In this document: positions 1 through 64,000 of the stretch, piece by piece
Numbering within the stretch: position 1 is the stretch's first letter
How the letters are laid out: the number at the start of each line of letters is the position of its first letter
NCBI GenBank assembly: GCA_965219995.1
Contig: CBDCOX010000002.1
Location: forward strand, 1,312,001-1,376,000
DNA length: 64,000 nt
Source: Candidatus Latescibacterota bacterium
GTDB lineage: Bacteria; Latescibacterota; UBA2968; GCA-2709665
Direction of reading: 5' to 3'
Made by a program: the position numbers and the translations under genes
The notes under the pieces: generated by a model
What the model was told of the DNA's origin: nothing
The model's input: the letters and a program-made list of their open reading frames with translations, nothing else
Databases searched by the model: none

Positions 1-323
1 ACCTGTAGCAGGCGACGCTGCAGCAGCGTCTGCATGTCCCGACGTCCATCCGCGATAACGAACACGTATACAGAATCGCCGACCACCTTATAGATAATTC
101 TGTAGGGCTTGAAGAAGACCTCCCGATATTCCCGTACCCCAATGTCCAGCAGTTCCCTCGGATGGTTCCCTCTCTCCGGATGCACGGACAGGCCCAGGAA
201 GGCTCTTTCGATCCGCTCCAACACATAATCCGCGCTGGTCGGCGAATCGTACCGGTCGATATAGTCACAGATCTCTTCCAGGTCGCGGGCGGCATCATCG
301 GTCAACTGGACTTCAAAAGCCAT
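1..323 (-). CDS. ParE/RelE-family type II toxin (3' end runs off the window)
   Basis: Manual translation from ATG at 323: MAFEVQLTDDAARDLEEICDYIDRYDSPTSADYVLERIERAF...HPERG...YREVFFKPYRIIYKV...VIADGRRDMQTLLQRRLL. Start overlaps the antitoxin stop (TGATG). Confidence 0.85.
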   Translation of the reverse strand, partial: MAFEVQLTDDAARDLEEICDYIDRYDSPTSADYVLERIERAFLGLSVHPERGNHPRELLDIGVREYREVFFKPYRIIYKVVGDSVYVFVIADGRRDMQTLLQRRLLQ

Positions 324-592
324 CAGCGATCCCGTTTCCGCAGCCGCGCGATCACGTCCGTAGCGGGTTCTACCCGGGCGGCGTCAATCTGACGGTTGCC
401 CAGCGCCAGAATCTTGAGCAACGCCATCGTCTCCTGTGTTTTTTCAAAGCTGTCTATGTCCTGCAACACCACCTTGGCCTCGCCATTCTGAGTGATGACC
501 ATGGGCTCTCCCTTTTCACGGAGCGTACTCACGATCTCCGAGACATGGGCCTTGAGGTAGCTGATCGGCTTGATCTGGCTGGACAGTTTCAT
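323..592 (-). CDS. Phd/YefM-family antitoxin
   Basis: IKPISYLKAHVSEIV...EPMVITQNGEAKVVL is the typical Phd N-terminus; AGGAGG SD upstream; coupled to the toxin. Confidence 0.9.
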   Translation of the reverse strand: MKLSSQIKPISYLKAHVSEIVSTLREKGEPMVITQNGEAKVVLQDIDSFEKTQETMALLKILALGNRQIDAARVEPATDVIARLRKRDR

Positions 593-1046
593 AAGCGCCT
601 CCTTTCCTGTCCAAATTTAGTCCATAAACAGGTCAAACGCAAGCGCTGAATTCCCCGGTCTGCATCTGCAGTTAACGTCCGGCCAAGCCGCGACGTCGCA
701 CGGACACTTTTCCCAGACCCTCGCCAGACTACTGCTATCCAGATTCTCCGTCGCCCTTTTTTCCTGACAAACACGCGTCTGAATGAGGTGCTATTTGCCG
801 CTTCACGGAACGTGCCAGGCCAATGCAATGCGATTTCAATCCGGAATTACGGGCTTTCAGACCGAACGAGACTGTTTTTCCGACATTTTACAAACTTCGC
901 GATTGACCTGAACCCGTTGAAATCATATATAGTCAGTACCCTCAGCGACTCCGCGTCTCTTGCGCCGCCGAACCTGTCGGATTCGCGGTTTGCGTTCAGA
1001 CTGCAGTGTCGCAGTTCGCATTGAAAGTACGTGGAGGTCATCACCC

Positions 1047-2690
1047 GTGCATGAAATCGATTTTCTCGGGGATCTGATAATCATACTCGGTTCGGCGGTC
1101 CTGGTCGCAACGGTTCTGCGCCGCGCGGGCATCCCGTCGATCGCGGGGCTGATTCTTGCGGGTATGTTCGCGGGGCCCACGGCGCTGGGCCTGGTGGACG
1201 ACACGCATCAGGTCGAGATGATGGCCGAGGTCGGAATTGTCCTCCTGCTCTTCGGGATCGGTCTGGAACTCTCGCTGAGGCATATGAGGCGCATGTGGAA
1301 TGCCATCCTGCTGGGCGGCGGCATCCAGGTGGCCGCCACGATCCTGTGCACCGCACTTGCGGCGGGATGGTTCGGCATGGCACCGGGGCCTGCGGTGTTT
1401 CTGGGATTCGTTGTCGCGGTCTCCAGCACGGCCATTGTGCTGCGCGGGCTTTCGAGCCGCGGTGAACTGGACGCGCCGCATGGCCGCCTGGCCGTTGGCA
1501 TCCTGATTTTCCAGGACCTGTGTGTGGTTCCGATGATCCTGGCGGTGCCTTTTCTGGCAGGTCAGGATGGAACCACGTGGGAAATCGCGGTCGCTGCCGC
1601 CACGGGTCTCGCCATTCTGGCGGGAGTGCTTGTTGCAGCCAATCGTACGGTACCCTACATACTCGCATTCGTTGCCAGGTCGCGAGAGAGAGAATTGTTC
1701 GTACTCACGGTGTTTCTCGTGTGTTTCGGCATTGCGTGGGTCCTGTCGATGGCGGGAATATCGCTGGCGCTCGGGGCGTTCCTCGCGGGCCTGATCGTCG
1801 CCGGCAGCGAGTTTCGTCACCAGGCGATGTCGGACCTGATACCCGTGCGCGAAGCTTTCGCCAGCCTCTTCTTTGTATCCGTGGGCATGCTGCTGGATGT
1901 TTCGGAGGTACTTGCGCATCTGCTGCCGACGCTCGGGCTCTGCGCTGTCATTCTCGCGGGAAAGTTCGTCATCGTGCTCGGGATGGGCCTGATCCTTCGG
2001 CTTCCGCTCCGCGTCGCAATCCAGTCCGCTGCAACTCTGTGTCAGATCGGCGAGTTTTCATTCGTACTCCTGAACGCGGCTTCCGGAACCGGCCTCCTCG
2101 ACACAGCACTGTCCGATAACCTCCTTTTCGCGATCATCCTGTCCATGTTGCTCACCCCCATCGCCATCGCCTTCGCCCCTCACCTTGCGCTCGGGGTCAC
2201 CCGAATTCCGTGGCTGAACCGGATTCTGGATGCCGAGCCCCCCGGGATCGATACGCACGAACCGCACAGCGACCACGTCATCGTCGCCGGATACGGGCGG
2301 GCGGGCCGGGAAGTCTGCCATGCTGCCCGGGACGCGGGATTCGCCTGCGTTGCGGTGGACGTCAACGTGGACAATGTTCGGAAGGCGCATGCGGCAGGTG
2401 ACCTGGCGGTGTACGGCGACGTCACTCAGCGGGAAGTCCTGGAAGAACTCGGGTGCCGGGATGCGCGTCTGGTTGTGGTGACGATAAACGACACCCGGGC
2501 CACCGAGGTCGCCGTCCGCGCGATCCGGCGCGCGGCTCCTGACACACGGGTTATCGCGCGCACCATGTACGATATGGATGAGAGCTCATTGCGTGCCGCC
2601 GGCGCCAGCCGGGTCATCACAGCCGAAGCGACCACAAGCGACGTCGTTGTCGGCACGTGTCTCGAGGAACTAAAAGCGGGGAGACGGTAG
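1047..2690 (+). CDS. CPA2 cation:proton antiporter (KefB/KefC-like) with C-terminal TrkA-N/KTN domain
   Basis: Many TM helices with LLLFGIGLE, SSTAIV, ILIFQDL, ALGAFLAG, FFVSVGM, QIGEFSFV; KTN motif HVIVAGYGRAG. GGAGG SD favours GTG 1047 over the ORF-track start at 960. Confidence 0.9.
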   Translation: MHEIDFLGDLIIILGSAVLVATVLRRAGIPSIAGLILAGMFAGPTALGLVDDTHQVEMMAEVGIVLLLFGIGLELSLRHMRRMWNAILLGGGIQVAATILCTALAAGWFGMAPGPAVFLGFVVAVSSTAIVLRGLSSRGELDAPHGRLAVGILIFQDLCVVPMILAVPFLAGQDGTTWEIAVAAATGLAILAGVLVAANRTVPYILAFVARSRERELFVLTVFLVCFGIAWVLSMAGISLALGAFLAGLIVAGSEFRHQAMSDLIPVREAFASLFFVSVGMLLDVSEVLAHLLPTLGLCAVILAGKFVIVLGMGLILRLPLRVAIQSAATLCQIGEFSFVLLNAASGTGLLDTALSDNLLFAIILSMLLTPIAIAFAPHLALGVTRIPWLNRILDAEPPGIDTHEPHSDHVIVAGYGRAGREVCHAARDAGFACVAVDVNVDNVRKAHAAGDLAVYGDVTQREVLEELGCRDARLVVVTINDTRATEVAVRAIRRAAPDTRVIARTMYDMDESSLRAAGASRVITAEATTSDVVVGTCLEELKAGRR

Positions 2691-2843
2691 ATGAAGGCGG
2701 TGAGACGGGAGACGGTAGACGGGAGATGACATCCTTGCCCAAACGCTTTTCCCTTATGCCTCTGGCAAGAAATGAAACCGACCGGGGCAGACAATCTCTC
2801 ACGTCTCACCTCTTTCCCTGGGAGCGAGGGCATCTTGCGCTCG
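2683..2843. repeat. Short tandem GACGG(G/T)A repeats plus a REP-like palindrome (GGAGCGAGGGCATCTTGCGCTCG)
   Basis: gacggga-gacggta-gacggga at about 2705-2725; imperfect hairpin CGAGGGCA-TCT-TGCGCTCG at about 2825-2843. Confidence 0.45.
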
Positions 2844-3126
2844 ATGCGCTCCGTTTTGGTCCTGCCGCTTCAAGGCGCACACTTCGACGAATTTCGTTTT
2901 TGATTCAAGCTGACTGTTGAAGACGGATAGCTGATTGCATTTCCTAACGATCCCAGCCCCCACTGCCAAACGCAAGGTCCCGATGGAATACTCCACCGGG
3001 ACTTCCTTTTTTTAAATATCCCGCCGCCAAGACTGTTGCATTTTACAACTGTCTTGGCGGCGGGTTGGATTGACGATCGAACCTGATTTCGATATATTCC
3101 CGTGACGTCCAATCTACCCAAACCAG

Positions 3127-4470
3127 ATGAGTCGGGACGAGAAAAGACCACTTCGGAGAGCCATAACTTACCAAGACGGATCAATGTCACGAGATCGAGA
3201 GCTGCCACTTCCCCCGGAATTTCAAGAACAGATCAACCAGGTCCAGGCAATCGGTTGTATAGCACCGTTTCTGGCTCTCCTTTCACGATTTGGCGTTGGC
3301 GGCGATCGTCTCAAGAACTTCGTCGCTGATTTCAGGGAATTGAAAGCCCAGGCGGCAGAGCTTGCCGAATTGCCAGTGGCGTTCCATGAAGGCTTTGCAG
3401 AACGCGGCTGGCTCATTTCGGAGTCCACAAGTCTTGAAACAGCAAGGGCGGCACTTTCTGGCCTAGAATGCTGCAGCATCAACGACGCTGAAGATCTATT
3501 GGCTTCTGATTATGAAGGCGACAGACTGGATTTTGTCGTAAAGCGCCTATGCCAGACGCAGGGATTCAAGTTGCGCAAAGCGCAGCTTCAGGAAGCACTC
3601 ACGTTAACCCACGAAGGCCGTTACCTTGCCGCAGCACCGTTGCTGCTTATAGTTGCGGACGGGGTCGGCGAGGATGAGTTTAAAAAGTCGATCTTCAGTG
3701 ACGGTGTAGACCTCGAGGAACTCCATTCATTGGCCGGCCAACCAGACGCTTTGCCCAGACTGGTTAAACAGATGTGCCGCACTCGACGAAAGACTACTGA
3801 GGAAACCGTCAGTTTTCCGTACCGAAACGGTATTCTCCATGGCCGCGACCTTGGCTATGGCAACCGATTGATCACCGCGAAATGTTGGTCGTTCTTGAGC
3901 AATATTGCCGATGTAATTCGTGCCCGTGAAGCGAAACGGTCTCTGAATCCGGAGCCCGAGCCTTCCATTTCCGATCTCCTCGACAGGCATGCCAATACGT
4001 TGGATCAAAGGGAGCGAATCACGGCATGGCGAGCTCGGCCAATTTCCAGAGACCGGATCAACGTGTTTGCCGAACCAACGACATATGACCTTGTGTCGGA
4101 CGAACCAGAAACAGCACTTGCTGATTTTTTGAGGGCCTGGAAAGGAAACAACTTTGGACGTATGGGTGCGTTGACGGTTTACTTCGACAATCGCCCGGTC
4201 AACCGACGCGCGGGTGAAATCCGGAAGATGATAAACGGCGTGACGCTTATTGGTGCTGTCATCATATGCATTGAAGATAAAATGCCCGCAATTACAGAGA
4301 TCACGGTCGATCTGTCTTATAGTGTGGAGAGTGGGAATCGCTCAGATAGGTTCACATTTGTCATGAATTGTGTTGATGACGACGGGGAACTCGCCGTTCA
4401 CGGAGATAAGGCGGCACATTGGCTGGTTTTACCCAGCTATCAAGGTTGGGCGACTCAGCATCGCACTTAA
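3127..4470 (+). CDS. Hypothetical protein with HEPN-type Rx4H motif and a possible C-terminal NTF2-like domain
   Basis: Helical N-half (QEALTLTHEGRYLAAAPLLL...DG) followed by YRNGILHG; C-terminal PETALADFLRAWKGNNFGRM followed by beta strands. Alternative start 3184. Confidence 0.6.
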   Translation: MSRDEKRPLRRAITYQDGSMSRDRELPLPPEFQEQINQVQAIGCIAPFLALLSRFGVGGDRLKNFVADFRELKAQAAELAELPVAFHEGFAERGWLISESTSLETARAALSGLECCSINDAEDLLASDYEGDRLDFVVKRLCQTQGFKLRKAQLQEALTLTHEGRYLAAAPLLLIVADGVGEDEFKKSIFSDGVDLEELHSLAGQPDALPRLVKQMCRTRRKTTEETVSFPYRNGILHGRDLGYGNRLITAKCWSFLSNIADVIRAREAKRSLNPEPEPSISDLLDRHANTLDQRERITAWRARPISRDRINVFAEPTTYDLVSDEPETALADFLRAWKGNNFGRMGALTVYFDNRPVNRRAGEIRKMINGVTLIGAVIICIEDKMPAITEITVDLSYSVESGNRSDRFTFVMNCVDDDGELAVHGDKAAHWLVLPSYQGWATQHRT

Positions 4471-4695
4471 GTACAACACGGCGACGGTAGAATTGACTTT
4501 GTCAGACGTGTCGACAGATGGCCACCTGCTGGGCGCAATTGGCTGCAAGGATCTGGATCTGCGGTAATTCTACACTTACGCAAGCATTCATTGGCGCCCC
4601 TTCAATGAAAGAGTGGAGGCACAACAGACCTGTCTAGACGCCCCAGTACACACTAAGCCAAGCCTCACCGCGTTCGCTAGTTGCAGACATAAGAA

Positions 4696-4725
4696 GATCC
4701 CGACGATCGATCCCATCGGGGTCTT
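4696..4725. repeat. Palindromic dispersed repeat, copy 1 (copy 2 at 21856-21885)
   Basis: gatcccgacgatcgatcccatcggggtctt vs gaccccgacggacgatcccatcggggtctt, 27/30 identical; forms a hairpin. Confidence 0.65.
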
Positions 4726-5070
4726 TTTCTGTACGGAACTTAACACCGAATCCGTCGCAGAATGCGACGTATACAGCTGCGCGTCGTGTTGAATTGACCA
4801 TAGATACGGATTCGCATATATTGCGTTCTCTTTCCATAAGATATCCATGCGCTCGTCTGTCAATGGTGGTTGATAAAGTGCGTGGAGTAGGTTTCGCAAG
4901 AGTGAATACCTGTACCTGCAATGCCAATCAGTCTGTCAGACGTTAAGTTGGCAGCATTGATAGATCTGCGTTACACAAATTCGAGAATCGACTTTGGGAA
5001 AAAGTGGCATAACCTCAGAAATCGCAGTTAATCGACGTTTATAATCTCACGAATTCGGGAAGTAATCTCG

Positions 5071-6261
5071 ATGTTCACAGGTGCATCGCGGATCAAGTCT
5101 CTCGAAATCTTCGCTGGTGCAGGTGGGCTCGCGCTCGGCGCCGCACGTGCCGGATTTCGTCATGTCGCCGTGATTGATTCTGACAATGCGTCTTGCCGCA
5201 CACTGCGTCGAAACAAGGCTGACGGGGTTGAGCATGCATTGAACTGGAAAATCGTAGAATCCGATACGCGTTTTTACGATTTCGAGAAGTACGCAGGGCA
5301 CGTACATTTGGTTTCGGGAGGACCGCCATGCCAACCCTTTTCCAGCGGTGGCAAGCGATTGGGCCACGCCGATAAGCGGGACATGTTTCCACATGCCATC
5401 CGAGCGGTCCGTGAGATTCGGCCAATGGGATTCCTATTTGAGAACGTCAAAGGGCTAATTAGACCAAGCTTTTCACGCTACTACGAATACATAATTCTAC
5501 AGCTCAGGTTTCCAGGTGTCTCACAGCGGGACGGAGAGAATTGGACCGATCATTACCGCAGACTTGAGCAACTATGTGCGGCCACGAGCAATTCGGAACT
5601 TATGTACAACGTTGCCTACAAATGTCTGAACGCTGCCGATTACGGCGTTCCACAAAGACGTGAACGTGTCTTCGTCGTTGGAACTAGGGCTGACCTTGGA
5701 TTGGAGTTCAACTTCCCACAAGGATCACACTCACGTGAGGCGCTTCTGCGTGATCAATGGGTAACTGGACATTACTGGGAACGCCACGAGATTCCGAAGT
5801 CTAAACGCCCGAATGGGCCACCAAACAGGCTGAAGCGACGGATTGAAAAACTATCCTTAGGTGTTTTTGATGAACTTGGTAGCCCCTGGCGGACTGTGCG
5901 TGACGCGATTCGCGACCTGCCTAGAGTTGGGATAGGTCAGACGTCCAAGAAAGCCTCGAATCATTTTCTCAACCCAGGGGCGCGTGCATACCCGGGGCAC
6001 GATGGCAGCAGATGGGACGAACCCGCGAAGACGATTAAGGCTGGTGACCACGGCGTGCCGGGCGGCGAGAACACTCTACGTTATGACGGTTTATCAGTGA
6101 GGTATTTCTCGGTTCGGGAGTGTGCTCGCTTGCAAACATTCCCCGACAACTGGTACTTTGAGGGATCCTGGACCAATTCCATGCGGCAACTAGGTAATGC
6201 TGTTCCTGTTGATCTTGCCAATGCGGTCGCTTCGAAACTCTTCGCTGCACTTGCGGGTTAG
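5071..6261 (+). CDS. dcm: DNA (cytosine-5) methyltransferase, M.Eco29kI/M.SacII-like by recall (possible target CCGCGG)
   Basis: Motif I FAGAGG, IV GGPPCQPFS, VI ENVKG, VIII QRRERVFVVG, IX RLQTFP, X GNAVP. TRD PGARAYPGHDGS...KTIKAGDHGVPGGEN resembles my recollection of M.Eco29kI. Confidence 0.95.
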   Translation: MFTGASRIKSLEIFAGAGGLALGAARAGFRHVAVIDSDNASCRTLRRNKADGVEHALNWKIVESDTRFYDFEKYAGHVHLVSGGPPCQPFSSGGKRLGHADKRDMFPHAIRAVREIRPMGFLFENVKGLIRPSFSRYYEYIILQLRFPGVSQRDGENWTDHYRRLEQLCAATSNSELMYNVAYKCLNAADYGVPQRRERVFVVGTRADLGLEFNFPQGSHSREALLRDQWVTGHYWERHEIPKSKRPNGPPNRLKRRIEKLSLGVFDELGSPWRTVRDAIRDLPRVGIGQTSKKASNHFLNPGARAYPGHDGSRWDEPAKTIKAGDHGVPGGENTLRYDGLSVRYFSVRECARLQTFPDNWYFEGSWTNSMRQLGNAVPVDLANAVASKLFAALAG

Positions 6262-6330
6262 GGAAACTCTGAAAAACGACACCTACGTCCATAATGGTAG
6301 ACACTCAATATGCCTGAGGAGGAATAACCG

Positions 6331-8709
6331 GTGAGACATTTCGATCTAACGCCGCATCCCCGCATACTGCCAATGCTTGGAGAAATCGTCCTACCTCAGT
6401 GGCGATGTCTCGCCGAACTAATAGACAATTCGGCGGACTCCTTCATCGAAGCGCAGCGTGCCGGTAATCCAGTACAAGATCCACGAGTGAGAATCAGCGT
6501 CCCAACCGGGAATTCGCAAAGCAGTCGGCTGGTGGTAATGGACAACGGCCCCGGGATGGATGCCGACACCCTAGAACGTGCTGCCCGAGCAGGGTGGACT
6601 AGCCATGACCCAATAAATAATCTCGGTTTGTTTGGGATGGGGTTTAATATCGCCACCGCCCGCCTTGGATCTCATACGTCAATTTGGACGACTCGGCACG
6701 GCGCATCCGAATGGGTCGGATTGGGCATAGATTTTAACTTAATGATAAAAAAACAGGATTTTATCTCGCCTGCGTTAAGCCGACCCAAGTTAGACCGCGA
6801 TATATCCGGCACGGAGGTCATTGTTGAGAGTTTGAAGCCCGAGCAAGTCGAATGGTTTAGCAGAGCGTACAATCGCAGTAACGTTGGAAGACAACTTGGC
6901 CGAACCTATTCGTCAATGATTGGACCCGCGCAAACGCCTGTTGGGTTTCGGCTCGAAATCAACGGTAATCAGGTTCGGCCCAGACTTCACTGTATCTGGG
7001 GAGGACCCGGAAATTCCGAACGCTTCGTCGAGTCTTCGCGGCACGGTACGGTTAATGCCTTTCAGCCCTTCGAGGTACCCCTAAAGTCACGGCCATTCTG
7101 CACACAGTGCTGGAACTGGCTCGGTGCAAATGAGTTGGTATGTGCATCATGCGAAGCCTCTGGTGAAGTCGTCCAGCGCGAAAGGCGAGTGCATGGCTGG
7201 CTCGGTATTCAACGCTATCTTGACCGAAACGAGTATGGAGTTGACATCCTGAGGAATGGGCGCAAGATCGAAATAGGGAATAAGGATTTCTTTAAATGGC
7301 TTGATGATAGTGCGGGTACTGAAGAGATAGAGTATCCTATCGACGACCCAAGAGACCGTGGGCGAATCGTGGGCGAAGTTCACCTAGACCATTGCAGGGT
7401 GCCATACACTAAGGATCGCTTTGTCAGAGAGGACACCGCTTGGCACGAAATGCTCGACATCGTGCGCGGGAGGACCCCACTTCGTCCAGATATAGCTAAG
7501 AAAATGGGTGCGGGCGAGAATATCTCGCCGCTGTATCGTTTGTTCCAAGTATTTCGACGCTCCAATCCCCATAGCCGGCTTGCAGGTGGATGGGGCCAGT
7601 TACTTGTCGTACCTGACAACGACCGCGCCAAGGCAATGGTCCGAGGATTCGATGCGGGGGACCCAGCATATGAGACCGACCAAAAATGGTGGGAACTTGT
7701 CGAAGAAGCAGAAGCAGCTGTCCTCAAAGACAATTCGCCCTCGCCTGGTGACCCTTCCGAAACACTTGGCGATAATGATGAGAGTCCGTCTGATGAAACA
7801 CTCGGTGGTGACGGGACCGGCGCCGCTGACGATGGTTCCACTCATCCGAATAGCGCAGCTGTTAGCTGCAGAAAACCAAGTCGCACGCGTCTCCCGGGTT
7901 TAACTCAACAGTATACGGAGGAGTTAACCGGTCAGCGGTTCGACGTGGAGGCGTTCGAGGTCTCTGCAGACGACCCGATTCTAGCGGGGCGAGGATGCCC
8001 TTGGGAAATTCGTAGAACTGCATCTGGTGCATGGCAGTTTTATGTTGACACAAGTGCTACGGCGTTTCATTCAATGACCCTAACGCCACGGGATGCACTG
8101 CTAGTACAGCTGGCTTGGCTGATCGCAGACTTCGAGAGGGGTCAACAGGGTTCAGAGGTAAGTTTCGGCGCGGCCCTGATGAGCCTACGTACTAGATACG
8201 CTAGATCATCTATGCTAGTTGCACAAGATATGGTGTCTGAGTCGTTATCCCAACTCGTTAATATTGCGCGGAGTATCGTTGATCGAATATCGAGTGAGGA
8301 TGTCCGGACATTCTTCGACAATCTATCACCGTCACGCCAAGAGAGTATACGGGTCAACATGGCTTCCCGTGGTGTCACGGACCCGCATGGAGCGATCGAC
8401 GATGGGAGATTCTTGCAGTACGCGTCCCCTGTCATCATCAGTGATTTCGTTGTGTCGAATCCAAGTATGTTCTTTGACGGCAACTACTGGGATGAAGCAT
8501 TCTCAACTTTGGACTTTGGTAGTGCCGGTGCCACGGAAGAAGCTAGGGCTAGGACTATCAGCTACTACGCGGGGCTTCTAGCTGACACTGTTTGGTTGGC
8601 ACAGCAGGCACCATCAGACCTAGAAGCAATGAGCCGCGAAAAGCTGATGAGGGCATTCCTTGCATCCGAGCTTCTCGCACCTACAATTAACTTTGGAGAC
8701 GACGATTGA
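6331..8709 (+). CDS. GHKL (MORC-like) ATPase with S5-like domain, inserted CxxC-x10-CxxC Zn ribbon and uncharacterised C-terminal domain
   Basis: LAELIDNSADS, DNGPGM, LGLFGMG, SGTEV (Bergerat motifs); GVDILRNGRKI S5-type motif; CTQC...CASC; GAGGAGG SD before GTG. Confidence 0.9.
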   Translation: MRHFDLTPHPRILPMLGEIVLPQWRCLAELIDNSADSFIEAQRAGNPVQDPRVRISVPTGNSQSSRLVVMDNGPGMDADTLERAARAGWTSHDPINNLGLFGMGFNIATARLGSHTSIWTTRHGASEWVGLGIDFNLMIKKQDFISPALSRPKLDRDISGTEVIVESLKPEQVEWFSRAYNRSNVGRQLGRTYSSMIGPAQTPVGFRLEINGNQVRPRLHCIWGGPGNSERFVESSRHGTVNAFQPFEVPLKSRPFCTQCWNWLGANELVCASCEASGEVVQRERRVHGWLGIQRYLDRNEYGVDILRNGRKIEIGNKDFFKWLDDSAGTEEIEYPIDDPRDRGRIVGEVHLDHCRVPYTKDRFVREDTAWHEMLDIVRGRTPLRPDIAKKMGAGENISPLYRLFQVFRRSNPHSRLAGGWGQLLVVPDNDRAKAMVRGFDAGDPAYETDQKWWELVEEAEAAVLKDNSPSPGDPSETLGDNDESPSDETLGGDGTGAADDGSTHPNSAAVSCRKPSRTRLPGLTQQYTEELTGQRFDVEAFEVSADDPILAGRGCPWEIRRTASGAWQFYVDTSATAFHSMTLTPRDALLVQLAWLIADFERGQQGSEVSFGAALMSLRTRYARSSMLVAQDMVSESLSQLVNIARSIVDRISSEDVRTFFDNLSPSRQESIRVNMASRGVTDPHGAIDDGRFLQYASPVIISDFVVSNPSMFFDGNYWDEAFSTLDFGSAGATEEARARTISYYAGLLADTVWLAQQAPSDLEAMSREKLMRAFLASELLAPTINFGDDD

Positions 8710-10394
8710 ACCGTGACGACACCCAATTCCTCGGAATTACACGCTTACTCAAGGGGCCCTGGCAGGCATTTGAGCGGGATGTCGCACGTCTATTTATTCA
8801 GAATGGATTCGACGATGTTCAAGTCGTCGGTGGAGTTGGTGATAGGGGTGGGGACGTATTGTCTCGCAAGGGTGGAAAGCTATGGGTTACCCAATGCAAG
8901 CACACTACCTCTTCGCCACCTGCGGTTTCAGCAGTCGATGAAGTCATCGAGGCGGGAGAATACTATGGCGCGGATAGACTCCTTATTGCGTCATCCCGTC
9001 GTGCATCGGACACACTTAGGCTACGGGTTCGGAAAGAACAGAAGCTAGGCTTGGCAATTGAATTAGCAGAGCCGTCGAGGCTCCTCAAATGGATGCGTAA
9101 TAGTAACGAGTATCCCACTCACATCAAGAAACTTCGTCCGTATCAGCTCGAAGCATCCGAAAGCCTACGCAATGCTCTGGTGGATACTGGACGAGGCCAG
9201 TTGGTACTCGCTACAGGTCTCGGTAAAACCGTTATAATGGCCGAAACCGTGGCAAACCTCCTTCGCGACGGTCGCGTGCCCGGAAATCTGGTTCTAGTCC
9301 TTGCGCACACACGTGTACTCGTGGATCAACTCTTACGTGAATTTTGGTTCCAATTGCCGAAGACGGTAGCAACGCACCGATTTGCCGACCAAGAAACGCC
9401 AGTATATTGGGACGGTATAACGTTTGCGACAATTCAGAGTATCTCGCGGAATATTGACATCCTACCCAACTTTGGCTTAGTCGTCGTCGACGAGGTACAT
9501 CACATCGGTGCAGCTACTTTTCAGGAAACTATCGAAGCGCTGTGTCCAAACATGCTCGCTGGCGTTACCGCGACGCCATGGCGAGGTGATGGGTATGATA
9601 TTGACCGCCTCCTCGGGCCCCCGTTGATAAAAATGGGAATTCCCGAAGGCCTAAGAGCCGGATATTTGAGTGACGTTGACTATCGTCTTCTAGCCGACGA
9701 CCTTAATTGGAAATTCGTCCAACAAGCGTCGACTTTCAGTTACTCGCTTTCTCAATTGAACCGAAAGTTGATCCTGACCACTCGAGATGACGAGGCGGCC
9801 AGACTAGCCAGCGAAGCTTTCAGAAACGAAAAACGGCATACCGCAATCGCCTATTGCCCGTCTGGGGTACATGCCAAGACTTTTGCCGCCACATTGAGAC
9901 AGTATGGTTTTCGAGCTGAGGCAATTCTAAATGAAACGCCTTCGAGAGAGAGAGTGCAGCGAATGTCATGGCTAAGAGAAGGAAGAATGCAATTTGCGAC
10001 CGTTGTTGACCTCTTTAATGAAGGAGTCGACGTGCCAGAAGTCGATATGATCGTATTCATGCGGGTAACACATAGTAGACGGATCTTCGTTCAACAGCTT
10101 GGTCGGGGATTGCGAATTGGTCCGGGAAAGGATCGACTGGTTGTATTGGACTTCGTCACTGATTTGAGGCGAATCTCGGAGGTGGTTACACTAGATCAAG
10201 CCGTAAAGGGAGGCAGAATCGAACGCCTCGGACTTGGAAAATCACTAATATCCTTCAATAATCACTCGGCAGGCTCATTTCTTCGCGAATGGATGTTGGA
10301 CCAAGCCTCATTATTGTCAAGGGAGGGAGATCCTCAACTTGAGGTACCGCGATATAACTTCCCGGAGCCGCCTCCTCCAGGGGGTGTGCAATGA
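8706..10394 (+). CDS. Mrr-type PD-(D/E)xK nuclease fused to SF2 (DExH) helicase/translocase
   Basis: N-term WQAFERDVARLF...GDRGGDV...VTQCKH; LRPYQ, ATGLGKT, DEVHH, TATP, FNEGVDVP, QQLGRGLR. TTG start overlaps the upstream TGA. Confidence 0.9.
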   Translation: MNRDDTQFLGITRLLKGPWQAFERDVARLFIQNGFDDVQVVGGVGDRGGDVLSRKGGKLWVTQCKHTTSSPPAVSAVDEVIEAGEYYGADRLLIASSRRASDTLRLRVRKEQKLGLAIELAEPSRLLKWMRNSNEYPTHIKKLRPYQLEASESLRNALVDTGRGQLVLATGLGKTVIMAETVANLLRDGRVPGNLVLVLAHTRVLVDQLLREFWFQLPKTVATHRFADQETPVYWDGITFATIQSISRNIDILPNFGLVVVDEVHHIGAATFQETIEALCPNMLAGVTATPWRGDGYDIDRLLGPPLIKMGIPEGLRAGYLSDVDYRLLADDLNWKFVQQASTFSYSLSQLNRKLILTTRDDEAARLASEAFRNEKRHTAIAYCPSGVHAKTFAATLRQYGFRAEAILNETPSRERVQRMSWLREGRMQFATVVDLFNEGVDVPEVDMIVFMRVTHSRRIFVQQLGRGLRIGPGKDRLVVLDFVTDLRRISEVVTLDQAVKGGRIERLGLGKSLISFNNHSAGSFLREWMLDQASLLSREGDPQLEVPRYNFPEPPPPGGVQ

Positions 10395-10918
10395 AAGTCC
10401 CTGACAGAGTGTTCCTTCGGATCAAACGGACTCTGTGGAAAACCGCAGATGATTTGAATTGGCCGACGCTGACAAACCCGCAAAAGTCAATGATGTTTGA
10501 AGATTGGATAAGGAATGAGCATGTGGGTGGTGTTCTTTCTAGGTATTTGGATAAGGGAAGCGTTCGTGTCTACTTAAAGGACACTATTATGAAGCCTTAT
10601 CTTCGCGAACGCATCAAAGACTTTTCCATTGTGGCAAAGCTTCTTGGGTTATCAAACGCCCTCGTCGTGCAGTCGTACATTAAGCCCCACGGGCGCCGGC
10701 TTGCCGACGGTAGGGTTGTTTGTTGGGGACTGGCAAGGGATTGGAAGAGTATTTTATTCGCGGTCTTTGAAAGGGCGCATGTTGTTCCATCCGCAGTCCC
10801 ATTTGCCGCAGTGATACTGTATCCGACTCAGCAATGCCAACAACCGGCATATCGCGAAATGATCGAGGCTGCTACGTCAAGACTGGGTATACGGCGGCTT
10901 GAATGGTACGACAATTAG
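10391..10918 (+). CDS. Hypothetical 175-aa protein in the defence operon
   Basis: ATGA overlap with the helicase stop; globular, protein-like composition; no motif recognised. Confidence 0.75.
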   Translation: MKVPDRVFLRIKRTLWKTADDLNWPTLTNPQKSMMFEDWIRNEHVGGVLSRYLDKGSVRVYLKDTIMKPYLRERIKDFSIVAKLLGLSNALVVQSYIKPHGRRLADGRVVCWGLARDWKSILFAVFERAHVVPSAVPFAAVILYPTQQCQQPAYREMIEAATSRLGIRRLEWYDN

Positions 10919-11016
10919 TGTCTTACAGGAAGATTTCTATGCAGAATGCGTTGATGTCTTGTCATCCTGTCAGTATTTCAAAAAGGCGTTACGATCGCCC
11001 CACCGCATCAGAAGAC

Positions 11017-11078
11017 GCCGGCCCTTCGACAAGCTCAGGGATCGGCTTAGCTTCTGCGACTCTCCCTCAGGCGGGAGT
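11017..11078. repeat. REP-like palindromic remnant (CCCTTCGACAAGCTCAGGG type) plus a second hairpin
   Basis: gccggcccttcgacaagctcagggatcggc hairpin followed by gactctccctcaggcgggagtc. Confidence 0.5.
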
Positions 11079-11162
11079 CCTCAATCCGTTGAAACGGCGC
11101 ACGCATTCGCTTGCGCCTATTTGGTTGGGGCTGAGCATAGCGAAACCGCGCTAGGATATGGT

Positions 11163-11600
11163 ATGAAAGACCCGTTAACCCGCGAACAACGGAGCAAACG
11201 TATGTCGCTTGTTCGCGCCAAGGACACAAAGGCAGAGATGCGGGTTCGGAAGATATTCCATTCACTTGGGTACCGGTACCGACTTCACATACGCGACTTA
11301 CCAGGCTGCCCTGATCTCGTTGTACGCCGTCGCAAAAAAGCAATCTTCGTTCATGGGTGTTTCTGGCACCAGCACAACTGCTCGATGGGCAACCGCATGC
11401 CGAAAACCAGGATCGATTTTTGGCGGGAGAAGCTGGACGGGAACAAAAAGAGAGACGTTGAGAATATCCGTCTATTGATGGACCACGGCTGGTCGGTATT
11501 GGTCATTTGGGAATGTGAGACAAAGCCGTCCAACCTTGGCGATTTGGCTTCGCGAATCGTGTCGTTTATGGAATGCCCGTCTCAATTGGCATCGATGTAA
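11163..11600 (+). CDS. vsr: Very short patch repair endonuclease
   Basis: MKDPLTREQRSKRMSLVRAKDTKAEM...LPGCPDLV...IFVHGCFWHQH...FWREKL..N..RD...GWSVLVIWECE. True start ATG 11163. Confidence 0.95.
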   Translation: MKDPLTREQRSKRMSLVRAKDTKAEMRVRKIFHSLGYRYRLHIRDLPGCPDLVVRRRKKAIFVHGCFWHQHNCSMGNRMPKTRIDFWREKLDGNKKRDVENIRLLMDHGWSVLVIWECETKPSNLGDLASRIVSFMECPSQLASM

Positions 11601-11827
11601 CTGGCCAATTTTCGCGAGCAACGTCATGAGGAATTCGACCTCGAAACCGCATAACGTATCCCGGAGTCGGGCTACGACAGTGTACATTATGGGCAACTCG
11701 CAAAACCCAAGTGACGTTTGTTGTTAATTGATCTTTCTCTCGGTACGTACTTTATTAATCTGTTCCCGTGTCATGCTGCGAAGGAATAAAGGCGAACCGC
11801 CCGTTGAGCAATACGACGTAGACACCT

Positions 11828-12283
11828 GTGATCGATCGCGCGTCGCATGAACGAATTTGTAGTCAACAGGATCAAGGTCTAATGACCCAGACATGCATTT
11901 ACGTCATGTCCGCGGTCTTCGCGCGGAAACCGCATAGCCCACTCCACTTACGCCCATCATGGCTTCATGGCTGGTTCCGCCGGATGGCTGGTGTACCGCT
12001 GCTGCTGCTGATCGTCGCCATTTCGACCATGGCGTCAGCGCAGGAGCGGCCGCTGAGGTTCACGTCGACGGCGTGGTCGCCGTTCACGAACGCCCCGCAG
12101 CGTTCCTACGAGCTCTTCGAGTCGGGCAAGGCTACTGCGATGCCGGTTGAGGCATGTCGCTTCTACTTCGGCGGTAAGGGTTGCGAAGACTGGTGCAGCG
12201 TGCCCGAAAAATTCAATGCCCTGGACGTCGACAACCCCGATGCGCGTAGCCTCAAGATCAAAGTCTTCACCTTCAAGTCTTGA
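11828..12283 (+). pseudogene. Probable chimeric gene remnant (signal peptide/solute-binding-protein N-terminus joined to an unrelated C-terminus)
   Basis: PLLLLIVAISTMASAQERPLRFTSTAWSPFTN resembles the start of a family-3 SBP, but the ORF ends about 60 aa later. Confidence 0.35.
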
Positions 12284-12363
12284 CCGGACCTGATTTGGAG
12301 CCAGTAACGGGGTGAGAGGAGAGATGAGGGATGGCGGGGCAACGAATCGATCAGCCACGATAG

Positions 12364-14817
12364 TTATTCATCTCGCAAGGCATCAATCGGATTGGCTTGT
12401 GCTGCGCGGACTGCCTGGATACTAACGGTTACGAATGCAATGAATAGAGCCAGTGTCGCGCTCGCGACAAAGGGCACGACAGTCAACGAGGTCCGATACG
12501 CAAACCCGGAAAGCCAGTCGCGCATCAGATAATAGGCGATTGGCCAGGCGACCACGCTGGCAACGAGAATAAGAAGCAGGAATTCACGCGAGAGCAGCAT
12601 CACCAGATGCGGCGTGGATGCGCCAAGTACCTTTCGAACGCCGATTTCCTTGGTGCGAGACTGGACCATAAACGCCACAAGTCCGAACAACCCCATGCAC
12701 GCCACGAAGATTGCCAGCAATGAAAACACCCCGAGCATTTTACCCGTGCGTATCTCATTGAAATAGATCCACTCCATGAACTCATCCATGAAATGATATT
12801 CAAATGGCTCATCCGGCACGAAGCGTTTCCATTGCGATTCGAGAAAAGCAAGGGTCTGCGCGGTCCCTTCCGGTCGGATGCGCAGGTTCAGCGAATAAAA
12901 GAACTCCGAGCGGGCGATAAAACCCAGGGGCTCTATTTCTGCTCGTAGCGACAGGGCGTGGTAGTCTCTCACAACCCCGATTACGGTCACTACCTGGTCC
13001 TTAAAGGCAGGTGACTCGATCTGTCTGCCAATTGGATCATTCTCCCATCCGAGCAGACGCACGGCGGTTTCATTCAGAATAATGGCCTGTGATGTATCGC
13101 TGGCTACATCTGCTGAAAAAGCGCGACCGAGCAGCACGGGGACGTCAAATGTCTCGAAGAATGAACCGTCAACTTCGTTAATGCGAATTGTACGTTCTCG
13201 TGTCCGGTCCCCATCGGGCCAGATCAAGCGCGGCCGTCCTGCGTATCCCGCTATTCTGTACCGCACTGCCGACGCCCTCAGGACATTGGGGTGTTCGAGG
13301 AATACCTGCTTCACCATCTCGTGGCGTGCCGAGAGACGTTTTTTCGGGTTCGGTTCCGCGAAAACGTCATGACTGAAAATGGGTAGGCTAACAATATGAC
13401 CGCGTGCGAACCCCAGATCTTTCGTGTCTATGTATCGCAATTGCTGATAGACGACGAGCGTGCAGATGACCAGCAAAATGGATGTACCGAACTGAAAAAC
13501 CACGAGTCCCTTCTTCAGCCATGCAGTTCCAGAGGATGAAAACGTACCGCCCCTTAGCGCGGTTACCGGGAGAAAGGAGGACAGGAAGAATGCAGGATAC
13601 GCGCCTGCCAGTAGTCCGGCCAATACCGTTAATGCCAATACTGCCGGCGCAGATGCCGCAATTATCGACACATCGATGTGCAGATCGCTCTGTGCGAATT
13701 GATTGAATAGAGGCACGGATATATCTGCGAGCGCCAGGGCAATCAGCAGCGCGATGCCGGTCAATAGCAGGGATTCGCCCAAAAACTGAACCATCAGTTG
13801 CGGCCGGTGCGCCCCGACCACCTTTCGCACGCCCACTTCCCGCTTCCGGGTGACAGCCCGCGCGGTCGCCAGATTGGTAAAATTCACGCACGCGATGACG
13901 ACAACGATCATTCCGATGGTCGCGAGCATGTAAATTCGTTGAATGCGGCCCCAGTCCTTGGGATTGAAATCGGATGTGCCGTACAGGTACACCCGGTGAA
14001 TCGGCTGGAGATGAAACGCTGATTTTGTCGCAATTTCACCCCCCATGAACCGCTCGATTAGCGACTGCATTTTCGTTTGCAGGGATCTGTGGTCTTGTCC
14101 GGCTTTGAGTAGTACAAAAGTCTCCACGGGCCGCCAGGAGAGCATTGGCTGCCACATTGTCCACTTATCCCTTACTTCCCCGACGGGCGTCACCGTTGTT
14201 GAGAGGATCTGAAAATTTAGGCCTGACGAGGGATGCGGCGCCTTCAGGATCCCGGTCACTGTATATTCGCCGGGAAACACGGTGCTTTCGACTGAGAAAG
14301 ACCGGCCCATCGGGTCATCGTCGCCAAACAGGTGGCGAGCCATGTCCTCGGTAACGATCACCGAGTTTGGGAATCGAAATGCAATCTCCGGATCGCCACG
14401 TATCAAGTCGAAATCAAAGACTCTCAGAAAGCCGTCGTCAACCAGCGCGAACTCATACTCACCCGTTCGCTCTCCGTATTGCGCGTTCACGGGCCATCGC
14501 CAGAAACGTATGGTTGTCTCTACCTCGGGAAACGACGCTTCCAACTCCGGTCCGAGCGCGCCCGAGGTCCCGCTCTCGTAGGTTGTTCGCGTTGTTTTGC
14601 GCACTTCTCGAATCACTTTGTAAATCCGATCGCCCAGAGTGTAGAATCTATCGACCGAAAACTCCTGCTTGACGTACAACAGGATCAGAATGGCACCCGC
14701 CAACCCGATCGCGAGACCCAACACATTGACGGCGGTGTACAATTTGTGCCGCAGCAAGTTGCGGACAGCGACAGTCAGGAGATTCTTGATCACGGGTATT
14801 TCCGTAGGGACGAACAT
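12364..14817 (-). CDS. ABC transporter permease, MacB/FtsX double-domain type
   Basis: KNLLTVAVRNLLRHKLYTAVNVLGLAIG, NFTNLATA, REVGVRKVVGA, KEIGVRKVLGA, ANPIDALRDE. GTG 14793 is an alternative start. No ATPase partner in the window. Confidence 0.93.
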   Translation of the reverse strand: MFVPTEIPVIKNLLTVAVRNLLRHKLYTAVNVLGLAIGLAGAILILLYVKQEFSVDRFYTLGDRIYKVIREVRKTTRTTYESGTSGALGPELEASFPEVETTIRFWRWPVNAQYGERTGEYEFALVDDGFLRVFDFDLIRGDPEIAFRFPNSVIVTEDMARHLFGDDDPMGRSFSVESTVFPGEYTVTGILKAPHPSSGLNFQILSTTVTPVGEVRDKWTMWQPMLSWRPVETFVLLKAGQDHRSLQTKMQSLIERFMGGEIATKSAFHLQPIHRVYLYGTSDFNPKDWGRIQRIYMLATIGMIVVVIACVNFTNLATARAVTRKREVGVRKVVGAHRPQLMVQFLGESLLLTGIALLIALALADISVPLFNQFAQSDLHIDVSIIAASAPAVLALTVLAGLLAGAYPAFFLSSFLPVTALRGGTFSSSGTAWLKKGLVVFQFGTSILLVICTLVVYQQLRYIDTKDLGFARGHIVSLPIFSHDVFAEPNPKKRLSARHEMVKQVFLEHPNVLRASAVRYRIAGYAGRPRLIWPDGDRTRERTIRINEVDGSFFETFDVPVLLGRAFSADVASDTSQAIILNETAVRLLGWENDPIGRQIESPAFKDQVVTVIGVVRDYHALSLRAEIEPLGFIARSEFFYSLNLRIRPEGTAQTLAFLESQWKRFVPDEPFEYHFMDEFMEWIYFNEIRTGKMLGVFSLLAIFVACMGLFGLVAFMVQSRTKEIGVRKVLGASTPHLVMLLSREFLLLILVASVVAWPIAYYLMRDWLSGFAYRTSLTVVPFVASATLALFIAFVTVSIQAVRAAQANPIDALRDE

Positions 14818-15150
14818 CCTCGCATACGAGCCACGAGGTCGATTTCAATTGGAATGAAGACTTAACCGGGTCAATCTTACAACGTATCTGGATGCAGGCC
14901 GAGTCAATATCGTCAACCCGCCGCTAATATTCAACAGCAATAACCCTGCCAAACGACTTAATTATATAAATAATAACAGGTTGCTGATTTATGCGCAAAT
15001 CTGCTGCCTATAAAGTGTTCGATTTCAATACAGTACTGTCCGATTTCGATACAGTCGCACGCGGCCAGGGTGGCGGCGTTGGGCCGTAATTGCTCGTGTA
15101 AACAGGCAACAATGATCAGGGAGTGCGGCTCTAGTGCGCCACGAGAGGCC

Positions 15151-15174
15151 GGGCGCCCGCAAGGGACGCCCCTA
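15151..15174. repeat. GTAG-type REP palindrome, copy 1 (copy 2 at 48253-48276)
   Basis: gggcgcccgcaagggacgccccta vs gggcgcccacaagggacgcaccta, 22/24 identical. Confidence 0.65.
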
Positions 15175-15273
15175 AAAAGCGTGGGGAGTGAATCCTGGTT
15201 ACGACGTTGAGTCGCTTCATCGGATCGCTCAATGGTTTCTTCCATGTGCACTCAAGTATGGATATTTTGAGAT

Positions 15274-15298
15274 GGGCAGACGGGAATGTCCGCCCCAC
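15274..15298. repeat. REP-like palindrome GGGCAGAC-GGGAAT-GTCCGCCC-CAC
   Basis: Imperfect 8-bp hairpin with a GTGG foot on the minus strand. Confidence 0.45.
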
Positions 15299-15370
15299 CT
15301 TCCGAATCCGCATTCCAAACGTGTCGACGGGTCATTGACGGAGTGTGTCTTTCGTACGGGAGTAGCGAAA

Positions 15371-16156
15371 ATGGTGAGGCGACGAACAGGGTTGGCGACG
15401 ATATTTCTGACGATTCTCGCGCTTGCCGCCGCGGGCGTAGCCACAGAACCGAGCGATGAGGACCTGAAGGACGTCCGGAGGCGGGCCGGGCGAGGGGATG
15501 CGGAGGCCCAGTTCGTTCTCGGCACGATGTACGGCAACGGTCTCGGCGTTCCCCGGGACTTCGCGGAGGCGGTCAGGTGGTTCCGTCCGGCCGCCGAGCA
15601 GGGTCACGCGGCGGCGCAAAACAGCCTGGGATGGATGTACGCCAACGGCCTCGGCGTCGAGCGGGATCTCGATCAGGCGATCAGATGGTACCGCGCCGCG
15701 GCGAAACAGGGTCACGCCGACGCCCGTTTCAATCTTGGCACGGCATATAACAGGGGGCGCGGCGTGAAACAGGACCGCGCGAAAGCGCTCGCTTTCTATC
15801 GCGAAGCCGCCCGTCAGGACCACGCGGGCGCCCAGTACCTTCTGGGAATCATGTACGCCAACGCCCGCGGGACGCCCCGGGACTACGCAAAAGCGTTCAA
15901 ATGGTTCCGCCTGTCGGCCGACCGGGGCTTTGCGCGGGCACGATCTCAACTCGGGATGATGTACGCCATGGGCCTCGGCGTGGAACGGAACGACGTTACC
16001 GCCCACGCGCACTGCAATCTGGCCGCCGCCGCGGGAGACAGCCTGGGCGGCGTTGTGCGCGACAACCTGGAAAAGACAATGACCCCCGCGCAGATCTCGC
16101 AAGCCCGCCACCTCGCAGAGGAGTGGCGAAAGAAAGCGGAGAACGTAAAGGAATGA
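15371..16156 (+). CDS. Secreted Sel1-repeat (TPR-like) protein
   Basis: Signal peptide, then about 5 repeats of AxxGxAxAQxxLGxMYxxGxGVxxD. Start ATG 15371 preferred. Confidence 0.93.
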   Translation: MVRRRTGLATIFLTILALAAAGVATEPSDEDLKDVRRRAGRGDAEAQFVLGTMYGNGLGVPRDFAEAVRWFRPAAEQGHAAAQNSLGWMYANGLGVERDLDQAIRWYRAAAKQGHADARFNLGTAYNRGRGVKQDRAKALAFYREAARQDHAGAQYLLGIMYANARGTPRDYAKAFKWFRLSADRGFARARSQLGMMYAMGLGVERNDVTAHAHCNLAAAAGDSLGGVVRDNLEKTMTPAQISQARHLAEEWRKKAENVKE

Positions 16157-16291
16157 ACGGCGCGGACCGGAAAAAGAAGGGGTATGATGCAGTCACCCGA
16201 AGCACACGGGGATAGCGGCCGATCCCGGCGAGAACGACCATGCCGCAACTGACGCCACGGCAGGAACGTGAGAATTTCTCGGAAAAAAACG

Positions 16292-16314
16292 AGGCCCCTG
16301 AGATTCGGGGGCCT
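16292..16314. terminator. Bidirectional intrinsic terminator between convergent sel1 and NYN genes
   Basis: A-tract, AGGCCCCTGA-gat-TCGGGGGCCT, then ttatt. Confidence 0.6.
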
Positions 16315-16398
16315 TTATTGTTGACCGGCGCGGACTGGATGCGCGCAGCTCGGGCAAGAATTGGGACGCCGCCGCGACGAGATACGTTCCGGCGTCAC

Positions 16399-17022
16399 TC
16401 AATCAGCCAACTGTCTCTTGGACAAATCAATGGAAACGGAAAGTCGAGGATCTCCTATAGGGTCGCCCTGCCTCGGATGTTCCAGAAACGTAATGCTATC
16501 ATAGAAATCATCCAGCGACACAAATACGCCGTACTGTTCTGCCCATTCCCTCATCCTTCGATTGCAGCTGTACTTCCACGATACGACCTCAATTCGCCAT
16601 CCGCGCTTTTGCATTCGAGACAAATCGGCGTGAAATCCAACGCCGTCCAGAAAGCCTGCGCCGTCGCCGGTCAACATGACGACTGTGCCTGGATCTCCAT
16701 TGTTGTCGAAACCATCCCGCAACATTTCTGTCTGCAATATCTGGTCTACTCCCTGTTCGCGTCCGTACAAGGTACCTCGTTCCAGCAGCCTCACCTCCAC
16801 ACCGCTGTTTTCTAACCGATTCCAAACACTTCTCAGTTCCGGCGGGACGGAACCAGCGGCAACTGCCCGTCTGACAGTTCGCCCCGCGTGCGCCAACTTC
16901 AACATATTCGGGAAATGAATCCGTACGCGAGACCGGGCCGATTCGCCTTCCCTCTCAACGGCAACGTCCTGAGCACCAATGAAGATGTTTGAATTATCCC
17001 AATAGATGAAAACATCATCCAT
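16399..17022 (-). CDS. NYN-domain (PIN-like, LabA/DUF88) protein
   Basis: FIYWDNSNIF, EQGVDQIL, MLTGDGAGF, GWRIEVVSW, FVSLDDF. Start ATG 17022. Confidence 0.88.
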   Translation of the reverse strand: MDDVFIYWDNSNIFIGAQDVAVEREGESARSRVRIHFPNMLKLAHAGRTVRRAVAAGSVPPELRSVWNRLENSGVEVRLLERGTLYGREQGVDQILQTEMLRDGFDNNGDPGTVVMLTGDGAGFLDGVGFHADLSRMQKRGWRIEVVSWKYSCNRRMREWAEQYGVFVSLDDFYDSITFLEHPRQGDPIGDPRLSVSIDLSKRQLAD

Positions 17023-17447
17023 CTTCCATAACCCCCGTGTCTTGCCAATCCGTGGTTCGAGAGGCTGTACCATCGTGGCATGTAAACCGGCCCGATACAC
17101 CTCCCGTGCACGTGCCGCACGCGTTTGCATCACGTATCCCGTCTTCCACGTCTCCACTCACAGTTCTCACGATCAAGCTTGTCGATTGTGCTGCATCTGC
17201 AGCAATCCAACTATGGAAATGTCCACAATTTCGTGGCATCTTGTCAAGTAGAAACATCCAATCGATCAACCATAGTGTACGCCGAACCGTCTAGTCGCGC
17301 GGCGGGAACGATACAATTGGACGACCACCCATTGACGTATTGAATGTTCATTTCAAACGACAGTCGAGGTGCTGCAAATCCGATCCAAATTAAACATGAG
17401 GCCATCAATCATCACAACAGTCACGGCGCATGCACACGAATTTTCAG

Positions 17448-17475
17448 TTGACTTTTTGCATTCAAAATGCATAAT
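17448..17475 (+). promoter_or_regulatory. Sigma70-like, probably leaderless promoter with overlapping palindrome
   Basis: TTGACT-16nt-CATAAT ending 8 nt before ATG 17484, no SD; TGCATT-CAA-AATGCA at 17457-17471. Confidence 0.55.
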
Positions 17476-17483
17476 TTCCAGTC

Positions 17484-18707
17484 ATGGCCCTGCATTACAT
17501 CAAACGCTCGCTGGAACCTGTCCTCAGGAGGGCGGCCGCCGAATTTCCGGCCGTCGTCCTGACCGGACCGCGGCAGTCCGGCAAAACGACACTGCTCCAG
17601 CGTCTCTTTGCCCGTCGGTACAAATACGTCTCTCTCGAGCCGCCGGACGTTCGCGCAGCTGCCGTCGAAGACCCGCGAGGGTTCCTGGAACTGTATCCGG
17701 CGCCGGTGATCTTCGACGAGGTACAATACGCACCCGACCTGCTCTTCTATATCAAGGAGAAGATCGACTCAAACCGGAGCCGAGCCGGTCAATACCTGTT
17801 AACCGGCTCCCATAATCTGCTGCTCGTCCAAAACATCACCGAGTCGCTGGCAGGTCGTGCTGCGATTCTCCGACTCTTGCCATTGTCCAGGCGTGAAGTC
17901 GATGGGCGTCCTCACGCTCCCCTCGCCTGGGAGCGCGAAAGCCACCCGTCCGCGAGACCGCGTGCCGGCTACGGTGCGTTGTGGCAGGAGTTCCTTCGCG
18001 GCGGCTATCCGGAACTTGCGGCCCAACCCGATCGGGATGTCTCGCTCTGGCACGCCAGCTACATTCAGACCTATCTGGAACGGGACGTTCGCAGTTTGCG
18101 GCAGGTAGGCGACCTCACACAGTATCAGAACTTCCTGCGGGTTCTGGCCGCCCGAAGCGCCCAGCTACTTCGGCTGACCGACGTGGCTCGCGACCTCGGG
18201 GTTGCAGTCAATACCGTCAAAGCCTGGCTGTCCGTACTTGAGGCCACCTATCAGGTAATCGTCCTGCGGCCCTACTTCGCGAACGTCGGGAAACGGCTCG
18301 TCAAAACCCCGAAAGTCTATTTCACGGACGTCGGCACGTTGTGCTACCTGGTCGGTCTCAAGGATCCGGAGCATGCGGCCTCCGGACCCATGGGCGGCGC
18401 TCTGCTTGAAACGGCCGTTCTGTCAGAAATCGTCCGGGCGTTGACCCACCGCGGGATCGATCCGCAGGTCTATTTCTGGCGAACTCTGGCGGGATTGGAA
18501 GTTGATTTCGTCGTTGATACAGGCGCCGGTCTCGTCCCCATCGAAGTGAAGTCGTCCGCGACGCCGCGCCCGGGCATGGCCAACGCCATCAGGATGTTCC
18601 AGGGCGACCTGAAAGGCGTTGCAAGACCGGGATACGTCGTCCATCCCGGCGACGTCCGTGTACCGCTTGGTCCGGCTGTAACCGCCCTGCCCTTCGCCGA
18701 CCTCTGA
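17484..18707 (+). CDS. AAA_14 ATPase with DUF4143 (wHTH + PD-(D/E)xK-like C-terminus)
   Basis: GPRQSGKT, IFDEVQ, LTGS, ESLAGR, GGYP, TYLERDV, KTPKVYFTDVG, EVDFVV...IEVKS. Confidence 0.93.
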   Translation: MALHYIKRSLEPVLRRAAAEFPAVVLTGPRQSGKTTLLQRLFARRYKYVSLEPPDVRAAAVEDPRGFLELYPAPVIFDEVQYAPDLLFYIKEKIDSNRSRAGQYLLTGSHNLLLVQNITESLAGRAAILRLLPLSRREVDGRPHAPLAWERESHPSARPRAGYGALWQEFLRGGYPELAAQPDRDVSLWHASYIQTYLERDVRSLRQVGDLTQYQNFLRVLAARSAQLLRLTDVARDLGVAVNTVKAWLSVLEATYQVIVLRPYFANVGKRLVKTPKVYFTDVGTLCYLVGLKDPEHAASGPMGGALLETAVLSEIVRALTHRGIDPQVYFWRTLAGLEVDFVVDTGAGLVPIEVKSSATPRPGMANAIRMFQGDLKGVARPGYVVHPGDVRVPLGPAVTALPFADL

Positions 18708-18739
18708 TGAGGCCTCGCCTTGGTTCCCCCGCCGGCCGT

Positions 18740-20254
18740 TCATCGATTCGCCGTTTTCGCAATGGTTTCCACGAACTCGAGCGCTTCCACGTCTTCGAAG
18801 CTTTTCTCGATGAGAGCGATCGCGTCGTTTCGCTTCCAGGTCTCCCAGTTCTTCCTGACAGCGCCACGCGCGTTTTCGACGAGTCTGTCCGGTTCCGGGT
18901 GAACGATTACAAACATCCGTCCTCCCTTGCCGTCGTACCAATCGATCAACTCACTGTTGACACCCCTGTCGTCAAAGCCGTAACCACAGACAACCATCGT
19001 GTTCGCCTGTCCAATGGTTGATCGAAAGCAATAACGGAGTTCGCGGAATATCCCGGATCCATGTTCAGGGACCGCGTTCGCCGGCCCGATCAGCAACACC
19101 CGCGGGCTGTGTTCCGCGTACACAAAGCTGCCTTCATCGCCAATGCGCAGAGGATAGAGATGATGCGGGACCCGTCTGATCCGCCCGTCGGTATAGCGGT
19201 ACCAGTCTACGGAACCTCGTAGCTTCAGAAACGGAATCGCAACATCCGCTGGGACGTTGCCGGTCCAGAGCGAAATGGCATCCTGCTGTGCCGAAAATCC
19301 ATCGACCAGTACTATCTCCCGGTCTCTCAGAAACGTCTCAACGTGCGTTTCGTGGCTCAGCGTCGCCAGACTGGTGACGTTGAAAACCTTACAGGCGTGT
19401 TCGATGGCGTTCAGATGCCGTACCCGATCCGGCGCAGGTTGATGTATCGCCAGGCTCTGTGAAACGACGTCCTCTATGTATTTGCACGTTTCCCTCATCA
19501 GGCCTTCCAGATCGAGGGAAACGGGCGTCTCGATCGGGCCGGCGCCACCCACGTTTGCCTCTGTCGCCATTGGGGCCGTAGACGACATCCCGGCTCTCAG
19601 GTCATTGACGAACCCGCGGACGGCCGGGTTATCCATTTCTTCCCTCGTTTCATCCAGAACCTCACGGGCGAGGAGACAAATGTCCTCGTAATCGACGTCT
19701 GTCCCCGCGTTCGCTGTCAGGTTCGACTCCGCCTCGGCGCCCAATCGTCCCGCCATACCCGCGGGAATCCTCACGGCTTCCGTACACGGTTCATTTCGGC
19801 CGCTGATGTAGAAACTCCCGTCACTGTGCCTGGTAACGCCGCGCCCGGAGACAACCAGACCGGTCAGTTCCCGTGTGGACGGATAGCCGGCCGCTGCCGA
19901 CGCGCCGGCGCCCAGAAGCACGGCGATGCCGGTATTCCGGTATACGCCTTGCCCTTCCCAAAGGGTCGGCTGAGGCTGATACCGCTCGACCTCGATCCGG
20001 TCTTCGTTTTCACGGGCCTGCAGGAGGTCGAATGCCGTCTGCCGGCGCAGCCAGTACTCCGCGTCGGACCATCCCGCTTTCTCGAGCCGGATGGCCATTT
20101 CCGGCGAGATGGCCGCGTGCCCGTTGAGTACCCGCGAAAGCGTGTGGCGCGCCACCCCCAGCACCCTCGCCGCGTCCGTGACGCTCAGACAGAGCGGGTC
20201 GAGCCAGTTCTCCACGATGCTCAATCCCGGATGGGGCAATTGTTCGATCGCCAT
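18740..20254 (-). CDS. HigA-family HTH antitoxin fused to a degenerate SIR2-like (SIR2_2) domain
   Basis: PHPG...[36 protein letters not shown]...[11 protein letters not shown], then [16 protein letters not shown] (for TxNxD), LKLRGSVDW (for LKLHGS), [16 protein letters not shown] before ATG 20254. Confidence 0.85.
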
Positions 20255-20560
20255 GCGGTCTCCCCCGGCTCGTGGCGGTCGAGCAGGTCGACGCCGTGCG
20301 CGCCGCTCACCCAAATATGATGAGAGTTCAATAGTCCATACTCAGGGAGGCAAATCAGAGATTGCCGTTGCTGCACCGGAAAACCCGAATGTATCGCGTA
20401 CCGGTACGCGGGTCAAGTAAAATCACATCCGCCCGGGCCGCAGGCACACAGTGGGAACTTCGATATCAAACGGGGACAAAAAAAACCGGCAGGCTGACGC
20501 TTGTGGGACTTCGGTACCTGATCGTTCGCCGTTTAAATTCGGGGCAGGCATTCGTGCAAT

Positions 20561-20953
20561 TTACAGTTGCGAAACGCCGTCGATCCGCGCTGCTTCTCTG
20601 TCGAAGGTGTAAAGCGGACCCGCTCCGGCGCGTTCGGCCGCCGCCAGGATCATCAGATCCGAGAATCCGCCGCCAGACGTACGGTACCGTATCGCCGCGC
20701 GAGCCACGTCTCCGGCCTCCTCGATGACGAGACCCTCCGTGGCCACGAGTTCCACAAGTATCTTCGCAATGCGGCCAGGCGAGAGGCCATAGGCCCGTTC
20801 CAGCACCCAGACGAGCTCGACGACCACCTCACGGCAGACGAAACCCGGTCGGTCGGCCGTGAGTGACTCCAGCAGCGCGCGGGCCCTCTCGGCCTGCTGC
20901 GCGTCGTCCCGCACCAGAAAGCGAACGAGCACATTGGTATCCAGGCCGATCAC
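20561..20953 (-). CDS. vapC: VapC PIN-domain toxin
   Basis: MIGLDTNVLVRFL..DD..Q, ELVWVL, FSDLMI, YTFD. Confidence 0.93.
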   Translation of the reverse strand: MIGLDTNVLVRFLVRDDAQQAERARALLESLTADRPGFVCREVVVELVWVLERAYGLSPGRIAKILVELVATEGLVIEEAGDVARAAIRYRTSGGGFSDLMILAAAERAGAGPLYTFDREAARIDGVSQL

Positions 20954-21183
20954 TCGTCCGCCGCACCGTCGGATACGGCCTTCTCCATCTCCTCGACGGT
21001 CAGGGCGGGACCTTGAACCCTCAGCACACCGAACAGCCGGCCGACGGGCTTCAGGGGCAGAAGGCGCACGTCGCCATCGGTGATGACGTACCGCAATCTG
21101 TCTCCCGTGTGTACGCCCAACGCCTCCCGAACGAACTTGGGAATTGTCGTCTGCCCCTTCGTGGTGATTGTAGATTCATACAT
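20950..21183 (-). CDS. AbrB/MazE-fold antitoxin (VapB)
   Basis: STITTKGQTTIPKFVREALGVHTGDRL; 4-nt overlap with vapC. Confidence 0.92.
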   Translation of the reverse strand: MYESTITTKGQTTIPKFVREALGVHTGDRLRYVITDGDVRLLPLKPVGRLFGVLRVQGPALTVEEMEKAVSDGAADE

Positions 21184-21203
21184 TACAATATCTCCTTTAC
21201 CCT

Positions 21204-21234
21204 GGAATATACAAATATTCCTTACAAATTACAA
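21204..21234 (-). promoter_or_regulatory. vapBC promoter with autoregulatory operator
   Basis: Minus strand TTGTAA-17nt-TATATT; palindrome GGAATAT-ACAA-ATATTCC (21204-21221) covers the -10; AAGGAG SD. Confidence 0.7.
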
Positions 21235-21487
21235 GCAAACAAGGTGAAATTCATCGTTCTCCGGATTTTCTCGATATCGTTACCACCAGAGCATTTCTTC
21301 CCGCACTTAAACCCTGCGTCGTTCTTCCCGAAATCAAGTGGACTCCGGCATCCAACGTCGCCTGGGAATCGCCCTCGTACTCGGAAGCGGAACTTCGGAC
21401 CTTTGGAGAATCAGACCGACCGTGCGGGTGACGCTGGCTAAGGAAACGATCGTTTCATGATCGCGTGCGTTGCGAAACGTCCGTTTC

Positions 21488-21797
21488 TTAACCTGAATTA
21501 TTCATGAAAACCGGTGGATGTTTTGTATAATGGGTTGGTTTTCAATAACATGAGTGGAGAAACTAACGAAATCCTTGATACGTCCAAAATCGAGTTGACC
21601 GGCGTGACGTTGGGGTGTCAGGCTGACGCGCAACATCGTGGTTTTGCGCCTATTGCGACAACGAACTTCAGTCACGGATTTTTCGTTTTTTTCGTGTGTT
21701 TCGTAGTTTCTGATGTTGGTTTTCTCGTGCACTTGGTTTTCATCCTGTCCATCCTGTCCATCCATGTTTGTTCCGTTTCATGAATGAATGGGGTTAA
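21488..21797. mobile_element. Putative MITE (310 bp, non-coding)
   Basis: Terminal inverted repeats TTAACCTGAATTATTCATGAAA / revcomp TTAACCCCATTCATTCATGAAA (18/22); lower GC; internal 9-nt periodic repeats. Confidence 0.55.
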
Positions 21798-21855
21798 CAG
21801 GGCTTTTTCGAATCCCTCGTCCTGGAATCGAAACACTCCAGGCGGCAAAAAGCGC

Positions 21856-21885
21856 GACCCCGACGGACGATCCCATCGGGGTCTT
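21856..21885. repeat. Palindromic dispersed repeat, copy 2 (may serve as coaE-operon terminator)
   Basis: 27/30 identical to 4696-4725; GACCCCGA...TCGGGGTC stem. Confidence 0.65.
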
Positions 21886-21963
21886 CAGGCGTCCCGGCAC
21901 CGGAGGACTGCGCATCCGGACCGATCAACGTCTGTCACCTGACTCTCTCCAAGTCTCACCGCT

Positions 21964-22560
21964 CTATGTCTCGATAATCTCCCGCCAGACCGCCATCGCC
22001 CGCGTTTCCAGATCGGATAACGATCCCGCGTTTTCGATCACGTAGTCCGCTGCCGCGACCTTTTCCGATTCCGGCAGCTGTGACGCCAGCCGGTCCCTGA
22101 CTTCTCCCTCGGACAGGCCCTTCCGTTCCATGGCCCGCTGAATCCGCACGGTTTCCGGCGCCGTGACCACCACCAGTGCGTCGCACAGCGCGCGATGGTC
22201 GCCCCATTCCAGGATCAGCGCCGCGTCGATCACGACCGGCCGGTCCGGACATGCGGAGCGCGACCGCACCGCTGCCTCCCGCAACCTCCTGCCGAGCGAC
22301 GGCCACACGATGGCGTTCAGCCGCTCCCGCGCACCCGGCGAAGCGAACGCGCGCCGGCCCAGTTCCCGGCGATTCAGGGCGCCGTGGACGTCCAGAATGT
22401 CGTTACCGAACGCCTGCGCCAGTCCCCGCAGGACCGCCGGGTCTTCCACCGCCTCCCTCCCCACCTCGTCCGCCTCGATCACCCGCGCGCCTTTCCTCGC
22501 GAAAACCTCGCATACGCGGCTCTTTCCCGCGCCGATCCCCCCGGTGACCCCAACGATCAC
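21964..22560 (-). CDS. coaE: Dephospho-CoA kinase
   Basis: IVGVTGGIGAGKS, LNRRELG, LNAIVWP, DAALILE, ADYVIEN. Confidence 0.96.
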   Translation of the reverse strand: MIVGVTGGIGAGKSRVCEVFARKGARVIEADEVGREAVEDPAVLRGLAQAFGNDILDVHGALNRRELGRRAFASPGARERLNAIVWPSLGRRLREAAVRSRSACPDRPVVIDAALILEWGDHRALCDALVVVTAPETVRIQRAMERKGLSEGEVRDRLASQLPESEKVAAADYVIENAGSLSDLETRAMAVWREIIET

Positions 22561-23501
22561 GACCGGTCTCCTGACCGCCGCACCTTCAGGCGCAGTCGCA
22601 ACGGCAACGCGTCTTCCGGTGACTCTTCATCCCAACCGTCGATAATTCGGCGGTTCCGGATCCGGACCGCGACAAATACGCCCAGAAGCAGGAACGTCAT
22701 ATAGATCCAGAGCGCTTCCGCCGATGTCAGCAGGGCCGTTGCGCTGAACCGCCCCTTTGCGTATTCCGCCCATTCCCGTTCAAACTTCCCGGGCGTGAGC
22801 CCGGTGACCCGATACAGTGCAACGTCGAACGAGACCCCGCTCCCGAGCGACCGGACGATCTGCGCCACGGCGTCGGGGCCGCCCAGATGGATCAGGTACA
22901 GAACGGCAAGCAGGCTCTCGGTATACGCCAGGCGCGCCCTGGAAGACGAAAAACCGAGGACGCCCTCGATTTCGCCCAGCGGAACCAGTCCGCCGGAAAA
23001 AATCGCGTAGGAGACCTCGGTGCTTTCCCGCAGCCGCCATTCCTGTGCGGCCCACATGGCCACACCCTCGTCGAACCAGCGCGGAATCCGCGCACGCGAC
23101 AGATGGTGCAGCAGAATATGGGAGAGTTCGTGCCGGGCCGTCTTCAGAACCTGTCCGCGCTGTCCCGGGAGAAGCCGCAGCACGGCGATCCGTTCGGCAG
23201 GGAACGCGCAACCCACTCCCCAGTGGGGAATACGTCCACGCGTGACGGCGTCGAACAACTGCTGGGAGCCCGCCACGTAGACGGTAACCGAAACATCCCG
23301 GCCTCCTCCCAGCTTTTCCGCGACCTCGGACCTCCCGTCGATCAGCTCATCCAGAAGGCCCCACGCCGCCTCGCGATCAATCTCCTGAAACCGCAGCGTC
23401 AGCCCTTCCCGTTCGAGTCGTTCCCAACCCTCGGCCGAAGCCGGCCGGCACAGCAGGCAGACCGCCCAGATCAACGGGCAGAACCGCCGCGCGGTCATCA
23501 T
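22557..23501 (-). CDS. Peptidase MA-like zinc metalloprotease, exported and membrane-anchored
   Basis: Signal peptide; RHELSH (HExxH); PRWFDEGVA; C-terminal TM helix. Confidence 0.85.
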   Translation of the reverse strand: MMTARRFCPLIWAVCLLCRPASAEGWERLEREGLTLRFQEIDREAAWGLLDELIDGRSEVAEKLGGGRDVSVTVYVAGSQQLFDAVTRGRIPHWGVGCAFPAERIAVLRLLPGQRGQVLKTARHELSHILLHHLSRARIPRWFDEGVAMWAAQEWRLRESTEVSYAIFSGGLVPLGEIEGVLGFSSSRARLAYTESLLAVLYLIHLGGPDAVAQIVRSLGSGVSFDVALYRVTGLTPGKFEREWAEYAKGRFSATALLTSAEALWIYMTFLLLGVFVAVRIRNRRIIDGWDEESPEDALPLRLRLKVRRSGDRS

Positions 23502-24358
23502 CGCTTCCTGTGACCCAGAAACTTGAAGAAGTCCGTGCGCAGCGGCAGCACAACCGTAGTCGTTCCCTCCGTGAGCGTCCGCTCGTAGGCCTCGAGCGTG
23601 CGCTGGAACTCGTAGAATCGCGGGTCTCTCTGGAACGCCTTTGCGTAAATCGCCAACGCCTCGGCGTCGCCCTGGCCCCGGATCAGCTGAGACTTCTGGA
23701 ACGCGTCGGACTTGATGCGCGTGACTTCAAGGTCGGTCTCCGCCCGGATCTTGAGGGCCGCCTCTTCGCCCTCTGCCCGATATTCCTTTGCCTGCCTGGC
23801 ACGCTCGGCCCGCATCCGGTCGAAGACGTTCTTCTTGTTCTCCTCGGGCAGGTCGGCACGTTTGATGCGAACGTCCACCACCTCCACGCCCAATTCCTCG
23901 GCGTCCTGGCGCGACCGCTCCGTGACCTTATCCATAATCTCCTTCCGATTGCCGGAGACGATTTCATCGAGCGTCCGGCGACCCAACTCCTCCCGCACGG
24001 CCGCGTAGATGATATCGTCCAGGCGGGACTGGGCGCCGCGCACCGTCTGCACGGACTTCAGAAATTTCAGGGGGTTGACGATACGCCACCTCGCGAAATT
24101 GTCAACGATCAGGTTCTTCTTGTCCAGCGTATAAATGGGCGCCGGATCCGCGTCGCTATACAGCAGACGGTCGTCGAAGGAGTGAAGCCGCTCGACAAAA
24201 GGCACTTTCCACTGCAGGCCGGGACTCTGGATGGTACGCCTGGGTTCTCCCAGCCGGGTCACCACCACCTGTTCGCGTTCGTCAACGGTGAACAGGACCG
24301 ACTCGACCAGCAGACCCGCCACCACGATGGCCACGATGGCCTTGATTATCGATTTCAT
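23498..24358 (-). CDS. hflC: FtsH modulator HflC
   Basis: PGLQWKVPF, DKKNLIVD, RIKRADLP, RMRAER, IRGQGDA, FYEFQRTLEAY. Confidence 0.96.
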   Translation of the reverse strand: MKSIIKAIVAIVVAGLLVESVLFTVDEREQVVVTRLGEPRRTIQSPGLQWKVPFVERLHSFDDRLLYSDADPAPIYTLDKKNLIVDNFARWRIVNPLKFLKSVQTVRGAQSRLDDIIYAAVREELGRRTLDEIVSGNRKEIMDKVTERSRQDAEELGVEVVDVRIKRADLPEENKKNVFDRMRAERARQAKEYRAEGEEAALKIRAETDLEVTRIKSDAFQKSQLIRGQGDAEALAIYAKAFQRDPRFYEFQRTLEAYERTLTEGTTTVVLPLRTDFFKFLGHRKR

Positions 24359-24360
24359 CC

Positions 24361-25362
24361 TCAGTTCCCCCCTGCTGTCGTCGGTCCAACGGGTTTCGGC
24401 GCGTTGGGCTGCAGATTCAGCAGATTCAGAAAACCGCTCCCCTTGCCGTCGGACTCGACCACGTATTTCTGGATGCCCGGCAGAATCTTTTCCATGGTTT
24501 CCAGGTAAAGCCTGACCTCGGTTACGTCCTTGGCCTTGCGATACTCAGTAAGGACTTCAAGAAAACGCTCCGCGTCGCCCTGGGACCGCTTGACGCGCTC
24601 GACCGTATACGCCTCTGCCTCCCGAATCATCTTCTCCGCCCCCCCCCGCGCCTTCGGGATGACCTCGTTCCGATAGGCTTCGGCCTCGTTGCGCAGCCGT
24701 TCCCGATCCTCGCGGGCGCTGGCGACGTCCTTGAACGCGTGATCCACCTCTCGCGGTACCGATACTGTCTGCAACTTTACGTTCTCCACATGCACCCCGA
24801 TGTCGTAGAGGTCGAACACCGCTTTGACCTGTTCCTCGATCTCGCTCTGGATCTTGAATTTGCCCTCGGTGAGCGCTTCGTCGATCGCCGAACGGCCAAC
24901 CACCTGGCGAAGCGCCGCTTCCACCACGCTCCGGACGGCGTGCACCTGGTCGGCGGCGTTGAACAGGTATTCTTCGATGTCGCTGATCCGATACTGGACG
25001 ATCAGTTCCACGTTCACGATATTTTCGTCGCCGGTGAGCATGGACGCCTCGCGGCTCACGTTCTGATATCGGGGTACCGGCTCGACGGCGATGGTACGGA
25101 ACCCGATCTCAACCCGCTTCACCTCGCTGACCTGCTCGATTTCCACCGACTCGACGGGCCACGGAAGATGGTAGTGGATGCCGGGCTCCTCCACGCCCAT
25201 GGATTTGCCGAACCGCAGTACCACCGCCTGTTCGGCCGGCTGTACGATGTAGATCCCGCTGAGCAGCCACAGCAGGACCAGAACGCCCAGCCCGTAATAG
25301 ACCAGCCGGGGGCTGAGGGACAGGTCGAAGCTCGGCCGACCCGGAAAATCGTATTGTTGCAT
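24361..25362 (-). CDS. hflK: FtsH modulator HflK
   Basis: VVLRFGK, PGIHYHLPWP, MLTGDENIV, AFKDV, EAEAY, RLYLETME. Confidence 0.96.
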   Translation of the reverse strand: MQQYDFPGRPSFDLSLSPRLVYYGLGVLVLLWLLSGIYIVQPAEQAVVLRFGKSMGVEEPGIHYHLPWPVESVEIEQVSEVKRVEIGFRTIAVEPVPRYQNVSREASMLTGDENIVNVELIVQYRISDIEEYLFNAADQVHAVRSVVEAALRQVVGRSAIDEALTEGKFKIQSEIEEQVKAVFDLYDIGVHVENVKLQTVSVPREVDHAFKDVASAREDRERLRNEAEAYRNEVIPKARGGAEKMIREAEAYTVERVKRSQGDAERFLEVLTEYRKAKDVTEVRLYLETMEKILPGIQKYVVESDGKGSGFLNLLNLQPNAPKPVGPTTAGGN

Positions 25363-25437
25363 AGGACAAACCCCTTGATGAAATGGCCTGCATCGGAATG
25401 CCGCCGGAACGTGAAGATTCGGCGGGCGAACCTTCCG

Positions 25438-26361
25438 TTACTCCAGATAATCGCCAATCCTGGCCATCTGTTCGATGCCTCGGAGACAGCACGTAACGCC
25501 CGCGACGCGATTGGCGAACCGGACGGCCGAGGGAACGCTGCGAGTCTTGAGGAACGACCACGTGAAGCCCATCAGGAACGCGTCGCCGCATCCGGTCTCG
25601 TCAACGGGAACGGCGGCGGCCTGCGCCGGATAATGTCGAACTTCAACGGCGCCCCGCGGATTTCTGGCGACCGAATCGGCCCCGTTTTCGCCGCGGGTTA
25701 TCAACAGCGCCGTCGGACCCAGGGACAGGACCCGCTCGCCGAATTTCCCGGCGGCCTCTTCGGTGTCCAGGGATCCGCCGGCCAGGAGTTCACCCTCGCG
25801 CTGGTTCAGCTGGACAACGTCCGCGCAGCCCAGCCACGCCTCCCAACGGGGCGGAACGCGGAAAAACCTGCGGCGCTTCTCGTCGATTCCCAGCGTAAGG
25901 CTGTGAACGTCCATCAGCACGAGACTGCTGGAGGCGCGCCGGAAGGCCTGCAGCGCCCGCAATTCAAGTTCCATGCCGGTGATGAAATTGACGCAGACCG
26001 CGTCGCAGCCCTTAAACGGCAGAAGCCGCTCGATCGTCAGCGCGGGTACGCCGCCCAGAAGCGTCTCCTGCTTCCGGTTACCGGAATCATACGTCAGGAA
26101 ACAGTGGGGATTCCATTGGGGCACGAACCGCACACCGTCCATCCGCACGGACGCCATCGAGCTCAGAAGACGCCGAACCGCGTCTTCTACGTCCCTGCCC
26201 ACGTTGCACACCGGAAATGTCGTGGCGGAACCCACCTCGGCCAGCGCCGCGATACTGTAAAGGATGCCGCCGTAACTTTCGGTGCGGGTCCCGTCTGGCG
26301 TACAGATCGTATCCCGGTTGATTGAACCGACCACCGCGATACGACGCGCGTTTCCGGACAT
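25438..26361 (-). CDS. PfkB-family carbohydrate kinase
   Basis: VVGSINRD, GG, QLNQREG, ITRGENG, VDETGCGDAF. Confidence 0.9.
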   Translation of the reverse strand: MSGNARRIAVVGSINRDTICTPDGTRTESYGGILYSIAALAEVGSATTFPVCNVGRDVEDAVRRLLSSMASVRMDGVRFVPQWNPHCFLTYDSGNRKQETLLGGVPALTIERLLPFKGCDAVCVNFITGMELELRALQAFRRASSSLVLMDVHSLTLGIDEKRRRFFRVPPRWEAWLGCADVVQLNQREGELLAGGSLDTEEAAGKFGERVLSLGPTALLITRGENGADSVARNPRGAVEVRHYPAQAAAVPVDETGCGDAFLMGFTWSFLKTRSVPSAVRFANRVAGVTCCLRGIEQMARIGDYLE

Positions 26362-26471
26362 CGCCCACCTCACCGGAGACAGTTTTTGAATCTACCACAA
26401 ATCCCGGTACGTGTCAACCCCAATCCCCCCTGATTGAACCGCCCGTTTACGCCGTCCCGGCGCCGGCGGCG

Positions 26472-28553
26472 TCACCCGGCATGCCCCGTCAGACTCTCGA
26501 GGTCTACGGATTCGGCGCGCCTTCGCAACGCCTCGTGGCGTACCAGGTCCGGATCCCGATCCAGGAGCCGGACCGCCTCTTCACGAGCCGTCCGGACCAG
26601 GTCCACGTCCCGCGTCAGGTCGGCAAAGCGAAACTCGGGATACCCTGCCTGCCGGGTGCCGAAGATCTGTCCAGGGCCGCGGATCTTCAAGTCCGTCTCC
26701 GCGATTTCGAACCCGTCGCCGGTGGAGCCCATCGCGTCCAGCCTGGCGCGCGCGTCCGGGGTGAGCTCGCCCTCCGGGTCGGCGATCAGGATGCAGTACG
26801 AATTCGCGGCCCCGCGACCCACGCGGCCCCTGAGCTGGTGGAGCTGCGCCAGGCCGAACCGTTCCGCGTGTTCCACCATCATCACCGTCGCTCCGGGAAC
26901 GTCCACCCCCACCTCGATCACCGTTGTGGACACCAGGACATCCAGCGCGCCGTTTCGGAACGCGGCCATCACCGCCTCTTTCTCCGCGGGAGGAAGGCGG
27001 CCGTGCAGCAGCCCCAGCCTCAGCCCCGACAGGACGCCGTCCCGTAATTCCCCGAACGCCGCGGACGCGGTCCTGATGTCCCCCGCCCCGGACGCTTCGA
27101 TCACCGGAAAGACGATGTAAGCCTGCCCGCCATCCGACACCTGTTCGCGCAAAAAGCGATAGGCCCTCTCCCTGTCCGCAGCGGTCCGCCAGCCGGTCTT
27201 CACCGGTTGCCGTCCCGGGGGCAGCTCGTCAAGCACCGTCACGTCCAGATCCCCGTACAGCGTGAGCGCAAGCGAGCGGGGGATGGGCGTGGCGGTCATT
27301 ACCAGCAGGTGGGCGAGGGCCTCCTTCTCCAGCAGAGCGGCCCGCTGCAACACGCCGAACCGGTGCTGCTCGTCCACAACGGCAAGACCCAGCCTGGCGA
27401 AGACGACGTTCTCCTGCAGGAGCGCGTGGGTGCCCGCCACCAGATGAACGCGGCCCGAGGCCAGGCCTGAGAGGATTTCGCGGCGCCGTGACCGGGTCTG
27501 CCTCCCGGTGAGGCACGCCACGGAAAGCCCGAGCGGGGCCGTTAGCGCCTGGATGGTCTCGGCGTGCTGCTCGGCCAGAATCTCGGTGGGGGCCATCAGC
27601 GCCGCCTGCGCGGCGCCGTCCACCGCCGACAGCATCGCGGCCGCGGCCACCAGGGTCTTGCCCGACCCCACGTCGCCCTGCAGCAGCCGGCGCATGGGCC
27701 TGCCCCGCGCGAGGTCCGCGCCAATCTCCTGCATCGCGCGTTGCTGGGCGCAGGTGGGTTCAAAGGGCAATGTCGCCATCAATCGCGCGGTCAGGGCGCC
27801 TTCCGCGTTAAACACGGGGCCCGGCCGTTCGTTCCGGGCCGGCTGCAACCCCCTCAGGCGCAATTGGAAATAAAACAACTCATCGAATGCGAGCCTGCGC
27901 CGGGCCGCCTCCACGTCCTGCCTCCCGTCGGGAAAATGAAGCATTGCCACGGCCTCGCGGAGCGGGAGCGAACCTTGCCGGGCCCGCAGCGCGTCCCGCA
28001 AGGGGTCTTCCAGGTCCACGTCCTGCAGCGCGTCGTAGATGACGCGGCGCAACCCGCGGCTGGTGAGTCGCTCCGCCTTCATCCGCGCCGTTGTCGAATA
28101 GACGGGTATGACGCGTCCCGTATGGACCCGCGTTCTCTCTTCGCGCTCGGAAATCACCTCGACGTCGGGGTGGACCATCTGCCGTTTTCGGCCGAATCTG
28201 GTCACTTTGCCACCGACCGCCAGGAGATCGCCGGGCGCGAACGCCTGCCGGAGGTACCGGTGCCCCGCAAACCAGACGCACTCCAGCGTGCCCGATTCGT
28301 CTTCCAGCACGAGAACGAACCGGGGACGCCTGCCCGGAACCACGTTTACGCCGCGAACCGTGGCGACGGCCGTGACCTCCCCGCCCGTGCCCAGATCCGC
28401 GATGCGCGACTGCCGCGACCGGTCCACGTACCGGTACGGTAGATAGAGGAGGAGGTCCGCAAGGGTAGAGATCCCCATCTCCCGCAGCAGATCCTCCCGT
28501 TTCGCGCCGACGCCGCGTGTCGTATTGACGGGAACGTCCAGTTCGGGAAACAT
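26472..28553 (-). CDS. recG: ATP-dependent DNA helicase RecG
   Basis: RLLQGDVGSGKT, MAPTEILAEQH, DEQHRFG, MTATPIPRSL, EHAERFGLAQLHQLRGRVGRG, DLKIRGPG. Confidence 0.98.
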   Translation of the reverse strand: MFPELDVPVNTTRGVGAKREDLLREMGISTLADLLLYLPYRYVDRSRQSRIADLGTGGEVTAVATVRGVNVVPGRRPRFVLVLEDESGTLECVWFAGHRYLRQAFAPGDLLAVGGKVTRFGRKRQMVHPDVEVISEREERTRVHTGRVIPVYSTTARMKAERLTSRGLRRVIYDALQDVDLEDPLRDALRARQGSLPLREAVAMLHFPDGRQDVEAARRRLAFDELFYFQLRLRGLQPARNERPGPVFNAEGALTARLMATLPFEPTCAQQRAMQEIGADLARGRPMRRLLQGDVGSGKTLVAAAAMLSAVDGAAQAALMAPTEILAEQHAETIQALTAPLGLSVACLTGRQTRSRRREILSGLASGRVHLVAGTHALLQENVVFARLGLAVVDEQHRFGVLQRAALLEKEALAHLLVMTATPIPRSLALTLYGDLDVTVLDELPPGRQPVKTGWRTAADRERAYRFLREQVSDGGQAYIVFPVIEASGAGDIRTASAAFGELRDGVLSGLRLGLLHGRLPPAEKEAVMAAFRNGALDVLVSTTVIEVGVDVPGATVMMVEHAERFGLAQLHQLRGRVGRGAANSYCILIADPEGELTPDARARLDAMGSTGDGFEIAETDLKIRGPGQIFGTRQAGYPEFRFADLTRDVDLVRTAREEAVRLLDRDPDLVRHEALRRRAESVDLESLTGHAG

Positions 28554-28795
28554 CGAACAACCTTTCGTGACTTCGCGGGATGAATGGGACCGTGCGAATA
28601 TAGATCATCTGAAAAATCCCGTCAAGAACCCGTCGGCTTCTCCGAGGCCGGAGAACGAGCAGATCCATTTTCCTTGGTTCCGCCCGGTTCGCGCCTTATC
28701 ATGTTTGTACGTTCTCATCCGTTTCGAGTCTCAACGTCCAACAGAGGCGTGCGTTCCCTCCTGCGAATCAACCGACCGCAACGCCGAGGAGAGCA

Positions 28796-29482
28796 ATGGA
28801 TTCCGGTTCCATCCACGACGCCGCGGGTAGCGGCGACCTCGACGCGGTGAAGGAAATCATCGACGAACATCCCGAGGCGGTCGACCAGGACGACCGGCAC
28901 GGGTGGCGCCCCATATTCCACGCCGGTTTGCGCCGCCGCCTCGAGATTGTCCGATATCTGATCGACAGCGGCGCCGACCTTGCGGCTCACGACGGGTACG
29001 CAATGCACTATGCTGCCGAAGTGCCCGAAAATAAGGATGTCGTATCGTTACTGGTCACGTACGGCGGAGTGGACGCCCATACGAAACCGGCGAGCGAAGT
29101 TGCGCGCCAGCTCATCTACTCGGTCTTTCTGGCAAACGCGCCGCGCGTCGATGCCCTGCTCCACGCGAATGGGTGGCTCGCGCATGAACGGTACGCACGC
29201 GGTGACACGGCCCTGCACCACGCCTGCCGGAATGGCGACCTGAATGTTGTCATCCACCTGGTCGCTCACGGCGCCGACGTCAATGCCAGGTCGGACAACG
29301 GTCACTTTCCGCTGTACTGCGCCGCGGGACACGGACACGCGGAAACAACGCGGTACGTCCTCGAGCGCGGCGCGGACCCGGACCAGAGAATGCCGGACGG
29401 CAAAACGGTTGCCGTCTGGTTGCGACAATACGCCCACCATGACAGCCGAATGAAGGCCTGTCTGGAAATACTCGAAAGTTAA
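28796..29482 (+). CDS. Ankyrin-repeat protein
   Basis: IHDAAGSGDL, TALHHACRNG, GADVNA, PLYCAAGHG; GAGGAG SD. Confidence 0.92.
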   Translation: MDSGSIHDAAGSGDLDAVKEIIDEHPEAVDQDDRHGWRPIFHAGLRRRLEIVRYLIDSGADLAAHDGYAMHYAAEVPENKDVVSLLVTYGGVDAHTKPASEVARQLIYSVFLANAPRVDALLHANGWLAHERYARGDTALHHACRNGDLNVVIHLVAHGADVNARSDNGHFPLYCAAGHGHAETTRYVLERGADPDQRMPDGKTVAVWLRQYAHHDSRMKACLEILES

Positions 29483-30102
29483 CCAATCGGGATGGGTGCC
29501 GCGCACGTAAGCGCCCGCGTACCGCCCCGTCCGACCACACGGTACCGGTACGAAAATGCAGCGAAAAACGTCCGGGCGCGGGATGAGACATTACGCCGTG
29601 TGCGGTGGCGAATAAATTCACTTGACAAGGTTTGCGCCATTCCTTTTATTAGGGAAACGTCGGAATATATTCGTACTGCTTATCAACGCTTTTTCCCAGT
29701 ATGATCGTAATAAGCGTCATCCAGAGACGCTATCTGCTGTGGCACGGCGGCCTGTATTTCAGTTGAATTCGTTCTTGCCAGGCCCACCCTGCCGATCGCC
29801 AGTCCATTCCACGCGTGAGGGTCGAATGTAACAGATCAACACCCAAATCCCGCAGCCCGCAAGTCGGGCGTTCATTCGATAACAAGCGCAACGCGTGTTG
29901 CAACTCATCTTACGGAAGCACCCCCAAACTGATCGGAGTGACCGATTCGCGACAGTCGAAACGATGAAGTCTGAAGGTGGTTTTTTGTAGGATGTTCGTG
30001 ACGGGGAGGCATTACCCGATGCCCACGCCGCCCCGTCGGCAACCGTTGCGGCCATCATCTTGCACGGGCCGCGGCAAGTAACTTATTTTTAGGGAGGTAG
30101 AC

Positions 30103-30432
30103 ATGGCAGGTAGAGTTATCGTAGGTCTCATCGCCCTCGGCGCGATTATTGGGGGCCTGGCTGGCGACGGGTTCCTGGGAGAGGGAATCCTCGCGCTCGT
30201 GCTGGTCATCCTGGGTCTCGCCTATGCGGGCGTTGCGATCGACGCTGAGGACGCAACGGCCTACCTCGTGCTCGCACTTGCCGTCGGCGGCGCAGGGATG
30301 GCTAACGTGCTGGGTAACATCCCGGGAATCGGCGAGAAACTGGACGCAATCGTCGATCTGGCCAGCGTTTCCCTGTATGCCGGTGTGGTTACCGTGTTAG
30401 TACAGAGAACTCTGAATCGGCTGAAGGGTTAG
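30103..30432 (+). CDS. Small integral membrane protein of unknown function
   Basis: About 4 hydrophobic Gly-rich helices; strong AGGGAGGT SD; long 5' leader. Confidence 0.8.
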   Translation: MAGRVIVGLIALGAIIGGLAGDGFLGEGILALVLVILGLAYAGVAIDAEDATAYLVLALAVGGAGMANVLGNIPGIGEKLDAIVDLASVSLYAGVVTVLVQRTLNRLKG

Positions 30433-30633
30433 CAGTTCTGGCTGAACAGGCATCATTCTTCAGGCAGGCAACCGGCCTGTCCTTCGCCGGCGTTTCCAAC
30501 ATTCTATCCGCGCAGCGGAATTCGAACTCCCCCATCGAAGAGCCGCTGCACTGACGCCAGCAACGGAACGGTCGCTTTCGAACAAGAGAGAGAGATTCCT
30601 GCCTGCATGGCACGGTACCAATAGAGTTTCTGG

Positions 30634-30714
30634 ACAGGTCGCCGGATTTCCTGACCCGATTTCCGGCGACCTGTTTTTATGTACAAGACCCCCGGGGTAC
30701 CGCGGGGGTCTTGT
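30634..30714 (+). terminator. Two tandem hairpins (intrinsic terminator)
   Basis: ACAGGTCGCCGGA...TCCGGCGACCTGT followed by T-tract; ACAAGACCCCCG-8nt-CGGGGGTCTTGT. Confidence 0.65.
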
Positions 30715-30800
30715 CGTATCCCGCAGATCCGATCAAAGGCTGCATCCGGCGCATTGAAATACGTTCATCGGAGACACGGAAGATGGCGCCCGATCGTGCG

Positions 30801-32909
30801 ATGCGAACCTCCGTACTTCTGCTGGCTATGGTCTTCATCGGATGCCAGCCGGACGAAACCCTAACCGTCTCCGGCGCGGTGTCGAAACCGGGGAATTATC
30901 GATTCGCGCCGGGCAGGCAGGCCGCGGATTATGTGGCGGATGCGGGCGGCGCAACGGAAGAGGCGCTGTTGGAAAAGGCCTACGTGTTGCGTTCTCGGAC
31001 GGACACGTCCGCTGCGGTGGAAAGCGGAGACGCGACGATTCCGCTCTCCGATAATCCGGAGCTGTCACCCGGGGATGAGATACGGATTCCCGCGCGTATC
31101 TATGACGTGCGGCTGGACACCGTTCGGCGTGTGAACGACGTCAGGCTGGCCTACCGGGATCGAATCTATCGGATTCCCTCGGGCGCTCTGGTGACCGGAC
31201 GGACGGAACGCGGCGTCCAGGTTGCGGTGGTGCTGGGGCGCGGAGAGGCAATTGAGCCGCCCGATACCGCGAAGGCCGTGTCCGCCTTTCACTATCTGTA
31301 CATCCATCTGCACCCCGGCGAATACCCGCGGCTGGCGCGATTTGCCGGCGACGTGCTGGACAGCATGGACGTGCTCGATGACGCCCGCGTTATCCACACG
31401 CGGGTCGTTAGCTCCCTGGAACACCGGCGTGGAGGAGGTCTGCAGCTTGCACCCGAAGGGTATTGGCGCGTGATCGAAGGCTTTTTCCTGGCCCCGAGGA
31501 AGACATCGCGACCGGCAAGAGGCATGCGCAGGCGGCGGTTCGAGGACGGACGCGTGCTGACGACCTTTCCGGACGGACGGGAACGATGGCAGCACCCCGA
31601 CGGGCGGGTCAGGATAACGTCTCCGGGCGGCGCCACCGAAGACCGGTTTCCCGACGGAAGAATTGTGTTCACCGACCGGTGGAAGAACGTGCGCACCACG
31701 TACCCCGACGGACGGATCAACGTGACGTTTCCAAGCGGCGCCATCGAAGACCGGTTTCCCGACGGAAGAATTGTGTTCACCGACCGGCGGAAGAACGTGC
31801 GCACCACGTACCCCGACGGCCGCCAGGAATTGCGAATGGCAACGGGCAGGCGGGTGACGATTCGGGCCGACGGCACCGTGCTTCACTCCGTTCCCGCGGA
31901 CACCCGTGTGGAGGAACCTGTCCGGGACACGATCCGTGAACCCGTTGCGGCGACCCGGACCGATAGTGGCCGCCCGGCGCCCCGCGGCGAGGGAAGTCTG
32001 CGTATCATCCCGTCCAATGGATATGGGAAGATAATCGTCCTGGATGGTACGACCCGCGAGACGTTTCCCGATGGACGGCGGGTAGAGACCGACCACCTCG
32101 GCCAGAGAATCACCACGTGGCCCGACGGCAAAAAGGAACTCCGGATGCCTGCCGCTTACGGCTATCCGGGTGAGCTGAAGACGGGGCTTGCAACGGTCGA
32201 CCGGCTTCCTGATGCGGTCGACGTGGGCGAGGAACTGACGGTGACGGGACAGATCCACGGCGAAGTGGAAGGAATCAACGTCATGGCTTTCCTCGTGCCC
32301 GATGGAGATGCGATCGAAGGCGACGTTCGCAGGGCGGAACAGCGGTTTCATGCGCGGTTCCGGTTCGGCGAGGCAGGGCACTGCCGCGTTCAGGTGCAGG
32401 TTGTATTGCCCAAAGCGCGCACCTATACGGTTTCACACCAGTCTGTCATTGTCGGCAACCCCGATGTACTGGAAGACGAAGTCCTTGAAATTGTTCCCTA
32501 TCCGGGGGACGAGGCCGCGCAGCTGTTTCTGATCGATCGAATCAACGCTTCCCGGAAGCGGATTCGACGCCGTCTGATATCCCCGCATCCCGAGTTGATG
32601 CACGTGGCCCGCATCCGGCTTGAAGAGATGCTTGCACAGGGTATTGTGTCCCATTATTCCATGGCGGGACTGGACGTGGGTTGGCATACGACCTACCGGC
32701 GGTTGCCCTTCCACCGCGTGAGTGAAAATGTGGCGAGAACCCGGTTTGTCGAAACGATGCACGCCGGCTGGATGCTGAGCGCGGGGCACCGTGCGAATAT
32801 CCTGGCGAAGCACTGGACGCACGTTGGGGTGGCGGTTGCCGAGGCGGAGGAATCGGTCTGGGGCGTTCAGGTGTTCGGGCAGCGTTTCAACCGGAACCCT
32901 TTGCGGTAA
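30801..32909 (+). CDS. Lipoprotein: SLBB domain + (F/Y)PDG beta-repeats + C-terminal CAP/SCP domain
   Basis: MRTSVLLLAMVFIG-C lipobox-like signal; VSGAVSKPGNY...AGG...LSPGDEIRIP; more than 10 xPDGR repeats; IN..R, SH, ENVA, WMLSAGHRANIL. Confidence 0.8.
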   Translation: MRTSVLLLAMVFIGCQPDETLTVSGAVSKPGNYRFAPGRQAADYVADAGGATEEALLEKAYVLRSRTDTSAAVESGDATIPLSDNPELSPGDEIRIPARIYDVRLDTVRRVNDVRLAYRDRIYRIPSGALVTGRTERGVQVAVVLGRGEAIEPPDTAKAVSAFHYLYIHLHPGEYPRLARFAGDVLDSMDVLDDARVIHTRVVSSLEHRRGGGLQLAPEGYWRVIEGFFLAPRKTSRPARGMRRRRFEDGRVLTTFPDGRERWQHPDGRVRITSPGGATEDRFPDGRIVFTDRWKNVRTTYPDGRINVTFPSGAIEDRFPDGRIVFTDRRKNVRTTYPDGRQELRMATGRRVTIRADGTVLHSVPADTRVEEPVRDTIREPVAATRTDSGRPAPRGEGSLRIIPSNGYGKIIVLDGTTRETFPDGRRVETDHLGQRITTWPDGKKELRMPAAYGYPGELKTGLATVDRLPDAVDVGEELTVTGQIHGEVEGINVMAFLVPDGDAIEGDVRRAEQRFHARFRFGEAGHCRVQVQVVLPKARTYTVSHQSVIVGNPDVLEDEVLEIVPYPGDEAAQLFLIDRINASRKRIRRRLISPHPELMHVARIRLEEMLAQGIVSHYSMAGLDVGWHTTYRRLPFHRVSENVARTRFVETMHAGWMLSAGHRANILAKHWTHVGVAVAEAEESVWGVQVFGQRFNRNPLR
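31627..31819 (+). repeat. Intragenic tandem duplication, 108-bp (36-aa) period
   Basis: 31627-31711 vs 31735-31819, 83/85 identical. Confidence 0.9.
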
Positions 32910-32923
32910 ACGCCGCTGCGCGC

Positions 32924-32946
32924 CCCCTGTGCCCGGAGCACAGGGG
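32924..32946. terminator. Hairpin after the lipoprotein gene
   Basis: CCCCTGTGC-ccgga-GCACAGGGG. Confidence 0.55.
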
Positions 32947-32968
32947 AAATAAAATTGGGAAAAAGCGC

Positions 32969-32995
32969 TTGACAAAACAGACATCTGTCTGTTTT
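32969..32995 (+). promoter_or_regulatory. imuA promoter -35 with perfect palindromic operator (candidate SOS box)
   Basis: TTGACA (32969-74) overlapping AAAACAGACA-TC-TGTCTGTTTT (32974-32995). Confidence 0.6.
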
Positions 32996-33060
32996 TTTGT
33001 TTATGTGCGTTCCTTCAGGAACATGCGGAACCGTTTTCACTCCCGGGAAAGGTCGGCCAG

Positions 33061-33726
33061 GTGCAGGGCGTATCGGGCAATATCAAACGAAACCGCTTTT
33101 CAGCCTTGCAGGACGGCGGGTTGCAGCGCCTCCGGGCCGATCTGAACAGGATCAGGATCCGGACGAAAACGCCGTGCTGGTCGCTGGCGCAGTTGGCCGG
33201 GCGTCTTTGCGAACTCTCCTCCGATTCGGGAGCCGGGCTGCTCACGGCTGCCTTCGGGCTGGTGCTGGATGCGCAGTTCGGGCATGAGCCGGTGGCCTGG
33301 ATCACGGCCACGCCGGATACCTTTTTCGCCCCCGATGCAGCCGACAACGGCGTGGACCTGAATGCCCTCGTCGTCGTCCACGTGCCCGATGCCCGGTCCG
33401 CGGCGCGATCGGCGGACCGGCTCCTGAGGTCGGGCGCCTTCGGCCTGATGGTCATGGACCTGCACGCCGATCCCGCAATCCCGTTTCCGCTGCAGGCGCG
33501 CCTGGCCCATCTGGCGCGCGCCCACGAAACCGCCCTGCTCTGCCTGACCTCAAAAGCCAGGGAGACGCCTTCGTTGGGACCGATGGTCTGTCTGCGAGGG
33601 CAATCCTCCTGCCGGCGCCTGGGGATCGACCGCTTCCAGTACGACATCGAAATTCTGAAGGACAGACGTCATGGACCGGGCTGGCGCCACACCGAAATCT
33701 GCCGAGGGCCGGACGGCCTGCATTAA
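33061..33726 (+). CDS. imuA: ImuA (RecA-like mutasome accessory protein)
   Basis: [49 protein letters not shown]; first gene of the cassette. Confidence 0.85.
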   Translation: MQGVSGNIKRNRFSALQDGGLQRLRADLNRIRIRTKTPCWSLAQLAGRLCELSSDSGAGLLTAAFGLVLDAQFGHEPVAWITATPDTFFAPDAADNGVDLNALVVVHVPDARSAARSADRLLRSGAFGLMVMDLHADPAIPFPLQARLAHLARAHETALLCLTSKARETPSLGPMVCLRGQSSCRRLGIDRFQYDIEILKDRRHGPGWRHTEICRGPDGLH

Positions 33727-35173
33727 TATCCGGGCGCTTCCGCTGCAACTCCTGCTGAGGAGACACCCGGAGTGGAAGCGGAGGCCGGTCGCGGTGGTGG
33801 AAAAAGAGAATCCTCAAAGCCCCATCCTCTGGGTGAACTCAGCGGCCGGCCGGGCCGGCATCCGCACGGGAATGCGCTATGCCTCGGCCCTTTCGCTGGA
33901 CCGGGACCTGTGCGCGGGAACGGTTTCCGAGAGGGAAATCCAGGCCGCGGTGCGGCAGGTCCACCGGCTTCTGGACCGTTTCAGCCCCCGGATCGAGCCC
34001 TGCAACGACGAGCCCGGGATTTTCTGGGTCGACGCCAGCGGGCTCGACAAACTCCATGCTTCTCTCGAAGACTGGGCCATGCAGATCGACACCCGCCTCT
34101 CCCGGCTGGCGTTAAAGGCCAGTATCGTCGTCGGGTTCAGCCGTTTCGGCAGCTATGCCATCGCCAGGTCGGTGAGCCGGGTGACCGTGCTCCCTTCCCA
34201 CGAAATCGAGCAGGCGGAAAGCCGAATGGTGCGGCTGCTGCATCTGCAAATCGACCCGAAGCTGCGCGACCGGCTCGAAAAACTGGCGGTTCACACCGTG
34301 AGCGATTTCCTGGCGCTTCCCTCGGGCGGCATCGCGCATCGCCTCGGCGAGCAGGCCTGGAGCCTCTACCGTTTTGCGTCGGGAACGCTGTCGCTGCCGA
34401 TTCAATCCCGGAAGATCCCCGAGCCCCTCCGCGTCCGGATAGACCTGGACGAGCCCGAATCCAATGCCCAAAGACTCCTTTTCTGGATCCGGCGGCGGCT
34501 GGATCCCCTGTTGCGAGCCACGGCGGCAAGGTGCCAGGCGGTGACGGCCCTGCACCTGCACCTGCTGCTGGAAGACGGAGACCGTCATCGCCAGCGCATC
34601 CAGCCGGCAAGGCCGACCCTGGAGGCGCCGGTCCTGCTGGACCTGCTCGGTTTGCACCTGGAAACGGTCTCTTTCCGCGCGCCTCCGGTGGAATTGGCCC
34701 TGGAGGCGGAGGGCGTGTACGTCTCCGCCGAAACCCTGGACCTGCTGCAGCAGAATCCACGCCGCAATCTCGAGGCGGCCCTGGATGCGCTGGCCCGTGT
34801 CCGCGCCGAGTTCGGCCCCGATTCCGTGCTGTCGGCACGGCTCAAGCCGGGGCACCTGCCGGAAGCCCGTTTCGAGTGGCAGCCCTTCAGGAAGCTTGCC
34901 GCAGCCAGTCCCCGGCCGGTCCCCGTGCGTCCCCTGGTGCGGCGCGTCCAGGCCTGCCCCGGACTCCTGGAAGGGGCTTCCCTTTCCCTTGCGAAAAACC
35001 GGAAGCCGCCGTCGGGCGCGGAGTACTCGCCGGGACACACCATCAGTGGAGGATGGTGGCGCCGGGAGATCCGGAGAGACTACCGGTTCATCAACACCCA
35101 CCGGGGGGAACGCCTCTGGATCTATTACGACCAGCAGGCGCGCCGCTGGTACGCCCAGGGCCGCGTCGAATGA
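33671..35173 (+). CDS. imuB: ImuB (inactive Y-family polymerase)
   Basis: [26 protein letters not shown]; C-terminal SGGWW..EIRRDY...[14 protein letters not shown]. Confidence 0.9.
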
Positions 35174-38100
35174 CCAGACCCGCCTCCAAACCGCCGCCCT
35201 ACGTGCCCCTCTGGTGCAAGAGCAACTATTCCTTTCTGGAAGGCGCCAGCCATCCCGAGGAACTGGTCGAGGCATGCCGGAGGAACGGCCTTTGCGCCAT
35301 GGCGCTCACCGACCGGAACGGCGTGTACGGAATCGTCAGGGCCCACGTTCAGGCCCAACAGGCGGGCATACACCTGATCGCGGGATCGCAGATCGGCCTC
35401 CAGGACGGATCGGAAATCCTGCTGCTGGCCCGGAACCGGAAGGGCTACGGCAATCTCTGCCGTCTGCTGACCGACGGGCATCTGCGTTCCTCCAAGGGAA
35501 CGTGTACGCCGGGCCTGGAGGACGTATGCCGCCGCAATCCCGGCCTGATCGCCCTGTGGATCGGCCGGGCCGGGCCGGAAGGCGGCCCGGAGCCCGTACT
35601 GGAACAGCTCAAAACGGCATTCGGAGACCGCCTGTACATCCTGCTGGCCAGGCACCGCCGGGCGGAGGAGGTCCTGCGGGAAATCCGGCTGCGGGAACTG
35701 GCGGACCGGTTCGGCCTTCCCACCGCGGCCGCCGTGGAGGTCCTCTATCATACCCCCGAACGACGGCGCCTGCAGGACGTCCTCACCTGTATCCGGGAAG
35801 GCGTGACCCTGTCCACGGCGGGCCGGAACATCCGGCCGAACGACCAGCACGCCCTGAAGCATCCGGACGACCTGGCCCGCCTCTTTGTGGATGATCCGGA
35901 GTCGGTCAGGCGGACCCGCGAAATTGCCGACCGCTGCTCCTTCTCGCTCCGGGAACTGCATTACCGCTATCCGCTGGAACGCGTGCCGGAAGGCAGGACT
36001 TCCATCCAGTACCTGCGCGACCGGACGTTCGAGGGCGCCGCGCGCCGGATGGGCGAAAAGTTCCAGGACCAGATTCCACAACTGGAGAAGGAACTCGAAC
36101 TGATCCGGGAACTGGAGTACGAAGGCTACTTCCTGACCATGTACGAAATCGTCGAGTACTGCCGCCGTCAAAAAATCATCTGCCAGGGCCGGGGGTCGGC
36201 CGCCAACTCGGCGGTCTGCTTCGCCCTGGGGATCACCAGCGTGGACCCGACCCAAGTGGAACTTCTCTTCGAGCGCTTTCTGTCCAGGGAGAGGGCGGAG
36301 CCTCCGGATATCGACCTGGATATCGAGCACAACCGCAGGGAAGAAGTAATCCAGCATATGTACGAAAAATACGGTCGGGACCGCGCCGCCATGGTGGCCA
36401 ACGTGGTGCGCTACCGGTACCGGTCCGCCATCCGGGAAGTGGGCAAGGCGCTGGAAATTTCGGCAACCAGCCTGGACCGCCTGGCCAAGCTGGTGTCCCA
36501 TGAAAACTGGAGCGATGCCTTCATCGCGCAGGCCGGTCTGGATCCTCAGAACCCGGCCCTGCGCCACCTCGCTTCCCTGGTGGAAGAGATCCAGGATTTT
36601 CCCCGCCACCTCTCCATACATCCCGGCGGCTTTCTGCTGGGCCATCGCCCCGTCCACGAACTGGTGCCCATCGAGAACGCCGCCATGGATGCCAGAACGG
36701 TCATTCAATGGGACAAGGAGGACGTGGAGCAGGCCGGTCTGTTCAAGGTGGACCTGCTGGGGCTGGGCGCCCTCACCCATCTGCATCTCTGCTTCGATCT
36801 CATGCGGGAGCACCGCGGGCAGGATATGTCCCTTGCCACCCTTCCCAGGGCCGATGCGGCGACCTTCGAAATGATCTGCCGAAGCGATACCGTGGGGGTG
36901 TTTCAGATCGAAAGCCGGGCGCAGATGGCCATGCTGGGGCGCCTCAAGCCGCGCAGCTATTACGACCTGGTGATCGAGATCAGCATTGTACGTCCCGGGC
37001 CCATCACGGGCGGCATGGTGCATCCCTATCTGCGGCGGCGCAACGGGGACGAGGAGGTCGACTATCCCCACCCTTCCCTCGTTCCCGTTCTCAGGAAAAC
37101 CCTGGGCATTCCACTGTTCCAGGAGCAGGTGATGCAGCTGGCCATGGTTGCGGCCGACTACACCCCCGGCGAGGCCGATCAGCTCCGGAGGGACATGGCG
37201 GCGTGGCGGCGTTCCGGACGCATCGAGCGGCACCACCGCCGCCTCGTCACCCGCATGGTCAAAAAGGGCATCGAACGTGAATTCGCCGAACGCATCTTCA
37301 ATCAGATTCGCGGTTTCGGCGACTACGGCTTTCCCGAAAGCCATGCCGCCAGCTTTGCCCATATCGCCTATGCCACCGCCTATCTCAAATGCCACCATCC
37401 GGCGGAGTTCGTCTGCGCCCTGCTGAACGCCCAGCCGATGGGGTTTTACGAACCCGCCACCATCGTCAACGACGCCGGGAGGCACGGGATTGCCGTGCGG
37501 CCCGTCTGCATACGCGAAAGCGACTGGGACTGCACCCTGGAGCCGGCCTCTTCCGGCACATCGCCCTCTCCGTTCGCCGTGCGGATGGGGCTGCGTTACG
37601 TCAACGGGCTGGGCGATGCGGACGGCCGCCGGCTCTCTTCCGCGGCGAAGGAGCGCCCTTTTCAGGACCTTGAAGACGTCGCCCGGCGCGGCGGGCTCCG
37701 CCAGGACAAGCTGGAGACCCTGGCCGAGGCTGGCGCCTTCGCGTGTTTCGGCCTGGACCGGCGCGGCGCGCTCTGGCAGGTGCACGGGTTCGCAACCCCG
37801 CAGGAGCCCGCGCTGCCAATGAACAACCGCGTTTCGCCGCCCCGGTTCCCTCCCCTGAGCGGGCTGGAGACGGTTGCCTGGGACCACCAGGCCGCCGACC
37901 ACAGCACGCGGGGACACCTCCTGAAACCGCTGCGCTCCGAACTGGCCGCCCGGAGACTGCCCACCGCGCGCCAGATCAACCGGATGCAGGACGGACACCG
38001 GGTCCGGTACGCGGGGATGGTCATCTGCCGCCAGCGCCCGGGAACCGCGAAGGGCGTTACCTTCATGACCCTGGAGGATGAAACGGGGTTTGTGAACCTG

Positions 38101-38277
38101 GTAATCTGGGAAAGGACGTTCAAGCGCTATTCCCTGCTGGCCAAAACGCTTTCGTGCATGGGCGTAACCGGAAAACTGCAGGTGGGAGAGGGCGTGACCC
38201 ACCTGGTGGTTGAGAAAATCTGGAAGCCGAAGCTGGATACGGGGGCGCCGCGCGCCAGGAGCCGGGATTTTCATTGA
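35170..38277 (+). CDS. dnaE2: Error-prone DNA polymerase DnaE2 (ImuC)
   Basis: [61 protein letters not shown]-terminal SRDFH; ATGA overlap with imuB. Confidence 0.97.
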
Positions 38278-38337
38278 CACCACGCACCGTCAACGAAGAA
38301 TTCCCACTGATTAAATATGAAGCTGCCAGAAAAAAAA

Positions 38338-38366
38338 TTGCTTCCAATTCGAAGATATACTAAAAT
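38338..38366 (+). promoter_or_regulatory. Sigma70-like promoter for the MTase operon
   Basis: TTGCTT-17nt-TAAAAT preceded by an A-tract. Confidence 0.5.
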
Positions 38367-38568
38367 GTGTACACAACAGAGCATAGAAGATAATCGAAAT
38401 GCTACCAGAAATCTCGTCGGCAAAGCCTAACACATTTCGCGCGGTATCACCAAGATACTAACGAATTCGTCTAATGCCTCCGCGCCAACAGATCTAAAGG
38501 AACTTTAACCGTAACTCAAAGCCAAAACCAGGGACGATTATGAAAGAAACAAAGGTGCCAATAACTCA

Positions 38569-39504
38569 ATGGGCTCACCAATCGCAATAGATAGTAAAGG
38601 TCATTTCGTGCACACCACCGGCAACCTAAAGATGCAAGATGAGAACGCGATGCAACTAGAAATGCCAATACCTAAGAAGGAATACACTGATCAAGTGCCG
38701 ATCTCACTAGGAGAATTCAACACTCAAAGAATCTATCTTGGGAACTTTCTCGAAATGTCAGCTTCACTGCCAGATCAAAGCGTCGACATAATCATCGCAG
38801 ATCCACCTTACAATGCTAGCAAGGGAGGAATGTGGTCGATGAAATACGGCACACTACCGGGTTTTGGCGGTACTTGGCAGAAAATTTCCCAAGTCTGGGA
38901 TAACATGACACTAGATGAGTACCTGGCTTTCACCCTCGGGTGGCTTTCCCAAGCCAAACGAGTACTTAAACAAACAGGATCAATGTGGGTACATGGAACC
39001 TATCACAATGCAGGAATAACAAATGTAGCAATGCAGATGCTCCGAATCGAAATTATAAATGAGATCGTCTGGTTCAAGCGTAACAGCTTTCCAAATCTTT
39101 CGGGCCGTAGGCTCACCGCGAGTCACGAAACGGTGCTGTGGGCGCACCGTGGTGGGAAGCGTTCTTACCGTTTCAACTACGAATATTCGAAATCGGGGGA
39201 TTTCTCAGATGACCAATTGAAGATCCCAGAAAAACAAATGCGAACAGTTTGGGATCTGCCAAATAACAAGCCCCGCTGTGAGTTGGCTTTTGGTAAACAT
39301 CCCGCACAAAAGCCAGTCAGGCTGGCACGCAGATTCATTCAACTTTCCGCTCTCCCAGGGGATGTGTGTCTTGTTCCGTTTGCCGGCTCCGGCAGCGAAT
39401 GTGTAGCGGCGAAACAACAAGGATTGCACTACATAGGATTCGAGACCAATCCCGATTATGTCGAACTCGCAACAAATAGATTGAACGCCGAGGACAGGCA
39501 ATGA
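38569..39504 (+). CDS. Beta-class amino-DNA methyltransferase (N6_N4_Mtase)
   Basis: IIADPPYN precedes HPAQKP and PFAGSGS; real start may be 38632 or 38650. Confidence 0.93.
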   Translation: MGSPIAIDSKGHFVHTTGNLKMQDENAMQLEMPIPKKEYTDQVPISLGEFNTQRIYLGNFLEMSASLPDQSVDIIIADPPYNASKGGMWSMKYGTLPGFGGTWQKISQVWDNMTLDEYLAFTLGWLSQAKRVLKQTGSMWVHGTYHNAGITNVAMQMLRIEIINEIVWFKRNSFPNLSGRRLTASHETVLWAHRGGKRSYRFNYEYSKSGDFSDDQLKIPEKQMRTVWDLPNNKPRCELAFGKHPAQKPVRLARRFIQLSALPGDVCLVPFAGSGSECVAAKQQGLHYIGFETNPDYVELATNRLNAEDRQ

Positions 39505-40385
39505 TGGGTACAACAGCCTCATATTTCGATTTTGAAAAAGCGCCGATCTTTCAACATAGGAGAGTTAGCCAATCTACGCGCGGATATGTGCCGTCACTAG
39601 TCAAGTGGACCGGCAGCAAACGTAGTCAAGCTGCGCGGATTCTTGCCAGTGTTCCGGCACATGGTAGGTACTTCGAACCATTCTTGGGTGGAGGAGCACT
39701 TCTCTATTTCTTAGGAAACCGAGGTGCGGTCTGTGGGGATATATACCGCCCACTAATTGAACTTTGGGTGCTTGCACGGGACGAGCCGGACCGACTAATT
39801 GCCGATTACGCATCGCAATGGGAAGAATTACAGGCGAACCTTCCGGATTATTTCTATGCCGTGCGGAGACGTTTCAACGAACGCCATAGACCCGAAGACC
39901 TTAACTTCATAATGCGCACGTGTGTAAACGGAATAGTCCGCTTTAACAGATGTGGTGAGTTCAACAACTCTTTTCATCTTTCACGTAAGGGTATGTTACC
40001 AAGCCGCTACGAGGGAATCGTACGCAATTGGAACACACGGTTGCAAGGAATTGAGTTTCGAAACGCCGATTTCGAAGCAACGCTCGCAGATGCCAAGTCC
40101 GGAGATTTCGCATATCTAGATCCACCGTACCGAGGAAATAAGCAGCGTTACATTGGCAACCTAGATTTCCATCGGTTTTGCAACGTACTTGACGACCTGA
40201 ATCGACGAAAAGTAATGTGGGCGTTATCTTTCGACGGCTTCCGAGGCAACAGGACTTACGATCACGAAATTCCAGCTGAAATCTATAGTAGGAGAATTCG
40301 ACTTGACAGCGGATATAGTGCTGTATCAAAAGTTCTCAATGGACCAGTAGAGATGGTGACGGAAAGCCTTTATCTCAACTATTGA
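39501..40385 (+). CDS. Alpha-class (Dam/D12) adenine methyltransferase
   Basis: KWTGSKR, EPFLGGG, YLDPPY; ATGA overlap with the upstream MTase. Confidence 0.93.
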   Translation: MMGTTASYFDFEKAPIFQHRRVSQSTRGYVPSLVKWTGSKRSQAARILASVPAHGRYFEPFLGGGALLYFLGNRGAVCGDIYRPLIELWVLARDEPDRLIADYASQWEELQANLPDYFYAVRRRFNERHRPEDLNFIMRTCVNGIVRFNRCGEFNNSFHLSRKGMLPSRYEGIVRNWNTRLQGIEFRNADFEATLADAKSGDFAYLDPPYRGNKQRYIGNLDFHRFCNVLDDLNRRKVMWALSFDGFRGNRTYDHEIPAEIYSRRIRLDSGYSAVSKVLNGPVEMVTESLYLNY

Positions 40386-42414
40386 CCTTAATTGCGACGA
40401 AATCCTCCCACAAAGGCAGGCGCGCGAGGTCATTTACCAAGGCTTCGCCTGTGGCCGTATCCCCTCGCATATAGAGTGTACATCGTCTGCCACCTTGAGA
40501 AAATGCAACACCGATCTGGACATCCAGTGCGGTTTTTTCTGACAGACCACTAAATGGTTCACGAGAGTCACAGAGATAAGCACCCGCGGACACAAACACC
40601 GCCTTGGGAGGATTCCAAGTGTTTCGATAGATCGACCAAGGCCTATCCTTTTTTACACGAAAAATGCTGGGGGAAGACTTGAACAGCGCCTTAACATAGT
40701 TCGTCAGGCGTGGACCGATGTTCTGCTCCAAAGATCCAGCTCTTTCCTTGGATTCGATACACAAACAGATAGTATTTTCGAAGTTCGTGAATATAGCGAA
40801 GACATGGTCTGGTCGTTTTGCGCCTTGCGCTGATACCCTCGGCAATGTCAGCCACCGGTACTCTGGTTCGCTATTTCGCCACATAAACGATATACCTGAC
40901 CAATCACCACCTGGTGGATTGCACATTCCTTCCAACACCAGATCCTCTCCAAGAGCTTCGAAAGCGACGTGAAGCGCAGTGTCTACATCTTGCTCACCAA
41001 GACTGAACACCCTATCCTCGACGCAGAGCGGTATGGAATGGTAGTCTTGCACTCGGGCCCAATCGGCTTTCAGATACGCCCGAGGATAACTCACTGGCTT
41101 TGTCGCACTGTCGACGAGGATCGCGTCACTGACCGCAAAAATTGCCTCCCAAAGGCCATTAGTGTTCCCAAGGAGAACCGGATTCCTATATAGATTTCTC
41201 CAATGCGATTCCGGTGCAGGACCGTAAACGAAAGTCATCAGCTGAGAGTCTTCGCCCGCCAACATGCGGGTCAGAGGCGGGAGTCCGCGATCTGGTCGTG
41301 CATCGTCGCCACGCGGTTTAAATCCCATCACCCAAGCAATTGCCAAGTGTTCTTCTTGATTGCCAAGCCAGTCCGTGAATGCATCACTAAGGTCGGGGTA
41401 TAACCCACGCAGGCTTTCGCTAAAGCGCGATCTTTGGAATTTGGGCACAAACGATAGGGGAAGACTTGAGGACGCGAGACCCAAACTTGCTTTGGATCCC
41501 AAATCCATAAATAAACTGGCTGTTTCAGTCAAGGCCTTGATGTAAGCGGTTTTTTTCCATGGAAGTTTCACATTTTCCAAAAGAAAATCCGGCAGATTTT
41601 GCCCTGCGCAAATAGCCTTATACGCTTTCCTCCATTGAACAGCGCTAAGTCCGTCATTCCTTCTTCTTGAATTGGCGAGCAGCTCAACTAATGTAACACA
41701 TTTGTCTGCAAGAGCCTGGTTTGCTTGGGCAGTACCTTCTCCAAGTATAGCAAGTTTCAAATACTCTAGAAAATCGGCGTTACCGAATATCGGACCAAAC
41801 GATGTTATCGTATCACCCGTAGCGCCTGCGTTTGCGTTATATACTGGTAGGCATAATGTGTTTTGGTACAGGGTCATTGCGATGAAGCTGAACGGTACGG
41901 CGGGATTTGGCATTCTCGCTGCCTTCCTCTTGCGGTCCCCACCAAGTTCAAATCCACCGAGTTCAGCAACGAAAAAATATGGAATCTTCGCACTTGCAAA
42001 TGAAAATGCTCTGCCATGTCTTTGCCACGCTTGATTGCCAGCCGGCAAAGCTCCACAAAACTCAATCGCCGCGAATGGTTTCTCCTCGCCATCTTGTACC
42101 CTTGTCAAGATCGCATCCGCCGCTTCACGCAGCCTGCCGCCTGACCGATGTATATATTCCACGATGTCTTGGCTCCAGCGACGTTCTCCAAAACCGGGAT
42201 ATAGACGAAAACTCAATTCTCGATCCAAGAGCCGTACGAAATAGACTGGGCAAGTGACCGAAGAATCCGGTCCAACGATCTCGTCTACAAGATCTCCGAG
42301 ACCTGTGATAATGTAATTGAACGCACGGAGGCACTCGACTATGTTGTCACCGTGTATGTTAAATTCGCACAGCTCGACGACGTTGGCGCTGTTCTTCTTC
42401 ATTGCTAATGTCAC
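40375..42414 (-). CDS. Type IIS restriction endonuclease, BsmI/Mva1269I-like (GAATGC by recall)
   Basis: IHGDNIVEC, AIEFCGALPAGNQAWQR, GFKPRGDDARPDRG, GMCNPPGGDWSG, RWLTLPRVS, KRPDHV...IESKE match my recollection of R.BsmI; similar length; adjacent to two MTases. Confidence 0.85.
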   Translation of the reverse strand: MTLAMKKNSANVVELCEFNIHGDNIVECLRAFNYIITGLGDLVDEIVGPDSSVTCPVYFVRLLDRELSFRLYPGFGERRWSQDIVEYIHRSGGRLREAADAILTRVQDGEEKPFAAIEFCGALPAGNQAWQRHGRAFSFASAKIPYFFVAELGGFELGGDRKRKAARMPNPAVPFSFIAMTLYQNTLCLPVYNANAGATGDTITSFGPIFGNADFLEYLKLAILGEGTAQANQALADKCVTLVELLANSRRRNDGLSAVQWRKAYKAICAGQNLPDFLLENVKLPWKKTAYIKALTETASLFMDLGSKASLGLASSSLPLSFVPKFQRSRFSESLRGLYPDLSDAFTDWLGNQEEHLAIAWVMGFKPRGDDARPDRGLPPLTRMLAGEDSQLMTFVYGPAPESHWRNLYRNPVLLGNTNGLWEAIFAVSDAILVDSATKPVSYPRAYLKADWARVQDYHSIPLCVEDRVFSLGEQDVDTALHVAFEALGEDLVLEGMCNPPGGDWSGISFMWRNSEPEYRWLTLPRVSAQGAKRPDHVFAIFTNFENTICLCIESKERAGSLEQNIGPRLTNYVKALFKSSPSIFRVKKDRPWSIYRNTWNPPKAVFVSAGAYLCDSREPFSGLSEKTALDVQIGVAFSQGGRRCTLYMRGDTATGEALVNDLARLPLWEDFVAIKVNS

Positions 42415-43049
42415 TTTGTTTCGCTGTTTATGTCAATTGCGATATCAAACCGAGAAAACGTCTTGCAGACTGTCTAGGGATAGTTGGACTCGACAAATCC
42501 TTCCACCGTCGCTTGTTTCGTATGCCGACCGAGGGAACAACATCAAATTTCCGCGTATAGCGTATACAGACGTGTCATTAACAGACTCAGGGCAGGATGC
42601 GCAAAACTCTGCATTCAGGACTCTTTATCGGCCTCACGTGGCGGCGCCTGAACGCGAGACGCGTTGTTTGTATCAGCTGTACCGACACTCTTGGGACACG
42701 CGTCTGATATCGCCGTTTGAACTTGATTAATCCTTCGCGATTTGCCAAACGTCGTTCGATGACTTCTGAATCACCGCAGAGTCTCGACACCGACTCCCGA
42801 TCCCTAGCGTTTCCACGCCAGACTCTTTTCCGTACCGGAACTAGCGGTGGCATCCAGTTGGCTGGAACAGCAGGCATATTATAGGCCAAAGCGAGTCATT
42901 GGGGAAGAAGCTTAATTATCCTGATATTCCAATGACTACAGGATTCCGCCCAACGGCAGTGCCTCGCATAAGCATTGGCTTCCATACCATTTTCGTACTT
43001 TTCCAAGCGCGTTTCCGCGACCGCCGCGACAACCGAAGGAGATCATCCC

Positions 43050-43736
43050 ATGTGCGGGCGTTTCACGCAGATGATGACCTGGCGCGAACTCCACGAGCTC
43101 TACGCCCTTGCCGAACCCCTGGAGACGACGGACCCGCAGCCCCGATACAATGGCGCGCCCACACAGGACTTCTCGGTCTGCCGCCTGGACGAACACGGCA
43201 ACCGGGTGATCGCCAGGCTCCGCTGGGGCCTGGTGCCCAGGTGGGCGAAAGACATCAGAATGGGCGCGCGAATGATCAACGCACGGTCCGAAACCGTCCA
43301 CGAGAAACCGGCGTTCGGGGCCGCCTTCCGCTCGCGTCGGTGCCTGGTGCCGGCCGACGGCTGGTTCGAGTGGCAGCGCGCCGGGCACGGGAAACAGCCC
43401 TACTACCTGGCGCTCGCGGACGCATCGCCCCTGTCCTTCGCCGGGCTGTGGGAACGCTGGAACAAAGGCGGCGAGGCCCTCGAGTCCTTTTCCATCATCA
43501 CCACCACCGCGGACGAGCCGCTTGCGGAGATCCACCACCGGCAACCGGCCATCATCAATCCGGATCACTTCTCGACATGGCTCGACGACGCGTCATCCGA
43601 AAACACGCTCCTCGACCTGGCCCGCCAGCCCCGCGCGGGACCCTACGAAATCCGCGCCGTCAGCACGCGCGTCAACAGCGTCCGAAACGACGATCCGGAC
43701 ATTCTATCCCCAATATCCCAGCAGCAGCTGTTCTAA
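43050..43736 (+). CDS. SRAP/YedK (HMCES-like) abasic-site protection protein
   Basis: MCGRF N-terminus, RYNGAPTQ, WGLVP, INARSE, GWFEW, IHHRQP; AAGGAG SD. Confidence 0.95.
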   Translation: MCGRFTQMMTWRELHELYALAEPLETTDPQPRYNGAPTQDFSVCRLDEHGNRVIARLRWGLVPRWAKDIRMGARMINARSETVHEKPAFGAAFRSRRCLVPADGWFEWQRAGHGKQPYYLALADASPLSFAGLWERWNKGGEALESFSIITTTADEPLAEIHHRQPAIINPDHFSTWLDDASSENTLLDLARQPRAGPYEIRAVSTRVNSVRNDDPDILSPISQQQLF

Positions 43737-43827
43737 GCGAACCGGTGACGTCAGGCGGCCGAGACCGGAACGCTGAATGTGACTACGTCACATAAGACAT
43801 AAAATATCAACAACATATATCCAACGT

Positions 43828-43863
43828 AGAATAGAGGTCGAGAAGGACCTCTATTCTCGTTTT
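43828..43863 (+). terminator. Intrinsic terminator after SRAP
   Basis: AGAATAGAGGTC-gagaag-GACCTCTATTCT followed by cgtttt. Confidence 0.6.
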
Positions 43864-44012
43864 GGGTTGACCCACTGCAAAACGGTTTGTATATAATGAA
43901 TGATCGAACCGACAATCCATTCGCACATTCGCTCGCGCCTCTCCATTCACCATCTTCGCAATCCTGACTGCTTTTCCGACCAGTTCCTTCCGCTTTTCCC
44001 CGGGTGTCCGAC

Positions 44013-45488
44013 ATGGCGAAAACGTGCATATATGCGGCAATCGTCGTCTGCATATGTACGGCCACGTGCCATGCCTACCGCCTCGTCGGGTCGGAAGCAC
44101 TGTCAGATGCCCTCGTCGCTCATCACTATTCCATCAACGCCACCCTCGACGCGGTCATCGTGGTTGATAAGACAATCCCGACTTTCGAGTACCAGACTTT
44201 CTATGCCATGGGTTCCGCTGATGAACCGGAGGGACAGCAGGGCGAACTTCATTTCCTTGAGCACATTATCGCAGATGCCGGCAGCCGCCCGCCGGGCGAA
44301 CTCGCAGAGTTGATTGGCGCCAATGGCGGACAATATCACGCAACTACAGACTTGAATCTTACCAATTTCAGGTTGAGATTCCCCAGGGACAAACTGCCGG
44401 TCGCGGTCGAGATAGACCGGGATGGATTCTACAGTACGGTGATCAACAATGAAGTTGTGGAAAAGCAACGACAAATTGTGTTGACTGAACTCAGAAGAAA
44501 CCTTGCCAGGTCGAGCAGGAGGTTTTCCAGTCAATTCTGGGGGATGGTCTACGGAAGAGACAAGCTCGAGGGCGTCGGCACCGAGGCACTGATAAATGAT
44601 ATCACGCCAGGGGACCTGAAACAACTCTTCCATAACGTCTTTCGCAGGAAAAGGCGTCTGATTGTGGTAATCGGCGATATTGACGTGGCTGACGTCCTCG
44701 CTAGATTGGTCGAGGCCTTTCCCGCCGGGAAGATGGAACCGAAACGTGGTTCTAGTTTATCACGGTTTCCAAGTCCCGATGTGCTGGGCGAGAGATATCA
44801 GAAGGAATTCGAACACATCAACAGGTCCAGGTTCAGAAAGACCTGGCACATACCCGAACTCGGCCATCCAGACTACGCAGGCGCAGTCATTCTGGCTTCG
44901 ATCCTGGAAAGGTCGTCAAACTCGCTACGGACCTCTCTGTTGGATTCTCAGATTGCGAGCAGTTTCAGTGTGTGGATTGACAGCCAAAGGGGATTCGGCC
45001 TATTGAGTCTCAATGCCGTGATGGCCCCGGTAGCATCCACCGAAGCTATCGAGAACGCGATTAGTGATACGTTAAATAAGATAAAGACACACGGAATCAC
45101 CGAAGATGAGCTCGAAGCGGCGAGGAATACCGAGTTGCGGCATCTATATTCCGAGTTTTACGACAGATCGGAACTGGCAAAGGGGTTCGGCGCGGCATTC
45201 GCACACACTGGCGACCCTCTTCTCTATGCGAGATTGGTCCCCCAGATCCGGCAGGTACTCGTCGACGACATTCAGCGAATTGTCAACGAACACTTCATCC
45301 AGGAGAACGCCATCACGCTTTCCTGGACAATGAAGGAGAAACACCCGCCGTGGGCCCAACTCGTCGTGGTTGTTGTCCTTATCTGCGTGCCTGGCGGGAT
45401 CCTGATAGCCGCAATCCGTGTTGTCAGAAAACGCACATCCGGCCGTGAGAATGTTGACGATGAAGAGACACGCAAATACCATTGTTAG
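44013..45488 (+). CDS. M16 (insulinase-family) peptidase, active subunit with C-terminal TM anchor
   Basis: GSADEPEGQQGELHFLEH (HxxEH), NGGQYHATT, IVLTELR; signal peptide; WAQLVVVVVLICVPGGILIAAI. Confidence 0.85.
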   Translation: MAKTCIYAAIVVCICTATCHAYRLVGSEALSDALVAHHYSINATLDAVIVVDKTIPTFEYQTFYAMGSADEPEGQQGELHFLEHIIADAGSRPPGELAELIGANGGQYHATTDLNLTNFRLRFPRDKLPVAVEIDRDGFYSTVINNEVVEKQRQIVLTELRRNLARSSRRFSSQFWGMVYGRDKLEGVGTEALINDITPGDLKQLFHNVFRRKRRLIVVIGDIDVADVLARLVEAFPAGKMEPKRGSSLSRFPSPDVLGERYQKEFEHINRSRFRKTWHIPELGHPDYAGAVILASILERSSNSLRTSLLDSQIASSFSVWIDSQRGFGLLSLNAVMAPVASTEAIENAISDTLNKIKTHGITEDELEAARNTELRHLYSEFYDRSELAKGFGAAFAHTGDPLLYARLVPQIRQVLVDDIQRIVNEHFIQENAITLSWTMKEKHPPWAQLVVVVVLICVPGGILIAAIRVVRKRTSGRENVDDEETRKYHC

Positions 45489-46803
45489 AATTGGGCTGTT
45501 CAGTGTTGTTTGCACGCTACCGGCACCCGCCCGCGTACCCAACCATCACGTATTCTATGAACGTGACTACCGTGCGCCGGTTACGACGCTGGAGATCGTC
45601 TTCCTGGGAGCCGGCAGGAGCGCGGTCGGCCCGTCAAAGACCGGACTGGCGGTCACGGCCGCCGCACTGATCGAGGATTATTCAAAAGAACATGGATACA
45701 CGGCTCGACTGGAAACATTAGGCGCACGGCTTAAAGTCAGAACGTATTTTCGATACCAGACGATGGACCTGTCCTGCTTGTCCGGGAATTTCGAAGCTTC
45801 CGTAGGAATCGTGAACGACCTGATGCGGCGGATGGCTGTCACGGGGCCCGCACTTGAAGAGACAAAGGGGAAATTACGCAGATCGTACGAGAAAACCGTA
45901 GATTCCGGCAGCCATGATATCCTGAGGAACTACGCGCTTGCACGGTCGGTCGGTGTAGGAAAATGGTTCTCACGGGAAGCAATGAAGCAAATCACATTGG
46001 AGGATGTCAGTGAGTACTGCGCACGGTTTCTGAACGCGGAAGTTGTGTTCTTCAAGGCAGTCTCGAACCTTGACTCCACGGAGGTCGACGCATCGCTTCG
46101 TCCAATCACGGGCGACCGCCGGCAAGAGGGTTTCGTCTGGTCGCCCGGAACACCGAAAGCCGAACGCCTTCCAGGGCACTCCGCGTTCGTGTTCGAGCAC
46201 TACTCGCATCTGAAGAACGTCTACTGTTACTGGCTCATCCCAATTGGAACGGTCGGCGAGGAAAATTACATTCCCAATATGGTGTCCTGGACGCTTGGAC
46301 GCGGTGGCACCCGCGGCTTGCTCTTCAAACAACTGCGTGAAGAGGCGGGACTGGTTTACGGTACATCCTGTTCCTATCTAAGTGAAGACGACGTCAGGTT
46401 CCTGGAGATTTCCGCCGACCCACGACTCGAAAACAGCGAGGAACTGTTGACAAGCGTGCAGGAGATGATCGTCGGGCTTGCCGACAGACCTGACTTCTGG
46501 ACCTCTATAGCGCAGTTGCGCGAGAACCCGGACGCCATCGAAGCCCATCTACATGGCGAATATGCGCCGCGGCGCAAGCTGAACCGTGCGGTCGACAGGG
46601 CCATCTTCAACTATCCTAGCCGGGCAGACGGCATCAAATCCGTCACGGATGCCGAGATACGGTCATTCCTCGAAAAATACTTTGTTACGGAGAATATGGT
46701 ATTGATGCTGTTCGGGCCGAAGGACCATATCATTGAAATTCTGGAAAGACATTGGCCGGATATCACGATTCACGTACAGCCCGTAGAGAAGGCTATCGAA
46801 TAG
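45460..46803 (+). CDS. M16 peptidase inactive partner subunit
   Basis: KTGLA, LETLGA, LFKQLREEAGLVYG, IKSVTDAEIRSF; no HxxEH. Confidence 0.8.
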   Translation: MKRHANTIVRIGLFSVVCTLPAPARVPNHHVFYERDYRAPVTTLEIVFLGAGRSAVGPSKTGLAVTAAALIEDYSKEHGYTARLETLGARLKVRTYFRYQTMDLSCLSGNFEASVGIVNDLMRRMAVTGPALEETKGKLRRSYEKTVDSGSHDILRNYALARSVGVGKWFSREAMKQITLEDVSEYCARFLNAEVVFFKAVSNLDSTEVDASLRPITGDRRQEGFVWSPGTPKAERLPGHSAFVFEHYSHLKNVYCYWLIPIGTVGEENYIPNMVSWTLGRGGTRGLLFKQLREEAGLVYGTSCSYLSEDDVRFLEISADPRLENSEELLTSVQEMIVGLADRPDFWTSIAQLRENPDAIEAHLHGEYAPRRKLNRAVDRAIFNYPSRADGIKSVTDAEIRSFLEKYFVTENMVLMLFGPKDHIIEILERHWPDITIHVQPVEKAIE

Positions 46804-46823
46804 GCGACGCCCCCAACCCACCT

Positions 46824-48206
46824 ATGTCCCGCCCGCAATCGCCCTCCCGTCCCGAATCCACGCCCTCCGATCAGGCGCCGGTGCTTCCGCAGGTCTGGGC
46901 GATCGCATGGCCCGTGGTGGCCGCGTCGATGCTGGACGCCATGGAGGGGCTTGTCGACATTGCCATGGTTGGACAACTGGGTCCGGCCGCGATCTCGGCG
47001 GTGGGGCTGAGTCGCCAGGTCCTGTTCGTGATCATGGTCATGGCGATATCGGTCAGCACCGGATCCCGGACCCTCGTCGCGCAGTTCTACGGCGCGGGCA
47101 GGCACGGCGACCTCAGCCGTACGGCCCAGCAGGCCATCCTCATGGGAATTCTGCTTTCGGGGGGGCTGGCTCTCGTGGGGAGCATGATCGCACGGCCGGC
47201 ACTCGTCCTGCTCGGTGCACAGGAAGACGTGCTCGTCCACGCCGTGCCGTTCATGCGCGTCTACTTCGCTGGCATCGTCTTCATGATGCCCAACTACATC
47301 ATCGGCGGAATATTCGGCGGCGCCGGGGATACCCGGACGCCGTTGAAGATTTCCTGTCTCATCATCTGTCTGAAGATTCCGCTCTCCTACGGTCTGATCT
47401 TCGGGGCGTGGGGTCTGCCCCAACTGGGCGTGACCGGCGCGGCGCTGGGCAGTGTCGTCTGTCGGGCCGTCGGCTGCGCCATCGGCGTGTACCTGCTCAC
47501 GTCCGGACGGGCGCGGGTGCATATGCGGTGGAACTGGCGGCTTCCGTTCAACCGGGACATCATCGGTCGGATGATGCGCATCGGCGTGCCTGCGGGGATT
47601 CAGGGTTTCTTCCGCAACGGCGCCCGGATTCTGATCTATCGCGTTGTGGGATGGACGAGCCGGCCCACCGCTGCCACGGCCGCGCTCACCATCGGCTTGC
47701 AGATGCGGATGATCGGCATCATGCCGGCCCTTGCGTTTTCCGTGGCGGGCACCGCGCTGGTCGGGCAACGCCTGGGCGCGCGGCAGATCCGCGAAGCCGA
47801 ACGCTTCGCATTAAACACGATCCGGCTGTGCATGACGTTCATCACCGTTTGCGCCGTCCTCATCTGCGTCTTCGCGCGGGAGATCGTGGACCTGTTCACG
47901 GATTCGGCGGCGGTGATCGACATGGGAACCGTGATGCTCCTGTACTTTACGGTCGCACAGGTCTTTTCCGCGTTGTCCATCGTCGCCGGGGGCGTCCTGG
48001 CCGGCGGCGGTGAAACCAGGCCCCTGCTCTACTATACGATTGTGGCGCAGTGGCTGGTGATGCTGCCGCTCTCCTACGTCCTGGCGTTTCTGCTGAATAT
48101 GGATGCCGTGGGAATCTGGATCGCCTGGTTCATCGGCGGCGTCGCGCAGGGGATTCTGGCGTGGGCCCGGTATCGGAAGGGCGCGTGGAAGCAGACGGTC
48201 ATCTGA
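46824..48206 (+). CDS. MATE-family efflux transporter
   Basis: IAWP, VDIAMVGQLG..AISAVG, VAQFYGA, GDTRTP, LGVTGAA, VGQRLGA. Confidence 0.94.
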   Translation: MSRPQSPSRPESTPSDQAPVLPQVWAIAWPVVAASMLDAMEGLVDIAMVGQLGPAAISAVGLSRQVLFVIMVMAISVSTGSRTLVAQFYGAGRHGDLSRTAQQAILMGILLSGGLALVGSMIARPALVLLGAQEDVLVHAVPFMRVYFAGIVFMMPNYIIGGIFGGAGDTRTPLKISCLIICLKIPLSYGLIFGAWGLPQLGVTGAALGSVVCRAVGCAIGVYLLTSGRARVHMRWNWRLPFNRDIIGRMMRIGVPAGIQGFFRNGARILIYRVVGWTSRPTAATAALTIGLQMRMIGIMPALAFSVAGTALVGQRLGARQIREAERFALNTIRLCMTFITVCAVLICVFAREIVDLFTDSAAVIDMGTVMLLYFTVAQVFSALSIVAGGVLAGGGETRPLLYYTIVAQWLVMLPLSYVLAFLLNMDAVGIWIAWFIGGVAQGILAWARYRKGAWKQTVI

Positions 48207-48388
48207 TGCGAATGCGGGGCGACAATGCGAGATGATGTGGCTAAGCAAAGACGGGCGCCCACAAGGGACGCACCTACGCAGAGACCCGCCGCCTCGTCCG
48301 CCAGCCGCCTGCCGCGTTCGTAATCTGCGTCTCCCCTCGTCCTCCACGCCTCGTCCAACAGTTGCGCAATTTTCTGTATCCTTGACAT
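48074..48388 (-). pseudogene. Truncated TPR-like gene fragment ending at a REP element
   Basis: SD + MSRIQKIAQLLDEAWRTRGDADYERGRRLADEAAGLC, then runs straight into REP-derived VGASLVGAR and non-protein-like sequence. Confidence 0.45.
48253..48277. repeat. GTAG-type REP palindrome, copy 2
   Basis: Minus strand GTAGGTGCGTCCCTTGTGGGCGCCC; 22/24 to 15151-15174. Confidence 0.7.
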
Positions 48389-48417
48389 GTACACCCTTTC
48401 TCTCTGGCGACCGGGAA

Positions 48418-49164
48418 TTACCGTTTTCTCGGCGTGTAGAACAGCAGAGTACCGATCTGCTCGTATCCGATCGAGGCATACAATAGTGCGCCCGTATGGG
48501 TCGCGGTCAAGACGGCCAGCTGCGAGCCGTTCGACCGGTCGTCGCGCAACATTCCGCACATCAACGCCCGGCCGATCCCCCTGCGCCGGGCCGCGGGCGC
48601 GACGTGCATGTTCGAACACCACGTTGCGGAATCCACGACGATGCTCTGGACCCAGCCCACGGGCTGCCCGTCTTCCAGCGCGACGTATTGCCTGAGCAGA
48701 GCGTCCGGGGAAAGGTGTTCCGGCAGAATCTGCCTGATCCGCGTCGTCCGGTTCAATCTGTCCGCCAGTTCGGCCGTGAGGACACGCTCGATGGGCAGTG
48801 GATCCACGGCGCGGGGTATGCGCCGCAGACGATGCACCATGACCGGTTCTGTCGAATTCAGGCGATAATTCAAAGCTTTGAAGTCTGCCCTCAACCCCGC
48901 GTCGGATTCCCCCTCGGCGCAGATCGCGCAGATGCCGAACTGGCCCCGGGTGTTCCTCGTAGCCACCCTGTGGATCTCTTCCGCGTCAACGCCATGGGCG
49001 ATCCACTCCTCCCTGCGATAGGTGCCGCGCTTTCTCGGGGCATCCCTCACCACCCAGAGGGGACCCTCCCGGCTCGCGGGATATGGATGCGTAAAGCTCC
49101 TGGTAAAGCTGAAGCCGCGGGCGAAAACTTCCAGAGCCCGTTGCATGAGCGCGTTTTCGGGCAC
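48418..49164 (-). CDS. GNAT-family N-acetyltransferase
   Basis: MHVAPAARRRGIGRALM, GALLYASIGY. Confidence 0.9.
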   Translation of the reverse strand: MPENALMQRALEVFARGFSFTRSFTHPYPASREGPLWVVRDAPRKRGTYRREEWIAHGVDAEEIHRVATRNTRGQFGICAICAEGESDAGLRADFKALNYRLNSTEPVMVHRLRRIPRAVDPLPIERVLTAELADRLNRTTRIRQILPEHLSPDALLRQYVALEDGQPVGWVQSIVVDSATWCSNMHVAPAARRRGIGRALMCGMLRDDRSNGSQLAVLTATHTGALLYASIGYEQIGTLLFYTPRKR

Positions 49165-49333
49165 GGTGTCCTATCTCCCCCGTATCGAAATCACATGAAC
49201 CGGGCAGTCGTCCGGCATGCGTCCAGATAAAACTGGACTGCGGCCGGGACGCCCCATAGTTTTCGAAGACAGCGGAAACGATCCTGTTTCAGAAACTTCG
49301 GAGAGTTTATAATCTAACGCGGTCTACCCTTCG

Positions 49334-49867
49334 ATGCAAAATACTCCTTCATCGCTCCCGGGGAAATCCCAATCGCGCCCGGCTCGTGCGGGCGGTCCAC
49401 GGCTTCGGCCCGGCGATCGTCTGGGGGTCGTTGCCGACTCCCACGGACTTATGAGACCGGAAGTGCTGGAACTCCTCAAGGACGTCCACGCGATCGTCCA
49501 CGCGGGCGACGTTGGGAAAATTCACGTCCTGGAGCAATTGGAGCGAATCGCGCCGGTGTACGCGGTCCGCGGCAACGTGGATCGGGTTCCGCCGTGCAGC
49601 GACCTCCCCGAAAACCTGGTGCTGTCCGCCGGCAGGAGTCGAATTCTGGTGACCCACGTCCTCGAAGACGCGGACGTCGCGGGTTTCGATCTGGTGGTGT
49701 GCGGCCATTCTCACAACCCGAAAATCAGCATGTCCGGATCGACGTGCTGCCTGAATCCGGGCAGTATCGGACCCCGTCGTTTCAAGCTGCCCGTCTCGAT
49801 GGGGTACATCACCCTATCCCCCGACGGTGCGCTGGTTCCACAACTGAGAACCGTGGAGATAGAATAG
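49334..49867 (+). CDS. YfcE/MJ0936-family metallophosphoesterase
   Basis: ADSHG, HAGDV, VRGNVD, VTH, GHSH, NPGS. Confidence 0.92.
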   Translation: MQNTPSSLPGKSQSRPARAGGPRLRPGDRLGVVADSHGLMRPEVLELLKDVHAIVHAGDVGKIHVLEQLERIAPVYAVRGNVDRVPPCSDLPENLVLSAGRSRILVTHVLEDADVAGFDLVVCGHSHNPKISMSGSTCCLNPGSIGPRRFKLPVSMGYITLSPDGALVPQLRTVEIE

Positions 49868-49908
49868 TGGTTCACCGGTTGACTTAAATCCGAGGAAGGA
49901 GTCCTGAA

Positions 49909-51579
49909 ATGAAGAGCGGTGACACGAAAGCGGATGGCACTCACGCCGACTGGGTCATTTCCCGAATGACCAGGCCACGTGAGTTGGAGGCTTCAGCCGA
50001 CGACATGCGAAAAAAAGGCGCGGGCGCGGAGGTCTGGGCGATGTTCATGGCGACGATACGGGGCGACCTGGATACGATTCAAAAGCTTGTCGAGTGCAAC
50101 CCGGACCTCCTCCGCTGCGTCCACTACTACACCCAGCCCATCAAGTTCGCGGTCCGGGAGGGTCACGCCGAGGTCGTGCGTTTCCTGTTGGATAACGGCG
50201 TGAGCCCCTTCTACCGGACCCGGATCTTCCACGAATCGCTGGTCGACCTGGCGGCGGACCGGGAACACGGAGAAATCGTCAGAATCCTTGAAGAGGCCAT
50301 CAGCAGAAAGAGCGGGGGCTACACCCGGGAGACGGAGCCCCTCGCAAACGAACTCCTCGAATCCGTCCGCACAAGGGATTACGAAAAGACGGCGCGTATT
50401 GTCCAAAATTCTCCCGAACGCGTCAGATTGAGCAACGCGAACGGGACGACGGCGCTCCACGAGGCGGTTGAAATTGGCGACTTCCACGCTGCGAAGCTGC
50501 TCCTGGACAACGGTGCAGACATTCAGGCCCAGGCGGGCACGGGCTTCAGCGTGGGCCGGAAGCCAATCCACGTGGCGCTCTATGCAGGATGGCGGGACCG
50601 GATTCTCATACGAAAGAAAGCGGCGCTGGCGGGCTATCTGGTCGGCCGGGGCGCGGACTACAATATTCTCGTTGCCGCCGCGTTCGGCGATACCCGGCGC
50701 GTCCGGGAGTTTCTGGACGCGGATCCCTCTCTTGCCAATTTTCGCGACACCTGCGACAGGCCGCCCATATCCATCGCGGCCGGCCGGGGCCATCACGACA
50801 TCGTGGAACTTCTGCTTGAACGAGGCGCCGATCCGAACGCGGCGGAACCGGACGCGCCCCGCGGCAAAGCCCTGCTGGAGGCCGTATTTCACGGCCATAT
50901 CGCCACCGCCGAACTGCTCCTCCATCACGGCGCGGACCCCAACGGCAACGTGGACTCGACAGGTACGGCATTTGTTCATGCCAGAAAGCACCCGGAACTC
51001 TATGAACGGATGAGATCACACGGCGGGAGGGAGGATATCATCCCGCCCATCCGCGGGGCGGTAAACGCCAACGACCTGGCAGCGGTGGACGAAATACTCA
51101 CACAGAATCCCGATGAGATCGTGGACGCGCCGCTGGGAAATCCCGCGAAGCGCGGCAGGTTGGAGATGGTGAAGCTTCTGCTGAAACACGGCGCCGTCGT
51201 ATCCGACGAGAATCACGCCGGCCTCTTCCGGGTCTACGAAACCGCGAAATTCTTCCTTGACAGGGGAGCAAATCCCAACTACAGAAACTGGCAGGGGATC
51301 ACTTCTCTCCACATGATCGCGCACGAGGGCGACGTTCAAAGAGCCGGCCTTCTGCTCGACTACGGTGCGGCAATCAATGCAATAGAACCGGAATACTGCG
51401 CCACGCCCCTCGGCCTGGCGTGCCGGGCGGGCCATGCGCCAATGGTCGAATTCCTCCTCGCGCGCGGGGCGGACGCCGGCCTTCCACGCGAGCATCCGTG
51501 GGCGCGGCCCGTCGCGTGGGCGGAGAAGAGGGGACACACGGCGATTGTGGGGTTGCTTCAGGCACACGGCGCCGGATAG
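49909..51579 (+). CDS. Large ankyrin-repeat protein
   Basis: Multiple TALHxA / LLxxGADPN repeats; GAGGAAGGAG SD. Confidence 0.92.
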   Translation: MKSGDTKADGTHADWVISRMTRPRELEASADDMRKKGAGAEVWAMFMATIRGDLDTIQKLVECNPDLLRCVHYYTQPIKFAVREGHAEVVRFLLDNGVSPFYRTRIFHESLVDLAADREHGEIVRILEEAISRKSGGYTRETEPLANELLESVRTRDYEKTARIVQNSPERVRLSNANGTTALHEAVEIGDFHAAKLLLDNGADIQAQAGTGFSVGRKPIHVALYAGWRDRILIRKKAALAGYLVGRGADYNILVAAAFGDTRRVREFLDADPSLANFRDTCDRPPISIAAGRGHHDIVELLLERGADPNAAEPDAPRGKALLEAVFHGHIATAELLLHHGADPNGNVDSTGTAFVHARKHPELYERMRSHGGREDIIPPIRGAVNANDLAAVDEILTQNPDEIVDAPLGNPAKRGRLEMVKLLLKHGAVVSDENHAGLFRVYETAKFFLDRGANPNYRNWQGITSLHMIAHEGDVQRAGLLLDYGAAINAIEPEYCATPLGLACRAGHAPMVEFLLARGADAGLPREHPWARPVAWAEKRGHTAIVGLLQAHGAG

Positions 51580-51645
51580 CGGGATGTATCGATCCTGGAA
51601 GAGGGTGGCGGACGTGCGTGCCGACAGTCCGTTCGACCTCCCGGG

Positions 51646-52365
51646 TCAGCGACGTCGGCGGGAACCCCACCACCTGGCGATAGGAAATGGAACATAGACA
51701 AAAGAGAACATAGCCAGGCCGACGACATCGAGAACAGCGAGGTACCACGGCCAAGGGAGGAAGAAGAAGGGAGATACGGTGCCCCAGGGGGGCTCGGAGA
51801 GATACATGTAGTTCGCATCGCAGAGGTAATTGACAACCGCGACAACCGCCGCCAGTATGTGGAGCCCGGCAAACGCCCTCCAGAGCCCACCCCGCGTCGG
51901 CCGCATGTTCAGGCCCCACGTGGCGTACAGGACCCCCGCAACAATGCCGGAATGCGAAATGAAATACTGGAAGAATCGATACTGTGGAAAGTCAACCGCC
52001 AGGTTGCCCGGCGTGACAACCGCGTTCGCCGACCCGACCAGGCCCCAGAAGTAGGCGATCTCGTACACCTTCTGATTGCGAGTCAGCAGGGTGATCGACG
52101 TCAGAAAGATCGCGATACCGCACAGGTGGAGAGGCAGGAAATAACGCAGGAATATGTCGAGGCCATAGCCGGTAATCCGGAAGCCCCAGTGGATCAGCTC
52201 GTTGCCGAGGAGGAGGACCGCAAGCACAGATCCGATCGCGGCGGCCGTCCGAGGGCCGGCCCGCTTCGCGATCAGCGAGAGCAGCACCGGAAGGGCCACC
52301 GTTAGCGCCATCACGACCAGATGCGGCGGCCCGAACGTCCGAAAGCCGCCGGTCAACGCGCCCAC
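51646..52365 (-). CDS. TIGR02206/YwaF-like integral membrane protein
   Basis: FGPPH, LPLHLC, YFWGL, YFISH, ANYMYL, PWPWY. Probable GTG start 52365. Confidence 0.85.
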   Translation of the reverse strand: MGALTGGFRTFGPPHLVVMALTVALPVLLSLIAKRAGPRTAAAIGSVLAVLLLGNELIHWGFRITGYGLDIFLRYFLPLHLCGIAIFLTSITLLTRNQKVYEIAYFWGLVGSANAVVTPGNLAVDFPQYRFFQYFISHSGIVAGVLYATWGLNMRPTRGGLWRAFAGLHILAAVVAVVNYLCDANYMYLSEPPWGTVSPFFFLPWPWYLAVLDVVGLAMFSFVYVPFPIARWWGSRRRR

Positions 52366-54314
52366 CCCTCGCCGGAAGCCAGGTCTCTTCCCACACGCCA
52401 CGTCGTTCCCGACACGTCGACGGTCATCTCCACGCGGTCGTCCCCTGCGCGGGCCTCCGCGGGCAATTCGGCCGAAACGCCCGGCGGCTCCGTGCCGCGG
52501 TAGGGAACGATCACCGTGGCGAAAACCGTTGGCGCCTGGTTGTCCAGGGCGAACCGGAACGCCTTGCGCGGCATGCGGTAACCGTACTCCCACGCGAACC
52601 AGCCGGTCTCTTCGACGATTGACGCGGCGCATCCGTCCGCCGCCTGCACCAGAACGTTGGCGTCGTCGAATCCCGTGAACGCCCGGTTTCCCCCGCCGTC
52701 GAACGTGACGTCTCCAGGCGCGAACTGGTAGTGAATGTCCAGCTGACCGGGCGCGGCGCCGATCGCCTCGTCAAGCAACACGAAGAAACGCCGGTCCACG
52801 AACCAGACGGAACGCCGGTGGGTCAGACCGGGATACGACCCGTTCTCCACCGCGAGGACGTCTGAGTCAGCCCCTTCCGAGACCCACATCAGGTGACGCG
52901 CATCGTCGGCGATGTCCCCGCCGTCCAGGGTCAGGGTCTGATGTACCGAGGTCTGCCGGTGCCACGCGCGCGCCTCCCCGTCCCGCCCATAGGTGTAGAA
53001 ACCGGTATCAGACATCAGCCAGCGGCCGTACGCGTACAATTCGAACGTCCCGTTATCGGGCTGGTCGTGGCTCGAAATCGCGGGCGGAGAACAGTGCAGT
53101 GCCAGGTAGACCTGATCGGGGCCCCAGGCGTTGCGCATCACGTAGAAGCCGGCCTCTTTGAACGCGTGGCTCTTCCGGTCCGGCAGGGCGTCCAGGTGCA
53201 GGTCTGCCCGCGCCGCGTACTTGGGATCGCCCAGCAATTCGGTCGCGTTCACCAGTTCGTCGTAGAGCGGCCACTCTGTGCGGTCGTCCATGGTTTTCAA
53301 CGGACGCGAGCCGTCCCCGAACATGGGCGGACCCAGATCCGGGGTTGCGATCCAGAAAATGTAGTCGTACATCTTTCGGACACGCTCCAGGAACGCCGCC
53401 GGTATCTCGATGTCGAACGCGTCAAGGCGACCGAAGATCTCCACGGCGTCCCTCAAAACGCCCTGGTGATAGCCGAAGGACCACTCTCTCTGCACCCCGT
53501 CCTCCGTCGTCTGCCCCAGGATGTTTTCTTCGACGCGCGCCAGCCCCAATTTCATCCACTCGCGAGACTCCCGGAACTCGCTGAACGTGTACGCGGCATT
53601 GATGAATCCACGCTGTTCGAACACGGCCTTGTTGTGGATGAGGCCCATCGGAATCAGCTTTGTTTTCGTCTGGTGGTCGTAAAGGCTCGCGAGCAGCACG
53701 CCCAGAAACTCCGGCGTGAACGCCTCGGCCTGAACCAGGCCGCGAAACGCCGCGCAGATGTTCGTGGCCCGGATGCCCGTCTGCAGGTCCAGCCACGCGA
53801 ATCCTTTCCAGAACTTGTAAACGGGATGGGTTCTGGTGTGTTTTTCGAGGGGATGCTTCGATATCCAGTCGGTCGCCAGATCGACGAATGCCCGCCCGTA
53901 CTTTTCGTCCCGCGTCGCCGCATAGGCGTTGACGAGCGGCGCGGCCCAATAGAAACGATAGAGGACGCATACCCATTCGATATCCCCGGGCGGGTCCCAC
54001 TCCCAGTCCATTTCCTCGCCGTACTGCGCCTCTTCGTACGGCCCCCACTGGAAGATGCGGCGGCAGATCTTGTCCGCCGCTGTATGATCGCCGTCTCCAC
54101 GGGATTCTTCCAGCGGGTATTTCCCCCGGTAATAGTCCAGCAGCGCGGCGAGTGCGCTCAACCGGTCGCCGGCATCGGCAGCGCGTTTCACCGCCTCCAG
54201 CCCCGCTCCTGTCAGGTCCAGTTTTTCAAGAATGTCTTTCGGGTCCAACGACGAAAGCGGCATCTCATGATCGATCTGATCCGCGCCCGCGGGGCGCTCT
54301 ACCAGGTAGGTCAT
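52353..54314 (-). CDS. Heparinase II/III-family polysaccharide lyase
   Basis: WISKHP, DGVQREWSFGYH, PMFGD, GFYVMR, HDQPDNGTFEL, DTGFYTY, HQTLTLDG. ATG 54314 with GGAAGGG SD. Confidence 0.9.
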   Translation of the reverse strand: MTYLVERPAGADQIDHEMPLSSLDPKDILEKLDLTGAGLEAVKRAADAGDRLSALAALLDYYRGKYPLEESRGDGDHTAADKICRRIFQWGPYEEAQYGEEMDWEWDPPGDIEWVCVLYRFYWAAPLVNAYAATRDEKYGRAFVDLATDWISKHPLEKHTRTHPVYKFWKGFAWLDLQTGIRATNICAAFRGLVQAEAFTPEFLGVLLASLYDHQTKTKLIPMGLIHNKAVFEQRGFINAAYTFSEFRESREWMKLGLARVEENILGQTTEDGVQREWSFGYHQGVLRDAVEIFGRLDAFDIEIPAAFLERVRKMYDYIFWIATPDLGPPMFGDGSRPLKTMDDRTEWPLYDELVNATELLGDPKYAARADLHLDALPDRKSHAFKEAGFYVMRNAWGPDQVYLALHCSPPAISSHDQPDNGTFELYAYGRWLMSDTGFYTYGRDGEARAWHRQTSVHQTLTLDGGDIADDARHLMWVSEGADSDVLAVENGSYPGLTHRRSVWFVDRRFFVLLDEAIGAAPGQLDIHYQFAPGDVTFDGGGNRAFTGFDDANVLVQAADGCAASIVEETGWFAWEYGYRMPRKAFRFALDNQAPTVFATVIVPYRGTEPPGVSAELPAEARAGDDRVEMTVDVSGTTWRVGRDLASGEGWAR

Positions 54315-54558
54315 TTCCCTTCCCTTGATGACGGTTTTCGCGCGATGGGCTCCAGGTCTACGCAGTCGCCTTCGGACTGCGTTGCGCACGTAACTTACGC
54401 CCCGGCCGGCGCGTTGGCAATACAATTGTTGGATATCTTGACGGAAGGGAATACAATGGTTAGGCAGATTCGGCAGGACGACAAACGAGAGGCTGGATCT
54501 GCCGGTTGGAGACGTAGAAGGGAAACTGCTTGCCAGATTCCGAAACGCCGATGGGTAG

Positions 54559-54602
54559 ATTTGAAAGTATTACTTGCAAATTTAACATCGTCGCAGTACA
54601 TT
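54559..54602 (+). promoter_or_regulatory. Probably leaderless promoter with palindromic operator
   Basis: ATTTGAAAGTA-T-TACTTGCAAAT (10/11 arm match) overlapping TTGCAA-17nt-TACATT, ending 10 nt before ATG 54613. Confidence 0.6.
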
Positions 54603-54612
54603 CGCTGATGCC

Positions 54613-55794
54613 ATGGTTACTCGAGAGATTACAGACAGGCTGGTCGCACTATTCAAACAATACCCCTTTGTCACCGTGACCGGCCCGCGGCAGTCGGGCA
54701 AGACCACGCTCTGCCGCGCCGCGTTTCCCCATCTCGAATACGTCAACCTGGAAGCACCGGATCAACGTCTCTTCGCCGAGTCCGATCCACGGGGTTTTCT
54801 TTCCCACGTCGGCGATGGGGTTATTCTGGATGAGATCCAGCGCGTTCCGCAACTCCTTTCCTACCTCCAGGTCCTGGCAGACGAAACAGGCCGAAACAGT
54901 CTGTTCGTTTTGACCGGCAGCGAGCAGTTCAGGATTTCCGATACGATCAGTCAATCCCTGGCGGGTCGTACGGCGCTGCTTTGCCTCCTGCCATTCTCGC
55001 TGGACGAACGGAGACGCGCGGGCGCCAGCGGCGAGGTCGACGACATCCTGTACTCCGGATGTTACCCCCGGATTCACGATCAAAAACTCGAACCCAGACA
55101 GGCGCTCGGCGACTATTTCGAAACCTATGTCGAGCGAGACGTGCGCCGCATGGGAGAGGTCCGCAATCTCTCCGGCTTTCGTCGATTCGCGCGGCTGTGC
55201 GCCGGGCGCGTGGGCCAACTTCTCAATGTCTCGTCACTTGGCGCCGACGCGGGCGTTTCGCATACTACGGCGCGCGAGTGGCTTTCGATTCTGGAAGCCA
55301 GCTATGTTGTCTTTCAGCTCCCGCCATTCTACGCCAACATACGCAAACGCCTGACGAAGTCACCCAAGCTCTATTTCTACGACGTCGGTCTGGCGAGCTA
55401 TCTGATCGGTATCGAACATGCGGATCAGATTGCAACCCACCCTCTGCGCGGCGCGCTGTTCGAAAACGCCGTCGTCTCCGAGGCAATAAAGTATCTGTTC
55501 AACCGTGGCCGCCGTTCCAATCTCTCATTTTTCCGCGATACCCGGGGTCTGGAGTGCGACCTTCTCTACGAGCGGGGCAGTCGAATCGGCGCAATTGAGA
55601 TCAAGTCCGGCGCGACCGTGGCATCCGATTACTTCGACTCGCTGAATCGGGTCGCAAGACTCCTGCCGCAGGTCTCCGACAGAGGATTGGTCTATGGGGG
55701 CGCGATGGGTCAGTCCCGCAGCGACGTTGAAGTGGTGACGCTCGCCGACGTCGGCGACCTGCTCGAGCGGTTCGACAATCGGACCGGGGGATGA
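54613..55794 (+). CDS. AAA_14 ATPase with DUF4143 (paralog of 17484-18707)
   Basis: GPRQSGKT, LDEIQ, LTGS, SLAGR, TYVERDV, KSPKLYFYDVG, ECDLL...IEIKS. Confidence 0.93.
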   Translation: MVTREITDRLVALFKQYPFVTVTGPRQSGKTTLCRAAFPHLEYVNLEAPDQRLFAESDPRGFLSHVGDGVILDEIQRVPQLLSYLQVLADETGRNSLFVLTGSEQFRISDTISQSLAGRTALLCLLPFSLDERRRAGASGEVDDILYSGCYPRIHDQKLEPRQALGDYFETYVERDVRRMGEVRNLSGFRRFARLCAGRVGQLLNVSSLGADAGVSHTTAREWLSILEASYVVFQLPPFYANIRKRLTKSPKLYFYDVGLASYLIGIEHADQIATHPLRGALFENAVVSEAIKYLFNRGRRSNLSFFRDTRGLECDLLYERGSRIGAIEIKSGATVASDYFDSLNRVARLLPQVSDRGLVYGGAMGQSRSDVEVVTLADVGDLLERFDNRTGG

Positions 55795-55895
55795 ACGACC
55801 CCGTCGAAATCCGCACTGGATCAGCAATCCCGGGACTGTGGTGCGAAGGCGACGTCATACGCTTCTAAATGACTGGAAAACAGGGATATATATTC

Positions 55896-56894
55896 ATGGA
55901 TATAATTCGTCTGGGTCTCGTCGGTTCGGGCGGCATGGCGCACAGCCGCGCGCAATCCTTCGCGGATATGGATGGATGCAGGTTGACGGCCCTGGCCGCC
56001 CGAAATCCGCATACCGGCGCCGAACTGGCCGAACGGCATTCACTGCCGCTGCTGGGACATTGGGAGGATCTGATCGGCCGTTCCGACGTGGACGCTATTG
56101 TCGCCTGCACCAATAACGACAGCCACGGTCCGATCGCACGGGCCGCGCTGGAGGCCGGCAGACCCGTCTTTCTGGAGTACCCGATCGCACGCCATGTTGA
56201 CGAGGGAGAAGGCCTGGTCGGACTGGCTCGGGAAACGGGCACGGTCCTGCGCGTGGCCCATCCGGAAGTCGTGTCCGGCGCCCACCGGCAACTCAAAGAG
56301 ACCGTCGGTACGCTGGGCGATCTGCTGGCGGCGGTATTCACGCGCCTGACCCCGGGGAGAGGGACGCGGCCCGAGGTGTTGTTCAATCTCCCGGCTTCCG
56401 GGCCGCCGAGTCTCTTCTTCGTCTATCAGGTCTACCCGCTGGTCGATCTGTTCGGCCCCGCGTCGTGGGTGGAAGGGTACGCCCATTACGACGGAATGGG
56501 CGGGAACGGAACCTACCAGAGCTTCGTCAACCGGGTCGCAGCGGGGTTTGCCGGCGGCGGTACGGCCGAATGGACGTGGGCCGGCGGAATATCAATCGGG
56601 AAGGCCGAACAGTACCAGCGGATCGTGATGGAGAACGGAACGATGATCCATGAAGGCGGAGGCTGGCGGCTTTCCGCCGCTGACGGCAGCGAGGAGCAGC
56701 TTTCGTCACCGGGACAGGAGACGTCGCTGGAAAACCTGTTTCTCGAAGAAGTGCGCGGCACTCGGGTTGGATGGCGAGCAGACCTGGACACGGCCCTCGA
56801 CGCCATTCGCATCGGACTGGGTGCGGAGGAGGCCGCGAACCGTGGCGGGCGCGTGCATCTCGTGGATGGCGGAACCGGAGCCGGAGAAAGATGA
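55896..56894 (+). CDS. Gfo/Idh/MocA-family oxidoreductase
   Basis: RLGLVGSGGMA, DVDAI, ALEAGRPVFLEYP. Confidence 0.88.
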   Translation: MDIIRLGLVGSGGMAHSRAQSFADMDGCRLTALAARNPHTGAELAERHSLPLLGHWEDLIGRSDVDAIVACTNNDSHGPIARAALEAGRPVFLEYPIARHVDEGEGLVGLARETGTVLRVAHPEVVSGAHRQLKETVGTLGDLLAAVFTRLTPGRGTRPEVLFNLPASGPPSLFFVYQVYPLVDLFGPASWVEGYAHYDGMGGNGTYQSFVNRVAAGFAGGGTAEWTWAGGISIGKAEQYQRIVMENGTMIHEGGGWRLSAADGSEEQLSSPGQETSLENLFLEEVRGTRVGWRADLDTALDAIRIGLGAEEAANRGGRVHLVDGGTGAGER

Positions 56895-56915
56895 CCTTAC
56901 CCCACGGAGGCCCCA

Positions 56916-59651
56916 TTGAAACTGATCGGTAACGCAAGCCGCATTGTACGGTCGATCGCGGCGGCGACAAGGATCCTTGCCCTGGTCGCCGCGGTCGCCT
57001 TCGCGCCGTCGCAGAGCCGGGCCGGCGAAACCTTTTCCTTCGCCCTGATCGGAGACGTGCCGTACGCCGATGCCGACAGTATCCGGTTCGCAAGGTTGAC
57101 CGACATGGTCAACGCGGACGACGACGTACAGTGGGTCATCCACGCGGGCGACATCAAACGTGGCGGACAACCGTGCACAGATGCGGTTCTGGAAGGTCGT
57201 CTGGAAAGGTTCAAACGCTTCGATGACCCGTTCATCCTTACGCCGGGCGACAACGAATGGACGGACTGTCATCGCAAGATCGCCGGCCGCTTCGATCCGC
57301 TGGAACGCCTCCGGAAACTGCGGTCGCTGTTCTACCCCCGTGCCGGGATGACGCTCGGCAAGCGGATGATGCGGGTTGAATCCCAGGCGTCGTTTCCGGA
57401 ATACAGCGAGTTCATCGAGAACGTCCGATGGGAACGGGCCGGGGTTCACTTCGCAACCGTTCACATCGTAGGGAGCAGAAACGGGCTGGCTGCGTTTCAG
57501 CGCCGGGACTCGACCGAGGTCGGATCGATCCCCATGAGAACGGAACGGCACGACAGGGCGGTCGAGCGGCGCACCCGGGCAGGGATCGTATGGCTTCGCG
57601 AAGCCTTCGCCGCGGCAGGTGAATCGGGCAAGGGTCTCTTTCTAACCCTTCATGCCACGATGGGACTGGAGCAGAAGCCGAAACCGGACCCGCCTCACTT
57701 TAAGGGGATCCTCGACGTGTTGCGCGAGGAAACGGAGCGATTCGGACGTCCCGTGGTGCTGGCGCACGGCGACTCCCACTATTTCCGGATCGACAAGCCG
57801 CTTCGGCGCAAGGGGGGCGGGAAACGCATTGCGAATTTCACCCGCGTGGAGACGTTCGGCGCCTCCGACGTACACTGGATCGAGGTAACGGTGGACCCCG
57901 CCAGCGAGAACGTGTTCCGATTCGAGCAGAGAATCGTGAAGGAAGAACGGACGAACGGAAGTCAACGCGAATCCACGGAGAGGACCGGGATGAACATCGA
58001 AAAACGCGGCGAATCGGAACGAACGCCGCAGGAGATCATCGACGCCATGCACCGCCCCGCGTGGTGCGCAGAAACGGATGCGGGGCGCCTGTATTGGGAA
58101 CTCATCGGCGCCGCAATCCGGAACGACGCCGACGCCCTGCGCGAACGCCTGGGCAGGGATCCGAACCGCGCCAGACTGCAGTTCTGGTATACTCCGCCGG
58201 TTCACTTCGCGGTACGGGAGGGCAATCTCGACGCGACACGGGTGTTGTGGGAAGCCTATGCACACGACGAGGTGGCCGAATTAATCGCCATGGCCGACGA
58301 CCGCGGCCACACGGCAGTGGCCGATTATCTCCGCAATGCTGTCGGCGCCAGCGTGGCGTCGGATCTTCCGCTGCACGAGGCCGTGAAAGCCCGAGACCAC
58401 GAGAAGATCCAACGCCTTCTCGAAGATTCGGACGGGATCGCATCACAACGGGACGCGGAAGGCAGGACCGCGCTGCACGTTGCGGTTATCGAGGGCGACG
58501 AAGCGGCAGTTAAGGTTCTTCTCAAGAGCGATATCGCGGTCGACGCGACCGACCATGCCGGTTTTCGCGCAGTGCACCATGCCCGATGGCGCGACCTGAT
58601 GTGGCACCGGTCAAGGGTGAACCCGGAACTGGCGGAACTGCTTCGAAAGGCAGGCTCCCGCGACAGCCCCACGCTGGCCGCCGCGAGGGGCGACCTGGAT
58701 GCCGTTCGCGCGTTCGTCGCGGCTGATCCCGCGGCCGTGAACGACGGCGACAGAATTCAGAAGCGTCCGCTCTCGGCCGCCGTGGAGCACGGTCATCGGG
58801 AAATCGTCCGATTTCTGCTGGACAACGGCGCGGACCCCTCCCTGCCGGAGGGTCGCCTGTGCCCCTACGGGTCGTCGCTGATGACCGCCACGGTAGCGGA
58901 CGACCTGGAAGTCGCCTCCTGGCTTCTGGAAGCCGGCGCAGATCCGAACGGTCACGTCAACTCCTCGGGGTCGCCCGCGATCCGCGCCCACTCGGACGCC
59001 ATGCGGGGTCTCCTGTACGGTTACGGAGGGCGCGCCTCCGGGGCGTGGGGGTACGTGCAGCGCGGCGATCTCGAGACCGTGGCAGCAATATTGCGCTATA
59101 CCGACGATCCGTTTTCGGATGAGGAGAGCGAGTACCTGACCACGCCCTACACCGCCGCGATCAGCGGCTGCGGACGCAGGGAGGACCGCGGAGAATCCAC
59201 GGATGCCCACGAGGCGATGTTCGACATGTTCCTTCAGCGCAACCATCCGATGCCCCGCGTACTCACGGCATGCAAGACCTATCTCTACCACGTGCCGCGC
59301 ATGACGCGCCGGCTCCTCGAAAACGGCCTGGACCCGGACCTGCCCGACTGGCAGCGGCGGACGCCGTTGCACGACCTCTGCCGCGGCAACCGGGCCGTGG
59401 CCGACGCCGCCGCGATGGTTCGTTTGTTCCTTGAGTACGGCGCGGATATCAACGCGATCGACGAGGAAGACCGGTCCACTCCGCTGGGGATTGCCGCCCG
59501 CGAGGGAAACACCGAGCTGGTCGGCCTTCTTCTGGACAGCGGCGCCGATCCCAACGCAGCGGGCGCCGAATGGGCAGCGCCCCTCGCCTGGGCGCAACGA
59601 CGCGGTCATGCGGAGATCGCGGAGATGCTCAGGGACGGGGGTGCGCGGTAG
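56916..59651 (+). CDS. In-frame fusion: secreted metallophosphoesterase + ankyrin-repeat protein (internal start at 57990)
   Basis: Signal peptide, GDVPY, HAGDI, PGDNEWTDC, HGDSH; GGAGAGG SD + in-frame ATG 57990; ankyrin repeats follow. Confidence 0.85.
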   Translation: MKLIGNASRIVRSIAAATRILALVAAVAFAPSQSRAGETFSFALIGDVPYADADSIRFARLTDMVNADDDVQWVIHAGDIKRGGQPCTDAVLEGRLERFKRFDDPFILTPGDNEWTDCHRKIAGRFDPLERLRKLRSLFYPRAGMTLGKRMMRVESQASFPEYSEFIENVRWERAGVHFATVHIVGSRNGLAAFQRRDSTEVGSIPMRTERHDRAVERRTRAGIVWLREAFAAAGESGKGLFLTLHATMGLEQKPKPDPPHFKGILDVLREETERFGRPVVLAHGDSHYFRIDKPLRRKGGGKRIANFTRVETFGASDVHWIEVTVDPASENVFRFEQRIVKEERTNGSQRESTERTGMNIEKRGESERTPQEIIDAMHRPAWCAETDAGRLYWELIGAAIRNDADALRERLGRDPNRARLQFWYTPPVHFAVREGNLDATRVLWEAYAHDEVAELIAMADDRGHTAVADYLRNAVGASVASDLPLHEAVKARDHEKIQRLLEDSDGIASQRDAEGRTALHVAVIEGDEAAVKVLLKSDIAVDATDHAGFRAVHHARWRDLMWHRSRVNPELAELLRKAGSRDSPTLAAARGDLDAVRAFVAADPAAVNDGDRIQKRPLSAAVEHGHREIVRFLLDNGADPSLPEGRLCPYGSSLMTATVADDLEVASWLLEAGADPNGHVNSSGSPAIRAHSDAMRGLLYGYGGRASGAWGYVQRGDLETVAAILRYTDDPFSDEESEYLTTPYTAAISGCGRREDRGESTDAHEAMFDMFLQRNHPMPRVLTACKTYLYHVPRMTRRLLENGLDPDLPDWQRRTPLHDLCRGNRAVADAAAMVRLFLEYGADINAIDEEDRSTPLGIAAREGNTELVGLLLDSGADPNAAGAEWAAPLAWAQRRGHAEIAEMLRDGGAR

Positions 59652-59698
59652 GCGGACCGGAAGCAGACCGATCAACCCGAAACGGGAAGCTATTGCAT

Positions 59699-60265
59699 AT
59701 GGCCGACAAAATCGAGACACAGCCACGATTCCTCGCGCTCCTGCGGGGCATCAACGTGGGCGGGAAGAATATCGTCCCGAAAGATGCGCTCAGGCAGTGC
59801 TTTGAAGACCTGGGGCACCGCAGCGTCCGCACCTACATCCAGAGCGGCAACATCCTCTTCCGGTCCTCCGAAAACGACGTCGTCGCGCTGACCGGCGAGA
59901 TCGAACATGCCCTGTCGGTTCGATTCTCATACAACGCCCGCGCCGTCGTCCTGTCCCGCGGGACGTTTCGAGCCGCGGTCGACGCGGCCCCGGAGGACTG
60001 GGGACGCGACGATGACCGCATGCACCATGCGCTGTTCACACTGGCGGGCGCCGTGCCCGATCGAATGATCGCGAAACTCCGGGCGCCGAACCCGGAATGG
60101 GAGACCGTTACCGCCGGTCCCGGGGTGATCTACTGGTCGGTGTCCAGGGCGCACCCGACCCGGGCGACCTGGGTGAAGCTGCCGGCGGCACCGGAATACA
60201 GGCAGATCACCGCCCGAAATCACAATACAGTGTTCAGACTCAGGGAACTCTTCGAGGAAATTTAG
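59699..60265 (+). CDS. DUF1697-domain protein
   Basis: FLALLRGINVGGKN, VRTYIQSGNILF, TARNHNTV. Confidence 0.92.
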   Translation: MADKIETQPRFLALLRGINVGGKNIVPKDALRQCFEDLGHRSVRTYIQSGNILFRSSENDVVALTGEIEHALSVRFSYNARAVVLSRGTFRAAVDAAPEDWGRDDDRMHHALFTLAGAVPDRMIAKLRAPNPEWETVTAGPGVIYWSVSRAHPTRATWVKLPAAPEYRQITARNHNTVFRLRELFEEI

Positions 60266-60269
60266 TCAA

Positions 60270-60599
60270 ATGACAGGGGACGAGAAGCTTACCGGGCGGA
60301 TACGGACGATTCTTTCTCAGGAGGAGGGATTCTCAGAGAGAAGGATGTTCGGCGGCGTCTGCTTCATGATCCACGGGAACATGTGCGCGGGGACATGGAA
60401 GGGATCGCTGATCGTCCGGCTCGACAGGGCCGATCACGATGAGACGCTCGCGCAACCGCACGCGAAGGCGTTCGACGTCACGGGCCGGGTCATGAGAGGA
60501 TGGGCGATGGTAGGGCCGCCGGCGATCGAATCGGATGAAGGCCTTGAGGAATGGGTGTACAGGGCGGCCGATTACGTACGGACGCTCCCGCCCAAATGA
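60270..60599 (+). CDS. TfoX/Sxy N-terminal-domain protein
   Basis: ERRMFGGVCFMIHGNM, GRVMRGW, LPPK. Confidence 0.9.
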   Translation: MTGDEKLTGRIRTILSQEEGFSERRMFGGVCFMIHGNMCAGTWKGSLIVRLDRADHDETLAQPHAKAFDVTGRVMRGWAMVGPPAIESDEGLEEWVYRAADYVRTLPPK

Positions 60600-60639
60600 C
60601 GGGGACGGCAGCGATCCGAATCGGCGGAAACCGGCGCCC

Positions 60640-60960
60640 CTACTGCAACGGCGAAAAGGACGTCGGGACGAGCACGTCGGAGACCACCTCGTCAACGATG
60701 GGTCCGTTGGCTTCGGTCCGTTCCCGGGCCGCGATCCATTCGGGGTCCGCGCGGAATGAATCCCACGCTGTTTCCATCGCCTCTTCGCTTTCGAATGCGC
60801 AGAGGTAGATGAGTTCGTTGGCATCCCTTCTCGTCCAGAAACCGACGACTTTGATTCCGTGCCTTTCGAAGATGCCAAACGTGGTACTATTGAACCGGTC
60901 GAGGATATCCGGCATCCGGCCTTCGGGGATTCGGTAGGTGCGGTGTTCGTAGATCATCAT
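60640..60960 (-). CDS. NIPSNAP-family protein
   Basis: IYEHRTY, FERHGIKVVGFW, WDSFRADPEW, PTSFSPLQ. Confidence 0.93.
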   Translation of the reverse strand: MMIYEHRTYRIPEGRMPDILDRFNSTTFGIFERHGIKVVGFWTRRDANELIYLCAFESEEAMETAWDSFRADPEWIAARERTEANGPIVDEVVSDVLVPTSFSPLQ

Positions 60961-61118
60961 GTCTCTCCGTCGTGTTCAGGTTCCTGGGTTCGTTCCATCG
61001 ATGCCTTGCCATGGTAACAGGAATTCAACCTGATGGAAAGGCCCATCTTGCCCCGCCGAAGCGAAAAGGCGATTTCAATTCATCCAAGCGTCAGCAAACC
61101 CGCGAGGATTCCTGGAAC

Positions 61119-62627
61119 GTGAGAACAGACAAACGAGGTGGAATCTGCTTTCGCGTGGACGACAACAAACCGGCACGACAGTGGATTGAGTTCGCGGACC
61201 TCTTCAACCGGCACGGTTTGAAGTTCTGCGCCGCGCTCTGTCCGGGAAGAATGGCCGGGGACGAATCCTACATAAGTCTCGTCCGGACGTTACAGGACCA
61301 GGGGCACGAGATCATGGACCACACGCCCCTTCACAGCGTGGACAAGATCCCGCTCCCCAGCGTCGCGGATGCGGATACCTGGCAGGGGAAAGACGGCGTC
61401 GACCACGTGGATGACACGCTCGTCTACCTGACCTACGCCGGAATTGACTCGGCCTCGCTTCCGGAGGGTCGCGCGGATATCTCGGGCAACCTGATGACGG
61501 GACGTACGCCACGCGACCTTGCCGACACCAACCAGACGAGGTTCATCGCCGTCTACTTCCCGTGTATCGGACGCGTATTCCGGTTCAGACAGATGGAGCA
61601 TTCGGGCGGTACTGCCCTGGCGTTGCGCAGCTTCTGGGACGAAGACAACGTCGATCTGGGAGAACTTCGGGATATCGCCTACCACAAGCTTGGCAAATCC
61701 GACGTTCGGATGACGCCGGCCGCCCGCAGGCTTCTGGCCGAATCGTCGCTCAGGCTGTTCGACGAGCTTGGTCTCGATCGACCCTATACGTGGATTCAGC
61801 CGGGGTCCGGAGGGTGTTCGGATTTCTGGCGCGCTGACGTCAAAGCGTCTTTCGGCGATCTGTACGGATACGCGGCCGCGGCAACCTACCCGGACCGGTC
61901 GCACAAGTGCTTTAGCGAAGCCGATCCCGACGGGGACAAATGCTTCGGCATGCAGTGGGGCAACTTCGACGATGAGGCGCGGGACCTGAACTGGAACCTG
62001 AAACGAATTGCAGACGGAATCGCCAAACGCCATATTCTGGTCGGCCACAGCCACTTCTGGGAACACGCCATGCCGGACGGCTGGCAAGGCTATCTCGAGC
62101 GGGTTGACGGGATCCTTTCCTGGTGCGGGCGCAACCGGGTCCCAGTCAGGACCTATTCGGAGTGGGCCAGGATCCTATACCGTGGCAGACCGGACTCGAA
62201 CGTAAACGTGTTTCCGGACCTGAACGTCGATCTGGATGCAGACGGTATACCGGACGGTTACGATAGGTTGTCGGCGGAAGTGGTCCGAAGCGAGGGCGAT
62301 TCCGTTGGCCCGCTCGTTTATCTGGCAGTAAGGGATGCCGGGCCGATCTGCAAAGTGGAAAGCTTGGGCGGACTCGCAAAAGGCGCGAATACTTTCTCGG
62401 TCCGAACCTGCGGGCGGCCGGGCGACGCCATTGAGGCGACGTTCAGGTTCTTCGAAGTCGGATCGATGGAGAAGCACGTGTTTTCAGTGGCAGGCCCCGA
62501 ATGGACCGAACAATCCGCGACTATCGAGGTGTCGTCGGAAGCATCTCTCGTGAATGTCTCCATCGAGTGCACACGTACCGGCGGCGGTTTGAGGTTAGGC
62601 GGGATGCGATTGAGCGCGTCCGAATGA
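61119..62627 (+). CDS. Polysaccharide-deacetylase-like (NodB-type) protein with C-terminal beta-sandwich
   Basis: ICFRVDD, GHEIMDHT, WIQPG, VGHSH, VPVRTYSEW; DLDADGIPDGY precedes a CBM-like tail. Start uncertain. Confidence 0.6.
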   Translation: MRTDKRGGICFRVDDNKPARQWIEFADLFNRHGLKFCAALCPGRMAGDESYISLVRTLQDQGHEIMDHTPLHSVDKIPLPSVADADTWQGKDGVDHVDDTLVYLTYAGIDSASLPEGRADISGNLMTGRTPRDLADTNQTRFIAVYFPCIGRVFRFRQMEHSGGTALALRSFWDEDNVDLGELRDIAYHKLGKSDVRMTPAARRLLAESSLRLFDELGLDRPYTWIQPGSGGCSDFWRADVKASFGDLYGYAAAATYPDRSHKCFSEADPDGDKCFGMQWGNFDDEARDLNWNLKRIADGIAKRHILVGHSHFWEHAMPDGWQGYLERVDGILSWCGRNRVPVRTYSEWARILYRGRPDSNVNVFPDLNVDLDADGIPDGYDRLSAEVVRSEGDSVGPLVYLAVRDAGPICKVESLGGLAKGANTFSVRTCGRPGDAIEATFRFFEVGSMEKHVFSVAGPEWTEQSATIEVSSEASLVNVSIECTRTGGGLRLGGMRLSASE

Positions 62628-62721
62628 AGTCCGGAACTTCAGAATGTAAGCAAGTCCGGCGCAGGCTCGGGCGTGTCGGACGAAAGGAAAGAATGGCGTA
62701 TCTACCGAACAGGAGCGATTG

Positions 62722-63861
62722 ATGTCCACAACAACCGACGCCTTTGATCTGCTGATTACGGCCGGCCGCGTCTTCTGCGCCGAGACCGGCCTGGACGGGC
62801 CGGGCGCCGTGGCCGTACGCGGCGACCGCATTGTCGCCTCGGGCCCGGGCGTAAGCGGCGCAGCGTCCCGCACCCTCGACTTTCCGGATGCCCTGCTTCT
62901 GCCGGGGCTGGTGGATATGCACGCGCATCCGTCTCGCGGCGGCTCCCGGTTCGGCGTCGATCCGGACGTGCACTTTCTCCCGCGCGGCGTCACCACCTGC
63001 ATGTCGCAGGGAGACGCCGGCGCCCTCAACTGGCCCGCCTACCGGGACGCGGTCGTCCGCGGATGCCGCACCCGGGTGAGGCTGGCCCTGCACCTCTCGA
63101 AGACCGGCGAAACGCCGCCGGATCACTGCTTCGAGCAGCTCGAGAACGCCGACGTCGACCTCTGCGTGGATACTCTCGCGGCTGGTGGAGGCGATATCTG
63201 GGGCATCGCGTTCAACACCGTACTCGAACCCAGGCTCGCCCACGACCCGAAGGAGATTATGCGCCGCGGCGTGGAGGCCGCTGAACGCAGCGGGCGCCCC
63301 ATCCTCTACGGGCCGCGCTTCAACGTGGACTTTCCGCTCGCGGAACAGCTGGCGTACCTGAGGGCGGGGGACGTTTTCACCTATACGTTCAGCCCCCGCC
63401 CGGACAATATCATCGAGGGCGGCAAGGTGCGGCGGGCCGTCCGGGAGGCCAGGGACCGGGGCGTCCTGTTCGACGGATGCCACGGGGCGCAGTCGTTCAG
63501 CTTCGCCCACGCGGAACCGGCCATCGCGGAAGGATTCTACCCCGACACGATTTCCACCGACCAGTACATTGCACACGTCGGCGCCGATCCGCCGCACCAC
63601 CTCCCGAGGACTATGTCGAAGTACATCGCCGCCGGCATGCCCGAAGCGGAAGTCTTCGCGCGGGCGACGGCTAGGCCCGCCGAGTTGCTGGGCCTGGCGG
63701 GAGAGGTCGGCACACTTGCACAGGGCGCATGTGCCGACCTGGCCGTCCTCCAGTGGAACCCCGACGGACGTCTGATCGACGTGCAGGGCGCGGAACGCCG
63801 CGGGGGATCCTGGGAACCGCTGGCCACCTTGAAATCGGGCGAGTTTGTGTCGACCGGATGA
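62722..63861 (+). CDS. Amidohydrolase (dihydroorotase-like/deacetylase family)
   Basis: LPGLVDMHAH, GVTT, GDAGALN, GVLFDGCHG..SFSF, PDTISTD, GTLAQGACADLAV. Confidence 0.9.
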   Translation: MSTTTDAFDLLITAGRVFCAETGLDGPGAVAVRGDRIVASGPGVSGAASRTLDFPDALLLPGLVDMHAHPSRGGSRFGVDPDVHFLPRGVTTCMSQGDAGALNWPAYRDAVVRGCRTRVRLALHLSKTGETPPDHCFEQLENADVDLCVDTLAAGGGDIWGIAFNTVLEPRLAHDPKEIMRRGVEAAERSGRPILYGPRFNVDFPLAEQLAYLRAGDVFTYTFSPRPDNIIEGGKVRRAVREARDRGVLFDGCHGAQSFSFAHAEPAIAEGFYPDTISTDQYIAHVGADPPHHLPRTMSKYIAAGMPEAEVFARATARPAELLGLAGEVGTLAQGACADLAVLQWNPDGRLIDVQGAERRGGSWEPLATLKSGEFVSTG

Positions 63862-64000
63862 ACTGGATGATTCAATATACTTCCCCGGTAAATATGCCGT
63901 TGAAGGGGATGATTGCCTTGGCGAACGATACTGCCAAAATTTTCATGTCGACGCTTGAATTTCCCGCGGGCGCCAGATCCGGATTCGGTCTCTGCCTTCC

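Follow-up and report, generated by a model that had tools for sequence, protein, structure and literature searches.

Iyer, Abhiman and Aravind (2008; PMC2292703) described operons that join a MORC ATPase gene to a Rad25-like helicase carrying a fused nuclease of the restriction-endonuclease fold, and in which cytosine methylase and Vsr genes are frequent additions. They proposed a looping/helicase-loading mechanism and predicted, independently of the present analysis, a role in restriction-modification. Their account is a computational prediction only, and no experimental work on operons of MORC, Rad25-like helicase-nuclease, DCM and VSR was found in the literature searched. The Eco29kI system of pECO29 consists of a methyltransferase and a GIY-YIG endonuclease (PF09517) with the site CCGCGG (PMC1952068).

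The window analyzed here is a stretch of 64,000 nt from Candidatus Latescibacterota bacterium (assembly GCA_965219995.1, CBDCOX010000002.1, positions 1,312,001-1,376,000); all positions are given in window numbering. Judged by the text description of Iyer et al. (PMC2292703), the operon at 5071-11600 matches their first type, MORC with a nuclease-fused Rad25-like helicase, DCM and VSR, in predicted components, role and looping/helicase mechanism, and is therefore not categorically new; the original prediction, which noted that MORC ATPases had been predicted in R-M-like loci with SF2 helicases and methylases, went too far in recognizing no named system of this composition. The passages of that paper describing these operons make no mention of the 175-aa protein, an Eco29kI-type methyltransferase, a coexisting GIY-YIG endonuclease or a PIN_8 variant. 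A PADLOC search, suggested along with the original prediction, returned no model for the GHKL ATPase or the 175-aa protein, nor one for this system.

Type III systems (Mod plus Res) likewise carry a ResIII-family SF2 motor fused to a PD-(D/E)xK-type nuclease beside a separate methyltransferase. Their methyltransferase is an N6A/N4C Mod, whereas the window has a Type II-like m5C methyltransferase, an N-terminal nuclease and an extra MORC ATPase. The Type ISP enzymes LlaGI/LlaBIII resemble the window's nuclease-helicase in having an Mrr-like nuclease at the N terminus and an SF2 translocase after it, but a single polypeptide includes the m6A methyltransferase and recognition domains; in the window these functions lie in separate genes and a MORC ATPase is added. 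In the ATP-dependent Type II systems CglI/NgoAVII, too, an m5C methyltransferase is paired with a nuclease subunit that depends on ATP and on an SF2 helicase supplied as a subunit of its own; there, the nuclease is of the PLD family, the helicase has a Z1 domain and no GHKL ATPase takes part. Hma combines helicase-nuclease, methyltransferase and ATPase in a similar three-part logic, but from the unrelated families Snf2+DUF3883, DUF1156 and DUF499 (PMC8565338, PMC11232893); no Hma model was among the PADLOC matches of the GHKL protein (0 families), the helicase (22 families listed) or the methyltransferase (25 listed of 62). Finally, VcSduA/paraMORC3 (Shedu type I-D) is an experimentally validated phage-defence protein in which a GHKL ATPase controls a PD-(D/E)xK nuclease; it differs in that one gene encodes the ATPase together with a fused DUF4263 nuclease, and neither helicase nor methyltransferase is involved (PMC12137116). 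No Pfam match to DUF4263 was obtained for the window's GHKL protein.

Gene layout and horizontal acquisition

All five ORFs of the operon were present and co-oriented on the + strand, as originally described. The m5C methyltransferase gene (5071-6261; 396 aa) is separated by 69 nt from the gene for the MORC-like GHKL+S5 ATPase (6331-8709; 792 aa), which has a GGAGGA ribosome-binding site ahead of its GTG start. The gene for an Mrr-type PD-QxK nuclease fused to a ResIII/Rad25-like SF2 helicase (8706-10394; 562 aa) and that for the 175-aa accessory protein (10391-10918) follow. Translational coupling of these three genes, claimed beforehand, was confirmed by the overlaps read in the sequence, TTGA at 8706-8709 and ATGA at 10391-10394. 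The fifth gene, vsr, encodes a very-short-patch T:G mismatch endonuclease; its presence was upheld, but the start at 10899 (ORF 10899-11600, 233 aa) was not. The Vsr domain (PF03852, 6e-28; TIGR00632, 6.5e-42) covers residues 89-207 of this ORF, an in-frame ATG at 11163 has AGGA ahead, and Vsr ORFs of related loci measure ~135-160 aa; the gene therefore probably extends from 11163 to 11600. With this start, it lies 244 nt after the 175-aa gene and is not coupled to it.

The operon was acquired horizontally, in an insertion of ~9 kb (2941-12090, no strand assigned) that also carries an unrelated 447-aa ORF (3127-4470) and was delimited by flank junctions in relatives and by GC content. In the closest relative (G010; 91-94% nucleotide identity), the equivalents of window positions 2687 and 12364 are only ~680 bp apart, and in another (G002) homology to the right flank begins at 12091. 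The lower GC content noted earlier was borne out, the insert (2941-12363) having 51.9% against 59.3% in the left and 60.2% in the right flank. The helicase protein was not found in 14 same-genus genomes or in 40 relatives' genomes. Within window positions 1-20000, no tRNA was found, and no integrase among the Pfam-scanned ORFs.

Predicted proteins of the operon

The methyltransferase matched PF00145 (1.9e-57) and TIGR00675 (NCBIfam, 2.5e-47). Identity to the pECO29 methyltransferase was 45.2% over residues 8-394, and the target-recognition region aligned throughout with the pECO29 enzyme and other Eco29kI-linked methyltransferases. By sequence, the enzyme is of the Eco29kI type, and its predicted site is therefore CCGCGG. 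Among its plasmid homologs, the nearest (50-55% identity) belong to M-R cassettes whose endonuclease is annotated as Eco29kI or GIY-YIG; of three such plasmid loci inspected, two have a vsr gene as well, as does the window. A PF09517 endonuclease was found neither in the window nor in its genome (98.6% complete); in its stead are the three genes of the putative ATP-dependent module, which here occupies the place of the GIY-YIG Eco29kI endonuclease in classical relatives.

The GHKL protein matched PF13589 (6.1e-12), and its best profile matches among PDB sequences were MORC3 (7.7e-8) and MORC4. In its layout, a GHKL+S5 region (aa 1-465) is followed by a linker predicted to be disordered (469-513) and then by a C-terminal domain (515-790) whose structural matches were all weak (Z about 6, HEPN-like helices). 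Using the predicted structure (pLDDT 85.9), Foldseek ranked MORC3, SMCHD1, MORC2 and MORC4 at the top (~1e-13) with Hsp90-family entries alongside, and VIA gave Z scores of 18.4 for SMCHD1 and 17.6 for both MORC3 and GRP94. Sequence, modeled fold and S5 motif thus all point to a MORC-like ATPase. A four-Cys zinc ribbon (C257, C260, C271, C274) is invariant. The relatives likewise show no variation in the motifs E29xxxN33 and D71xGxG or in the G99-G104 box, all of which are intact in the window's protein.

In the nuclease-helicase, an Mrr-type PD-QxK nuclease (aa 18-130; Mrr_cat, 1.1e-10) precedes an SF2 helicase (aa 140-490; ResIII, 7.3e-25; Helicase_C, 1.3e-11). Invariant across relatives are the Mrr residues D46/D50 and Q63-C-K65 and, in the helicase, Walker A (G171-LGKT175), D262-E-V-H265 and motif VI (Q463...R470), so the assertion that all catalytic motifs are intact holds. 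DNA cleavage by this protein is predicted from these motifs. Matches among PDB sequences were SauUSI (2.6e-26), RadD and Rad25/XPB, and LlaBIII matched the nuclease-helicase junction (residues 46-212; 9.8e-9). Of 1375 longer helicase relatives, the best 120 included no GHKL-helicase fusion.

The 175-aa protein, called an orphan beforehand, indeed had no family in Pfam, NCBIfam, PADLOC or PHROGs. Its model (pLDDT 95.4) comprises a helical N-terminal domain (1-76) and a C-terminal restriction-endonuclease-like fold (about 73-175). Foldseek returned no match at E<=0.001. With VIA, residues 73-175 reached Z 5.0-6.8 against PD-(D/E)xK-fold nucleases (CdiA-CT DNases, Can1, NucS, EcoT38I, Can2, AF1548). 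Invariant residues are K63, D64, P99, H100, G101, W112, G113, W118, K119, E127 and R128; the canonical PD-(D/E)xK motif is absent. The protein is thus predicted to have a nuclease-like fold without that motif. Structure comparisons of the GHKL and 175-aa models identified no DNA-sequence- or methyl-reading domain in the module.

Gene neighborhoods across relatives

For synteny counts, clustering by GHKL identity (90%) reduced 106 loci to 82 clusters. Synteny was clearly conserved: the helicase gene lies directly 3′ of the GHKL gene in all 68 clusters with at least 1 kb downstream, and a small gene comes next in 46/61. The 175-aa gene is thus not universal and therefore not obligatory for recognition, in which the original prediction had given it a part. 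Among the 30 fully flanked clusters, an m5C methyltransferase was present in 29, consistent with the proposal that it marks self, and vsr in 25; an HhH-GPD glycosylase replaces vsr in three loci (L093, L094, L120). The methyltransferase+vsr pair shifts as a unit round a fixed GHKL-helicase-small core, being upstream or downstream and on either strand. Modification and restriction modules usually shift as units relative to each other. At least eight m5C methyltransferase types occur among the loci, and four of the five types with two or more rows (M2-M5) each form a supported clade in the GHKL tree. In two loci (L004, L123), an Eco29kI-type methyltransferase is retained beside a GHKL protein that shares just 32-33% identity with that of the window.

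The locus is mobile and found among defence genes. Near-identical gene order was seen at 66-72% GHKL identity in Thermodesulfobacteriota, Verrucomicrobiota and Gammaproteobacteria MAGs; 20 of the loci are on IMG/VR contigs, and a GHKL relative is present on 5 plasmids. Of the 110 flanking ORFs scanned (from 172 candidates), 23 matched PADLOC defence models (E<=1e-10), and these came from 11 of the 20 loci sampled; this is a raw count without background comparison. Public records label the GHKL protein only "ATP-binding protein" and the 175-aa protein only "hypothetical protein". A PIN_8 variant of the locus also exists.

Proposed mechanism and alternatives

The operon is best explained, with a probability of roughly 60%, as an ATP-driven, methylation-blocked restriction-modification system that has an Eco29kI-type modification cassette as its basis. 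The m5C methyltransferase would mark host sites, predicted to be CCGCGG, and Vsr would mend T:G mismatches arising from m5C deamination. The restriction half would be the coupled module of MORC-like GHKL ATPase, Mrr-nuclease::SF2 translocase and small restriction-endonuclease-like protein. The MORC protein, dimerizing on ATP binding, would clamp DNA without the methyl mark and recruit or license the helicase-nuclease, which would travel along the DNA while its Mrr domain cuts. The 175-aa protein would be an accessory subunit that may partner the Mrr domain or serve as an adaptor for nucleases. Complex formation, and which of the proteins reads the unmethylated site, are inferred parts of the model. 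In favor of this reading count the conserved GHKL-helicase-methyltransferase linkage, the movement of methyltransferase+vsr as a unit, the agreement of methyltransferase type with GHKL clades, the recognition region shared with M.Eco29kI, the invariant motifs, the MORC-like ATPase, mobility in the company of defence genes and the prediction of Iyer et al. Against it count the coexisting Eco29kI-family endonucleases, the failure to identify a sequence- or methyl-reading domain, the divergent GHKL proteins of L004 and L123, the fully flanked locus L117 with no methyltransferase within 7 kb, and the finding of no GHKL-helicase fusion among the best 120 longer helicase relatives.

The original assignment of an m5C methyltransferase was right but overlooked its Eco29kI type, and also overlooked was the coexistence of a classical Eco29kI endonuclease with the module in some relatives, which complicates the module as sole restriction partner. 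An intact Eco29kI-family endonuclease adjoins the methyltransferase in 11/82 clusters, at five places in the GHKL tree (on a Ruegeria plasmid annotated as vsr-M-GIY-YIG-GHKL-helicase-small-PIN, among others). A restriction partner for the methyltransferase is thus at hand in those loci, and the module need not be the endonuclease. It might instead be an add-on to a Type II system, the MORC clamp and Mrr-helicase loading onto foreign DNA where an Eco29kI-type or other nuclease has broken or nicked it and destroying that DNA processively; the window would then have lost the primary endonuclease and kept either a remnant or a module with another entry point. The lack of an identified sequence-reading domain and a helicase core nearest to restriction-enzyme translocases (PADLOC and PDB sequence matches) fit this reading, which we nevertheless consider unlikely: no such endonuclease was found in the available DNA of 71/82 clusters, the window's included, the methyltransferase abuts or overlaps the GHKL gene in most loci with no gap for a further gene, and the invariance of the Mrr motifs argues that the module has its own cutting activity. 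Alternatively, the module might provide defence or act against plasmids without regard to methylation, for instance as a clamp plus nuclease sensing DNA topology or ends, and merely be co-inherited with an orphan methyltransferase+vsr cassette. This would suit the one fully flanked GHKL-helicase pair with no methyltransferase within 7 kb (L117) and the paraMORC3-type Shedu protein VcSduA, a GHKL relative that defends alone without a methyltransferase (PMC12137116). Such independence is improbable given a methyltransferase in nearly every fully flanked cluster, of a type that tracks the GHKL clades, and the operon arrangement with the 69-nt methyltransferase-GHKL spacing in the window.

MutL stimulates Vsr in E. 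coli, and a deamination-repair gene, vsr or glycosylase, is nearly always linked. The module could accordingly be a portable accessory of very-short-patch repair, the MORC ATPase acting as MutL and the helicase-nuclease as UvrD plus exonuclease, so that the nicked strand would be removed wherever m5C made by the linked methyltransferase has deaminated. Iyer et al. (PMC2292703) draw the MutL-Vsr-UvrD parallel and allow that some versions were recruited for repair. This role is improbable, however, as classical vsr-M-R cassettes function without the module, vsr and any recognized glycosylase are both missing from three fully flanked loci (L004, L005, L117), the window's vsr has no translational coupling to the module, and an Mrr nuclease::ResIII helicase, cross-phylum mobility and defence-island neighbors are traits of restriction rather than repair. 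A Type IV-like reading, in which the module depends on modification and cuts foreign DNA bearing other modifications while the linked methyltransferase has no part in self-protection, is very improbable. In its favor, Mrr catalytic domains are characteristic of Type IV enzymes, and the best PADLOC and PDB matches of the helicase core are of the SauUSI kind. However, that match is confined to the helicase core, Pfam identified no PLD, DUF3427 or other modification-reading domain, and an m5C-dependent nuclease would be dangerous to keep so closely linked to an m5C methyltransferase.

Gene content and insertion of the operon

The operon occupies positions 5071 to 11600 of the window and consists of five co-oriented genes. 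The m5C methyltransferase (MTase) gene (5071–6261) matched PF00145 in Pfam at 1.9e-57 and is followed by the gene for a 792-aa GHKL ATPase (6331–8709; PF13589, 6.1e-12), which has GGAGGA ahead of its GTG start. The nuclease-helicase gene (8706–10394; 562 aa) encodes an N-terminal Mrr_cat domain (aa 18–130, 1.1e-10), followed by ResIII and Helicase_C domains. No Pfam match was obtained for the 175-aa small protein (10391–10918), and the last ORF (10899–11600) encodes Vsr (6e-28), the domain of which starts at residue 89 of the long ORF. NCBIfam confirmed dcm and vsr and named no other operon gene above its cut-offs. The GHKL stop and the helicase start overlap in TTGA (8706–8709), as do the helicase stop and the 175-aa gene start in ATGA (10391–10394); the five ORFs and both overlaps, as described in the original prediction, are present in the sequence. 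An in-frame ATG at 11163 in the vsr ORF, preceded by AGGA, is the likely vsr start as judged from the sequence, which would place vsr 244 nt downstream of the small gene, uncoupled from it. Below, the GHKL, helicase, and small genes are referred to as the module and the MTase and vsr genes as the modification pair.

The operon is single-copy in the 5.4-Mb genome. The helicase protein was found in none of the 14 same-genus genomes searched, and a search of 40 relatives' genomes with the helicase yielded one weak, unrelated match (27% identity). In the closest relative (91–94% nucleotide identity), the end of a Na+/H+ exchanger gene and a MacB-like permease gene are ∼680 bp apart; in the window, 9.7 kb separates the exchanger gene end (2687) from the permease gene (12364). 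GC content is 51.9% in the inserted DNA versus 59–60% in the flanks. Scanning of window positions 1–20000 gave no tRNA and, among the ORFs scanned there with Pfam, no integrase. Island scans for repeats, promoters, and terminators gave nothing exceeding shuffled expectation, and no flanking direct repeats were found. At the left edge of the insertion (2670–2940), a dispersed repeat of ∼130 bp (REP/MITE-like) is present twice in tandem; dozens of copies of it occur in the window's genome and in same-genus genomes.

The low-GC insert also contains a 447-aa ORF (3127–4470), for which Pfam, NCBIfam, PADLOC, and PHROG gave no match and the related loci no homolog. ESM Atlas matches were unnamed bacterial clusters (score 0.98). 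This ORF may be a separate cargo gene. Together with a 151-aa ORF (11828–12283), it was rejected as a part of the system, both having neither a homolog in related loci nor a family.

Conservation and spread of related loci

Relatives were gathered from species genomes (5 full-length), metagenomes (80 loci), and IMG/VR contigs (20 loci). The metagenome search matched at least 597 stretches, at least 524 of them encoding a relative, and a word-limited protein search returned 2045 GHKL relatives. ORFs were classified by iterated profile searches seeded with the window's proteins. Including the window, the resulting 106 loci were grouped into 82 clusters at 90% GHKL identity. A GHKL tree of 69 rows was built from proteins of at least 700 aa, omitting 13 truncated clusters.

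Conserved synteny among homologs, on which the original prediction was made to depend, was found throughout. In all 68 clusters with at least 1 kb downstream of GHKL, the helicase gene starts −700 to +100 nt from the GHKL end on the same strand. The small gene follows in 46 of the 61 clusters extending at least 400 nt beyond the helicase. Among the 30 fully flanked clusters (at least 4 kb upstream and at least 6 kb downstream), an m5C MTase is present in 29, the exception being L117, and vsr in 25. Of the five clusters in this set that lack vsr, two (L093, L120) carry a HhH-GPD glycosylase gene and three (L004, L005, L117) carry neither. The glycosylase gene takes the place of vsr beside an m5C MTase gene at L093 9920–10645, L094 2393–3124, and L120 12008–12676; its product is presumably a Mig-like T:G repair analogue.

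The modification pair moves jointly, switching position and strand around a constant GHKL-helicase-small core. Each of the arrangements MGHsv, vMGHs, GHsvM, and GHs-mv (M/m, MTase; G, GHKL; H, helicase; s, small gene; v, vsr) corresponds to one clade of the GHKL tree. Fifty clusters have the window-type MTase, the others representing seven or more further m5C types; types M2–M5 each form one supported GHKL-tree clade. The nearest relatives of the window's proteins, at 66–72% (GHKL), 74–76% (helicase), and 63–69% (small protein and MTase) identity, are encoded by Thermodesulfobacteriota, Verrucomicrobiota, and Gammaproteobacteria MAGs. Such identities across phyla indicate recent cross-phylum transfer.

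PADLOC defence models matched 23 of 110 flanking ORFs, in 11 of 20 loci (raw count; 110 of 172 candidate ORFs were taken). The GHKL protein had no match in the GenBank phage collection. Several related loci lie within defence islands: DISARM DrmA/DrmB genes are located directly downstream in L023 (12118–16252, minus strand), a CBASS E1-E2 gene and a SAVED-HNH effector gene in L072 (148–3953), QatC, PsyrT, and ShosA in L042 (2762–14638), and a pAgo/SIR2-like gene in L084 (2939–4405). In L024 (9420–11651), vsr is followed by a gene for a second ResIII/Rad25-like helicase of 743 aa without Mrr_cat. The small-gene slot after the helicase is occupied in L117, L120, L127, and L128 by genes for unrelated proteins of 184–274 aa without Pfam match, and hhalign comparison of the small-protein profile with those of L117, L120, and L128 revealed no similarity. 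The third slot may thus be a variable accessory position.

Properties of the encoded proteins

The 792-aa protein contains a GHKL domain of the Bergerat fold in which the four ATP-binding motifs are all present; their residues (E29, N33, D71, G75, the G99–G104 box, and T161) are invariant in 68 aligned sequences. When the family profile was compared with solved structures, MORC3 (7.7e-8) and MORC4 ranked highest. Foldseek with the AlphaFold model (pLDDT 85.9) retrieved MORC3, SMCHD1, MORC2, and MORC4 at ∼1e-13, and the model, which includes the S5-fold transducer, aligns to the MORC3, MORC2, and SMCHD1 modules through residues ∼409–449. VIA Z scores to MORC/SMCHD1 ATPase modules were 16.6–18.4, with Hsp90-family chains within 1 Z unit, so that the fold by itself does not single out MORC. 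In its available text, PMC2292703 defines MORCs by the S5 motif GhXhhpXXRhl. The window's G303-V-D-I-L-R-N-G-R311-K-I313 fits 10 of the 11 positions, K312 standing at a hydrophobic one; G303, D305, R308, G310, R311, and I313 are invariant. These features fit a MORC ATPase, a paraMORC being a possible alternative assignment. Its S5 domain carries an insert with an invariant four-cysteine ribbon (C257, C260, C271, C274). Following a disordered linker (469–513), the protein ends in a 280-residue domain without Pfam match, for which the Atlas yielded unnamed clusters only and fold comparison gave weak matches to HEPN-like helices (Z ∼6) and small beta-domains (Z 5–6). Over 67 sequences, identity to the window averages 49–50% for this domain versus 64% for the ATPase module.

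In the nuclease-helicase, D46/D50 and Q63-C-K65, which constitute the Mrr form of the PD-(D/E)xK motif, are invariant in 31 sequences, as are GLGKT, DEVH, and motif VI. The motor is nearest to SauUSI, RadD, Rad25/XPB, and type I R subunits, and LlaBIII is matched at the junction of nuclease and motor. Longer helicase relatives are mostly SauUSI-like PLD-helicase-DUF3427 proteins; the 120 top-ranked of 1375 included no GHKL-helicase fusion.

The small-protein family comprises 158 members in a 90%-clustered collection and 374 representative clusters in a library of 1.84 billion proteins (E ≤ 0.001 in both cases), the latter nearly all stand-alone proteins of 170–210 aa. The small-protein model (pLDDT 95.4) has a helical N-domain (1–76) and an alpha/beta C-domain. 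Residues 73–175 gave VIA Z scores of 5.0–6.8 to PD-(D/E)xK nucleases, a range (Z < 8) in which matches may reflect a common arrangement; CdiA-CT DNases, Can1, NucS, EcoT38I, Can2, and AF1548 were the best matches. Foldseek gave nothing at E ≤ 0.001. The canonical D…(D/E)xK motif is absent, P99-H100-G101 being found at the PD place and strand 108–114 lacking an acidic-x-Lys. D64, H100, K119, and E127 might form a variant active site.

Ten clusters (L045, L049, L054, L057, L060, L062, L063, L066, L069, L072) have a PIN_8 (PF18476) nuclease gene immediately after the small gene. Spacing is strict in eight of them; in the other two, L045 and L049, the PIN ORF as called begins within the small gene. 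The same order was observed at the plasmid loci L133 (10029–11108) and L134 (14760–15839). Two library proteins are fusions, P0363 of PIN_8 with the small protein and P0393 of a protein kinase domain with the small-protein N-domain. From these neighbours and fusions, the small protein looks like a nuclease-associated adaptor, and a six- or seven-gene variant of the system with PIN_8 is pointed to. No PIN_8 gene was found in the window's genome, and literature searches for PIN_8 matched plant PIN8 papers only.

The window's MTase is 45.2% identical to the pECO29 MTase over 98% of the query length, the alignment spanning the entire target-recognition region. Eco29kI recognizes CCGCGG, according to the available text of PMC1952068. 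The operon has no copy of this site and the insert a single one, with 2.9 expected from composition, numbers too small for interpretation. The best plasmid MTase homologs (50–55% identity) are encoded in cassettes together with an endonuclease gene of the Eco29kI family or GIY-YIG type, two of the three examined also carrying vsr. Among the related loci, an Eco29kI-family endonuclease gene lies beside the MTase gene in 11 of the 82 clusters, which fall at five distinct positions of the GHKL tree. The PF09517 GIY-YIG endonuclease is absent from the window and from its genome (98.6% complete), which contains one other m5C MTase gene at a distant locus. In this genome, the module is found in the place of the Eco29kI endonuclease.

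Relation to described systems and predicted function

The original prediction recognized no named system with this composition, which proved overstated. As given in the available text of Iyer et al. (2008; PMC2292703), one type of MORC operon combines a MORC gene with genes for Rad25-like helicases fused to restriction-endonuclease-fold nucleases, cytosine methylases and Vsr being frequent there, and looping plus helicase action was proposed. With its Mrr_cat, ResIII, and Helicase_C domains, Rad25/XPB matches, invariable GHKL-helicase adjacency, and nearly constant MTase and vsr genes, the locus fits operon type 1 of that description. What is new here is the cassette of Eco29kI type, for which CCGCGG is the predicted site, and the coexistence with, or replacement of, the GIY-YIG endonuclease. 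The small protein's modelled resemblance in fold to nucleases and its PIN_8 link are likewise new, as are the size and conservation of the family.

Other described systems were compared similarly. PADLOC 2.0, proposed as a check in the original prediction, indeed matched neither the GHKL nor the small protein with any model (0 families); the helicase was matched via its core only and the MTase, as a generic m5C enzyme, by the DruM and DrmMII models. The operon had none of the PADLOC signatures HmaA/C, DrmA/B, DruE, and PglZ (Hma, DISARM, Druantia, and BREX). In Type III systems, site recognition is carried by a Mod subunit of the N6A/N4C class, whereas the operon's sole MTase is of the m5C class. 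Shedu/paraMORC3 proteins have DUF4263 fused to GHKL, unlike the 792-aa protein, which has no DUF4263 match in Pfam at E ≤ 0.01. VcSduA, the only validated relative in the searched literature, is a paraMORC3-type Shedu consisting of a single GHKL-DUF4263 protein without helicase or MTase, as far as described in the available text of PMC12137116. Hma, in the available text of PMC8565338 and PMC11232893, follows the same three-part logic but is built from unrelated protein families, and was therefore rejected as the identity of the locus. Literature searches covering papers outside subscription returned no experimental study of an equivalent system, and in a preprint of October 2026 the restriction role of prokaryotic MORC proteins is still 'proposed'.

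Restriction-modification is the best supported reading of the predicted function. A restriction module blocked by linked methylation is suggested by the strict linkage to an m5C MTase, the shuffling of the modification pair, and the presence of an intact nuclease along with two ATPase engines; the occurrence on IMG/VR contigs and the defence-model neighbours also fit. A repair function, the module serving Vsr as an analogue of MutL/UvrD, is a weaker reading, and so is a module acting independently of methylation. The main difficulty for the restriction-module reading lies in the loci where the module coexists with an Eco29kI-family endonuclease, which allow a module acting on DNA already cut or nicked. 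Coexistence with a Type II endonuclease in some relatives sharpens the question of whether the module is an independent restriction enzyme or a booster. In a restriction module, the unmethylated site might be read by the GHKL C-terminal domain, which is variable, by the zinc ribbon, by the helical domain of the small protein, or by the MTase, as in Type III.

On a more far-reaching reading, the MORC-helicase-nuclease module would be a distinct class of ATP-dependent restriction enzyme that came several times to stand beside the GIY-YIG endonuclease of Eco29kI-type cassettes and took its place in most lineages. The MORC clamp, or the MTase bound to it, would sense unmethylated CCGCGG, and the small protein, with its restriction-endonuclease-like fold, would represent a new nuclease-adaptor module shared with PIN_8 nucleases. 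We assign this combination a probability of about 0.4. The eukaryotic MORC chromatin silencers are held to derive from prokaryotic MORC ATPases; if the combination is true, it would give the first mechanistic model in which bacterial ancestors of these silencers couple a cytosine-methylation mark to ATP-driven DNA action.

The locus is a compact example of a widespread, predicted MORC restriction type, and the concrete predicted site CCGCGG, together with plasmid versions in cultured Ruegeria and Pseudosulfitobacter, makes the 2008 prediction directly testable. Ruegeria sp. YS9 has a 38-kb plasmid version with annotated vsr, MTase, GIY-YIG nuclease, 'ATP-binding protein', 'DEAD/DEAH box helicase', 'hypothetical protein', and 'PIN-like' genes. 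On the Pseudosulfitobacter plasmid (L134), IS66 and IS21 elements split the MTase and Eco29kI endonuclease genes from the GHKL gene and an IS3 transposase gene is located between those for the GHKL protein and the helicase. This strain probably has a disrupted system.

Follow-up and report, generated by a model that had tools for sequence, protein, structure and literature searches.

A HigA-type antitoxin fused to a SIR2-like domain with replaced active-site residues in a genus of Latescibacterota

The window, meaning the whole stretch of 64,000 nucleotides of Candidatus Latescibacterota bacterium that was analysed (contig CBDCOX010000002.1, positions 1,312,001 to 1,376,000), carries a gene that joins a HigA-type antitoxin to a SIR2-like domain (Table 1). 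As the sequence-only reading of this DNA had stated, its single frame of about 504 amino acids translates without interruption. The ATG is preceded at 5 nt by the SD-like sequence GGGGGAG. A longer start at TTG 20314 was unsupported, as all relatives begin with MA(I/M/V)E. The gene is monocistronic, the next gene is convergent, and VapBC, AAA_14/DUF4143, NYN, Sel1 and CoaE are encoded in the neighbourhood.

Table 1. Features of the fusion gene and its upstream region (window coordinates)
Feature	Position	Strand	Basis or remark
HigA-SIR2 fusion gene	18740..20254	-	Stop-free ORF, 504 codons plus stop
SIR2-like domain, residues 109-504	18743..19930	-	AlphaFold model, Foldseek, family profile
GYGFDD, residues 424-429, late Rossmann motif, retained	18968..18985	-	Compared with unfused relatives
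GPANA, residues 390-394, replaces family GTFNK	19073..19087	-	T391P and K394A in the window
KLRGS, residues 344-348, Arg for the catalytic His	19211..19225	-	Compared with unfused relatives
TLSHE, residues 298-302, replaces family TL(N/C)HD	19349..19363	-	Aligns to TTNYD of solved SIR2
GAGAS, residues 115-119, glycine-rich loop, retained	19898..19912	-	Compared with unfused relatives
Linker, about residues 98-108	19931..19963	-	Low pLDDT; unfused SIR2 relatives begin just after
HigA-type XRE helix-turn-helix domain, residues 1-97	19964..20254	-	TIGR02607 and Pfam HTH_3
5' leader, about 133 nt, possibly a higB remnant	20255..20387	-	Leader lengths and alignment
Sigma-70-like promoter, TTGACC, 17 nt, TACATT	20388..20416	-	Conserved in 10 orthologous loci
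Perfect 16-bp palindrome CGCGTACCGGTACGCG, putative HigA operator	20395..20410	.	Fills the -35/-10 spacer

Ten intact copies of the fusion gene were found in species-level genomes of one Latescibacterota genus, all at the same syntenic site and with frames of 500-504 codons free of stops and frameshifts. The locus order is hflK-hflC-peptidase-coaE-[variable TA genes]-fusion-[AAA_14/DUF4143]-NYN-Sel1, and no conserved partner gene was seen in the orthologous loci. Eleven further database proteins of 500-504 aa share 61-82% identity with the window protein over 99-100% of its length. The junction is bridged without indels by DNA contigs from two other studies, namely a contig of run X5 corresponding to 18965-20500 (5 differences, no gaps) and contigs of run X6 corresponding to 19798-20500 and 18914-19822. 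Hence, the fusion as such is real.

In the HigA part, residues 7-82 matched TIGR02607 (E 1.3e-22; 79.4 bits versus a cut-off of 47.7) and a Pfam HTH_3 match was obtained (E 1.1e-5). A free-standing HigA of 107 aa, encoded after a canonical higB at another locus (L008), is 80% identical to this part. Comparison with its end indicates that the antitoxin is complete to within about 6 residues, which agrees with the earlier description of a complete HigA. The absence of an upstream higB noted there was also borne out: the fusion gene is not encoded directly after a HigB (PF05015) gene, the region 20255-20560 is devoid of ORFs, and a PF05015 profile search of the whole window genome yielded nothing near the fusion, the closest match being located about 280 kb away.

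The leader is considerably shorter in the window than in the other nine orthologous loci (about 133 versus about 255 nt). A PF05015 search of 5 genomes that read through stop codons gave no match in any leader. In a tblastn search with the L008 HigB only the leader of ortholog L016 was matched, weakly (E 0.11); it shares a 14-nt match with the 3'-end of higB at the same distance from the higA ATG. Local DNA alignments of leaders with higB did not exceed shuffled sequences, since the observed score was reached by 9 of 200 shuffles for L016 and by 7 of 200 for L017, and the other 8 loci performed worse. A higB relic in the leader is possible and is taken as a hint only.

The SIR2-like part is remote from described families. 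Its Pfam SIR2_2 (PF13289) match stayed below the gathering score (12 versus 24.5 bits); several homologs, including the fusion protein P0005, have a precomputed PF13289 match. PADLOC SIR2 models matched the window protein at about 1e-8 (best E 9.7e-9, partial) and six family members at best E-values of 1e-14 to 5e-26. The PADLOC SIR2 defence families are distant relatives only, and no strong full-length match to a system model was obtained. For residues 100-504 an AlphaFold model with a pLDDT of 86.8 and a pTM of 0.86 was derived, for which Foldseek returned the SIR2 protein of SIR2-HerA as best match (8sub_B; E 8.8e-10, TM 0.53), followed by FAM118B, SPARSA Sir2, ThsA and DSR2, all with probability 1.00. 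The model, these matches and the retained GAGAS show a sirtuin Rossmann fold with a GxGxS loop. In the full-length prediction the pLDDT fell below 50 at residues 77-106, and the linker between the two parts is predicted to be disordered. The pLDDT of the HigA part in this model (50-70) is too low for reading domain packing.

A profile of the SIR2 domain retrieved 4357 representative proteins at E<=1e-3 and 873 at E<=1e-30. Among the best 150 of the 4357 matches, the four proteins with longer N-termini (P0130, P0174, P0060 and P0146) showed no helix-turn-helix domain. A second member of this SIR2 family was not found in the window genome.

When the profile was aligned to solved SIR2 sequences, the family motif TLcHD fell on TTNYD and KLhGS on KLHGS. 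Comparison with 180 unfused relatives revealed that both Rossmann loops are preserved: G115, G117 and S119 as well as G424, Y425, F427 and D429 occur in the window and in no fewer than 95% of the relatives that have a residue at the position. Position 300 is Asn in 121, Cys in 49, Ser in 5 and Ala in 5 of the unfused relatives, and Ser in the window. Position 302, Asp in all 180, is Glu in the window (codons AGC and GAA for Ser300 and Glu302), and position 346, His in 179 of the 180, is Arg. The Arg346 codon CGA lies at 19217-19219 within LKLRGS (residues 343-348). In the GTFNK motif, T391, N393 and K394 are present in 171, 174 and 177 of the unfused relatives, respectively. Altogether 6 of 30 family-invariant positions are altered in the window protein; among 168 unfused relatives at most 3 were altered and 124 were altered at none, the invariant positions having been defined on the same unfused sequences that serve as background.

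The motifs GAGAS, TLSHE, LKLRGS (with CGA) and GYGFDD are therefore present as the sequence-only reading had described them. Its proposal of an Asn to Ser and a His to Arg change needs a partial correction. Ser and Arg do align with the catalytic Asn and His, but the path at position 300 was Asn to Cys to Ser, as the nearest relatives already carry Cys300, a state found in the unfused relatives that predates the fusion. In FAM118B/A, mutation of the matching His or Asn is reported to abolish NAD processing, and the matching His is described as important in SIRT2 and ThsA (PMC12700824). A DSR2 H171A variant is named in the title of a PDB entry. Because the residues that cleave NAD+ in relatives are replaced, the SIR2 domain of the window protein, judged from its sequence, is most likely not an NADase.

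The Arg at position 346, taken up before as a feature of this allele, turned out to be a recurrent change and not peculiar to it. The fusion clade is monophyletic (100/100) with the unfused SIR2 protein P0015 as sister (98/97). Among the 14 fusion-clade proteins with a residue at this position, 8 have Arg and 6 have His; the ten intact orthologs split evenly, with His in five, such as L012/P0005, and Arg in the other five. A DNA tree from which codon 346 had been left out required at least three His to Arg changes, and a single Arg origin was rejected (AU p 2.6e-7). Sequence identity in the surroundings of codon 346 agrees with the gene tree; therefore, no Arg-bearing segment was passed around, and spread of the allele by recombination was discarded. 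The codon is CAT in the His-bearers and CGT, CGC or CGA in the Arg-bearers, and a contig from the RNA library of run X19 has CGC, i.e. Arg again. Only two transitions of CAT are non-synonymous, one of them giving CGT, and transition bias could therefore account for part of the three or four events.

For the SIR2 part, dN/dS values of 0.15-0.35 were estimated on all branches. The window protein and its sequenced sister L018, both with Ser/Glu/Arg, gave 0.25 at an unsaturated dS of 0.42. Least-squares branch values were 0.30 for the window, 0.19 for L018, 0.23 for their stem, 0.16-0.33 for the other Arg lineages and 0.15-0.28 for the His lineages. In the HigA part, dN/dS was 0.03-0.13 in pairs without L016, except L019-L020, and 0.17-0.23 in pairs with L016 and for L019 versus L020. 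All these are Nei-Gojobori estimates, with dS near 1 in deep pairs and at least one mosaic allele; the fusion proteins P0003, P0010 and P0013, represented by protein sequence only, fall outside them. Gene conversion from a paralog was considered as the cause of unusual synonymous divergence in the HigA part and dismissed, as the next HigA-like sequence is only 45% identical. The SIR2 values on all branches and between the Arg-bearing sisters, together with the ten syntenic intact copies, led us to reject the earlier suggestion of a recent accidental fusion now decaying. Purifying selection that still maintains the domain rather suggests a non-catalytic role for it.

The fusion gene is nevertheless dispensable in the genus. 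Of 14 other genomes in the genus, three have no copy (completeness 95-100%), the copy at L007 of genome G052 is broken by a 194-bp insertion, and genome G058 keeps only a 74-residue remnant. In the metagenomic homolog P0014, about 79 residues following KLHG are deleted internally. Metatranscriptome contigs from one study (X19, X20) cover parts of the gene at 90-97% identity, one of them spanning the junction (19801-20005). These were not accepted as evidence of expression, as such libraries can hold DNA and the contigs stem from relatives.

The promoter listed in Table 1 is the sole promoter-like site within 18500-20700. It is kept across all ten orthologous loci although the flanks diverged, and 22 of its 29 bases match the canonical higBA promoter of L008. 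The 14-bp core of the putative operator has one exact occurrence in the 5.4-Mb genome. The 10-bp centre of the palindrome precedes the gene at eight of the ten intact loci and also the broken copy L007; in L012 and L019 the putative operator is a one- or two-base variant. A genome-wide search for a wider regulon yielded 5 sites with one mismatch, all inside long open frames, and 75 sites with up to two mismatches to the core versus 39 for a control pattern, so that no regulon can be claimed. Because a conserved palindromic putative operator lies inside its own promoter, the window protein very probably acts as a DNA-binding regulator, and the transcriptional regulator proposed in the sequence-only reading is upheld to this extent.

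The prediction of a pair of SIR2-domain copies scored 0.60, versus 0.02 for the best of 3 controls. Among solved structures, 20 of 30 one-chain pairs and 1 of 23 single chains attained this mark, counts that hold only roughly here as an alignment prepared for this analysis was used. Contact agreement between the runs was at least 82% and the pLDDT of the partner at least 80. The predicted interface includes residues within 188-217 and 390-411 of the full-length protein, among them 390-391 and 393-394 of the altered GTFNK motif. The fusion product is probably a dimer according to these models, and the result may reflect likeness to solved SIR2 oligomers.

Several known systems share parts of this architecture. 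The closest structural match is SIR2-HerA (Nezha; PDB 8sub, 8j4u, 8w9l, 8wld) with TM values of 0.53-0.54, and a sequence profile search found no solved relative other than its SIR2 protein (3.3e-8 and 1.4e-5). The two have in common the size of about 380-415 aa and the motifs GAGxS, T-x-N-x-D, KLHGS and G(Y/F)xFxD, and SIR2-HerA is oligomeric. However, identity is only 11-16%, the window protein lacks the Asn and the His and has an N-terminal HigA, and no HerA (DUF87) gene adjoins the window gene or its orthologs. HerA was encountered in 1 of 23 scanned unfused loci, the most distant one. The HigA part resembles the antitoxin of HigBA modules in its TIGR02607 score above cut-off, its identity to the L008 HigA and a homologous promoter; the palindrome within that promoter would correspond to their operator. 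In contrast to such modules it has no HigB partner and carries a C-terminal SIR2 domain of 400 residues.

PD-lambda-2 includes a HigB-like toxin and a HigA-like helix-turn-helix protein that bears a peptidase at its C-terminus (Vassallo et al. 2022; PMC9519451). It is similar in combining a HigA-type helix-turn-helix with a C-terminal enzyme-fold domain in a defence or toxin-antitoxin setting, but its domain is a peptidase, and its HigB-like toxin and a third component are both absent here (PMC9519451). SirTM sirtuins transfer ADP-ribose without the catalytic His, with Gln137 and Arg192 (Rack et al. 2015; PMC4518038). They likewise represent a sirtuin fold without the canonical His, and their Arg contributes near the ribose; SirTM differs in keeping the Asn, in having Gln for His, in its linkage to a macrodomain and in its known substrate (PMC4518038). 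The window protein has replacements at all three of Asn, Asp and His, and a macrodomain gene is missing from its neighbourhood.

A conceptual precedent for a repressor that detects an NAD metabolite through an enzyme-like effector domain is NrtR, the Nudix-related transcriptional regulator, which similarly couples a DNA-binding domain to an effector domain related to NAD metabolites (PMC2330246). The folds are unrelated, NrtR being composed of a Nudix and a winged helix domain, and NrtR controls regulons of NAD biosynthesis, whereas the putative operator described here is unique to the gene's own promoter. The effector of NrtR is reportedly ADP-ribose. For a HigA-SIR2 fusion no description was found in the main texts of the freely accessible papers searched.

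The analysis shows directly the conserved architecture, the residue replacements with their recurrence, the purifying selection on the SIR2 part and the conserved, unique palindrome that resembles an operator. That the window protein binds DNA, represses its own gene, has no NADase activity, dimerises and may sense a signal is what we infer. Taken together, these points form the reading we prefer, at about even confidence: a self-repressing orphan HigA in which the SIR2 domain has a non-catalytic function in dimerisation or sensing. The ancestor would have been a higBA toxin-antitoxin operon that lost higB by erosion and whose higA was joined in frame, at its 3'-end, to a free-standing defence-type sirtuin gene of about 390 aa. 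In a dimer, the two HigA heads may occupy the 16-bp palindrome that separates the -35 and -10 elements and thereby repress their own promoter. In this allele the NAD+-cleaving residues would have been lost through Asn/Cys300 to Ser, Asp302 to Glu and His346 to Arg. The remaining role of the SIR2 domain might be to keep the repressor dimeric or oligomeric, to bind a ligand or protein that modulates DNA binding, or both.

A more specific version, to which we attach only tentative belief, is that a defence sirtuin was freed from catalysis after fusion to HigA, lost its catalytic His repeatedly and was kept by purifying selection as the ligand-sensing and dimerisation domain of the repressor. If true, this would be the first sirtuin-fold pseudoenzyme serving as the ligand-sensing module of a bacterial repressor, for NAD+, ADP-ribose or a related signal, and the His- and Arg-bearing orthologs would constitute a natural series of an immune effector turning into a regulator. 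The ortholog L016/P0012 has lost a glycine of the GxG loop (G117D). Binding of nucleotides may for this reason not be general, and the ortholog argues against sensing of an NAD-type ligand as a general role.

One point that counts against the preferred reading is the lack of an obvious output, since the only promoter such a repressor would control, through its single operator, is its own.

The protein may, with rather low probability, still be an effector, that is, a one-gene defence or TA-like module in which SIR2 consumes NAD+ or ADP-ribosylates a target by altered chemistry. Arg346 would then take over a role in binding ribose or phosphate, and HigA autorepression would keep expression low. 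The frequent location of unfused relatives beside defence and TA genes, the 24 of 30 intact family-invariant positions with both Rossmann loops among them, and the SIR2 dN/dS of about 0.25, by which the domain matters, are in line with this. SirTM sirtuins without the His are reported as robust ADP-ribosyltransferases (PMC4518038), and the PD-lambda-2 defence system fuses a HigA-like helix-turn-helix to an enzyme domain (PMC9519451). However, SirTM retains its Asn (PMC4518038), whereas here the Asn-equivalent and the His are replaced and the invariant Asp is Glu. Mutation of the equivalent His or Asn kills NAD processing by FAM118 (PMC12700824). Moreover, the presence of His in 179 of 180 unfused relatives and its loss at least three times after the fusion fit a released constraint better than repeated invention of new chemistry.

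We regard as unlikely a reading in which the gene is a relic in slow decay, with HigA maintained as an orphan antitoxin and the SIR2 domain, by now a dead toxin-like appendage, being lost. The absence, the broken copy and the remnant in other genomes, the deletion in P0014, the erosion of the active-site and GTFNK motifs, and the far stronger constraint on HigA (0.03-0.13 versus 0.15-0.35 for SIR2, pairs without L016) would all be expected of such a gene. Against it, the two sequenced genes with dead-site residues show a SIR2 dN/dS of 0.25 at dS 0.42, no branch comes near a dN/dS of 1, all ten species-level copies are open over 500-504 codons without stop or frameshift, and strains in other runs are likewise free of indels.

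We consider it quite improbable that the domain acts as a decoy or dominant-negative protein, where an inactive SIR2 silences an active sirtuin of the host or an invader, or soaks up a phage-encoded trigger or inhibitor. Such a role would agree with the predicted self-association (0.60 versus 0.02 for the control) and with the oligomeric state of related sirtuins, a dodecamer for SIR2-HerA (PDB titles) and filaments for FAM118 (PMC12700824). The decoy idea had been put forward in the sequence-only reading and is left unsupported by a genome that holds only one member of the family, and no conserved partner gene was seen in the orthologous loci or beside unfused relatives. An assembly or sequencing artefact joining two genes has next to no probability, given the same continuous frame in 10 genomes and 11 further database proteins and the indel-free contigs from two other studies across the junction.

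Defence sirtuins have been studied as effectors that destroy NAD+. The fusion suggests that the fold is used here without catalysis, as scaffold or sensor, a use that was not described for bacterial sirtuins in the literature searched. The ten orthologs, half of them with His and half with Arg, provide a comparison set for the function of the fold without catalysis, and they also bear on the rebuilding of a toxin-antitoxin operon after loss of the toxin.

The unfused relatives were surveyed for neighbours by the two nearest ORFs per side, which covered 80 proteins at 23 of 25 loci, the two other loci being without a full-length SIR2 ORF. Among these neighbours were defence and TA genes, namely AbiE (twice), GmrSD, Mrr, type I R-M, ParE and PIN. 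No shared partner emerged from BLASTP clustering at the 25 loci or from Pfam searches of the 80 proteins at 23 loci. The unfused parent family is large (873 representative clusters at E<=1e-30), stands alone and often adjoins defence genes, and its poor match to PADLOC system models marks it as an uncharacterised candidate defence family.

The fusion gene is a single open frame preceded by an SD-like GGGGGAG 5 nt 5' of its ATG. Residues 7-82 of the product match the TIGR02607 HigA antitoxin model (E 1.3e-22, 79.4 bits vs. a cut-off of 47.7), and HTH_3 was detected by Pfam in this part. The remainder is matched only faintly by Pfam SIR2_2 (12 bits, below the cut-off of 24.5) and by PADLOC SIR2 models at about 1e-8. 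A confident AlphaFold model of residues 100-504, built from 33 sequences (pLDDT 86.8, pTM 0.86), had as top structural matches in the PDB the SIR2 subunits of SIR2-HerA systems (8sub_B, E 8.8e-10, TM 0.53; 8wld_E, TM 0.54/0.62), followed by FAM118B, SPARSA Sir2, ThsA and DSR2. The family sequence profile retrieved the same two solved SIR2 proteins as the structure search and aligned the family motifs TLcHD and KLhGS to TTNYD and KLHGS, respectively; residues are assigned to the pocket by this profile alignment to solved sequences, not by coordinate inspection. The motifs named in the sequence-only reading were all found as it had described them, including the CGA codon.

Coordinates of the fusion gene, its promoter, motifs and catalytic positions of its product, and adjacent genes
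Feature	Position	Strand	Remark
HigA-SIR2 fusion ORF	20254 down to 18740	-	Single open frame, 504 codons
TTGACC-17-TACATT promoter	20416-20388	gene's strand (-)	Only promoter-like site in 18500-20700
Perfect palindrome CGCGTACCGGTACGCG	20395-20410		Fills promoter spacer
GAGAS	residues 115-119	-	Present in window protein
TLSHE	residues 298-302	-	Present in window protein
LKLRGS	residues 343-348	-	Arg codon CGA
GYGFDD	residues 424-429	-	Present in window protein
Catalytic alignment	residue 300		Unfused: Asn 121, Cys 49, Ser 5, Ala 5 (n=180); window: Ser
Catalytic alignment	residue 301		Unfused: His 176 (n=180); window: His
Catalytic alignment	residue 302		Unfused: Asp 180 (n=180); window: Glu
Catalytic alignment	residue 346		Unfused: His 179, Asp 1 (n=180); window: Arg
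VapC (PIN, 130 aa) and VapB (AbrB/MazE-type, 77 aa)	20561-21183	-	4-bp overlap; directly upstream of fusion promoter
AAA_14 + DUF4143 ATPase gene, 407 aa	17484-18707	+	Convergent with fusion gene, 32 nt between stops

The HigA-SIR2 fusion is genuine and inherited. Besides the window protein, 11 proteins of 500-504 aa in the protein collection are 61-82% identical to it over the full length; a truncated fusion (P0003) and a fusion carrying an internal deletion (P0014) are also present. The fusion is encoded at seven loci in species-representative genomes, one of them broken. The HigA-SIR2 join was intact in DNA contigs of two other studies: one contig of run X5 (18965-20500, 5 differences) and contigs 18914-19822 and 19798-20500 of run X6 span the junction without insertion or deletion. 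Contigs from RNA libraries on the gene are not proof of transcription. The fusion proteins are monophyletic in the protein tree (100/100), and their sister is an unfused 388-aa SIR2 protein (98/97).

Among 168 genomes scanned across the phylum, the fusion is restricted to the window's own genus, in which 10 genomes, the window counted, carry intact copies; it was absent from all 7 scanned genomes of other genera in the family. The copies are syntenic: they are flanked by hflK, hflC, coaE and the gene of an MA-type peptidase to one side and by NYN and Sel1-repeat genes to the other, with a shifting set of small toxin-antitoxin and mobile genes (VapBC, Fic, AAA_14/DUF4143, others) in between. 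As a whole the gene is dispensable in the genus: one copy (locus L007, genome G052) is split by a 194-bp insertion at nucleotide 839, another (G058) is reduced to a 74-residue remnant, and three genomes with a completeness of 95, 99 and 100% gave no match.

The insert in L007 (6840-7033) opens with GTTAA and is followed by the same five bases, which looks like the target-site duplication of a small non-autonomous element. The metagenomic P0014 (425 aa) misses about 79 residues between KLHG and CGYGF, an in-frame internal deletion in the middle of the SIR2 domain that left TLCHD and KLHG in place. The records of L005 and L006 are titled Gemmatimonadota and those of the other carriers Latescibacterota, at the same syntenic site; the genome search puts all carriers in one genus, and the two labels look inconsistent.

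The HigA half is 80% identical to a stand-alone 107-aa HigA of Caldilineaceae genomes that is encoded after a canonical 92-aa higB. Comparison with the end of this protein places the fusion point about six residues short of the natural HigA end. The Caldilineaceae higBA promoter, TTGATAAGTGTATCGGTATACGGTACATT, and the fusion-gene promoters, TTGAC(A/C)..GCGTACCGGTACGCGATACATT, are identical at 22 of 29 positions. From the -10 box to the ATG the distance is about 255 nt in nine fusion loci, roughly as long as a higB gene, and about 133 nt in the window, whose leader is some 120 nt shorter than every other. A PF05015 search did not find a higB relic. HigB-like traces were seen only in L016, the deepest-branching locus, where a leader stretch reads HRGLKRLCEHGE (tblastn E 0.11, tiny database) and a 14-nt match to the higB 3'-end lies at the same distance from the higA start. 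It is likely that higB eroded in place.

Promoter and palindrome are kept in all ten loci amid diverged flanks, and their arrangement is typical of the promoters of autorepressed antitoxins. The 14-bp palindrome core occurs only once in the 5.4-Mb genome and its five one-mismatch sites all lie within long open frames. The sequence argues for local self-control rather than a regulon. Since the next downstream gene is convergent, the fusion transcript is probably monocistronic.

The same HigA subtype (HTH 43-80% identical) was also found N-terminally on other long proteins (P0049-P0053), among them P0050 (701 aa) with GTPase (MMR_HSR1) and KH domains, P0053 with a 600-residue unknown region, and P0049 and P0051 with unknown C-terminal parts. 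This head may recur as a regulatory module on different effectors; alternatively, some of the proteins could be read-throughs of gene calling.

The SIR2 half belongs to a large stand-alone family of proteins of about 390-400 aa. A profile search yielded 4357 representative proteins at E<=1e-3 (873 at <=1e-30), of which the best 150 were examined, so that independent HTH-SIR2 fusions may exist elsewhere. Unfused members (P0015-P0201; loci L030-L109) carry the motifs GxGxS, NYEDxxxLA, TL(N/C)HD, KLHGS, GTFNK and GY(S/G)FGDK. PADLOC models gave distant matches only (1e-14 to 5e-26). No partner gene common to the unfused loci was found by clustering the neighbours of 25 loci and, for the 23 in which the SIR2 ORF is full-length, scanning the 80 nearest ORFs with Pfam; HerA was seen once, beside the most distant member. 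Defence and toxin-antitoxin genes (AbiE, GmrSD, Mrr, type I R-M, TA) are frequent neighbours. The parent family appears uncharacterised and is a candidate family of single-gene defence sirtuins.

Catalytic residues were compared in an alignment of 180 unfused relatives and 15 fusion-clade sequences. TLCHD is found in most fusion proteins and their closest unfused relatives, TLSHE in the window protein, P0002 (the L018 product) and P0003. Residue 346 is Arg in eight fusion-clade sequences and His in six. At 30 positions at least 95% conserved among unfused relatives, the window protein departs at six (Q198E, D302E, H346R, T391P, K394A, Y398H), other fusion proteins at 0-5 and unfused proteins at a maximum of 3 (124 of 168 at none), a contrast somewhat flattered because the positions were defined on the same unfused set. 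Positions 198, 391 and 394 lie in the predicted dimer interface, not in the NAD pocket.

DNA was available for ten distinct intact fusion genes. Codon 346 is always CAT for His, and for Arg it is CGT (L019, L020), CGC (L016, L018) or CGA (window). A DNA tree built without this codon requires a minimum of 3 changes. A single clade of all Arg-bearers cost 92.5 log-likelihood units (AU p 2.6e-7) and a clade of L019 and L020 was not rejected (p 0.42), the groupings having been named after the tree was seen; the His-to-Arg events thus number three, possibly four. Spread of the Arg codon by recombination is ruled out, because identity around codon 346 (windows of 15-50 codons) tracks the gene tree. 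Every event ended in Arg, which alone is not proof that Arg is favoured, since only two non-synonymous transitions exist for CAT and the change to CGT is one of them. In favour of an inactive window SIR2, mutation of the matching His or Asn in FAM118B/A is reported to abolish NAD processing, and the His is described there as important in SIRT2 and ThsA (PMC12700824). SirTM sirtuins are reported to ADP-ribosylate yet to be without this His (PMC4518038), so inactivity of the window SIR2 is not to be taken for granted.

By Nei-Gojobori estimates, with dS near saturation for deep pairs and at least one allele mosaic, dN/dS of the SIR2 part was 0.15-0.32 in all 45 pairs. For the HigA part it was 0.03-0.13 in pairs without L016, reaching 0.17-0.23 in pairs with L016 and for L019 with L020. 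The window and L018 share Ser300, Glu302 and Arg346 and hence diverged after the loss; their SIR2 parts gave 0.25 at dS 0.42. Least-squares branch values for SIR2 were 0.30 (window), 0.19 (L018) and 0.23 (their stem), 0.25, 0.16 and 0.33 for the other Arg lineages L016, L019 and L020, and 0.15-0.28 for His-bearing branches. None of the pairs or branches computed came near 1. The SIR2 domain is maintained whether or not it has the His, and the view of an accidental fusion now decaying, raised in the sequence-only reading, is rejected.

The mosaic allele is that of L018, in which the HigA part resembles other lineages much more closely than the SIR2 part does. L018/L001 differ from the window by dS 1.49 in the HigA part and 0.42 in the SIR2 part, and the L018 HigA part and leader are near other lineages (dS 0.30 to L012). 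The 5'-end of this allele was probably replaced by recombination.

A two-copy prediction of the SIR2 domain scored 0.60 vs. 0.02 for the best of three controls, with at least 82% of contacts common to runs and a partner pLDDT of at least 80. Of proteins solved as one-chain pairs, 20 of 30 attained the same score mark, as did 1 of 23 solved as single chains; these counts hold only roughly because our own alignment was used. Since solved SIR2 oligomers exist, the result may reflect likeness to them. The predicted symmetric interface is formed by the NYEDxxxLA...GEMENPA helices of the family (about residues 175-217 in full-length numbering) together with residues 390-411, 430-442 and 463-467. In the full-length model, linker residues 77-106 are of low confidence (pLDDT below 50), and the model does not show reliably how the HigA head packs against the SIR2 body.

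The most economical account combines toxin loss, sirtuin gain, catalytic release and a kept fold. A higBA operon would have lost its toxin, and its antitoxin-repressor would have gained a sirtuin domain. After the fusion NAD cleavage would no longer have been needed, which is proposed to explain the repeated loss of the His. The sirtuin fold would still be required, presumably as the means by which the repressor dimerises and perhaps also as the receiver of a signal. The earlier picture of a disarmed sirtuin on a HigA regulator is supported in its descriptive part. No description of a HigA-SIR2 fusion was found in the literature searched. The reported HigA-peptidase fusion of PD-lambda-2 is a precedent for the architecture (PMC9519451), and NrtR, described as a repressor with a Nudix-like effector domain, is a conceptual one (PMC2330246).

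Among the adjacent genes, the AAA_14 + DUF4143 gene is intact in L004, L006 and L007 and fragmentary in L001 and L029; since some loci lack it, this gene is probably mobile or defence-like and independent of the fusion. L029 also encodes an intact HigB-family protein (about 5026-5500; G057:C5:1995235-1995501, minus strand; PF05015 E 2.5e-19) about 1.4 kb downstream of the fusion gene, probably from another higBA module of the same islet and not the fusion's partner. The VapC/VapB pair also precedes the fusion gene in L006 and L029, and the vapC 3'-end does so in L012, L015, L019 and L020; the association is not universal.
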